A stretch of 53,350 nucleotides of DNA, counting the filler, from Jimgerdemannia flammicorona (lineage: Eukaryota), in NCBI GenBank assembly GCA_003990765.1. It is 2 parts of 2 records of this genome, joined end to end, with 100 filler letters (N's around TTAATTAATTAA, not from the genome) between each part and the next. Parts side by side here need not be neighbours in the genome. Positions count along the whole stretch, not along the records: positions 1 to 26,626 come from RBNJ01000710.1; 1 more part is not named here. One strand, 5' to 3'. Positions within the stretch are counted from its first letter, which is position 1. Every line of letters begins with the position of its first letter. Below are positions 1-53,350 of this stretch, one piece after another. The notes under the pieces were generated by a model. That model worked only from the letters and a program-made list of their open reading frames with translations, was not told the DNA's origin and did not search any database. A program made the translations under genes and the position numbers.

Positions 1-174
1 GGGGGGGGCTCTAGGAGGATCAGTTAGGGGTGGATACAGTGTATTATATAAAGCATAGATGGGTATTTTAATAAAGAATGGAGTCTGAGTAACTATAAAA
101 AAAAACAAAAAACAAAAAACAAACAACTGCTACCATCTAAACAATCATATAAATCAAACTAAGATATCTAGATA

Positions 175-720
175 AGATGGATATGAGAACACTAATATTC
201 TATAGATATATCTCAGATATATTGATTATTATCTTTATTGATGACTTCAAATAGTATGCTACTGTAAGAATCCTGACAGTAATATAATATATCCTTCAGT
301 CTCTAAGGACTAGTAAGAGCAGCATTTATAGCTACAATCTATATGGGAAATGATGACAATACCATACTAGCAGTACAGAAGGCCTGACTCCAAACTATCT
401 ACTATATACATAGATGGGATCAAGCAAGCTCTGAAGGATCAGCTCAATACAATATATCAAGGAATGAGTAAGGATCCAAACACATTCTACACCAGAATCT
501 AATATCAGATAATCCTTGTAGATTATACTACCACTATCAGAAATCAAGTAGCTGAGATAATCTTTATGAAAGGAGTCTTACTCTGAAGGATTCTCAACCA
601 ACAAATCAACCATGAATAAGAAACTCTACTACTGAATTATCACCTACCTGAGATAGCAAAAGATGCCCCAATATCTAGAAGAATGAACACAAATAATTTT
701 CAATAGAATATAGAAACAAT
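175..720 (+). pseudogene. gag: gag remnant of element A
   Basis: IKQALKDQLNTIYQGMSKDPNTFYT aligns with IKQALKDQLNTICQRLSEDSNSFYT at 21787-21870; many stops and indels. Confidence 0.7.
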
Positions 721-739
721 TCAAGACTAATAGAGAAAT

Positions 740-1768
740 ACTGAAAAAAGAAAAGCTATAAGTTATACTTAAATACAAGAAGGAGTAAGAAATGAAATCA
801 GTATATGAACTTAGCTATCTAGGAGGAACAAACATCTATGAAAAAGTAAGAAGAATAATATAGTGGCCAGAAATAGAGGAAGACATTAGACAATTTATCA
901 AGATTTGTAACAAATGCTAGAAACAGAAGTAAGACTAACAAAATCAGGACCCAGGATTAGCACACATAAAACCAGTACCCTTTGCAGCCTCCTACTATTG
1001 ACTTTGAATGACAACTAATATATCATTATCATTATAGACCTTTTTACAAAATAGATAGGGACAGGACCCCTCAAAGAAGCCAATGTACAGTCAATTGCTG
1101 ATTTCTTCTATAAATAAATTATCTGCTGATTCAAGACCTCAGCACAAGTAATCACAGATAGAGGAATGGAATTTGTGAACTAGTTCTTTGAGGTTCTCTA
1201 TAAGAAGTATAAGATCTAGTATATTCAGACTACAGCCTATCACCCTTAGAGAAATGGATAAGCAGAAAGACTCTCAAGAATATCATTATCAGATCTATAA
1301 TAACTATAAAAACTGGGATCACTATCTGCCAATAGCATTATCTGCTCTTCAGAATATCTGACCACAGAGCACCCATTTCACCCCTGGAGAGATACTATTC
1401 AGAGAAGAAAGTTCTCAAGAAACCTTATTATCTAATAGAGATGCTGTATAGAAATACATGAATATAGAAATACAAAGACTATACCAAATCTGGAAGAAGG
1501 CTGAGGATTACACAACCAAGGTGCAGATACTATAACAGAATAATATTAAAAAGATTCACAAGCTCCTAGAGATTATTAAGATAGGAGACAAAGTCCTAAT
1601 ATATCGGAATATGATAGAAGCTTTATGGTTACAAAAACTAAAGCCTAAGTGGAAAGGACCTTACCTTGTGCAAGATATAAAAAAACCACCTTTTGGCTTT
1701 AAAAACTCTCAGACATAATTATCTCTACTACTATTCACTGAAACTAACTTAAGAAGTATTATGGCTAA
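740..1768 (+). pseudogene. pol: Ty3/gypsy integrase remnant
   Basis: IDLFTK, VITDRGMEFVN, TTAYHP*RNG*AER, GPY/F motif KPKWKGPYLVQD (~1640-1676), ends LKKYYG*. Confidence 0.9.
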
Positions 1769-2250
1769 TCAATAGAGCACCACCACAGCCCTCAAGATCA
1801 CTAGTGCTACACAATGAGCTATAGAAAGACAATGATATACTACTGAGCTACAAATTTTAGAAGAATCCTTTGATAGTATCCAGAGTATAGTCCAGATACA
1901 CTTGTTACAAATCTTGTACTTTAAGGCCTATCAGAACTAGACTAAGTTTCAAGAATACTTTAAGTTGAGACAGCTACTAAACTTACAGTTAGAGATAGAA
2001 AAAGAAGACTTGATTAGAGAGTGTCAGCTCTCTTACACTCAGATCACTATTGCCAAAAGAGTGTATATATAAGTTATTTAAAGATAAATAAGCTTTAGCT
2101 CATTTCTGAGAAGTAGCCCTAAGAGACTTTGGATATATTAAGAGATACTATTAAGAGAACATAATGGTATAAATTGTACAGTATAAGAAGATATAAATTA
2201 TAGAAGCTTGGGAGTTTGAGTGAATAGAATATTTTAGAGATAAATTATAT
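1761..2250 (+). pseudogene. Extra ORF between integrase and PPT (env-like position), unknown product
   Basis: ATG overlaps the end of pol; one frame for ~100 codons whose stops can be explained by single transitions; FQEYFKL(R)QLL...TIAKRVY/KLF resembles the ORF in family B LTRs. Confidence 0.6.
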
Positions 2251-2264
2251 ATTTAGGAGAAAGT

Positions 2265-2727
2265 TGTGACAGTTGATCTAAATTAGGAATATGAATTAGA
2301 GGAATAAACATTTGATTGTAGTATCTGAATCTGATTCCCAAATATAGTATAGTCTTATAAATAGCAGTCATATTTCACAAACATTAAAGTTTTAGCAAAT
2401 ATTAAAAACTTTGCAGATATTAAAGATTTGGCAATTGTTAAAGATTTAGCAGATATTGAAAAATGACTTATAAGAAACATAGTCATAACTTAGCCACCTT
2501 ATAGCTAGCAAACTTATATAAATATTTCCAACATCTAGAGTGAATAAATCTCAGATCAAAATAGTTCAAAACAAAGAGAAAGTAAAGGAACTAGTAAGTC
2601 TATAGACAGATATACTTCAAACTCATCTACTCCTACATCCTGAGGACTCTACAAAGTTAAAGAAGATCAAGTTTTCAAGATATAGAACTCTAATGTACTT
2701 ACCCAGTTATATGTCCACTACATTACA
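2265..2727 (+). repeat. 3' LTR of element A (463 bp) with ~18-bp internal tandem repeats at ~2380-2460
   Basis: Starts TGTGAC just after the PPT, ends TTACA; homologous inverted copy at ~32732-33354. Confidence 0.85.
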
Positions 2728-2854
2728 ATATATTATATTAAGCTTATTATTAATAACTCAAATATATACTAACTATATATATATACTATATACTAAAAAC
2801 TTATTAATACATAATATACTAGCTAATGATTTATTAATATATAATACTGACCAA

Positions 2855-3436
2855 TAGTGCTCCAAACAAGTTAATCTGGATGGGATTCAAATCTCATTCA
2901 GATGGATTTGAATTAACCATTATTTTGATTTCCAAATTAGACAATTAAATGTTTACATCAATATTTCAATAAATAATCATCCAAATTTGATAATCTTGGT
3001 GGCATTTGAAAGTCCTTAATATGGCCTTTCTAATAATACTAAGAATATTATAATTAGATTACACATTGTCGAGATATTAGGGAAAATGTTCTATTTGATA
3101 AAATTTCCAAAATCAGCAAATTGAATAATTTTCAAAATTGGCAATTCAGATAGTTTCCTTCATAACTTAGTAATACATGATCTGATTTCAATATTCTTGG
3201 TATCATTAGATATACCTTATTAAAGGCTTTCAAATGATATCAAGATTATCAAATTTGGATCATTATTTATTAAGTTATTGATGTAAATATTTAATTATCT
3301 AATTTGGAAATCAAAACAATGGTTAATTTGAATTCATTCAGATGAGATTCAAATCCCATCTGAGTTAATCTAGATGGGATTCAATTGGAATCAATTTGAA
3401 TCTAATCCAGATTAAATTGACTCATTAGAAGCACTA
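2855..3436. mobile_element. hAT-type MITE with long inverted arms (older, CpG-depleted copy)
   Basis: TAGTGCT...AGCACTA termini; 8-bp TSD CTGACCAA at 2847-2854 and 3437-3444; second copy at 33803-34342. Confidence 0.92.
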
Positions 3437-4009
3437 CTGACCAATATATGCTAATATATATATAAAGCTATTTATTAATATATATTAATTATATAAGTAA
3501 TTCTTAGTAATAATATAATATATAACTCTTTAATATATACTCTCTCACTCTTTTTTCTCCTTTCTATCTCTTATATAATTATTATTATATCTTTTTACTC
3601 ATATAATATATAAGTTAAAATTTTAAAATAGATAAAATCTACTATTATATCTATTATTTAATAACTTTATCTTTATTATTTAAGCTCAAAATTCTTCTAT
3701 AATACTCTACTATCTGAAACTCTTAGAGAATAAGAAATAAAGTTAAAAGATATATATTCTAATCAAAAGTATACCACCAAGCTTAAGTTACTTAGATATA
3801 TAATTATTATTAATATATAGTATAATAAAAAATAGTAGAAGAATATCTTAAAAAAAAATTCAATAGTCTGAGTTTTGATATTAATATACTAATCACTAAG
3901 AATTAAACTATAAAATATTTGAAGATATATTAACTTATATATACTTTTCTCTTTTTTATATATATTTGATTTTTTTTTAATTATTTTTTATTTACAGATT
4001 ATCTATTAG

Positions 4010-4287
4010 TAGTACTCTAAATAAGTTGATTTGAATTAAATCTGGATTCAATTTATTATGTGATAGTTTGATCTGAATCTCAAATCTAAAATAATCTGAG
4101 TCAATTTGAATCAATCTAAATCACTCAATCTGAATTACTTAATTTAAATTCTTCAATCTAAATTCTACAATCTGAATTCTTTAATCCAAATTCTTCAATC
4201 TGAATCACTTAATCTGAATTCTTCAATCTGAATTCTTTTAAATCTACCATATGACTTATATACTAGATATGCTAATGCAAAATATAT
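4010..4287 (+). mobile_element. 5' end of an old hAT DNA transposon (TIR plus subterminal repeats)
   Basis: TAGTACTC terminus and AATCTGAAT-type repeats match the reverse complement of 32260-32718. Confidence 0.8.
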
Positions 4288-6527
4288 TATAATAATACCT
4301 TTAAAACTAGTAATATTAGAATCTAAAAACTGCTTAAACTTAGCAAGCTACTAATTACAAGTTATGACTCAACCATGACTTATCTTGATTATAAGATAAT
4401 CTGCAACTGAACTCATAAGAACTCATAATGACTCCAGTAGTATACTACTCAAGTCAGGTAATCCTACACTCTGGACCAAAGGAGCAGACTCTCAAGATAT
4501 AAAAGAAGTAATAAGAGAAGAAGGACAAGGTATCAATTATAAAGCTCACTATAAAATAAGATACCTGCTACTCACTAAATAGCAAGGTCAAGGAGCCACC
4601 CAGATCCATCAGTCTAAGAATAAATATTCACTAATATCAAGAGAGTAATGAGACTATATATAAGAAAGACCCCTAGTCTGAACCTCTATATAAGGGACCC
4701 CTACCACTATACTCTCAATTGCTGAAAAATAGAGATAAGAATTACTACTACCACTAAGTATATCTAGATATAGTAAGAATATAAAATAAGACATCACCTC
4801 TATCAGGAGTTCTTATAGACCAGCTCTTAAGAAATTGAAGATATTATATATATAGATAGATATGAGTAAAAACTAGCTAGAAGAGTCCACTAGATCTTCA
4901 GGCATATACTTTGGGCTATTTTCAATCTTGAGTATATCAGAGTCTCTAATATTTAAGAATTAACAAGCTGCTGTGCAGACCACCTTAAGGAAATGGTTAC
5001 CAAGGAGGCCCAATCTACTATTACAGTCAAGAGTAATAAAGTTCAAGATCTTTAGAACCCTATTCTAGAGAATAACTCAGATCAATTCCTCCATGGTCTA
5101 ATTGCACTATTTCAAGGTCCTCTTCTAAGAGTCTGCTACTCTCAGAACTCTACAGATGTTCTCTACTTTGTAGATAACCTTACCATTGACTGGAGACCTC
5201 AAGAGTAGAATAATATCACTCCCCCAGACAACTTGGAGAATAATGACAACCCACTTATTCTACTGGAAAATAATGCCTACAACTTCTTTTTCTCCTTCTA
5301 AGACTCTCTCACTAACTCTAACATAACTGTGGAGAATGCAGAAAATAATTTAGTCAGACTCTTTGAAGAAAATAAGAAGGAAAATAAGAATGACATAATC
5401 TCTGTCATATTGAACTTTAAGATATATAAGAATAATTAGCCAAATTTGAGTAAGTTAGTAATTGTATATTTAACTAGCTATATTTAGATTAGTTAGTTAG
5501 TTGTACAAATAGTGACTGTACTTTAACTAGTCAAATTTGTTATAAATATAAAACTAGCCTTTTTAGTTAGTTAGTCACCTGAATTCTAAAAGTATACTAA
5601 ATAGTATCTTCTAGTAATTGTGAGTTTTAACCAATTATCCAGTCTTATATATAGCCTGAAATCTATATAAATACCCCCCCTGATCTATAGTGAATAAACC
5701 TCAGTCAATTGGTATATAACATAAGTCAATTAGTTTGTAATACCAATTTAAGTTCTAAAAGACAAGAGAAGTTGAGTGTAAGAACTTTGGAAAAGACTCC
5801 AAGAGCCAAAGGAAATCACTCTTACTACTGCAATAAAAATTAGATACAAGACCAGAAAATACTACTACAAGAACAAATTCTAGGGATCAAGATATCTATC
5901 TGGAGCATAAAGCTTAGAGATTGAGAAGATGAATCACTCTTACTACTGCTACTAGTCAAGTCAGCTAGTAAATTGCTGCCATAAAAAACCATGAAAATCA
6001 GAAATCAAGATCTACAGAATCCAAGTCAGTCAGCTAAACACTATTCTAAGAAAATATCAGAATACTGCTAGGAAATATAGAGAACCCATGAAATAACTGC
6101 TAGCCAGGAAACTTAAGAATAATATACAAATGAGTCAATTGAATATATTACTATGAAAATTGGTCATATTCAAAATATAAGTCAGAACTACACATCCAAG
6201 ACAGTCAGTTAAAATTGGTATAGAAATAAGACACTAGACCTAGGAAATATCATGAAACTTACCAGAAACCTAGCTAGGAATACTAGAATAATCATCAGCA
6301 TACCAGAACTTATGATATATATTCTTTTACTTTTCACCATTCCAAATGTCTAGTTATATAACCAACAACCTATAACATATGAACAAAATTGAACAGTAGT
6401 TGAACTAAACATTGAGCTAGAATATTGTTAGTAGATAACGATATCAATAGCTTATAATTAATCAGAGACATATTGAGCCATACATATTATCTATCAGCAA
6501 CCAGACCCATACAAATTATATGCTACA
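4288..6527 (+). mobile_element. 2.24-kb solo LTR (divergent relative of family B) inserted in the old hAT
   Basis: Termini TATAAT (decayed TGTAAC)...CTACA; 4-bp TSD ATAT at 4284-4287 and 6528-6531; hAT sequence resumes on both sides. Confidence 0.7.
4561..5420 (+). pseudogene. LTR-embedded ORF, divergent copy
   Basis: Single frame: LARRVH*IFRHILWAIFNLEYIRVS...EAQSTITV...PILENNSDQFLHGLIALFQGP; protein-level match to 22747-23569. Confidence 0.7.
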
Positions 6528-6531
6528 ATAT

Positions 6532-6870
6532 ATACAAACAAATATATAGTATATTTAAGTACTCATATTGACTGGCTAATCTTTAATAATTTACAATACT
6601 GATGATATCTCAAGTCAAATATCTTTAATAGTCTCATATACTCCTCACAATCTTCATTCTAAAATCTGACAACATTGTACTAAGATTGGTGACAAGGTTA
6701 TTTATAGTTACTATAGATGAATATATATATATATATATATATATTTATAATATAACTTAAATATTACTTGATATATATATAATATTAACTTACTAAACTT
6801 AGTTAATCTTATATATTACATAGTTAGAAGTTCAAGATATATGTATGATAATTTAACTTTAAATATATAC
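6532..6870 (+). pseudogene. Old hAT transposase exon 1 and start of exon 2 (BED finger remnant)
   Basis: AAAATCTGACAACATTGTACTAAGATTGGTGAC aligns with the EIWQHYTKIGD-coding segment of the young hAT at ~32060-32095 (reverse strand). Confidence 0.75.
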
Positions 6871-8176
6871 TATTATATAGTAGTTACTGAGTTCTTTAAA
6901 TATATCAGATTCTCTTCAAGGTGTATCTCTTAGACTATCTCAAGTTTGTTATAAGCAAGTTCTTATTGGAGTACCTTCCTAAGGTCTTATAGTCCTCAAA
7001 CTTCTTATCTTTAAACTGTCTTATTATTCCTTTAGATTGCTTGCAAGGAATTGTATATATTAGACTGAGAGGAACTGACTTTATTTCAAAGGAAATAAGA
7101 GAGATATTTATACAAAATATAATTCAATAGTTGCTAAGATATAAAGCTAAATATAAATTCCAATAAATAAATAAAATACTAGAACACAGAAAACTATAGT
7201 TATCAGTACAGATTTTAGTATTAGTACAAATGGTTGCATAAGTTCAGGGTGCTGGTAGAATTTTAGTAGTATAGGAAAAATACTGAAAGAATTTGGAGTT
7301 ATACAGGATTAGAATACCAGTAGAAGAATTAACTATTATATAGGAAAAGAATGCTGGCAGAATTCAGTATTACTAAGAACTCAGAGCAGAAAGTTCAGAA
7401 CTATGGGGGTTTCATCCTCATCACTGTCCTCAAAGGAGATGAGGTCTGTGAATATTTTGTCTGTTTCATGTACTTCATCATACATTTCACATATGTTGTG
7501 CAGGATGACATCATTGTCAATGACATCATCATATTTAGTGGCAGGGAGAGTAAGGAGATCAGAAGCTCTCTAGTCTATAAGGTCCTCTTCTACAAAATAA
7601 GGGACAAATGTGGGGTCTTGGAGAGATCTAACCTGGATGCTTGGACCTTGGAATACTGAGATCAATCCTTGTAGGAATTGATCTGGGTTATCTTGGAGGA
7701 TGGGATACCAGAACTCTTCTACCTCATCACTGTTGAGGGTGATAGTGGACTAGGCTTCTATAGCCACCATGGCTTCTAGTATATTGATATAGTGGGCTGA
7801 CAGATCTCTGAAGTCTGAGACTCTGATATACTCCAAGTTGGAGATCAACTATAGTGTATGCCTGAAGATCTGATGAATCTTCTTGACTATTCTTATTTTA
7901 TATATATATATCAATGAGAGTGGTATCTTGTAGCTCTTGAGGGCTAGCTTGAGGGAATTTCTGGCAGAGGAGGTTTCCTATAATGCCTATCACTCAGACC
8001 AAATGCATCTAAGCCATCAGAAGGGTGAGTATCTTAAGTTTTGGAGGCCATAAGCATAGGCTCCAAGGAGTACTGACAGATATATCTCGTCCCTTAGGTA
8101 TAGAAGTCCTATCTGGTCTTTTCAGTGTGGCCATAGCTTTAGTTTCAGCAAGTTACAAGGATTTCAAGAATTTCAG

Positions 8177-8565
8177 ACAAGATGTACAAGATGAGCAATA
8201 TAGGCAAGACAGGCAAAATAGGCAAAACAGGTAAGATGGGCAATATGGGCAATATGGACAATATGAGCAATATGGGCAATATAGGCAATATGGACAAAGT
8301 GGGCAAGATAGTAAGATGGCAAGATGGGCAAGATGGGCAAGACAGCAAGATAGTAAGATAGTAAGACAGCAAGATGGTAAGATGGGCAAGATGATAAGAT
8401 AGGTAAGATAGGCAAGGTAAGATGAGCAATAAGAGTAAGATGGGCAAAATGGGCAAAACAGAATGAGTAAGATGGGCAAGATAGGCAATATGGGCAATAT
8501 GGACAATATGGGAAATATGGGTAAGATGGGCAAGATGGCAAGATAGCAAGATAGGCAAGACAGGC
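8177..8565 (+). repeat. Degenerate 8-9-bp satellite (AAGATGGGC/AATATGGGC), left part
   Basis: Directly visible tandem units. Confidence 0.95.
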
Positions 8566-8893
8566 ATCTCTCTCCAGTACTATTTAGATTACACAACCTT
8601 TGGAAAGCACTTATAATATTATTTATTGGAGAAAGTAACTAGCAATATGGTGACTGACCAGCAATCTGAGGTGTGTACTGGGCAGGGTGGCCCAAGTGCA
8701 TTCAACTGGCATGGGGTGAGGCCCTAGGCTGGGGGGAGGTATGAGGGGGCTACTGGCAGAAGGATGTGGTAGAGGAGGGGGCAGCAGTAGAGGACCAGGG
8801 CCTGGAAGGGTGAGCTTCGCAGAGATGGTAAAGGGGAGACAGTAGGCATCTGGGCTGGAGGGATGGCTGAGGAGGGACAAGGAGGTAGGGAAG

Positions 8894-9754
8894 ATGGCAG
8901 CTCAGAGGGGAGTAGCCCTTAGTGGTGGAGGCAGTGGAGCTGTGGGTGTAGTGGCTGGGGAGAGCATGATGGCTGATGGAGACAGGACTGCTAATCTGGA
9001 AAAAAATCCAGATATGACTGCCAATGGCATGGCTGAGTGGCAGGGGCTTGGAAGATCAGGGGATTTGGCAGATGGTGTGATGGGCCTAGCAGTGGCCCTG
9101 TTACTCAAGAAATTGATCTTGGTATTTGCAGTTACTCTGTGCTTCTGGGGCCTAGCAGTGACAGCGAAAATGGTGCTAGGACTCATCACTAAACAGGTGG
9201 CTGGAGCAGCATCCATAAAGTTTCTAAAGAGATTGAAGGGAGTGGAGGTGGGATTCAAGGAGGCTGAGCCTTTGGAGGAGGCACTGAAGGTGGGATTGAC
9301 TGTTGGGAAGGTGTGTGTTCTGATGACATGTTGTCTTAGGTGGGATCTCAGAGTGGTACAACTGCTGGTGAAAGAGGTACCTATGGTGATGGCAGTAGAG
9401 ATGAGAAGGAGAGTTGAAGAGGTCATGGCAGAGTATGGTGATGTAGTGGACATCAGCTTCAGAGTATGGGAAGGGACCTCACTCTGGACTGGAGATGTTG
9501 ATGTGAGGATTCAGCTGGCAGAGAAGGAAGCTACCAGGAAGATAAGAGACTGGCCTTCAGTAATGGTCTGGGGGGCAATCTTGTACAAGGTGACGAGGGT
9601 GAAGGGGAGTGAGGAGGAGGAAGAGGATCTGTTGGAGACACTGGAAGAGCTGGGTGGTATAGTGAAGCAGAGGGCAAAGGCTTGGAAGGCATTTGTAGAG
9701 TCCACACACCTGGAGGTGGTGGATGGGAAGTGGATTCATATAGACAAGAAGTAG
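8894..9754 (+). pseudogene. LINE ORF1 remnant (possibly once extending toward ~10700)
   Basis: Lies upstream of APE; VEEVMAEYGDVVDISFRVWEGTSLWTGDVDVRIQL resembles L1/Tx1 ORF1 RRM-like region. Confidence 0.65.
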
Positions 9755-10724
9755 TGGGAAAGGGCTCAGGGATGCAAGAGACAGAAGAAATTGTTGGCAA
9801 AGCTAGAGGAGAGGCCACAGAAGAATGCAGGCAGAATGGGGGAGATGGCAGGTGCTAAAGTAAGTATCTGAGCAGGCAAGGGTGGCAGGAGTGCTGAGAA
9901 GGGGACTGGAGAGGTCAGGGAGGTGGTGGGCAATAACCCCTATGCTGATAGTATGTTTGAGGTCTGGGAGGAGGATGGGGAAGCCTCACCTACCCCTTCT
10001 CCACTTATCATATGTGGTCCAGCTTCCTGAAGCAGGGTGGAGGAGGATATACCTATGTGGGGGGCCCAGTGAGTTTAATTTGGAGTTCCAGAGGTGGTGG
10101 ATGGTGGACAAGGGGTGGCAGTTGGAGAGGAGGAACTGGTGGATGTCTCTGAGATATGAGATGAGTCTGCAAGTGCCAGAGCTAATACCATGATGCTGGA
10201 TGGAGAGAGGCCTGCAACTTCTGAAGGGAAGGAGGTTGGGAATCTACTTTGGATGTATCAGATGATGAATAACCTGGTGGCTGATGAGTTGGGAGAGGTA
10301 GACTTGAGAGTCATGAGTGATGAGCATTGGGTGAGAGTCCTGCAAGGGGTTGGAGTGGTATTGGCATTGAAGGCGGAAATTCTTGCCATATATTTGGGGA
10401 AGGAAGGGTATGAGGTGGATGAGGAGCAGGAGGCAGAATTGGCAGACATTGCTGGTGAGAGGGCTGAATACTGCTGGACCAAGCATCATGGACTGTAGCT
10501 CTGGCAGGAGGCCTGCCTGGAGTACCAGGAAGAGTTTGAGGAGAAGGCGGGTGGGGAGATGAATGAGCTGTTGGCTAGATTGGAGGCTCAGAGGGCTGGG
10601 GAGAAAGCAGTGACTACAGAACATAATCTGGACTTGGCACAGGAAGAGAGGAACATGGAGCAGTAGGAATGGACTGGATAATACACCATATCTCACTATG
10701 AATAGTACAACCAACATTTTTTTT

Positions 10725-13700
10725 TTTGAACATGAATGGGCTGAGGAGTACTTTTCAACATAGGAATATTTTTACTTGGCTGAAGAGATTGGAGGCCAAT
10801 CTCTTCCTATTGTGGGATGTCTGGTATGAAGATGATTTGGATAGACTAGATTGGATGAAAGAATAGGGAGGAGAGATAGTTTGGAAGGGCAAGGTGGGAA
10901 TTCTGGTCTGGAAAGGCAGAGGGGAGATATGAGATGTGAGGAGCTGGGGGGATAGACTGGTCTGGGGAGAATGGATATATACAGGTTAGGAGCCAGTCAT
11001 AGTGGACTCCTGCTACTGCCTCACTGTATGGGGTGAGCATGTGGATTGGGTGTGGGGTCTCCAGGAGAGCAGGGTCCTTGTAAAAGCTGGAGTGGATATG
11101 CTTGGTGGAGATTTCAATATGGTCCAGGATGTGCAGTTAGATAGAATGGATGGTGGCTAGGGAGCTGAGACTAGGAGTGGAGGGCTGGTGGTATGGGAGG
11201 AAGTAGAAAGGCTTAGTACTCTGATAGATGTGGGTAGGAAGTACTAGGGGGATAGAAGAGTGTACACACATTGGGCAGGGGGTCTGGGGACAAGGATTGA
11301 CTGAATTCTGATGGCTAGCTGCTGGGGCTTGGATGTCTAGAAGTTGCTGAAGGTAGAATGGTATCCATGGTCAGATCATTGGGGGTTGTTAGGATGAGGA
11401 TATTTTGGGGGGAGTGGGGATGGGCCTGGACATTGGCACCTCAATACCTCTTTATTAGATAATGGGATCTGATGGGATGAGTAAGCTGAGGACATACAAC
11501 TGAGGGTGACAAGCTGGAGACAGGAAGGTGCCCCTGTTGGTATTTGGTGGATGAGGTTGAAAGAGAGAGCAAGGGCCTACTGGAGTGAGGTTGGCAAGGA
11601 GGTGGGGAAGTAGAGGAGGCAACAGGTGAGATGGGCTACAGGTAGGCTCTCTAGACTCTTAGAGGATTGGGCAGGCCTAGCAACATCAGTGAGAGGCGAA
11701 GACTGGAGGTTGAGGAGGGCTAAAATGGAAGTTGGAGAATTGCAACAGATGTTGCGGGAAGAGGAGGAGGCCAGGGTACAGAGCCTGGTGGTGTGGCTTC
11801 ATTAGTAGAGTTTGGAGGAAGGAGAGAGGTCCTCAAAGTACCTCATGAGGGTCCTTCAGGCAAGAAGGGTACAGCAATGATGGGAGGGGGTGATTGACTC
11901 TGAGGGTATACTGGTATATGGTGTATAAGACATTCTTGGGTCACTTAAGGAGTGGTGGAGTGGGTTGTGGAGTGAGGAGCTGACCCTGATACCATTGATT
12001 GGGCATTGGAGGATTAGTACCCCCTACAAGTGGATGGGCTAGAGGACTTGGTGCTACCAGTTCAAGAGGAAGAAATCTGCCAGGTTCTTGCAGCAACAAT
12101 GTTGGGTACTATACCTGGGGAGGATGGTCTGCCCTGAGACTTCTGGAAGAAAATGGTGGGAGTTCCTAGAGTACTGAGTGAGATAACAGTATTGTGTAAC
12201 TATATCCTGTAGACAGGGAGATGGGTGGGGGAGCAGGATCTGGGGCTGGTGACATTACTTTACAAGAACAAAGGAAGGTGAGAGAACTGGAAGAACTGGC
12301 AGCTGATTATGCTGCTGGATATGGACAGAAAATTGGTCACAAAAGTGGTAGTTACAAGGCTACAGAAGGTAGCCCAGCAAGTTCTGGGTGTTGAACAGAG
12401 AGGCTTTGTAGGCGGCTAGCTCATTAGGGATGGTATGGCCTGGGTGTATGGCATTATTGAAGGGGCATGAGCTTGTGGACTAGATGGGAGACTGGTCTTC
12501 TTAGATCAGGAGAAGGCTTATGACTGAGTGTGACAAGTTTGGCTAGGGAAAGTATGGACAGAACTAGAGTTCCACACCAGTTCTGGTTGGTGATGATCAG
12601 CCTATTGAAAGGGAGTAGGGCTGCACTCATTTGTAATAGACATAGAGAGATATCATTCCCCCTGGGAAGAGGTGTTCCACAGGGTGACCCACTGTCCCCC
12701 ATTCTGTATGCTCTCTCACTGGAACCTCTAATGGACAGAATTCAGAGAAAGATAGAAGGGCTTGCCATCTTTGGAATTGGGTGGAAAGTTGGGGCCTTTG
12801 CAGATAACATGGTGGTCAGCCTGGGATCTATTGCTGATGTTGAAGAGCTAAAGAGGACAGTGGAGTGGTATGAGATGAACTCTGGGACTAAGCTCAATTG
12901 GCATAAGTGTGAGACAATGGTATTAGGTAATGGCCTGGTGGGGGGAGACATTATTGGAACTATCATCTCTGCTGGTGAGGTGGTGTGGTATCTGGGCATT
13001 TATTTGTCAGTATATGGATCAGTACTTCCCAGACTCTGGTGGAAACAGAGAATAGGAGTCTGGGGGGAGGACCTGCAGAGCTGGAGAGGTTGTCACTTGT
13101 CTCTGGTGGGGCAGGTCTCGGTTTTGAATATCTATTGGCTGCTGAAGTTGTGATACCTGGCTTATCACTTGGACTTCCCAGTCTGGGTAGTGAAGAGACT
13201 ATTGAAGCTGGCCAAAGGGTGGATCTGGGCTGGAAGGAGAAGTCAGATTGGTTGGGAGATCTTGTCCTTACCAGTGGAAAGAGAAGGTCTTAGACTGGTT
13301 GACTTCCTGAAGAGGTTACATTGCCTGAGAGTATGGTGGATAAAGAGAGCAATGGAGCTAAGAGGGGGTGGCTGGGTCCCACTCTTGCAGAAAGTTTGGG
13401 AGTTGAGGTCTTCACCAAGAGGCTCATCAGGAGATCTCCTTTCATTGGTTGGACTTCAGAACATTACCCAATTGCATTATAAATGTTTCTGGTGGGGAGT
13501 AGTAGAGGGGGCACACCATATTGGAATTCATTAGTAAGGAAATGAGGGAGAAGAGGCCTGGGACCTGGCAATGTAGAGATGGGATTGAGTGTTGCTGGGA
13601 GGTGTGCCCTTAACCAAGTTTGACATTGATGATGGGATAGATTGCCAACGAGGACCAGGCCAGGATCTGTGGCCTAGTGGATGGCAGGGAGTGGGTATTG

Positions 13701-14346
13701 GTGAGGATTGGGACTGGCATGGTGTTTGGGCATAGAGTGCTGAGGTGTAGAGATAGATGCCACTGAAGTACTGGGTGATCTGGTGGTACATGTTGAGGAG
13801 GAATGTCATGCTCAACTTCCATTCAGGCCACCTTATTGAGGGGGGTTGTTTCGACTGTGAGGAGTACCACAATGTAGAGCAGGTTGGAGGATATGTACAG
13901 ATACCTGAACATTGGCTAGGAGAGTGTGAGGTACTTAGTGACTTTTGGAGAGCTGTTGGAGATCGTTTGGGAGTAGCATGTAGGGGACATAGTATATGGG
14001 GCCAGTGGGAGGACTTGAGGGATAGACTGGTGGGGGGGGGGTGGGAAAGGAGTGGCTCATATTAGGTTGGATTTTGGTGATTTAAGTAGGGTTGGCAGGT
14101 CACTGGTTGTTTGTTTTTGAAGATGGGAGGCAACTGAGCCTGGGGGATTGGCTGCTGTGCTGGCATAGACTTGTGGAAGATACCCTGACAGGCTGGTGGC
14201 TTGGTTGGGAATTGCAGGGTAGGCGAAGGCATTATTTAGTAGAGAAGATTTGTAGACAGAGTGGGGGTAGAGTGGGAGTGATAGGTGTGAAGGTGGCTTT
14301 TGTTGGTAATGATGCAGGGGAAGACTCCCCCATGGGGATCAGATAG
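10725..14346 (+). pseudogene. LINE ORF2 remnant: AP endonuclease, reverse transcriptase, C-terminal Cys/His finger
   Basis: LNMNGL, GGDFN, TRID, SDH, GHWHLNTSLL; PGEDGLP, LDQEKAYD, GVPQGDPLSP, AFADN (decayed YADD-type box); CFDC...EHWLGEC; many stops. Confidence 0.92.
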
Positions 14347-14431
14347 TGGGAGGTGATATTGTATACTTATCTTATAGAATGGTAATAAATGACAAAGTCT
14401 AAGTGACTATAAAAAAAAAAAAAAAAAAAAA

Positions 14432-15128
14432 TAGACAAGATGGGCAAAATGACAAGATAGGTAAGATAGATAAGACAGCAAGATAGACAAGATAGTAAGA
14501 TAGACAACATGGGCAAGATGGGCAAAACAGATAAAACAGAATGGGTAAGATAGGCAATATGGGCAACATGGGCAGTATGAGCAATATGAGCAATATGGGC
14601 AATATAGGCAAGACAGGCAAGATAGCAAGATGGTAAGATGGACAAGATAGTAAGATAGCAAGATGGCAAGATAGATAAGATGATAAGATAGACATGATAG
14701 CAAGATGAGCAACATAGGCAAGATAAGCAAAACAGGCAAAACAGGATTGGTAAGATAGGTAATACAGGTAATATAGACATCATAGGCAATATAGGCAATA
14801 TGGACAATATGGGTAAGACAGCAAGATGGCAAGATGAGCAAGATGGGCAAGACAGTAAGACAGTAAGACAGCAAGACAGTAAGATGAGTAAGAAGACAGG
14901 TAAGATAGGTAAGATGGCAAGACAGGCAATATAGGTAAGATAGGCAAAATGAGCAAAATGGGCAAGATTAGCAATATGGGTAATATAGGCAATACAGGCA
15001 ATATAGGCAAGATAGTAAGAGTAAGACAGGAAAGATAGAAATATGGATAAGATAGAGAAGACAGGTAAGATTGATGAGATAGGCAAGACAGATAAGATAG
15101 TAAGACAGGCAAGACAGACAAGATGGGG
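14432..15128 (+). repeat. 8-9-bp satellite, right part
   Basis: Same units as 8177-8565, resuming after the LINE poly(A). Confidence 0.95.
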
Positions 15129-15892
15129 AGGCACTAATAAGGATAGGTCAGGTGCACTAGATGCTGAGTACTTGAGGTGGTTGGGGCTTACAACCTATAC
15201 TCACTCTTGAGTGGGGCAGGCCAGGTAGGAGGATTTAGTTATTCAGATAGTGAGGTCACAACTTACACTATAAAGGTACTAAGATTGTTATTGGTTTGGA
15301 GAGCAAATAAGTATGGGGATACCAGTGCGGTATGAGGATATATGAATATTATAGATAGTTAATAAATGTGGCTTTGGTCTATAGAAAAAAAAAAAAAAGA
15401 GGTTTCCTATTTTATATTCTTGCTATATCTGGAGGCATTCAGTAGCAATGGTGATTCTTGTTTTCATCTTGTGGTGGTAGAAAATATAATGATAAGGATC
15501 ACTAGTACCCAGGTTGACACTAGGAATCCTTATAGTGTAAGTCCTTATGGCTCTTCAGATGTCTTGGAACATCCTTTCCTGGACTGAGGGGTCTTGGTGA
15601 TTCTTTGACCTTGAGGTTTGGTGAGCAGCAGACATTTTATTTATAGTAAGTCTTTGAGCTATTTCATAAATAGTGGGTCTTGTTGAGTTACTACTACTGT
15701 AGTTTCTTGATTCTTCTTTTATATTTCTCGAGATATCTATCTTATGGTCCCAATGACTCACAGTTGATCATTCTTACTCATCTTATAGCCTGGGTGAGTT
15801 ATGCCATATGATCTTCTTGTGCTTCAATCTGGTGGCTTGCAAGGAAAGGCTGTCTCCTATGCTGATATCATCATTCTGAGATCACTATTATA

Positions 15893-15902
15893 TCTTCTTC
15901 CT
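15893..15902 (-). other. Polypurine tract of element B
   Basis: AGGAAGAAGA immediately before the 3' LTR; AGGAGGAAGA at the same position in the copy at 25589-25598. Confidence 0.8.
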
Positions 15903-16253
15903 GAATAAGGATCTTCTCTTGAATGTCCTTATTCATTGATCCAGTCTTGAAAAATTTGCTGATCCCATAACCTCTGGTAGGGGATTGAAAAGTAGTGTTT
16001 ATGGGCTGGTATCTTCTCTATGTATTTTGGCATGATAGTGAAGAGTCACTCTCTTCATATAAAGTAAGGGCCTGATTCTGATCTTGATCAATCAGTTGAT
16101 GGTTCAAACTCCTCTGGCTTTGAAAGTCTTATAGATGAATAGTTGCTAGTGCTGTATCTCTTAGAGAATGGTCCAGACAGATTGCCTGCTGGTCATGGGA
16201 CATATGTACTGTTATGATTCACAGACTAGAATCTTACAGACAGTTATTACATT

Positions 16254-17340
16254 TTACTTCTCTTGTATAGGTTCATAGTACTTCTTGAGTCTGTTCATAG
16301 TAAATAGTATGGTTTCTGAGAGTTTTCTAAGCCAGAAGATAGTTCTCTTGATATCTTGCACATAGAAGAGTTCTTTCTATTTGGGCTCCAGTTTTTGCAA
16401 CCATAAGACTTCTACTATATTTTGATATAGTAGGACCTTTTCTCTGATTTGGATAGATTCTAGGGTCTTGTGATTCTTTTCTACATTCTTTCTTATCAGC
16501 ACTTGTGACTTGATGATGTAATATTCAGCCTTCTTCCAGATTTGGTGTAGTCTCTGAATTTCTGAGTCAACTTATCTCTAAGTTAGGTCTAGATTTGTGG
16601 CTGAGGTTCCATTAGAATCTTCTTCTCCAAAGAGCAGATCTCTTAGAGTAAAGTATGTACTCTGTGATTATATATCTCATAGGATAGAGAGAGCAGTTGA
16701 GAGATAGTTATTCTAATTCTCATATATATCTGAGATCTTTGCCAAGATGTTCTTGAGGGTCTTATTGATTCTCTCTATTTGTCCATTTTCTTAAGAGTGA
16801 TATACAGTAGTTTTGATATACTGAATCTTATATTTCTGATACATTATCTCATGGAATCTATTGATAAATTCTGTGCCATAGTCTGTGGTAATTTGCTTTG
16901 GTGTCTTGTAGCAGCAGATGATTTCTTAATGCAGGAAGTTAGCTATAGAGAGGGCATTGGCTTCTTGTAATGCTCTTGCTTTTATTCATTTAGTAAAGAG
17001 GTCTACAATAACTATATAATATAGCAGTTTTCTGATAGTATCACTGGTAGTGGTCCAATGATATCTATTACAATGTGGTAGAAGAGGATAGGCTCAATTC
17101 TTGATGATCTGGATGCTTGGTCTTGCTGATCATATTTCTGTTTTTAGCACTTATTACACTCTTTGACAAATTGGCACAGGTCTTCTTCTATCTTAGACCA
17201 CTACATGGTTCTTCTTACCTTATTGTATATATTGGTTCTTCTGAGGTATTCTTGTTCATATACTTCCTTCATTACTTGATACTTCTTGTATTTGGGTATT
17301 ATGAGCTTTTCTCCTTTTCTGAGTATAGTATTGTCTAGTT
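16254..17340 (-). pseudogene. pol: Integrase domain of element B
   Basis: DIIGPLPV, VDLFTK, decayed GPY/F motif (KLEPK*KELFYVQD), terminal MNRLKKYYEPIQEK*. Confidence 0.88.
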
Positions 17341-17499
17341 CAAACTGTTTCCAAGTCCAGTTAATGATAGTGATAGTCCAGGGTTTGAGGTGGTTGGGCA
17401 TCTTCTGCTACCTAAGATAGCTGATTAATCCATAGTATAACTCCTTATTTATGTTGAATAGTCTTGATGGGGGTGTTTTGGGGTATCCTTGAGAGTGTA

Positions 17500-18780
17500 T
17501 CAGCATTGGCATTGGTTCTTCCTGAGCAGTACTTGACAGTACAGTCATACTATTACAGTCTGTAGATCTATCTGACATATATTCCTTTAGGGTTCAGAGT
17601 GTGGAATAGCCAGGCAAGAGCAGAATGATCTGTTGAATAATGAAGTATTTCTCAGCTAGGTAGTAGTGGAACTTATCTACTACCCAAACTACTGCTAAGC
17701 ATTCTAGCTTGCATGACTCATAGTTCTGTTCTGCTCTATAGATATCTCAGCTTATATGAGAGATAACATATTTATGTCCATCTTTCATCTAAGCTAGGAC
17801 TGCTCTAAGTTCTATAGTACTTACATCTATTTGCAGGATGAACTCTAGGTTCCAATCTAGTCTTCTGAGGATGGGTGCTTGGGTCAATCTGGTCTTGAGT
17901 TTATTGAAGATTTTTTGCCATTCCTTGGTTCATTCAAATTTGGTCTCCTTCTTCAGTAGCTTATAGATGGGTGCTGCAATGTTGGAGTATTCTTTGATGA
18001 ATCTTCTGTAATAGGAGGCCAGTCCAAGGAAGGCATGGACTTCTATAGTTGTCCTGGGTCTTGGGTAGGCTGCAATAGCCTCAATCTATAGGGTCTATGT
18101 GAATTTCAGTCTGGTTGATGATGTGTCCTAGGTAGGTAATTTCTCAGGCTGCAAACTTGCACTTCTTGGGCTTGATGTAGAGGCCATACTCCTTGAGCTT
18201 CTTATATATAGTTAATATGTTTCCATGAAGTGTTACTGAAGATGATCACATCATCAACATAGACAAAGAGCCATTTTTAAATCTCATTGCTGAAGACTCT
18301 GTTCATTATTTACTAAAAACTTGCTGGAGTATTGTACATTCCAAATGGTATTTGTAGGTAGATATAGATGGCATCAGATGTGATGAAGGCTGATTTATCA
18401 CTGGTATCTTGAGTGAGACCAATCTGATGGAAGCCTGAGAACAGATCCAGGGTGGTATAGTATTTGGTTTCACTTCCAAGAGTAGTAAGGATTTCTTGAA
18501 TATTTGGCAAGGGCTGCCTATCCTTCTTGGTGATTGCATTGAGCTTCCTGTAATCAATGCAGAGTCTTGGGGCAAACTCTCCAGGCTTGCTTTCTTTCTT
18601 TGGGATGAGGACAATAGGTGAAGCCCAGGGGCTGATAGCTTACTTGATGATTTTGGCTTCTTCCATTTCCTTGAGTTCTGCTTGCAGCCATTCTCTGCAG
18701 GCAGGTGGTATAGGTCTGGCTTTCTGGTAGATGGGCTTGGTATCACTGGTGTCAACTTCATGGTAATATTTGGGTTCTTG
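17500..18780 (-). pseudogene. pol: Reverse transcriptase and RNase H of element B
   Basis: SPWASPIVLIPKK, RLCIDYRKLN, LDLFSGFHQI, PFG, FVYVDDVIIFS (~18237-18268), YESCKLECLAVVW. Confidence 0.95.
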
Positions 18781-18949
18781 ATTATAGATATCCCTGAAGT
18801 CTATAGCAAGTACTCTTTCATTCTGATGCAGGATCTTGAAAAGTTGTTCTTCTAGAGGAAAGTTTTCTCCAATGATATATGTGTACTTGTTCTGGTCCTT
18901 GTCTTTCTTGTGCTCAAGTTCAGTAATCTTGATAGCAGTATAGGCTCCT

Positions 18950-19370
18950 CTTTCAGTAGATCCAAAGTCTAATTCTCCTCTCTTGATCTTGATGAGTTCA
19001 ATGGCTTCAGTGACCTTAGGCTTCTTGATTTTATAGATCAACATCTAGCCAATCCTGTCATGCTTCTTGACTTTGAATGGGGTAGTGGAGTTGTGATTTC
19101 TGACTATAAGGAAGATCTCACTAGTGTAATCAGGGTCAATTACTCCTCCTTTAACTGAGATTTCGCTTTTGGCCAGACTGCTCCTAGTCTTGATAATTCT
19201 GGTATAGTTCTCTGACAACTTGACTCCAATACCTATGCCAAGTAGAGTAGTGGTCTGTGGTTCAAGGGTAGCATCTTGAATGCTGGCAAGGTCTATTTCT
19301 ATGGCTCCTTCAGTCTTGTATTCTGGGATCTTGGCTTTGGGGTAGAACTTCTTGACTTTGAGGATGATGT
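18950..19370 (-). pseudogene. dUTPase domain in pol, between protease and RT
   Basis: All five trimeric dUTPase motifs in one frame: GAIEIDL, TRSSLA, GVIDPDYTSE, DRIG*(Q), RGELDFGST. Confidence 0.92.
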
Positions 19371-19828
19371 CTAGTTCTTATTCCTCCTTGTCATCACTGT
19401 CAGCTTAAAGCTCTGGGGGCTGGTCAGCTTCTTTAGCTTTCCTTTTTGCTTTAGCAGCTTCTTGCTTATGCTTTTGTTGGCAGATTTTCCTAACTTCACT
19501 GATACAGGACCAGCAGTCATTCAGGTGTTTGGAGCAGTACATCCTAGTACTATAGGGGCATCTTCTTTGAGGGGCATAGCAATTGATGATCTTATTATAC
19601 CACTGCTCATCTGTAAGCTTGGGTGTCTTGTTCTTATTCTTATTCTTGTTCACTGAGTATATGAAGACTTCTGTATCCTCTTTCTCTATATCTGGTAGAA
19701 CTTCTTTGTGGATATTAATAGAGACTCATACCTTTCTTCTTCTATAGTTGATCTGCATTTTCTGGGTATGATGGCCTTGGCCTTATAAAGCTATTGATTG
19801 CTAATGAGGATGTCATAGTTGGTAGTGC

Positions 19829-20475
19829 TTTTTTTTTTTTTTTTTTTTTTTTTTATAGTCTCTTGGACTTCCTTCCTTTATTACTCCCTTCTATCTCATA
19901 TAAATACAATGATCCCTTCTCCTATCCGATCCCCCTTGGAGGGCCCCCCCCTCCTACCCCTTTCTGATGAAAGACCACTTTGTCTAATATAATCCCCACC
20001 CTCCCTCTACTCTGTGCACAGATCCTAGCCACCAAACCACAATGTCACCTGCCCTGAGGCCCCCACCATACCCACCATCTATTCAACAGATCCCCCAGCA
20101 GCACCTCTCACCATAATACCTTCTCCCATAGCTCTATCTGCTGCCCCTCCTCAAATACAAAAAGCCAATGTCCTACCAGTCCCACCCACACTGCTAATAC
20201 CCACCCTATAGTGAGCCAACTATTACCCACCCCACCCACTAGCCAAGATCTCAAATCTTCCCAGCGGCCTCCTACACCCACCAGCCTCCTCTCCACACCC
20301 AGTCTATTCTCTATTTCTACCCAGAAGTCTCCCAAAACCTCACACTCTCCCAGCCAATGTTCTGGCATCTGCACAAGTCCCCCAGCTTGCCCTATATTGT
20401 AGTATTCCTCACAATTGAAATGGCCACCATCCACCAAATGCCCAGTGTAGAAATTCAACATGACATTCCTCCACA
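19829..20475 (-). mobile_element. 5'-truncated LINE copy inserted in the protease region of element B
   Basis: Poly(A) at 19829-19854; homologous to 13790-14410; 15-bp TSD CATAGTTGGTAGTGC / CATAGTTAGTAGTAC (19814-19828, 20476-20490). Confidence 0.92.
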
Positions 20476-20730
20476 CATAGTTAGTAGTACTTGTAACAAT
20501 TATGTCTACTGGGATGATAGCTCCTCCAATCTTGATAGAGACTTCTTGGATCTTGCCAAGGGGGGTAGCTTGTATACTATCTGCTATAATATAGACCATC
20601 TTAGTAGACTCTTCAATGTCTCAGCCTAGGTAGTCAATTGTCTTCTTACTCATAAGGCATCCTTCAGTATTAGTATCAATGATGGTATTAAAGATACAAT
20701 CTTTAATCTGATACAGGGTATAGGCTGATG
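20476..20730 (-). pseudogene. pol: Aspartic protease of element B (continues at ~19750-19828)
   Basis: FNTIIDTNTEGCLMS (decayed DTG motif)...PLGKIQEVSIKIGGAIIPVDIIV; resumes YDILI after the insertion. Confidence 0.85.
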
Positions 20731-22201
20731 TCTTGTACTGGTCATCAGATTCTTTGCCTGAATCTTCTTGATTATCTTCTTGTACATTGTGAGCTTCTAT
20801 GATCTTGTACTCTTGGTTCTTGACAGTAGTTATAAGTTCTACTCTTAACTACTGTCTGAAGGCAGAGACTTTGACTAGGTGTCCAAAAGTAGCATTGACC
20901 TTCTATTCCTTGAGATCCTTGTAGATATCATACTGGTGGATCTTGGTCTTGTACAGCTTCTGTTCCTTCTTGCTTTCACTTTCTCCTGAGACTGGAGTAG
21001 TATCTTCAATAATTTGGTTAGCAGCTTTATCTAACTCCATATCTTGATCAATCTCCTCAGATTGGGTCTTGCTTTGAATAGTGATAGCTGGGGTCTTCTT
21101 TGGTCTTCCAACTGGCTTGCTGTTACTCTTCTTGTCATAGGGCTTACATACCAGGTTCTGGTACCTTCAGTAACAGGGTAGAATTTGGACTCCTTATAGT
21201 ATTCTTCATCATCAGTATCACCAATCTCCTTGATGACTACTGCATTGGTTTGTTCTCTAGTTCTGATAGCATTGCTTGGTTGGGCTTTGCATCTTATTTC
21301 AGTTATGCAACTCTTTGCATAGTGGTCTTCTTCTCTATATCTGAAGTATATAATATTGTATTCTTCTGTAGCAACTACAAATCTCTGTACTGGTCTTCTG
21401 TTAGTACTTCAGACTTCTCTAACAACATCACTAAGGTGTGCAGTCATCTTGGCAAACTGCTTAGTGAGTTCCTCTACTGGGTCAGCTTTGGCTATCTTGG
21501 GGGTAGGTGGGGATAGTTGTCTGTTTACAACTGTAGTGGGTATGATACTGGTTGGCTTTGATGACTTTATGTTGATATCAGTTATTTTCTTCATTAAGTA
21601 TTTGGCAGGGTGTCTGGCAGTCCAATATCTCTGTACAAAGACCACTTTCTTATCAAGGGTCAGAGTAGCTAGAGTAGACCAGATTTCTAAGACAATTTTA
21701 GGGTGAACTCCTTTGAGGAAGATTGAATCTGCTATTTGTTCCTTAAGAGTATCATCATAGCCAGCCAAGACAATCTGGTGGCAGATTCAGGTATAGAATG
21801 AGTTGGAATCTTCACTGAGTCTCTGGCAGATAGTGTTGAGTTGATCCTTGAGAGCTTGTTTGATCTCTTCAGTATAGTATATAGTTCTGAGGAAGGTCTT
21901 CATATTAGCAAGTTTGGCTGCACCAGCATCAGCAATAGTGGCTGCATTAAACTTATCTCTGGCAGGTTCTCTGAGGCTGACTGATAGAAGGGCCAATTGT
22001 GCATCCATACCAAGGACTCATATGGCAGTGAATTATTCAAAGTCTTCAATGAAGATCAGGATTGTCTCTTCAGTAATATATCTATAGAATGTGGGGGGAT
22101 GTATTTCCATCTTATCTTGAATTCTTACAGAGGTAACTCTTGTAGTCAGGGTAGTTGTTGTAGTGGTTGTTCATTTTTCAGCTTGAAAGTGAGGGATTCA
22201 T
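20730..22201 (-). pseudogene. gag: gag of element B
   Basis: MEIHPPTF..., IFLKGVHPKI, DPVEELTKQFAKM; directly downstream of the PBS. Confidence 0.8.
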
Positions 22202-22209
22202 CTTGAATC

Positions 22210-22227
22210 ACCAGTCAATGAGCACCA
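22210..22227 (-). other. Primer binding site of element B
   Basis: TGGTGCTCATTGACTGGT starting 3 nt after the 5' LTR; cognate tRNA not identified. Confidence 0.7.
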
Positions 22228-22230
22228 AGT

Positions 22231-23826
22231 TATCATATAGTAGTTGTTGAGTCCTTCAAATATGTCAGATTCTTTTCAAGGTATATCTCTTAGACAAACT
22301 CAAGTTTGTTATAAGCAAGTTCTTATTGAAGTACCTTCCTAAGGTATAATAGTTCTCAAACTTCTTATATTTAAACTGTCTTGTTATCTCTTTAGATTGC
22401 TTGCAAGGAATTGTATATATTGCACTGAGAGAAATTAACTTTATTTCAAAGGAAATAAGAGGGATATTTATACAAAATATAATTCAATAGTTGCTAAGAT
22501 ATGTATAAAGCTAAATATAAATTCCAATAACTAAATAAAATACTGGAATATAGAAAACTATAGTTGTCAGTACAGATTCCAGTATTGATACAGATAGTTG
22601 TATAAGATCAGAGTGCTGGTAGAATTTCAGTAGTACAGGAAAAGGATGCTAGAAGAATTTGGAGTCATACAGGATTAGAATGTCAGTAGAAGGATTAACT
22701 GTTACATGGGAAAAGGATACTGGCAGAATTCAGTATTACTAAGAACTCAGAGCAGAAAGTTCAGGACAATGAGGGCATCATCCTCATCACTGTTCTCAAA
22801 GAAGATGAGGTCTGCAAATGTTTCATCCATTTTGTATACTTCATCACATATTTCATATATATCATATAGAATAACATTATTGCTGATAACATCATCATAT
22901 TCAGTGGTAGGGAGAGCAAGGAGATCAGGGGCTCTCTAGTCTATGAGGTCCTCTTCTACAAAATAAGAGACAAATGTAGGGTCTTGAGAAGGTCTAACCT
23001 AGATACTTGGGCCTTGGAATACTGAGATCAATCCTTGTAGAAATTGATCTGAGTTGTTCTGAAGGATGGGATACCAGAACTCTTCTACCTCATCACTATT
23101 GAGGGTGATAGTAGACTGGGCTTCTGTAGCCACTATGGCTTTTAGTGCATTGATATAGCAGGCTGACAGATCTCTGAAATCTGAGACTCTGGTATACTTC
23201 AAGTTGGAGATCAATCATGGTATATGCCTGAAGATCTGATGAATCTTCTTGGCTGTCCTTATTTCATATATATCTATAAGAGTAGTATCTTGTAGCTCTT
23301 GAGGGCTGACTTGAGGGAATTCTCAGCAGAGGAGGTTTCCTATTTCATATTCTTGCCATATCTGGAGGTATTCAGTAGCAATAGTGATTCTTGTTTCCAT
23401 CTCATAGTAGTAGAGAATATAATGATAAGGGTCACCAATACCCAGGTTGACACTAGGAGTCCTTGTGGTGCAGGTCCTTATGGCTCTTTGAATGTCTTAG
23501 AACATCCTTTTCTAGACTGAGAGACCTTAGTGATTCTTTTGACCTTGAGGTTTGATAAGTAGCAGGCATTTTGTTTATAGTAAGTCTTTGAGCTATTTCA
23601 GAAATAGTGGGTCTTATTGAGTTGCTACTACTGCAGTTTCTTGATCTTTCTTTTATATTTCTTGAGATGTCTGTTTTGTAGTCTCAATAACTCACAGTTG
23701 GTCATTCTTGCTCATCTTGTATCCTAGGTGAGTTATGCCATATAATCTTCTTATACTTCAATCTGGTGGCTTATAAGAAAAGACTGTCTCCTGTGCTGAT
23801 GTCATCATTCTGAGATCACTGTTACA
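22231..23826 (-). repeat. 5' LTR of element B (1596 bp)
   Basis: TGTAAC...TGATA (decayed TGACA); flanked by PBS and TSD. Confidence 0.9.
22747..23569 (-). pseudogene. ~274-codon ORF inside the LTR, unknown product
   Basis: MPATYQ...WQEYEIGNLL...AKKIHQIFRHIP*LISNLKYTRVSDF...VLNFLL*; small indels in this copy, frame kept in copy 24505-25329. Confidence 0.7.
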
Positions 23827-23830
23827 ATAC

Positions 23831-24040
23831 TAATATATATATAAGAGAAAGATACTTAGAAAAATTAAAAAGAGTAAAGAAATATATAAAATCAACCTCT
23901 AAGCTATAGTAAGTATAATTGTTTTCCAAAATGTAATTATCCAATCCTCTCAAATCAATAACTCTATTTAATCAAAATTATTTAGTCATATATATACTTT
24001 GGCAGAGTTTTAAAATTAGCTCATTTACTAGATTATATAC
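23831..24040 (+). pseudogene. Old hAT transposase, continuation after element B
   Basis: Aligns with the reverse complement of 31700-31890 (ACTTTGGCAGAGTTTTAAAATTAGCTCATT vs TCTTTGGCAGAATTTCGAAATCGGCTCGTT). Confidence 0.75.
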
Positions 24041-25961
24041 TGTCACATAGTAGTCACTGAGTCATTCAAATATGTTAGATTCTCTTTAAGATATCTCTTA
24101 GACTAACCACAAGTTTGTTATAAGCAAGTTCTTATTAGAGTGTCTTCCCAAGGTCTTATAGTTCTCAAACTTCTTATCTTCAAACTGTCTTGTTATCTCT
24201 TAGATTGCTTATATAAAATTGAGTATAAGTGAATTGGAACTGATATTTTAAAAGAAATAAGAGGAATATTTATACAAAATATAATTTGATAGTTGCTAAG
24301 TTATAAAGCTAAATATAAATTCCAATAACTAAATAAAATACTGGAATACAGAAAACTATAGTCGTAAGTACAAATTCAAGTATCTGTACAAATAGTTGTA
24401 TAAGTTCAGGATATCAGAAGATTTTAGTGATATAGGAAAAGGGTATCTAAAGATTCAGATGTTACAGAAAAAGAATGCCAGAAGATTTTGGTGTTATCAA
24501 AAACTTAGAGCAGAATGTTCAGGACCATGGGGGCTTCATCTTTATTGCTGCCAGAGGTCAGGATATCCTTAAAGAAAGTGAGGTCTGTAAACATTTCATC
24601 TATTTTACATATTTCATATATGTTATATAGGATGATATCATTACTAGTGATATCATCACATTTAGTGGTAGAGAGAGCAAGGAGGTCCAGGGCTCTCCAA
24701 TCTATGATATTCTCTTCTACAAAATAAGGAACAAATGTAGGGTTTTGGAGAGATCTAACCTGGATACTGGGGCCTTAGAATGCTGAGATCAATTCTTATA
24801 TAAATTGATCTGGATTGTTCTGGAGAATGGGATATCAGAACTCTTCTACTTTATCACTATTGAGGGTGATGATGGACTGGACTTCTGTGGCCACCATGAC
24901 CTCCAGTATATTGGTATAGTAGGCTAATAGTTCCTTAAAGTCTGAGACTCTAGTATACTCCAAGTTAGAGATTAATCATAGTATATGCCTGAAGATCTGA
25001 TAAACCTTCTTAGCTGTCCTTATTTCATGTATATCTATGGGAGTGGTATCTTATATTTCTTAAAGACTGGCTTGAAGGAATTCCCAGTAGAGGAGGTTTT
25101 CTATTTTGTATTCCTATCATATTCAGAGGTATTCAGTAGTAATAGTGATTCTAGTTTCTATTTCACAATAGTAGAGAATATAATGATAAGAGTTACTAGT
25201 ACCCAGGTTGAGGCTAGGAGTCCTTCTTGTATAGGTCCTCATAGCTCTTTTGATGTCTTAGAATATCCTTTTCTGAACTGAGGGGCCTTGGTGATTCCTG
25301 GACCTTGAGATTTGATAAGTGGCAGATATTTATTTGTGGTAAGTCTTTGAAACTATTTCTGTGAGCTTTGTTTGGGTTGCTGCTACTATAGTTTCTTGAT
25401 CCTTTTTTTATATTCCTTGAGATACATATCTGTCTTATATGTAGTTATGATGACTCATAGTTGGTCATCATTACTCATCTTATAGTCTGGGTGAGTTATA
25501 CTATATGATCTTCTATGCTCTAATCTGGTGACTTATAAGGAAAGGCTGTCTCCTATATTGATATCATTATTCTGAGATCACCATTATATCTTCCTCCTGA
25601 ATAAGGATCTTCTCTTGAATGTTCTTATTCATTGGTCTAGTCTGAAAAATTTGCTGATCCTATAACCTCTGACAGGGAGTCAAAAAGTAATATTTATAGA
25701 CTGGTGTCTTCCCTATATATTTTGATATGATGGTGAAGGATCACTCCCTTTATATAGAGCAAGAGCCTGATTCTGATCTTGATCAATTAGTTGATAGTTT
25801 GAACTCCTTTGGCTTTGAAAGTCTCATGGATGAGTAGTTATTGATACTATATCCCTTAGAGAATAGTCTAGATAGATTGCTTGCTAGTTACAGAGCATGC
25901 TATTACAATTTGCAGACTAGAACCTCACAGGCAGTTATTACATTTTGCTTTTCTTATATAG
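24041..25961 (-). mobile_element. 3' end of a second family-B element: LTR 24041-25588, PPT, 3' internal region
   Basis: Collinear with 15399-16270 and 22231-23826; TGTCAC terminus. Confidence 0.88.
24505..25329 (-). pseudogene. LTR-embedded ORF, frame-preserved copy (825 nt)
   Basis: ATA (decayed ATG) to TAA is 275 codons; the internal stops I read are explainable by single transitions. Confidence 0.7.
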
Positions 25962-26382
25962 TGTCATGTAGTGGTTGCTGAGTCCTTCAAATATGCCAGA
26001 TTCTCTTCAAGATATATCTCTTAGACTAACTCAAGTTTGTTATAAGCAAGTTCTTATTGGAGTACCTTCCCAAGGTCTTATAGTCCTCAAACTTCTTATC
26101 TTTAACTATCTTGTTATCTCTTAGATTGCTTGTAAGGAAGTATGTATATTGCACTGAGAAGACTGACTTTATTTCAAAGAAAATAAGAGGAGTATTTATA
26201 CAAAATATAATTCAATGGTTGCTAAGATATAAAGCTAAATATAAATTCCAATAACTAAAATAAAATGCCAGGACAGGAAAAACTGCTAAGTTCTAGGGTT
26301 GGTACTGATGGTTGTATATGTTCAGGATGCTGGTATAATTTAGTGTTATATCAGAATGCTGGTGCTGGTATTATTCAGTGTT
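25962..26382 (-). mobile_element. Third family-B LTR end, nested in the second element
   Basis: TGTCATGTAGTGG terminus; collinear with 22231-22640. Confidence 0.85.
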
Positions 26383-26626
26383 GTGGGTGGGGTGGAGGAT
26401 AGTTGGCTCACTGTAGGATGGGTGTTGGCAGTATGGGTGGAATTGGCAGGCCATTGGCTTTTTGTATTTGAGGAGGGGCAGTGGCTGGGGCTAGGTGCGA
26501 AGGTGTTACGGTGGGAGGAGCTGGTGGGGGATCTGCTGACCGGGTGGTGGGTGGGTTGGGGTCCTCAAGGAGGACGACGTCGAGGTTTAGTGATGAAGAT
26601 CTGTGAGCAGAGTGGTGGGAGGGTGG
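26383..26626 (+). mobile_element. 5'-truncated LINE fragment, cut by the contig end
   Basis: Homologous to 14030-14275; retains several CpGs. Confidence 0.85.
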
Positions 26627-26726
26627 NNNNNNNNNNNNNNNNNNNNNNNNNNNNNNNNNNNNNNNNNNNNTTAATTAATTAANNNNNNNNNNNNNNNNNN
26701 NNNNNNNNNNNNNNNNNNNNNNNNNN
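26627..26726. other. Artificial contig spacer
   Basis: 100 nt of N around TTAATTAATTAA (stops in all six frames); flanking contigs are 26626 and 26624 bp, suggesting size-sorted concatenation. Confidence 0.97.
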
Positions 26727-26949
26727 CTGCCGCACTTTGGTGACATCACCCTTTCCTTTGTTCCCTCTCTTTTCTTTGTTCTTTTTCTTTGTTCTTTCCT
26801 GCCGCATCACGAGCAAACAAAACAGCAGCCCTAAATTCATATGTTGGTCCAGTCTACTCATTTTTCACCCTGCAATGATCATCAAAAGAGGGAGTATTCG
26901 AGGTGGAAATGCACTCTCTGCTGACAATGTTAGATTCTTTCTCATATGG

Positions 26950-28924
26950 ACAGCACATAAGCTACTCATCGAGAGCCAAAGGGGTGATAGCAGTGGCAGT
27001 GGTGGTGGCGATGGCGATGGCGGAGATGAGGGAGAATTCCGGCAACAACTCACGGCAGCCCTTTGGACCTCGGAATTCACAGACCTCACAGCTATGTACG
27101 CAGCAGCCTTTTTGGAGCAGCTGATAGTAGATGTAGGTTGCTCACTCGGCCGCCACTTGTTTACTTGTATTTATTTATTTAAACTTCCCCAGCATGACCC
27201 AATTCACCTCGTGCTTTTCTCAGGGTCCACAGCTCTATGGCGAGATCTGCTGACTTTATTTGCAACATCTGGTCAAGATGAAGAAAGGCTGGCGGACGTT
27301 GCGGGACATGCCTTTGGTGGCTGAGCTGTTGAGTCAATGCATCGCGTGGCAGAGGTCTCAAAAGGAACAGAAGCAAGCCTTCATGAGCAATTCTTGTGCA
27401 ACTCATACAACTCATCGGCATGCAACTTGTCGGCATGCAACTCGTCGGCATGCAGCTCACTCACTCGCACTCTTTTTCTGAAATACCCATCTCTGTGTTT
27501 TATTTAATTTCATTTTTACGTGGTCTCCCCCTAAAAAACACCCATACCCACACGCAACCCGCATGCAATCCATCCGCATGCAACCCGCCCACCTGCACGC
27601 AACCCGCCCGCATGTCACCCGCAACCCGCCCACATGCAACCCACCCGCACACAACCCATCTGCATACTTATCTCGGTCCCTCAGATCAGGGCTCAGTTCC
27701 AGTGGAAAGGAGAGTTCAAAGTTACCCAAGTTCAACTACATCCGGCATCTGATCAAATAGAGAAATTCGAGGGCAAGATGTTCAGCATGAGCAGTACCAG
27801 CATCGTCATCAAGGCTTGGGGGTCTACATTCGAATCAGAGCCAATCGTACTTGACTAAGGGGTCCATTGGCCAGCAGGAGTAACCAATGACGAAGAGAAC
27901 CATATCTTTATTAACAAATGCGGAGAGGTGGTTGCGATGGTGGTAAGGAACCTCTACGGTGACGAGCTTCGCTGCCACATCAACAAGATTTGCGAGGATT
28001 GCGTCAAATACTGAGTGGCAGAGAAGAGGGGGCGAAAAAAGCAAGGAGGGGGGGTTTGGACGGGAATTGGGTATACTGCAATACTGGTGAAGGGTGGGTT
28101 CCGAAATCCCCCACACTCATCTCCCTTTTTTTTTAACCCCTCTCCAGATAAATCACACTCTTCGCCAACATACTCTTTTTGATACAATTCCAGGGATGCA
28201 CAAGATTCTGTACCCCTACTGGAACTTTAGAAGTGCCATCGAAGAGCAAACTGCACGCGAGCATGACACGGCCTGTGCGGCGATGGTGGCTATGATCTGG
28301 GGTTCTTTGAGCAGATTGGTAGAGTATATGGCAGGCCAGCTTGGTGGTGACCTCAGTGTGGCTGTACGTATGTTCTTGGTACAATTTAGCATGCCATATG
28401 AGGTAAGGAGCTCCACTTTTTTGGGGTGCTGCAGCCCGGGGGGTTTCTGTGGCCCGGGGGGTTTCTGCCCCCCGAACGCAAAAAGGACTGATCGGTTGCC
28501 ATCCGTTTTGGCAGGTTTCTAAGCCGGGGCTCCCGGGGCTGGACCAAGGGCAGGTATCCACCAGCACAGCCTGGCAGTATGAGGTCCTGGACCAAGGGTT
28601 CACCAACCGTATGCTCGCGTCACATCAGGATATGTTGGGCACAACCTTTCTCTGCCCACACACACAGACAACAATGTCACCCTGGTAATGTTTTACATCC
28701 CGGAAAGGAAGGGCCCAACCTGAGAGGACAGTGGTGGAGTCTGGTACGACCTCACCTATGGTTTCGGGGTCCCGTTTGCGGCCAACATGGCCATCCTATT
28801 CCAACCACATGACCACTACGGCACCGTTACCTTCGAGGAAAGCTTGGACACAACAGTCATCGCACTCATAACAGATGACAAGCTCATCAAGGCCTGGGAC
28901 CGGCAGGTGGAGCAGTTTTTGTGA
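26950..28924 (+). pseudogene. Unknown multi-exon gene remnant, convergent with the hAT transposase
   Basis: Acceptors before 27685, 28148 and 28515; GT-AG intron 28403-28514 joins FSMPYE to VSKPGL in frame; internal stops; 5' boundary approximate. Confidence 0.55.
27395..27665 (+). repeat. Two short ~15-bp tandem arrays (CATGCAACTCGTCGG; CATGCAACCCGCC)
   Basis: Visible units at ~27395-27460 and ~27550-27660. Confidence 0.8.
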
Positions 28925-29018
28925 GGGTTAGGCAATCTTTCGTGAGGGTTAGGCAATCTTTCGCGAGGGTTAGGCAATCTTTTGTGAGGGTTAGGCAATC
29001 TTTCGTAAGGGTTAGGCA
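28917..29018 (+). repeat. 21-bp minisatellite, ~5 copies (TTTCGTGAGGGTTAGGCAATC)
   Basis: Near-perfect tandem units. Confidence 0.95.
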
Positions 29019-29269
29019 GCCATTTTGTGCAGATTGGGCAGTCTTATGTGGGGGGATTGGGCCGGGCACCTCTTATGTAGCACTAGCTTAGCTGTTATGC
29101 AGGGCCCTACCAGCCCCTCGGCCCTGCTCTGCAGTGCTGCTGGTGCGGTGCTGCAGCACAGGGCTGGGGTGCCCATGGGACCTGAACCGGCGACTTTGAC
29201 CGCCGGAAATGCCCTCCGACCACCAGAAGCACCCTCCGACTGCCAGAAGCACCCTCTGCCCCGGACTCC

Positions 29270-29480
29270 TTGGCAGCTTGGAGCTGCCCCTACGTCGCTG
29301 GTGGAGGGCCGCAAATTTTGTGCACTCCCTCCGCCTGCCCCGTCCGCCAACCAACCCCGCCCACTGACCCAGGCGCTGACAGCTTGGGGCTGCCCCTTGT
29401 TGCTGGCGGAGGGCTGCAAATTTTGCGTGCTCCCTCCACCTCCCCCCCCAACCCGGACACTCACAGCTTGGGGCTGCCAA
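29270..29480 (+). repeat. ~65-bp direct repeat, two copies plus a partial third
   Basis: CAGCTTGG(A/G)GCTGCC...GCAAATTTTG...CTCCCTCC at ~29274 and ~29380; partial at ~29463. Confidence 0.8.
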
Positions 29481-29601
29481 CCCTGCCCCACTTTGGCCGC
29501 AAACTCTGGGCCAAGTCCTCAGGTTTTTTTCCTTTTTATTAATTTGAAAGGTATTAAATATTCCACAAGGTCAACCAACTTATCCACGGACCCGCTGAAT
29601 T

Positions 29602-32188
29602 TTAGCAGCCCGAGCCCCACCAAGACTTCAGACACATACATACCCAGATTGTCTCAGTATTCAGCGCACACCTCTTTGGGGCAACGAGGTCCACCCCACC
29701 TGAGAACATCTGCTCGATGGGAGTGCTGGAGGCAGGAATTGCCAGGTAGTCCCAAGCCATACCACACAGGCTGGGGAAGTCCGTTTGACACAGCTGTACG
29801 CCCCGGTGGGTAGAGTAGAGCGGTGGTTAGATTGGTGGGTTAAATTGGCCCAACGCCCGCCAGATAACCCACCTTCCACCAGTTGAGCACCTCCGTGCCC
29901 TCCAGCAGGACCACGCGGTCACTGGCAAGGTAAATGGTAAGTTTGTCTATTGATGGCAGCTCTTCCACTGATGGCTCCCTCTTCCTCTTTCTGCCGAAGT
30001 AAATGTGGGACAGGAGGGATCCCTCGGCATATTCGTCTGGACTTCAGCCAGAACCTTGCGGTGGTACATAGTTTTTCCGGTACACTTCAATTATGGCCTG
30101 CTTAGTTCTCTCAAGGAAGTGCTGCTCCCAGCCCTGATCTTTATGGTATTGTAGCTTTAAGCATGGGTCCAGCACTGTTCAAAGAAAAGGAGAGTGAGTT
30201 TTTGCAGGGTTTCCTCTGTTTTGGAAGGGGCAACGACCATACGCCGACATCGACATATCTGTACTGATTGAGTATATGGCGGTATCTGTTTGGGTGTAGT
30301 ATTTTCTAAGCTTGCTTAGAGCAACCACCACAGCATCTCTCTGATCTGGGCTTAACCATAAATCACCACAACCCTCCAGCCTGTCCTCGAGCTTGTCCTC
30401 TAGCTGGTCAATCAGAAGGTTGTATACTGGTATTGCAGAGCTTATTGTCGGGGTCATTTGTTTGACTATATCCTTCATACAATCGTCGAAACACTGGCAG
30501 TTATATGTGGTGAGATATTGTACTGTACGGAGGCAGACAAAATGAGTGTGGAGCCAGAGCAACCACTACTTACTTCCAAAACTCTGACAACATTCCTAAG
30601 TATGTCCCACTCGCTTTCACCTAGAGCCTCGGCCCATATTTCCTTGTCGGCAGCCATTGTTGAATCTATTGGCTTTTTTTTTTTTTTTTTTTTAAAATAA
30701 ATCTTCTATCATCCGAAACAGTTGCTTCAGCTGACCGAAGAAAAAAAGGATGCATACCACAGCAAACTCCAGTGCGTGCTGGATCATTGCAAATGTTGAG
30801 TTCCAATACATACAGACATCCAATATAAGCTCTTTCGGGGCTAAACTGATTGCCCTACACTATGCAGTGAATTTGTCTCATTGTTGTGGGGATGATCGGA
30901 CCGACACAACCAGTTTGCGCAGCTTGGAAATTATACTCAGGGCCCCTCCTCTCTCGGATGTTTTGTCTACATACGTAAGATAGTCCTGAACAGCGAGATT
31001 CAGTATATGGGCCTGGCATCACACATGGCAGCTTTCTGCACTGAAGGCCACGTTTTTCTATTTGAGGCTGGCCGCTAAACCTTAGAAAAATGTTGAGTTG
31101 TTTGTGGCATTGTCCATCATAATGGCCAAAATCTGTACTTGAAATATTTAGTTGACAAGTTTATGTGAAAATAAGTAATCAATAAAATCTGGTTTGGTTT
31201 AGGACCTCCCTCAAAACACTGACCTGATGGCAAGCCCCCCTTTTTTACCTTAGTGGTGATCCCAAACTCCCGGATACAACTAATAAAAGCATCTGCAATG
31301 TTGTCTCCAGAATGAGGGCCAGCAAGTTTGACGAAGTCAAGGGTGAGAGATTTAAGCTACTAATTGAGATCAATTCAATGACCGGTAATGCCCAGAAACG
31401 AAATTGCATTGGGGGATGTCCATGTGTCGATCATAAACGAAATTTTGCCTGCCGAATTCTGCTTATTGAATGTGAGGTTAAATTGGTGAGCTCTTTTGTA
31501 TAATTCAGCTTGCAAAGGTCATGGTGCTGCCCTTATTTTATCTGAAGTATCTGGCAGAGATTGTCGTACTCCTTCCTATAGGCCTCCAGGACATCTTTGC
31601 GAATAGTATCGGCACTTGGCAAATATAAATCATGCTTGAGGAGGCCAAAGATGCTATGCAATTAATCACTCTCGATGGTTGTGAATGGCTGGTCTGTACA
31701 CACAATCCAGCGAACGAGCCGATTTCGAAATTCTGCCAAAGAGTATGGCTAAAATTTTTGATTAAATGGCATTGTTGGTACAGAAATGGTCAGGCAATCG
31801 GATAAATGTACCCACCACAGCTTGGATGTCGATTTTATTTGTCTCTATGTTCTTTTTGATTTTGTCAGAGTACTTGTCTTTTATGTATCGATTCATGTTC
31901 GAAGTCGTACCCCCAAGCATTTTGAACTTCTGGCTGGTGTAGTTCATGGGGGTGGATGAAACAATATCATATGTGTGTCAAATAATATTATGTGTGTGTC
32001 AAACAAAGTATCAATAGGTGTATCTTAATTTTTTACCTGCAATAATTACAAACAATATCATCTCCTATCTTAGTATAATGTTGCCAGATTTCGGAGCAAG
32101 GATTGCGTAGAAGGTGTGGAACTATCAGGGATGTTTGACTTGAAGCATCATTGGTACTGTGAACTGTTGAAGACTGATCTATCGACAT
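29602..32188 (-). pseudogene. hAT-family transposase, multi-exon, with nonsense mutations
   Basis: BED finger SEIWQHYTK...CNYC; DQPF; IDTWTS; MDNATNN; CQAHILNL; YWNST; VLDP; dimerisation domain VLNWWK...FPSLCGMAWDYLAIPASSTPIEQMFS...CLKSW. Confidence 0.93.
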
Positions 32189-32279
32189 GTGTATTTGCAT
32201 GTTTGCGTGTGCATGTATATATGTGTATATGTAAGCGTGTGTGTGTGTTGTGTTGTGGACACGTCCGGTATATGAGTCA

Positions 32280-32718
32280 TGTGGAGGATTTGGATTGGAG
32301 GATTCAGTTGAAGGATTCGGATGAGGATTCAGATTGAAGGATTTGAATTGGAGGATTTGAATTAGAGGATTCGAATTGGAGGATTTGAATTGAGTGATTC
32401 AGATTGAGTGATTCAGATTGAGTGATTCGGATTGAGTGATTCAGATTGAGTAGTTTGGATTAGAGTGGTTCGGATGGGTGATTCAGATGGGTGATTCAGA
32501 TGGGGCGATTCGGATGGGGCAATTCGGATTGAGTGATTTGGATTGAGTGATTCAGATTGGGGTGGTTCGGATGGATGATTCAGATGGGGTGATTCAGATG
32601 GGGCAATTCGGATTAAATCCGAGTTGATCCGGATGGCTTCGGATTTGAGATTCAAATCAAACCATCATGTGATGAATTGAATCTGGATTTGATTCGAATT
32701 GACTTGTTCGGAGCACTA
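32280..32718 (-). mobile_element. 5' terminus of the young hAT: 14-bp subterminal repeats plus TIR
   Basis: GATTCGGATTGAGT-type array; ends GGAGCACTA, the same TIR as the MITEs. Confidence 0.9.
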
Positions 32719-32731
32719 TTACCAGCCAATG

Positions 32732-33354
32732 AGTAATATGGTGGACATCTAATCTCAAAAGTATAGCAAATTTCTCTATCTTGAAACTTGATCTTATTCT
32801 GACTCTTACAGAGTCTTTAGGATACAGAAGTGTGAGTTTAAAGTATATCTACTTATAGATTTACTAGTTCTTTTACTTTCTCTTTACTTTGAACTATTTT
32901 AATCTGAGATTTATTCACTTTAAATATGATCTTTCTCCACATCGTGACCTTCGTTCAGAGTTGTACTGACTCGCAATCATCCTTCATCACCAAACACATC
33001 TACTCTCTTGATCTCATCTCGACTATTGTCGCCACCCCTACAACAACATTGAACTTTCTTTACATACTCACCTCAGTCCTTGAGATATTTATATAAGTTT
33101 GCTAGCTATAAGGTGGCTAAGTTATAACTATATTTCCTATAAGATATTTTTTACAAGTATGGATCCTTGATATCTGTGAAATTTTAATAATTATTAAGAT
33201 TTAACATTTGTTAAATTTTAACATTTATGAAATTTTAATATTTGTAAAATAACTGCTATTTGTAAGACTATATTATATTTGAGAATTAGATTCAGATACT
33301 TGATCAAATATCTATTCTTCTGATTTATATTTCTTATTTAGATCAACTGTTATA
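32732..33354 (-). repeat. Solo LTR of family A
   Basis: Reverse complement of 2265-2727 with an extra ~150 bp; no TSD resolved. Confidence 0.8.
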
Positions 33355-33802
33355 CTATATATAACTAGATTATTTATTAAACTATTTATAATAAATTATA
33401 ATTATATAAAGAATATTAATAAGTTATTTAAAATAATAAATCAGTTTTATAATATTTGAGAGAAGTTATATTTAGAGATTTTGATAAATAAAAAGTAATA
33501 TTAAGATAGTATAATTAAATAAATAAAGTAATATAAAAATATATTAGATATATAAAGATATAGAAATTTAAATAGATATCTCAAATATTGAAAGTAATCT
33601 TTGAAAAGAAAGATATAATATAAATATAAATATAAAATAAATATTGAATTAATAGATCTTAAGTCTGAGTTTTTAATTTAATATAAAGTTAAAGATTATT
33701 AAATTATCTTTTATAATAACTATGCCAGGCTATATTATAAATAATACTCAAAGTTAGTTATTAAATATCTCAGTAATATCAAAGATATATATTAGTTATA
33801 TA

Positions 33803-34342
33803 TAGTGCTCCGAACGAGTCAATCCGGATGGGATTTGGATGGGATTCGAATCAACCATTGTTTTGATTTCCAAATTAGACAATTAAATGTTTACATCAAT
33901 AACTTGATGAATAATCATCTAAATTTGATAATCTTGATATCATTTGAAAGCTCTTAATAAGGCCTTTCTAATGATACTAAGTACATTAAAATCGGATTAT
34001 GTATTGCCGAGATATTAAGGAAAATGTTCTATTTGACAAAATTTCCAAAATCGGCAAATCAAACAATTTCCAAAATCGGCGATTCAGATGTTTTCCTTCA
34101 TAACTCAGCAATGCATGATCCGATTTCAATGTTCTTGGTATAATTAGATAGGCCTTATTAAGGGCTTTCAAATGACACCAAGATTATCAAATTTGGATGA
34201 TTATTCATCGAGTTATTGATGTAAACATTTAATTGTTTAATTTAGAAATCAAAACAATGGTTGATTCGAATCCATCCAGATGGGATTCAATCCAAATCAA
34301 TCCAAATCCAATCCGGATTAAATTGACTCATTAGGAGCACTA
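33803..34342. mobile_element. hAT-type MITE (younger, CpG-retaining copy)
   Basis: TAGTGCTCC...GGAGCACTA; 8-bp TSD GTTATATA (33795-33802, 34343-34350). Confidence 0.95.
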
Positions 34343-34400
34343 GTTATATATATATTTAACTACTATATAGTATAATTAACTTATATAAATAACTCTATAT

Positions 34401-34679
34401 TAGTACTTCCAAATGAATCAAATTAATTTGAATCAAATAGAATTCAATTTGAATTCTATTTTTAGAAATAAAATAACTTGACAAAAATATATCCAAATTT
34501 AATAATCTTTAGCTTATTAGATTTATCTTATATAGAGGAATCTAACAAGCTAAATATTGTTAAATTTAAATATATATTCATCAAGTTATATTTGAAAAAT
34601 AGGGTTTAAATCAAATTTTAAATTGAATTAAACCAAAGATTCAATTAAATTGATTTGATTGAATTTTTTGAGAGCACCA
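34401..34679. mobile_element. Second hAT-type MITE family (279 bp)
   Basis: TAGTACTTC...GAGAGCACCA; 8-bp TSD CTCTATAT (34393-34400, 34680-34687). Confidence 0.85.
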
Positions 34680-34729
34680 CTCTATATTATGATAAATAAA
34701 TCTCAATCAAAATAGTTAAGTAAAAATAT

Positions 34730-35046
34730 AAATAAATTAAATTAATTTAAATCAAATTAAGATACAATTTAATTTAAAATTAAAAAGTCAAACTTTGAAA
34801 TATAATAATATAACTAAAATATATCCAAATTTGATAATTTTATTATATTAGATTTTTTTAGATAAAATAAATATAATAAGTTAAAATTTGCTAAATTTGA
34901 ATATATGAAAATTTAGATTTAAATTAAAACTTAAGTTAAATTAGACCTTAATTTAATTTGAATCAAATTAAATTAGATCTCAATTTGAATTAATTTGAAT
35001 TAAATTAAAGTCAAATTTAATTTAATTTAATTTGATCTGAGCACCA
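34730..35046. mobile_element. Decayed related MITE; only the right terminus is clear
   Basis: Ends GAGCACCA; internal segment resembles 34480-34580. Confidence 0.55.
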
Positions 35047-35279
35047 ATTCTAATAATAAACATTTATATATAACTTTTGACCTTAACTATAACTAGTTCT
35101 GAAAATTATAGAAGAAAAAAGTCAAGATAAAAAAATATAATATATTTTTTAAGTTAGAGATTATTGTATCCATATTTTATTATCAAGTAGTTATAATAAG
35201 AGTTTTGATTATTATATATTAATAATAAAATAATAAAGCATTCTTTATATATTTCAGAATTGCTAACATATTTATTGTG

Positions 35280-35331
<52 letters not shown>

Positions 35332-35580
35332 AGATCACTTGATAGTAACAATTTTTGATAACACTTTATCTACACCAATATTGATATAACAAAAAATAAA
35401 AATAAAAATAAAATAAAAATAAAATAACATTTTTCTAGACAAAACCTAAATACAGCCTAGCCCCCGCACAAAAGGTAACATTACCTCGGTCTCAATCTCT
35501 AGGAATATTGGGCAATGAGCCCATGAATGGGAACTACAATCTCCTTCCATCATTCTGAACATTGATCAACGCCTCAGTGT

Positions 35581-38500
35581 TTACCCTCGTATCGGGAATC
35601 TTAGGTTCCGAATATGCGACTCCTCCGTGCAGGGGCCAACGAAGTTGGAAGGGAAAAGCCCCTGCCTGCTCTCGCACTTGCTGTACCACCAACCTGAGGG
35701 GAATGCCCGGACAACGTCGATCGTCTGTCCCTGCTTGAGGGGAAGGTGGTCCAATTGGTTCTCAGTTGGATTGTAGTCGAACAGAGCCTCGACTACGTCA
35801 GGAATATTTTCAAACACTGTATTTGAAAGAGGCTGGGTGTGAGTGGCGATGGATATGAGACATTGGGGTCGGCTATGATGGCGCAAACCTACCATCTGAG
35901 AACTGCTCAGCTGGGCCCCACTTTAGGATTTGCCGCTGTTGAGTCTCACCCTGGTCCCCTTGACTTTTGTGAACTTTTTTCTGTAAACCTCCATTTCAAC
36001 ATCGTGCACTATCGTTCGGGAAAAAATAAAATAAAAAAATACTTAAGACATTGGTTTTTGTTGAAACCAATTACAATAGACAATCGGGCGCATATATACC
36101 AATGTAGTAAACATAGGGTGGGAACCAGTCCGCCTTGACGTGCCGTTTCCAATAAACATCGAGAAATGGATGAAGCTCAATATCGGCAACAATTGGACAA
36201 ACAGGAGGAGCCAAAGGCGTTGTCCAGATTCGAGAGCTTTGTCGTAGACATTGTTGACTATGTAATATCGGGAGAGTGCGATTAGTTTCAAGATTGTTCT
36301 TCAGAGCCACGCTTGATTTCATTAAATGCAAAATTCACAGCCTTCTCCGGGTCTATCAACTCACGAAGAGCGATGAGGACGTTTAAGAGCAGGATGTTGG
36401 TTACCACAGTAAAGATAAACATCACGCCCATGATACTGGGGTCTGATTGGAATCTACGCACATGTGTTGTAAAGCAAGTTCCATATATAAGTTACTTGGC
36501 CAGGTGACGACAAACACTGCTTCTCTCTACCCTAAATTTTTGTCTCCCATTCCCACCCGAAAAAAGATGCATGAACAAATAAATTTACATTGCCATCGTT
36601 GCGTAGTTTTGGATGTGAAAAAGAAAACGTTACCCAAGACCGTTTTGAAGTCCTGGTAGAAATTATTGCCAGATGGATCGAACGGAAAAGCTCTCAAGCT
36701 GACGTTTTCATTGCCTATGGTGCCATTAATAATGTTGAAAGCTGCGGTATTTGGGCTGGAATGCTCAGATGTTCATATAAGGCTTGTGCAAAACCTAAAA
36801 GTGCCATCGCAAGCATGATCAGAAAAGGAGCCATCCTTTTGATAATCTTTGCATGAGAAATTAAAATCGGATTTATCATTAAGCATAGGTGTCAACGTCT
36901 TGAAAGGAATGCTTTCGGTGAAAGTCATAACAGGATTATACCTCGCTTATTACGGCAACAAAGACCCCAATAGGTTTAAAAACGCGGAGCAGCATCATCT
37001 ATAACAGAAGGAAGAAATTCGAGTTTGTTTGGATATTCAACAACCAGGCCGAACGTATCACATGGAAACACTCACCAGCCGAAGCCAGACTAGGAGTACA
37101 CTGGTTGGACGGAGAAGAATTGGAGTCACCAAACATGAGTATACAATTGGTAGGATGAATCAATGTTTTTGCCGTAATGTCGATCTACGCTAGGGAGGCG
37201 TAACTATACTACGTTTTGCATAATGTCAACTACGCTACGCTCACGTGATGTCAATCTTCGTGATAAAACACCAATAACCCCGTGTCACCGAAGTGACCAT
37301 GCATCACCCCGAAATCCTAGGAAAGAAACCTCAAATAAATGATCGATTGTTCTGTATTTGGGTGGAAACACACGGTATAAAAGACCGGCCCAACCACTAT
37401 GTATATATATGTAGGGTGAGGTGGGTGGTAATGAAATGCGTACGAATGTACGGAAGCGCAAAAGCGTAAGTGTAAAGCGCGTACGAAGTAATGTTGGGTG
37501 AATGGTAGAATTACATATAGAAGTAATGCGCCTACCGCGCTAGTACCAAAAAAGGAAAGACTACGCCTGATTTAGAAACGCCTTAGACAAACAACGGCGT
37601 TGAAACATTTTGGGCGCTATACGCCCAAGACCTTCCTGCATTCATTGACCTGTGGTCTCGAGCGAGCCCCCTCATTGCACCGAGCTCGAAAAAATTGGAT
37701 AATGTGACAATGTATGCTCGAAAACGATGACAGCATTCAAGCAACTCAATAATGATGGATATGACTGCCATCACAAAAACCACCGCAGAGTACTGTTTCT
37801 GCTCTTCGGACAGTTGGTTGTCTATGGGCGCTTCCATATCGAGTAACTTGCAAAGAATACATAGTAGACAAGATAGAACGCGAACATCACGAAGAACCTC
37901 GTGCGAGCAAATGCTCGCCATTTCTAGAAATAGGCGAAAGACGCATCAAAGATTTCAGTCAATCAGACTTCCCGTGGAACACAAGTGTGTATAGCTTGTA
38001 TATACTTGCACTTACTTGGTATACGATGGCCCCCAAAAATTGTTCCGCAATCTCAACCAATTTTCGCTCGGCCGTTCTCCCGGCAATGCGGGTTAATGTA
38101 CTCCTTCTAGTTCCATCATATGAACATAGATTAAGAAAAGGAACAACGCAGACATGCACAGACTTCAACCGGGGCCTGAACATTAGAAACCATTTCCTCA
38201 ACAGTCTCAATGGCAACGCTGCCAAATACTTGAAACACCACCCTAATCCACAGAGGAAAGCATACAACGCATACGAGACGCCGCTATAGGGGAATTCAAT
38301 GTTATTGGTCAATTGAATGATCGGATATAGGTTGTTGTAGAGTGTCAAAATCTCCACGTCGCGGTTGGAAAGACCTTCAGGCGAGCGTTCCCGACGCAGA
38401 AAATTCGGGTTTGGACATTGGGAATGATGCAAACTTGGTAGGATAGCGCTCGCGCAATTTCTCCAACTAGCACCGGGTTCTCATCCATCGAATAATCTTT

Positions 38501-40636
38501 CCCTCGACGACAGGGTCGCTCACATAAGAGAACAAGGCGTTTGGGATTTCGTCCGATTCGTAGATCCAGGAGAAGATGCAACGGCGGTAATTTCGATAGG
38601 CGACAAAGACGGCATAGAGATCTTGAAAGTTGAAGAGATATAAAATGGGAGAGTGAAACAGGCGGATATCGATGCGAGGAAACCGATGCCTTGGGATGTA
38701 TTCAGAGAGAATCTGGATAATTTGAACCATGGGGTATGTGAGATCTTTGGTCTTCCGTGGTGGAGTCCACTTGCAACTCTCTACTGTGATCATCCCCGAA
38801 TATAATAAGAAGAAGCAGCAGCCACTGAATGCCTTTTGCACTTGAGTTGATGCCCCCATGACAATTTCGTGATGTGACTTGAATTCAGGTTGACCACAAC
38901 TCTGCGGAGTAGTTACGCACAAGAACACTTTCACATTGATGTGGCCCGTGCCAGTATTCTCATTCTCCCTAAAGGCCTTTGTCTGAAACTTGTCGATCGT
39001 GTTTGGCTGTTTGTCGCGGAGCCGGCCTGGCTTGGAGATGCACCAGAAATCTTGAAGCTGGTAGTTGCATTCAATTTTCGGTCTCGACCACAGCTGTACG
39101 GTCATAACCGTAACGACGAGGACGGCGCCTTCCTTGGTCACAGCAAAATAGCACGGTAGGCGAAAGGGATCATCTTTGCTGAACGGCTGAAACGAAACCC
39201 TTTTCAGTTCGGAAACAGGTGGCTCCGACATACTCCTTACACAGCAGATATAGAAATACTGATCTTCGTCATATCAACTTGCAATGACCATTCAGTGTCT
39301 CCGAACCGTACCTCCCCTTTGTCCATCGTCAGCGGCCTCAGCTGGAGGTTTTCAAGATTTTCAAGATTTTCATCTAAACCATTCTGCACCAGCGGTTCAA
39401 TCCCCCCTTCTGCTTGACAAAGATAGTAGTGCTTTTGGTTGTGGAGCCAACATTCCTTTGTTCGTTCGACTGGATCCTTGAGTTGTGAACCTGTGTTGAC
39501 ATCGTAGACATGGATTCCCTCGGAAGCTACGATGGTGAGTTTGTCGCCTGCTTCGTGGAAACTTAACTTTTTAGGGTTTATCTTGGCCCTCCAACGCATA
39601 ATTTCGAGTCCGGTCTTCGTGAGCAATATATGTACGGATATACCGACTTCCCAGAACATAAAAATTATGGTCGAATCAGCGAAGAAATGATAAAATAAAA
39701 TAAAAACAAATAGTACATGAGAATAGACATAAAATTAATAAATACCTATTGATGATAGCTTTATCAACGTTTAAAAGAACGGCGAGTCGGGATCCATCAG
39801 ATGATAAAGCAAAACGGGACTGCCATCGGGAGCAATGTTGCGCAGCATCAACTCGCGAAAGTGGTCCGAATTCTTGTGAAGCTGCGATACATGAGCGATA
39901 AACGGTTCATTTTCCGATGTAGGGCTGCGATATTGAGATCGAGGACAAGAGATCGGACAATGTTGCAAATGTCGAAGTAGATTGTACGAGTGACGGTAAG
40001 ATCTTGCAGGCGATACACTCGAAGGTAAGGTGGGCAGCAGAGGATTACATATCTGACCATCTGTACGTCATCCCTCTTCGGCACTTTAGAGAATTGGCGA
40101 GGCAGGAGGACGGTTGGTGTCTGTATCGCTAGCATTGACGAACTTGACGACTATGGGCCCGAGCTTGTCATTCTCATGTGGCGTAAGCCAGTCACCTTCG
40201 GGACACCAACGTTTGTAGGTTTGGTGGATTTGACCTTCTATCACCGGCCTGTCGAAAACCTCGTAGTTATCATTGTATGGCCTTGTCTTATGTACGAATG
40301 ACACAACACAGATGTCCCCCGAATTGGCCACGGCGATGGACATGTTTACGCGCTCGCCAGTTTTTAGGATATTGTGAATGTCCATTTGTGTCTTGTGCAG
40401 AGCGGTTATGTTTTTGAGCGTCGTTGTCTTTCCGCCACCGTCGGGGCCCGCCAGATCCGAACCACAGCTTGTTCACCTTCTTTGTTTAGCGAAGCTACGA
40501 AATTACCATTATTTGACATTTTTATACACAGAACGTCGCCTTCTGTGCTCTGTGGAGAAGTCGATGTCGATGCGGACGACGAACCGTGTGATGGCACGGG
40601 TTGCAATTCGGTCCCGTGCTCATTCGAGTCAGTCAT
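35581..40636 (-). pseudogene. Pseudogene copy of the WD40-like/TRP-like/SH3 channel
   Basis: Collinear with 45823-50678 but has 1-bp deletions (~36193, ~36766), larger deletions (~38485, ~40048) and a 516-bp exonic insertion. Confidence 0.9.
37161..37676. other. 516-bp insertion in exon 3 of the pseudogene copy
   Basis: Absent from the paralogue, where GGATGAAT and GCACC are contiguous (~47514-47527); no TSD. Confidence 0.85.
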
Positions 40637-40750
40637 CGTTGAGGTTTGGAACTTGTTTCGGATAATAGGGATGAGGTGGATAGAATACTAGCATAGAGTC
40701 TGACAGACGTCGATACTGGGGTTTTTGAGCTATATATTAGGGTTGGCCCG

Positions 40751-40786
<36 letters not shown>

Positions 40787-42203
40787 CCCTTAGTGCAGCC
40801 ACTAGGTGGCTTGTGGCGCCCGATTCAAGATTTTTGCCTGTTCCTTCGCGTATATTTCCCAAGGCGCGGCATTCGCGAGAGAAATTGTTTGGTGTCGTAT
40901 CGCATCAAAGCTGGTGCTCTCAGTCTCGTCCGGTCTCGGCCTGGTCTTCGGCCTGGACAGGGACTGTAACGTGATAATGCACGTGATGGCGCAGTGACAA
41001 GTCGAGTGACATATATTATAAACCCCGTTAAAAAAAATGTATATTATAAACCCGACATTCACCAAGCGATATGCTTATATCTCTGAAACCATGATTTTCT
41101 GGCCTGCAAATTGGCCTATGTTGGCCTATGCAATAACTTTCGTTCCCCTGCGAAAGTGAATTGTTATTATTGGCAGGTAGTGGCGTTTGTGGGGTTGTGG
41201 GGCGCTTGCCACAACAGGTCGCGAAATTGGCGCATCTTCGTTACTCCTCTTACATATTTACGCCCTCTGATGGCTAATGGATTCACGTAATCGGTCATGG
41301 GTGCGAAAGCTGGCCTTTTCTCACAATTTCACTTTCCGCACCACCTTTCGATGTCGTAGCATAGCTGCGCTTCGAAGTTCAAATTACATATGAGTAGCGC
41401 TCACTTGAGGCGATTCGCCGAACCAGGCTATTATGTGGATAGCGATGGTAAAATGTCATACAAACCTATAAGCGCACATAACAGCGCTAATCGAAGTAAT
41501 AGGCGCAAGGTACCACGCTAAACCCATTGCATACGGCGAGCAAGGGACATAGAAATGTCACATACATACCATTAAAATGCAGTCGATGATATCATGCCGC
41601 TTTTCTTCTTTTCTATAAATGATCTAGATCAAGCCTAGAACAGTGATTATAGAAAGAATGACAGAAAGGAATGACCCAGCGTTAAATTAAAGAACATCTT
41701 TGTAAGGTTAATCGTCATTCTATAATTGTTTTGCGGTTTATAGATCCCGAATCAGTTTGCACTTTGACAATGCAGGCCATTCCAATTAAAGTCTCAATGA
41801 AGCCTTTTTGTCATATCTCCAATTTTAAAGTTGACCAAGACTACGAAAGGTCAGTAGCTACGGCGGGGGGAACAAGGAGAAAAAGCACAAGGATTTGAAC
41901 ACATCCCAGATGTCAGAACGACCGATGATTCGGAATATTACCGATCGTGATCGCGGACCGCATACCTTATGTCCGCAGTAGAGACGACCGAGGATTGTGA
42001 CATATCGCCATGCCAAAAATCCCGGGCTCCATATAACAAATCCCACAACCACGACTCCATCTTTTTGAGGAGCAGAGAACAATAGGAGAGGTGTGGAGAA
42101 AAAGAACGATGATATATAGTATAAATGTGACAAATATGGGGACGACATGACATAAATATGACGATATTTTAATAAGTTTGTCTGAGCGCATATTTTCACG
42201 TTC

Positions 42204-44189
42204 TCACTCGTAACATATTTCACGTTCTCGTTCGTCCTGCATCTGCCGAGCTTCTTTCCTCTGGTACTCCTCTTTTGCGCTTTCTTGTGCGCTTCGCCGA
42301 CGTATGAGTTTTGTGCTTTGAACATTATTATCTGTCCAGCTTTTGAGCTTACTACCAATCGCGATGGTGGTGGAAGAGTCAGGCGGGGACTGGTCGGCGT
42401 ACGAGCTCCTTCTGCGGAAAAGACTCCAGAACGTGTTTGTCATTAGAGACCCGTCCTCGCCCGCGACGCGGTGGTGGTGGTGCGTTGAAGAAAATAAGAG
42501 TGAAAAGCGCCCCCGGCGAGAACACATGAGCATGGAATGTCGAAACGTCGAGGGGAGTGGGGATGGAATGGGGATGGGGTTGGGTAGAGAGAGTCCTGGG
42601 TCGTTGCGATCCTTTTGGTCTGACGTCTGAGCGCCATTTGCAGTCGGGTCTTTGCCGTATTTGGGCCGGCGGGCAAAGCGGGGAATATAATTACATAATG
42701 ACGCACTGACGCCGCGTGCTCTGTACGCCCAAACCTTATTAGCAAATTCTGGCATATCTCCACTGCTTTTCTTACACCACACGGTTTCCCATAGCCCATA
42801 GCCCATCTTCACTTGCCCGTTGAAGCCCCTGATCTCCTTCGACGACTGACGGTAACCATATCTGCTCGCTTCTGATTCGTGTCATCTTGCTAGCAGAATG
42901 AGCTACTTCGGCACGTGTACCGATCGTCTCGACCAGGGTCTTCGTTACGGACGTCAAGCAGGATGACGCAGTGTATCTGAGTTTTCGGATATAGGTAAGG
43001 GCGAATAAGAGTGGGGAATGACGTATCGTTAGCTGGGTGAAATTGAGCTCCGTATAGTGAGGTGGACTAGGAATCTTACCAAAACGTTATTCCCGCCACC
43101 GTTAGAGATTTAAGGGAAGGTTTTTCATTTGGAGAGAAGTTGGCGTCAGTTATTTCGGAGTTTGCGGGGCCGTTGAGTTGACTTCCGTGCTGATATTTTT
43201 CACAATGTCCATTGGTCTTTCGTCTAGATCATCCGCGGCGGTTAACTTCGTATTGATGTCCGTATTGACAAGGGTTTCGGGCTCTGCATCGAATGCTTGC
43301 ACACTAACTTCCTCTTCCTCGTGGAGTATAGTTCGCGAACTGTCTCCATGACTAACGAGTATTCTTGGCTGGGGACGACTGTCCTCTTGAATGCTTGCGT
43401 GCCGATCGTTTGTCGTCGATGTGTTGTTAAGGGCGGTTATAAGGTCGTGTAGCCGGGTCTTGTCTAAATAAGCAACCAGTCTTGTATTGACTAATAGCTC
43501 CACTTACATAGTGAGCGCCTATGTGCCGACCTTCATCATCGTCATTCTCTCTATCCAAGATATTGCCCATCCTGCTATCAAGTCCTCCGTCTATTCTCCT
43601 TGGCACCTCTATGATGATATCTGATTCCTTGTGCGTCAGTTTCATATTACGTGGTAGAAACGGACAGACGGACGGACAGGCATCATCGTCAGGTAAGCTT
43701 CATTAGTTAGGGGACGCTTACGTGATGTGCGGTGAGGTCAGAATTATGGAGGGCAAGCAGTTTGCGCCGGTAACTGGGTTGGGCTTGGGCTACGCCGGAT
43801 CTTGTGGTTGTCGTTCCTGAGTGGACAGCGCCTGGCATATTCATAGTACAGGCGGACATTGGTCGTTCGTCGTTGTTGTATCTACTCGTTCATTGCCGCG
43901 CTAACTGTCTTTTATGCTATCTCCGTTATATCCTTATTACTAGGTACGGGCTTCGCTGCCAAGGCGGTCATCGTGTCGTGCTGATCGGAACTTGTCCTTG
44001 TCCCTGCATTGGTCTTGCTGTCCAAAGACTCGAGCGAAGTGTGGAGACACATGGGACGAATAGGGTTGGGCGGAAGATTCCTATTTGGCCGACGTAGTTC
44101 TCATAGGCCCCTTGTGCTGCGGACAAGACCCTGTCGAATTCTTCGTCATTAACGCTGGTAGGTGCGACCTCATCGATGTGTATTGACAA
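42204..44189 (-). CDS. Unknown multi-exon, low-complexity protein; exon structure and integrity unresolved
   Basis: Successive minus-strand ORFs with GTAAG donors (~43509, ~43721); C-terminal region conserved in the paralogue at 52469-53044. Confidence 0.55.
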
Positions 44190-45822
44190 AAGTAAATTGG
44201 CTCGCGTGAATGACTGTCAAGTACACCGTTATTTCCCAGTCCCAACATCCAGAGGACATACAACACAGTGTTGTAAGTAGAACATATCCAATAAAAAGCA
44301 CAGGATTGCATATTCATTATTTCGGAGATATGTAAGAAACTGTATAATTTATATAAAATCGAGTAAAGACCCTAAGGAAGTGGCTAGCCAGTTCGGCATA
44401 TAGTGTGAATACACCATGACGCCAAAGCGTCTGTTTCAAATTTATGCCTTCGCGATCTCGCGTAAAGATAATAGAGTGGCAACCGAAGTTACTCTTTGAA
44501 TGCCTTTTCTCCCGATTCGAACACATTATGACAACGTTGAAACTAGAGTAGAGGAAACGGTGTGAACGAAAAGCGACGAAATGAATTTTTAGTTGCGACC
44601 ATAATATGTAAAAGGACTTCAACATCGAAGCCAAGCCTGTTTTCCGTTCCTGGTTCCAGTCATGCAACTCTCTAATTATATAAAAACACATGATTCGATG
44701 CGAAATCATTAGTTGGCCGACTAAAACCATGAATGGGGGAAATAATAGTTCACGATTTCGATAGCTGATCTCAGCTGCTTTGGTGATTCAGCCGACATCG
44801 ACGCCATCGCGCATCTTTGTTTACAATACTAGCAAAAATTGGTGTCCTCTTCTGAATTTGGCGCACTCATCTTTCTCATTTCCTCTAACACATTTACGCC
44901 CCCTCTCTGATGGTGAGACAGGGGTTCCCGTGATCGTCCATGCGTGCGAAAACTGGCCTTTTTCACAATTGCAATAACTTACATTCGATGTTGTAGCATA
45001 GCTGCCCCGTGACTTTTCAAGTTCATTTGAGGCGACTGTGTGGTGAAAATGGCCTTGGTGTCCAAGGAGCAGGTCCAACCTACTACAGGTCTGACCTTGT
45101 ACATTTTTGTTACCTGTCTTTCTCTGCGAATATTTTATCACCAGCCTCCGGGTTCTTTTGAAGCTAAGGAAACGCGAACTAGCACCGTTTGAGAGATAAA
45201 AATCTCGATTGTCAAAGATAATAGGACTAAGCCAATTCCAAAATCTCCAATGCAACACGATCAAGCCATGTGCACATTCCGATTGCGATCGCATGAACTG
45301 GGGACGATCGGTAAACTATGTTAGGATCGTCGAAACCCTCTCATCCTTTCACGATTAGTGGCTTCGACATCAGCTGACAAACCCGTGATTATTTTATCGC
45401 GTGTGTGGCTTATGACGTTGAAACACAATGAATCTTAGTTTTTTGAATCTTAGTTTAATATTATATCTTAATTATACTAAATACTAAATTATATTATTCT
45501 AATTTTGATCAATTATAATTTATTGTATATAATTTAATCTTTATATTTAACATTTTAATATACTAATTTTTGTAATACTGGTATAATTTATAATTATATT
45601 TATAATCAGTTTTAATTAAAGTAGAATATACATTTATTTAATAAAAAATTTGAATTTATTATTGCTATAAGTTTTAACTTTCATTATATTAAAAAATAAT
45701 AACAATACAGCTTTTGATTACATGTTAACAGCAATATTAATGTATCAAAATTTTTATTCTAGAAAATACACAAACGCAGCCCAACCCCTAGTGGCAATGG
45801 ACACAATCAAATCACCTCCATC

Positions 45823-48800
45823 TCAATCTCTGGGAATATTAGGCAATGGGCCCATGGATGGGAACCACAATCTCCTTCCGTCATTCTGCACCATCGTATC
45901 GGGCATGTTAGGTTCCGAAATCGCGGACGAATATTGCGACTCCTCCGTACAGGGGCCAACGAAGTTGGCGGGGAAAAGCCCCTGTCTGCTCTCGCTCTCG
46001 CCGTACCACCAACCTGAGGGGAAGGCCCGGACAACGTCGATCGTCTGTCCCCGCTTGAGGGGAAGGTGGTCCAATTTGTCCTTGGTTGGATTGTAGTCGA
46101 ACAGAGCCTCGACTACGTCGGGAATATTTTCAAACACTGTATTTGAAAGAGGCTGGTGTGAGTGGCGATAGATATGAAACATTGGGGTCGGCTATGATGG
46201 TGCGAAACCTACCATCTGAGAACTGCTCGGCTGGGCCCCACTTTAGGATTTGCCGCTGTTGAGCCTCATCCTGGTCCCCTTGACTTTGGTGAACTGTTTT
46301 TCTGTAAGCCTCCATTTCAACATCGTGCGCTATCGTTCGAAAAAAAAAAAAAAAAAAAAAAAAAACGTAAGACATTGGTTTTTGTTGAAACCAATTACAA
46401 TAGACAATCGGGCGCATACATACCAATGTAGTAAACATAGGGTGGGAACCAGTCCGCCTTGACGTGCCGTTTCCAATAAACATCGAGAAACGGATGAAGC
46501 TCAATATCGGCAACAATTTGGACAAACAGGAGGAGCCAAAGGCGTTGTCCAGATTCGAGAGCTTTGTTGTAGACATTGTTGACTATGTAATATCGGCCAA
46601 GTGCGATTAGTTTCGAGATTGTTCTTCAGAGCCATCCGAATTTTTGCTTGATTTCATTAAATGCAAAATTCACAGCCTTCTCCGAAATAAATAGGGTCTG
46701 TCTACTCACGAAGAGCGATGAGGACGTTTAAGAGCAGGATGTTGGTTACCACAGCAAAGATAAACATCACGCCCATGATGCTGGGGTCCGATTCGAATCT
46801 ATGCGGACGTGTTTTAAAGCAAGTTCCATCTATAAGTTACTTGGCCAGGTGACGACAAACACTGCCCTCTACCCTAACAACGTTTTTGTTTCCCATTCCA
46901 CCCGAAAAAAGATGCAACACAACATAAACAAATAAACTTACATTGCCATCGTTGCATAGTTTTGGGACGTGAAAAAAAAAACGTTACTCAAGACCGTTTT
47001 GAAGTCTTGGTAGAAATTATTGCCAGATGGATCGAATGGAAATACACTCAAGCTGACGTTTTCATTGCCTATGGTGCCATTAATAATGTTGAAAGCCGCG
47101 GTATTTGGGCTGGAATGCTTCAGGTGTTCATAGAAAGCTTGTGCAAAACCTAAAAGTGCCATCGCAAGCACAATCAGAAAAGGAGCCATCCTTTTGATAA
47201 TCTTTGCATGAGGAATTAAAATCGGATTTATCATTAAATATAGGTATCAACGTCTTGAAAGGAATGCTTTCGGTGAAAGTCATTACAGGATTATACCTCG
47301 CTTATTACGGCAACAAAGATCCCAATAGGTTTAAAAACGCGGAGCAGCATCATCTATAAGAGAAGAGTTTGTTTAGAATATTCAACAACCTGGCCGAAAA
47401 TATCACATGGAAACACTCTCACCAGCCGAAGCCATATTAGGAGTATACTGGTTGGACGAAGAAGAATTGGCATGGGGTCACCAAACATGAGGTACCTCAC
47501 GTACACAATTGGTAGGATGAATGCACCAAGCTCGAAAAAATTGGATAATGTGACAATGTATGCTCGAAATCGATGACAGCATTTAAGCAACTCCATAATG
47601 ATGGATATGACTGCCATCACAAAAACCACCGCAGAGTACAGTTTCTGCTCTTCGGACAGTTGGTTGTCTATGGGCGCTTCCATATCGAGTAACCTTGTAA
47701 AGATTGCATAGTAGACAAGATAGAACGCGAACATCGCGAAGAACCTTGTGCGAGCGAATGCTCGCCATTTCTAGAGATAGGCAAAGGACATATCAAAGAG
47801 ATCAGTCACCATACTTTCCGTCGAACACAAGTGAATGTAGCTTGTATTTGTACCTACCTGGTATACGACGGCCTCCAAAAACGGTTCCGCTATCTCAACA
47901 ACTTTTCGCTCGGCTGTTCTCCCGGCAATGCGGGCAAACGTACTACTTCTAGTTCCTTCGTAGGAACATAGATTGAGAAAAGGAACAAAGCAGACATGCG
48001 CGGGCCTCAGTCGGGGCCTAAACATTGGAAAACATTTCCTCAATAGCCTCAAAGGCAGATCTGCCAAATACTTGAAACACCATCCGAATCCACAGCGGAA
48101 AGCAGACAACGCATACGAGACACTGTCTTTGGGGAATTCGACATGGTTGGTGAATTGAATGATTGGATATAAGTGGTTGTGGCGTGTCAAAATCTCCACG
48201 TCGCGGTTGGAAAGCCCTTCTTCAGGCGAACGTTCTCGACGCAGAAAAATCGATTTCTGGACATTGGGAACGATGCAAACTTGGTAGGATAGTGCTCGCG
48301 CAATTTCTCCAACCAGCACCGGGTTCTCATCCATCAAGTCTGGGATCTGCTGCTGGAGTAAGAGGCCGTACGCGGTTTCGCCACGTTGGATCTGGCGGAT
48401 CATCCATCGAATAATCTTTCCCTCGACTACAGGGTCGCTCACGTAAGAGAACAAGGCGTTTGGGATTTCGTCCGATTCGTAGATCCAGGAGAAGATACAA
48501 CGGCGGTAGTTTCGGTAGGTAGCGAAGACAGCATCGAGATCTTGAAAGTTGAAGAGATACAAAATGGGAGAATGAAATAGTCGGATGTCGATGCGAGGAA
48601 ATCGATGCCTTGGGATGTATTCAGAGAGAATCTGGACAATTTGAACTGTGAGGTATGTGCAGTCGTTGGTTTTCGGTGGTAGGGTCCACTTGCATCTCCG
48701 TTCTGCAATCATCCTCGAAAGTAATAAAATGTAGCGGCAGCCATTGAATGCCTTTTGCACTTGAGTTGACGCCCCCATAACAATTTCGTGATGTGACTTG

Positions 48801-49598
48801 ACTTCCGGTTGATCACCATTCTTCGGAGTAGTTGTGCACAGAAACACTCTCACATTGATCCGGCCCGTGCCAGTATTCACATTCTCGGTTAATGCCTTCG
48901 TCTGTAACTTGTCGATCGTGTTTGGCTGATTGTCACAGAGACGGCCTGGCTTTGTGATACACCATAAATCTTGAAGTTGGTAGTTGCATTCAATTTTCGG
49001 TCGCGACCACAGCTGTACGGTCATGGTCGTAACGACGAGGACGGCGCCTTCCTTGGTCACTGCAAAATGGCACGGCAGGCGGAAAGGATCATCTTTGCTG
49101 AAAGGCTGAAACGAAAATCTTTTCGGTTCGGAAACAGGTGGTTTCGACACACTCCTTACGCAGCAGATATAGAGATACTGATCTTTGTCATATTCAACTT
49201 GCAACGACCATTCAGTGTCTCCGAACGGTACCTCCCCGTTGTCCATCTTCACTGGCCTCAGCTGAAGATTTGCATCCAAAACATTCTGCACCAGCGGTTT
49301 GGTCATAATCCCACCTTCCACTTGGCTAAGGCTGTATTGCCTTTGGCTGTGGAGCCAGTATTCATTTGGTCGTTCGAGTAGATCCTTGATTTCTGAGCCT
49401 GTGTTGACGTCGTAGACATGGGTTCCCTCAGAAGCTACAATGATGAGTTTGTCGCCTGCGTCGTGGAAGCCTAACTTTTTGGGGTTCATCTTGGCCCTCC
49501 ATCGCATAATTTCGAGTCCGGTCTTCGTGAGTAGTATATGCACGGTTATGTACCGACTTCCCAGCACATATAGATCAGGGTCGAGTTAGTGAAGAAAT

Positions 49599-49662
<64 letters not shown>

Positions 49663-50678
49663 CATGGTACATAGTACATGAGAAATAGACATAAAATTAA
49701 CAAATACCTATCGGTGGTAGCTTTGTCAACGTTTGAAAGAACAGCGAGCAAGGATCCATCGGATGATAAGGCAAAACGGGACTGCCAGCGGGAATCCATA
49801 GGAGCAATGTTGCGCAACATTAACTCGCGAAGCTGGTACGAATTCTTGTAAGGCTGCGGAATGGACTGATACATGAGGGATAAACGGTCCATCTTTCGAT
49901 GTAGGGCTGCGACGTTGAGATCGAGGTCAAGAGATCGGACGATGTTGCAAATGTCGAAGAAGATTGTACGGGCGACGGTAAGATCTGGCAGGCGATACAC
50001 TCGCAGGTAAGGCGGGCAGCAGAGAATCATACTTTCGCTACCGAGGAAGTTATCATCGCCAAAGAATATGGTGCCGCTGCGCAGTTGGAGTTTCTGTATC
50101 TGGCCATCTGTACGTCGCCCTTCCTCGGCACTTTTGAAAACTGGTGAGGCAGGAGGATGGTCGGTGTCCGTATCGCTAGCGTTGAAGAACTTGATGACGA
50201 TGGGCCCGAGCTTGTCATTCTCGCGTGGCGTAAGCCAGTCACCTTCGGTACACCAACGTTTGCAGGTGTGTAGAATTTGACCTTCCATCACCGGCTCGTC
50301 GAAATCCTCGTAGCTAGCATTATGTGGATTTTTCTTGTGCACAAATGACACTGCACAGATATCTCCTGAATTCGCCACTGTGATTGACATGTTTACGAGC
50401 TCGCCAGTTTTTAGGATATTGTGAATGTCGATTTTTGTCTCGTGCAGAGCGTGTATATTGTTGAGCATCGTTATCTGTTTGCTTTCTTTGGGGGCCCGCC
50501 AGATCCGAACCACAACTTGTTCACCTTCTTTGTTTAGCGAAGCTACGAAATCGCCATTACATGACATTTTTATACACAGGATGTCATCTTCTGTGCTCTG
50601 TGGAGAACTTGGTGCGGACGACGGACCGTGTGATGGCACGGGTTGCAATTTGGTGCTGTGCTCATTCGAGTCAGACAT
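45823..50678 (-). CDS. TRP-like ion channel with N-terminal WD40-like propeller region and C-terminal SH3 domain (9-exon model, 1337 aa)
   Basis: Exons 50678-49708, 49556-47858, 47770-47423, 47353-47297, 47201-46942, 46798-46710, 46582-46424, 46329-46213, 46136-45823: all GT-AG, total 4014 nt in frame. Pre-S1 YQ|KWRAF; S6 TNILLLNVLIALLNNVY; TRP-box-like W...QIVADIE; SH3 ALFDY...GWWYG...GLFPANFV. Confidence 0.85.
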
Positions 50679-50787
50679 TTTTGAGGGTCGGAACTTGCTG
50701 CGAATAATGTATAATGATAGGGATGAGGTGGATACAATACTGGCAGTTGTCGGTACTGGGGGGTTTTTGAGTTATTAGGTAGGCCCG

Positions 50788-50793
<6 letters not shown>

Positions 50794-50819
<26 letters not shown>

Positions 50820-50820
50820 T
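50794..50820 (-). promoter_or_regulatory. Poly(dA:dT) tract ~115 bp upstream of the channel ATG
   Basis: Also present upstream of the paralogue (40754-40786); promoter role inferred. Confidence 0.4.
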
Positions 50821-52468
50821 CTAAGTGCAGCCACGATATTTATGAATGGTTTGTGGCGCTCGATTCACGCGTTCGCTTTTCGGACGTTAGCGATATTCGG
50901 AATTTCTAAGAGAAGGTTTGTACATGTAAACAACCTCACTAGTGGGTGTGTATCTAACGACGACGGGTATCCAGAATGTTTCCTACTTTGTGCATTATGC
51001 CTCAAAGCACAGAGGTTTCCGCTTTCAATATTATTTTCAATATAATTATGTTCTCATGTCTATAACACCATCAACGTGCTAAATTTCCCTCATACTCGAC
51101 CCCAACCGACCTTGCATATTTGTTTACCTTATCTCACTAATTTAGATCTTCTGTTCCTTCGTGCATATTTCCAAAGGCGCAGCGAGAAAAAAATTAGTTT
51201 GGTGGACCGTCACATCTCTCACAAATCAAAGCATCAAAGCGTCGAGTGACATTTGTATTATGTACATTGAATATACCTTTCCATCGTGTGTGTTTCGTAT
51301 TGTAGGATTCATTTTCATGCTTGTTCCGCGTACCCGATCTTCACCAAGCGATATTGCCTGTATCTCTGAAAACACGATTTCGGACTTGATGGATTCCACC
51401 AAAATAGTTTTCGTTCCCCTGCCAAAATTTCAGCTACTATGGATTGTTATAATTGGCAAGTAGTGGCGTTTGTGGGGTTTTCCCACACGCCACAGCAGGT
51501 CACAAAAGTGACAGCCGATATCGTTTGTTTAGCAAACCTCTGGACAACTGCACCTCTAACGTATTTACGCCCTCTCTCTGATGAGGAGACCGTAATTGGC
51601 CATGCGTGCGAAAGCTGACCTTTTCGATGTCGTAGCATAGCTGCGCCTCGAAGCTGTTCAAATAACGTTCACTTGAGGCGACTATATGGTGAACTGGTAA
51701 TAAAGAAGGGGGTTGGAGACGTATTGCTCAACTTGATGTATCTTTAAATACCAATGTTGTGTATGTGTAAAATCAACATGCTATGTGTGATGCAGCCCTA
51801 TGAAGGGCATTCCCTAATATCAATAAATAATTCTTCTGCACTTGACACGTCAGGCCGGACAGCTGCCAGTTGCGATATCGTGTGTTGGATGTTAACGTAT
51901 ATTCGTCGATATTATACAACTGCATATGGAGCAGGACAGGTTTAACCTTCTATATTCCAATTGCGATTAACCGTGCTGTAAAGGAATCATATGGCTTGGG
52001 ATGATCGGTGAACTTAGATCGACGAACCATTCATCATGTCGACGTGGATTATGTTGTGTGACTTATCCGGTTCGTTGACCCAGACTATTATGTGGATCGC
52101 TCGGAGAGCGAAACGTGTAAAGTACACATATCCTGAGAAAACAGTGCTAATCGAAGTGATGGGCGGGGAAGATGGCGGCGAAGCAAGGGACACACGTAAT
52201 TAATTAATTACCATTGATGATGTCATGACGCTTCAGTGGATCAGGTAATCCGAAACGCACAAGTGACGACCGAATATCACCATGCCAAAAATTTCCGCAC
52301 TCCAAATAAGAGATCCCAAAACCACGACTTTTAATATTTATTAGGAGGAGAAGAGAACAAAGGTAGAGGGAAGCGAGGTGAACAGAAAGCAGAGATGAGG
52401 AATACAAATTTTAGCGTGAGTCGACTATTCTATTGGAAACATTAACTATTCTATCGACCAACAAGCCC

Positions 52469-53044
52469 CTACTGAAATTCGTGACGTATTTCGCGTTCTC
52501 GTTCGTTTTGCATCTGCCGAGCTTCTTTCCGCTGGTACTCCTCCTTTGCAGTTTCGTGTGCACTTCGCCGACGTACGAGCTTTGTACTTTGAACATTATT
52601 ATCGATCCTGCTTTTGGGCTTACTATTTATTGGACGGATGGTAGAAGAATCGGGCGAGGATTGGTCGATGTAGGAGCTTCGTCCACGGAAATGTCTCCAG
52701 AACGTGTTTGTTATACGAGACTCGTCCTCGCGGTGGTTTCGCATCGAGGAGAATATGAGCGAAAGGCGTCTCCGACGGCGAGGTATGGAATGTCGAACGT
52801 CGAGGGAGTGACGAAGGGGAGGGGGGTGGGGGGGCTGATGCGGATGTGGATGCGGATGTGGATGCGGATGTGGCGAGTTGGGTAGAGTCGGGGAACTGAT
52901 GTTGGGCATGGACGACGTCTCGCAATGCCCATTCAACAAAGGTGGTTGGGTTGACGTCGGTTTGGGCAGGGAGGGGGGCGGTGTCGCTGGACGTCGAGAC
53001 ATCAACGGGCGGCTAAATAGCCATATCGGTCTCGACATGGACAA
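52469..53044 (-). CDS. 3' part of a paralogue of the unknown gene at 42204-44189, truncated by the contig end; Pro/His repeat
   Basis: DNNVQSTKL.RRRSA.E.AKEEYQRKEARQMQ.EREREI shared by both copies. Confidence 0.6.
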   Translation of the reverse strand: MSMSRPIWLFSRPLMSRRPATPPPSLPKPTSTQPPLLNGHCETSSMPNISSPTLPNSPHPHPHPHPHPHQPPHPPPLRHSLDVRHSIPRRRRRLSLIFSSMRNHREDESRITNTFWRHFRGRSSYIDQSSPDSSTIRPINSKPKSRIDNNVQSTKLVRRRSAHETAKEEYQRKEARQMQNEREREIRHEFQ

Positions 53045-53293
53045 AGGCGTTAGCTGGTATGGCGGGCGGTGTTGTGGGCGGTGTTGTAGTTTGGTATGGC
53101 GGGTGGTGCGGTTATATTTCCTTTGGCCCCGAGCCCCGTGAGCCCCTTTTCCTCGGACGGTCTAATCCCAAAAAATCAAAGCGCCCAACGAACAAATTGC
53201 CGTATTTGGGGCCAGCGCGTTCCATACATTCTTCTGTCGCCGCCAATTGAAATGGGAAGGCCGTCCTGCCGTCCCTGTCCCCGCATCCCCCCC

Positions 53294-53332
<39 letters not shown>

Positions 53333-53350
53333 CCCCCCCCCCCCCCCCCC

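Follow-up and report, generated by a model that had tools for sequence, protein, structure and literature searches.

The stretch of DNA analysed here (the window; 53,350 nucleotides, filler included) comes from Jimgerdemannia flammicorona, assembly GCA_003990765.1, and its positions 1 to 26,626 from record RBNJ01000710.1. It contains a decayed LTR retrotransposon together with further LTR copies, and remnants of the same protein gene occur in four copies (A, B, C and the divergent E). Two conserved signal modules accompany the gene, P1 ahead of it and P2 behind it. The features are:

4497-4505, plus strand: P1 TATA box of copy E.
4561-5439, plus strand: gene of copy E, divergent and dead, with 15 in-frame stops and ATA at the start; the frame is retained throughout.
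5666-5700, plus strand: P2 module of copy E.
6871..7981, minus strand: 3' LTR (copy A), downstream part, with the remainder of the gene (~7381-7981), P2 and the LTR end.
7079-7114: P2 module of copy A.
7982..15398, plus strand: LINE-like non-LTR retrotransposon within the gene of copy A, ending in a poly(A) tail and flanked by a 12-bp target duplication.
12524-13150: RVT_1 domain (Pfam) of the inserted LINE-like element.
15399..16251, minus strand: 3' LTR (copy A), upstream part, carrying P1 and codons 1-79 of the gene.
~7381-7981 and 15399-15636, minus strand: split gene of copy A, with 5 in-frame stops, a frameshift and the 7.4-kb LINE insertion.
15717-15724: P1 TATA box of copy A.
16252..16264, minus strand: polypurine tract (PPT), with the pol stop codon TAA inside it and the TG of the LTR immediately after.
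16265..22213, minus strand: decayed internal region, gag first (Pfam, stops read through as X).
18316-18639, minus strand: RT (RVT_1, Pfam) in the internal region.
19048-19377, minus strand: dUTPase (Pfam) in the internal region.
22214..22227, minus strand: TGG-initiated PBS-like site, 3 nt beyond the LTR end of copy B.
22231..23826, minus strand: 5' LTR (copy B), starting with TGTAAC and ending with ...GATA, with ~400 nt deleted just after TGTAA.
22439..22474, minus strand: P2 module of copy B, in which an AATAAA-type signal follows TGTATAAATA.
22747..23569, minus strand: dead gene of copy B, with the ATG kept, 7 in-frame stops and a frameshift near codon 10.
23651..23658, minus strand: P1 TATA box (TATAAAA) of copy B, 89 nt upstream of the ATG.
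24041..25942, minus strand: LTR copy C (1902 nt), an older relative that is 77% identical to B.
24267-24276: P2 module of copy C, TATA box only.
24505 to ~25329, minus strand: dead gene of copy C, with 10 stops and the ATG changed to ATA.
25406-25413: P1 TATA box of copy C.
25943..26350, minus strand: copy D, with a ~390-nt LTR terminal portion at 25962-26350.
26167-26202: P2 module of copy D.

The carrier is a Ty3/gypsy LTR retrotransposon that bears a dUTPase and has an LTR of ~1.9 kb. Along the minus strand Pfam detected dUTPase, RVT_1, RT_RNaseH_2, Integrase_H2C2 and rve, i.e. the Ty3/gypsy order with the integrase after RT; a protease was not detected by Pfam in the internal region. The LTR copies A and B, which are mutually closest (87% identity), enclose this region, and direct repeats, PBS-like site, PPT and a flanking 4-bp duplication, by which LTR retrotransposons are recognized, are all present in the A/B element. 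The bounding by PBS, PPT and target site duplication that the first-pass annotation had described is recovered, the duplication being GTAT on both flanks, a match of only 4 bp that could be chance and that presupposes that LTR B starts with the TGTAAC at 23826. The LTRs begin with TGTAA; they end with an intact ...ACA in copies C and D, and mutation has turned this end into ATA in A and B. Only 19 nt (25943-25961), which include a PPT-like run, lie between the LTRs of copies C and D, which together are an LTR-PPT-LTR deletion derivative. A search for tRNA genes that might name the PBS primer found none within the window, and a search of the LTRs for tandem repeats as candidate response elements yielded only trivial AT-rich ones. 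The ratio of observed to expected CpG is 0.01-0.04 in the transposons versus 1.07 in the genic part; transposon CpG driven almost to zero by the host suggests strong methylation-linked pressure on these elements. Together with the dUTPase it may hint at a fungal host that methylates CpG in its repeats, which is a guess.

The gene lies wholly within the LTR, because the repeat unit begins behind the PPT and ends 3 nt before the PBS-like site. Between the first and the last LTR base the whole gene is found in the A/B pair, representing both LTRs of one element, and in copy C; in copy A it spans ~nt 616 to nt 1440 of the ~1950-nt LTR in sense orientation. This assignment covers one lineage (A/B/C) in one window, and the metagenome contigs that carry relatives of the gene are too short to extend to LTR ends. 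Copy E sits 3' of a related pol; the integrase region of that pol (606-1713, plus strand) can be aligned to the A/B element, and its coding homology stops near 1760. Thus, the placement inside LTRs proposed earlier for all copies stands for A, B and C, whereas for E only a position 3' of pol is demonstrable.

As annotated at first pass, the gene-bearing stretch occurs in four copies, all of which could be located, and the peptides quoted for a ~274-aa ORF at 22747..23569 are indeed encoded there, but on the minus rather than the plus strand. An open frame of 274 codons, however, exists in none of them: all four copies are dead, with 5 to 15 in-frame stops each in addition to frameshifts and the LINE insertion, and the start codon is lost in two of the four (C and E). 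Since all copies are pseudogenes, the window holds no working system, and the suggestion of an undescribed one is not borne out as written. The divergent copy E nevertheless keeps frame and protein similarity, as had been claimed, with the frame held across 254 aligned codons at 60% nucleotide identity.

Intact ORFs of 247-342 aa with 27-80% identity are present on metagenome contigs, and all full-length intact relatives begin with MP; a protein database displays only those copies that happen to be open and is thereby biased towards intactness. An exhaustive search of 1.84 billion representative proteins returned six matches, of which five belong to the family and come from short metagenome contigs and the sixth is a low-complexity chance match, and a profile search returned 11 matches, all of the same family. 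Nowhere are these proteins annotated beyond "hypothetical protein". Cellular homologues outside transposons were found in neither search, although repeat-masked genomes may conceal such genes, and no longer, fused form of the protein was seen among 2424 candidates, which is weak evidence. A scan of viral contigs yielded no family member. Two further candidates were discarded: L004, from a scan of genome contigs (a bacterial MAG), is just a 15-residue chance match, and L003, from a metagenome scan, is of the same short kind. A search of sequencing runs listed none of RNA and a single one of DNA, from a soil metagenome, which contains a fraction of 0.08 of the sampled words. The family is abundant in that run, with 5063 short contigs at at least 80% identity spanning all 30 bins, a figure that speaks to abundance and not to expression.

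Two of the intact relatives, L001 and L002, are free of stops and were used for codon comparison alongside the window copies. NG86 dN/dS ratios lie between 0.10 and 0.43, well below 1, in the 9 of 15 pairs with computable dS (dS was saturated in the other six); examples are 0.34 for B and C (bootstrap 0.25-0.51) and 0.21 for L001 and L002. In six of six pairs the annotated frame gave the lowest dN/dS, each time compared with the five other frames. We therefore consider it very likely that a real, selected gene resides inside this LTR, and the stretch in the window probably represents, in pseudogenised form, a real accessory gene that is lineage-specific and belongs to a Ty3/gypsy family with a dUTPase.

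The encoded protein opens with ~40 basic residues at its N-terminus, continues with a helical core whose length is fixed (173 aa) and finishes with a strongly acidic tail of 56-126 aa. Of the 15 rows of alignment A6, nine have a core of 173 aa and P0015 has one of 183 aa, the remaining five rows being truncated at one end. Net charge of the tail ranges from -14 to -25 in the eight untruncated intact proteins, and the pI is 4.1-5.9. Bulky hydrophobic residues stud the tail, in which F-x-x-L-I-type motifs recur and which closes with an LNF motif. Twelve proteins of at least 175 aa reach maximal 19-residue hydropathies of 0.47-1.07, i.e. no membrane span was found in them; one 174-aa fragment reaches 1.78. 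Two AlphaFold models, both of low confidence (mean pLDDT 48.4 and 49.9), agree on an all-helical core and a disordered tail, so that the helical core and acidic C-terminus noted earlier are upheld.

Searches for relatives of known sequence or structure remained empty. Pfam found nothing in two read-through copies and 11 intact members, except ATG5_HBR at E 0.088 in one of the 11, and a profile search of PDB sequences gave only a GNAT match at E 1.1. In the ESM Atlas, where the protein's own model has a pLDDT of 0.35, the best scores for the whole protein and the core were 0.83-0.86, below the bar of 0.9. Foldseek returned no match at E <= 0.001 against the PDB (both models) or BFVD (model 1). 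A wide VIA-align comparison matched only a single long helix of model 1 (Z up to 5.1), while for model 2 ~29 of 50 rows were helix-turn-helix or winged-helix DNA binders, aligned to residues ~73-116 at Z 3.1-4.4, which is below the noise of the tool and is taken as no more than a lead. When alignment A3 was compared by hhalign with the element's own gag read-through, the probability was 0.03, i.e. there was no gag similarity. Hence, the protein does not correspond to an already characterised gypsy domain; it forms an orphan family without detectable fold relative. Because no search assigns a fold, its function is a guess from composition.

Conserved sequence signals occur on either side of the gene. 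A P1 TATA box precedes the ATG by 65-90 nt in six of six sequences (A, B, C, E, L001 and L002; the box of L002, misplaced by MAFFT in alignment A4, was identified by eye), and the leader behind it is conserved even between lineages with saturated dS. The P2 module lies ~230-275 nt past the stop codon, in copy B ~273 nt beyond the stop and ~240 nt ahead of the LTR end, and is kept in lineages whose LTRs are otherwise unalignable. Its TATA box was found in six of six sequences (A, B, C, D, E and L001) and the AATAAA-type signal, ~26 nt behind the TATA box, in five of these; copy C has a small deletion at the respective position. In the 284 nt downstream of the L002 gene P2 was not found. Judged by its sequence, the module could equally be read as a fungal-type poly(A) signal, composed of efficiency element and AAUAAA, rather than as a promoter.

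From these signals we infer as follows where transcripts start, where poly(A) is added and where U3, R and U5 meet. The gene would reside in U3 and possess its own promoter, a reading to which we assign a probability of roughly 0.55; the U3 placement is proposed because the conserved TATA box and the AATAAA ~26 nt behind it lie downstream of the gene. These P2 signals would mark where U3 ends and a short R begins, leaving ~200 nt of U5. P1 would drive a monocistronic mRNA of ~1.1-1.2 kb terminating at the LTR's own poly(A) site, whereas genomic RNA would begin at P2 with gag as first cistron, and each LTR, whether 5', 3' or solo, would constitute a self-contained gene. The product would serve the element in trans as a soluble factor, its most likely role being that of a transcriptional activator or adaptor acting through its acidic, hydrophobic-studded tail. 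That the protein is a transactivator or other regulator is a tentative proposal, as such a tail and a TATA box belonging to the gene itself agree with a transactivator without demonstrating one. Somewhat more doubtful still is the full picture, in which every LTR would be an autonomous gene that combines a TATA promoter of its own and the LTR poly(A) site with a trans-acting factor of 270-340 aa, either a transactivator or an anti-silencing adaptor.

The same signals permit a different division of the LTR, which we regard as rather unlikely. P1 would be the sole promoter of the element, and the TATA box and AATAAA behind the gene would be a poly(A) signal only. R would then measure ~1.2 kb and contain the whole gene, which would be the first cistron and would be repeated at the 3' end of the genomic RNA; transcripts stopping early in the 5' LTR would provide a monocistronic mRNA. 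A single promoter per LTR is the simpler assumption, and conservation of P1 and its leader in all six sequences agrees with it. Fungal poly(A) signals consist of an efficiency and a positioning element, and TGTA/TATAAATA followed by AATAAA resembles such a pair. An R of ~1.2 kb would, however, far exceed any R region known to us, and gag would be placed behind a 270-codon ORF and a spacer of ~700 nt, so that its translation would need reinitiation or internal entry. Moreover, a strictly conserved canonical TATAAATA ~26 nt before AATAAA better suits the usual LTR core.

Other explanations question the gene's role, its position or its existence. It might be a passenger, i.e. a fragment of a host or foreign gene that was captured into the LTR and spread along with it, without a role in the life cycle and with leftover constraint. 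LTR retrotransposons do transduce host sequences, according to PMC7264820, and the protein has no recognisable retroelement domain; but neither the 1.84 billion representative proteins nor the profile search revealed a cellular homologue, purifying selection is still seen when lineages are compared that share 27-54% protein identity and whose LTRs cannot otherwise be aligned, and start codon, promoter box and leader are likewise conserved, which makes this quite improbable. Less probable again is that the LTR was mis-delimited, the true LTR being the last ~400 nt (the portion kept by copy D) and the gene an ordinary "ORF3" between pol and 3' LTR, with the window showing tandem LTR-ORF-LTR-ORF arrays. 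The 400-nt end indeed occurs in four copies versus three for the gene-bearing part, copy E is placeable only as 3' of pol, and extra ORFs that separate pol from the 3' LTR are the common arrangement (PMC7264820 and PMC5408684). Against this, a purine run and a TG start precede the gene-bearing part, beside pol in A and also in C; of the 400-nt ends, those of C and D lack a PBS-like site and only that of B, adjoining gag, has one; the gene-bearing part is also found upstream of gag, in B; and truncation accounts for copy D. Finally, the absence of any open copy from the window would suit a frame that is open by chance or an LTR segment that is conserved but non-coding, an idea that is hardly credible given the stop-free ORFs of L001 and L002, a dN/dS well below 1 in this frame only, and a frame preserved at 60% nucleotide identity.

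Accessory genes distinguish "complex" from simple retroviruses, and a protein gene inside an LTR is otherwise known mainly from a few retroviruses. In the literature "LTR ORF" mostly denotes sag of MMTV, a superantigen gene in U3 of a betaretrovirus LTR whose product is a type II membrane glycoprotein. Both are complete ORFs that lie downstream of the PPT within an LTR of unusual length and hence occur in both LTRs, and with the gene in U3, as we propose, both would lie upstream of the LTR's TATA box. In contrast, there is no similarity of sequence or fold, the carrier here is an env-less Ty3/gypsy retrotransposon, and the LTR-gene protein is acidic and without membrane span. In foamy viruses tas/bel1 is a small 3' regulator gene that reaches into U3 and is transcribed from a promoter of its own, upstream of the LTR promoter, and the C-terminus of Tas holds an acidic activation region. 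This promoter layout and activation region are mirrored by P1 and P2, which precede and follow the gene, and by the acidic tail. However, homology is lacking, and here gene and promoter are both entirely inside the LTR. Thus, features of the Tas/Tax type (acidic region, own TATA box) are present, but they are compositional, not functional, and neither sequence searches nor Foldseek matched a retroviral transactivator. The nef gene of HIV and SIV, also accessory and encoding an adaptor, overlaps U3 of the 3' LTR only in part, is expressed from spliced RNA and shows no homology.

Within gypsy-type elements, additional family-specific genes of unknown or non-canonical function are the closest parallel, i.e. 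the env-like and antisense aORFs of plant elements and the ORF3s of bdelloid Juno, Vesta and TelKA. Bdelloid and basidiomycete elements carry the dUTPase between PR and RT, as is the case here, and bdelloid LTRs measure only 159-551 bp (both from PMC5408684). As far as PMC7264820 describes them, known aORFs occupy the internal region, either upstream of gag or between pol and the 3' LTR, whereas the LTR gene lies behind the PPT and before the PBS, inside a 1.9-kb LTR. Similarity of its protein to GDSL, DEDDy or env-like proteins was not found in Pfam. Literature searches, with most subscription journals outside their coverage, returned no protein gene embedded in the LTR of a Ty3/gypsy element.

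A selected gene that lies wholly inside the LTR and has its own promoter box would be duplicated in each element and would survive in solo LTRs. Such a gene would change the reading of LTR "debris" and offer a tractable case of a retrotransposon-encoded trans-regulator. If each LTR were indeed autonomous, the entire family would continue to receive the factor in trans from solo LTRs that recombination had left behind. An env-less Ty3/gypsy retrotransposon would then have independently evolved a regulatory layer in the style of complex retroviruses, with a positive-feedback promoter pair like that of foamy viruses, on a protein fold not yet seen.

The region 22747-23569, described in the first-pass annotation as encoding a conserved protein of about 274 aa, contains no ATG-initiated frame of that length on either strand, and the peptides quoted there lie on minus-strand fragments of 57–76 aa in a stop-to-stop listing. 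Three-frame translation revealed a single main minus-strand frame, which is interrupted by stops. Every gene copy was threaded by tblastn onto an intact homologue and stops and frameshifts were counted.

Gene copies
~7381-7981 and 15399-15636, minus strand: copy A; 5 in-frame stops, one frameshift, 7.4-kb insertion
22747-23569, minus strand: copy B; 7 in-frame stops, frameshift near codon 10, ATG kept
24505 to ~25329, minus strand: copy C; 10 in-frame stops, ATG changed to ATA
4561-5439, plus strand: copy E, divergent; 15 in-frame stops, start is ATA, frame kept over 254 aligned codons

The four copies are indeed related and the divergent one keeps its frame, as had been claimed, but by their stops and other damage all four are pseudogenes rather than ORFs; they decayed after insertion. 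The CpG observed/expected ratio is 0.01–0.04 in the transposon-rich part of the window (1-26400) versus 1.07 in the genic part (35400-53350), and in the window copies Cys, Tyr or stop codons stand where the gene has arginine. Together these data suggest long-term CpG methylation and deamination directed at repeats. A soil-metagenome run provided 5063 short contigs with at least 80% identity, spanning all 30 bins of the element (15399-26400); compared with the window they differ mostly by A>G and T>C, so decay has gone further in the window copy. The genic part also harbors a tandem segmental duplication of ~10 kb (35480-40827 and 45811-50867, 81–88% identity), in which an SH3-domain exon lies at 35584-35922 and again at 45826-46191, and long frames (398 and 604 codons) have no Pfam match.

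Intact relatives of the gene exist elsewhere. A word-indexed search detected six proteins with 55–71% identity to the copy B read-through, two of them complete (247 and 271 aa). Exhaustive phmmer against 1.84 billion representative proteins gave six matches, i.e. five relatives, down to 31% identity, and one low-complexity chance match. All 11 matches of a profile search belonged to the family, which thereby gained a 325-aa protein from its most distant lineage. Every database relative resides on a short metagenome contig and is annotated as “hypothetical protein” at most. The two retrieved as DNA, L001 and L002, carry intact ORFs of 323 and 291 aa, respectively. Nei-Gojobori dN/dS was 0.10–0.43 in 9 of 15 pairs, dS being saturated in the other six; values were 0.34 for B–C (bootstrap 0.25–0.51), 0.31 for A–C, 0.43 for A–B, 0.22 for E–L001 and 0.21 for L001–L002. 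The strong transition bias was controlled for by rescoring six pairs, on unchanged aligned nucleotides, in all six frames. The annotated frame had the lowest dN/dS in every pair, while the other frames yielded 0.6–1.6, except for the wobble-sharing antisense frame (0.34–0.60). With dN/dS well below 1 in the computable pairs, the proposed protein conservation is borne out, and the LTR gene is, as judged from its substitution pattern, a protein-coding family under purifying selection.

Self-comparison delineated the repeats that carry copies A to C, together with a 3' remnant, D.

LTRs and associated features
16251 to 15399 and 7981 to 6871, minus strand: LTR copy A
23826 to 22231, minus strand: LTR copy B
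25942 to 24041, minus strand: LTR copy C
26350 to 25962, minus strand: LTR copy D, 3' remnant
22214-22227, minus strand: TGG-initiated PBS-like site, 3 nt past the end of B and followed by gag
7982-15398, plus strand: non-LTR (LINE-like) retrotransposon, 7.4 kb, inside LTR copy A

The insertion in copy A ends in poly(A), is flanked by a 12-bp target duplication and encodes an RVT_1 domain, and is therefore classified as LINE-like. One of its strands is strongly G-rich (GC skew ~+0.4 over 8-16 kb), and close to either end there are internally repeated blocks (8178-8563 and 14428-15127).

Between A and B, the minus strand encodes decayed gag, dUTPase, RT, RNase H, integrase zinc-binding domain and integrase core. 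By these domains the carrier is a Ty3/gypsy element with dUTPase placed between PR and RT. The repeat copies A and B are mutually closest (87% identity), each sharing 76–80% with C. The pol stop TAA falls within a purine run (16252-16264), immediately followed by the TGTAA of the repeat. The repeat terminus is ACA in C and D, changed to ATA in A and B. GTAT is found on both flanks, provided that B starts with the TGTAAC at 23826; ~400 nt just behind this start are missing. D and C are joined by 19 nt only (25943-25961), including a PPT-like run, and by this arrangement represent an LTR-PPT-LTR deletion derivative; the ends of LTR and pol have ~10 similar nt in common, which suggests that the whole internal region was lost by microhomology. 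We also considered an LTR comprising the last 400 nt only, with the gene as internal ORF3, and rejected it: PPT and TG start sit upstream of the gene-bearing part, and the PBS follows solely the 400-nt end adjoining gag. The gene had been placed inside LTRs bounded by PBS, PPT and target-site duplication. Placement inside an LTR holds for A, B and C, the A/B element having PBS, PPT and, as duplication, the conditional GTAT; for copy E, a position 3' of a related pol is all that can be stated. Gene copies A to C are LTR-borne, a placement seen in one element family in one window.

Sequence 606-1713, plus strand, aligns with the A/B element in its integrase region and is separated from copy E by ~2.8 kb, partly consisting of other repeats. 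One of them (2228-3503) matches 33082-34409 with 76–79% identity, partly inverted, and is probably a nested insertion. The region 1-1760, plus strand, is the 3' portion of another gypsy element, related to the first and tail-to-tail with it; its integrase region is 67% identical to 16315-17457. Two segments, 26383-26626 adjoining remnant D and 13794-14431 inside the LINE, match in inverted orientation (79% and 66%) a G-rich stretch, 19834-20475, within the gag-PR region of the gypsy element.

Close copies are about evenly similar along the entire LTR and the argument for regulatory signals therefore rests on comparison between lineages. A TATAAAA(G) box is located 65–90 nt upstream of the ATG in all six sequences (A, B, C, E, L001, L002; the box of L002 was misaligned by MAFFT), and ~17 nt immediately 5' of the ATG are conserved even across lineages with saturated synonymous divergence. 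The main rival explanation takes this box as the sole promoter, with an R of ~1.2 kb. The box is common to both readings, which part over a module downstream of the stop. There, TGTATAAATA occurs at ~230–275 nt in six of six sequences (A, B, C, D, E, L001), followed after ~26 nt by an AATAAA-type signal in five of them, C having a small deletion at that place; the remainder of the LTRs cannot be aligned between lineages. In L002, the module is absent from the 284 nt of downstream sequence available. We favor the reading that the module would be the usual LTR core, i.e. the U3 end, a short R and then ~200 nt of U5, which would put the gene in U3 with the upstream box as its own promoter. Transcripts from this promoter would end at the LTR poly(A) site, and genomic RNA would begin downstream of the gene, so that gag would stay the first cistron.

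The proteins are acidic (pI 4.1–5.9) and have neither a conserved cysteine nor a membrane span. In alignments of full-length members, the N-terminal ~40 residues carry a net charge of +1 to +8. The core measures 173 aa in 9 of 15 alignment rows and 183 aa in one, the other five being truncated at one end. Conservation along the protein peaks in a basic helix that contains invariant H, Q and H. The tail (56–126 aa) has repeated phenylalanine/leucine/isoleucine motifs, a terminal LNF motif and a net charge of -14 to -25 in eight untruncated intact proteins. Hence, the acidic C-terminus predicted by the first-pass annotation is clear, while its helical core appears in two AlphaFold models of low confidence (mean pLDDT 48 and 50), which concur on an all-helical core with a small hairpin and leave the tail disordered. 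Comparison with protein families, solved structures and predicted viral structures gave no match, and neither a longer, fused form nor similarity to gag was detected, in agreement with the view that this is not a characterised gypsy domain. In one structural scan, many helix-turn-helix proteins were among the matches, all below noise level.

According to passages of reviews and surveys, extra ORFs of LTR retrotransposons lie in the internal region (PMC7264820; PMC5408684), bdelloid and basidiomycete elements have dUTPase between PR and RT, and bdelloid LTRs measure only 159–551 bp (PMC5408684). Full-text searches, incomplete in coverage, retrieved no case of a protein gene within a Ty3/gypsy LTR; the “LTR ORF” of the literature found is mostly MMTV sag. 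The gene resembles sag in position and foamy-virus tas in its proposed promoter layout and acidic tail, with no sequence likeness to any known system.

Acidic tails with bulky hydrophobic residues are the usual make-up of activation domains. This tail and a putative private promoter ahead of the element's promoter lead us to a tentative first guess, held at less than even odds, that the protein is a transactivator or adaptor. Taken together, the first-pass interpretation is supported in part: the gene is a genuine accessory gene, belongs to a new family and is unusually located.
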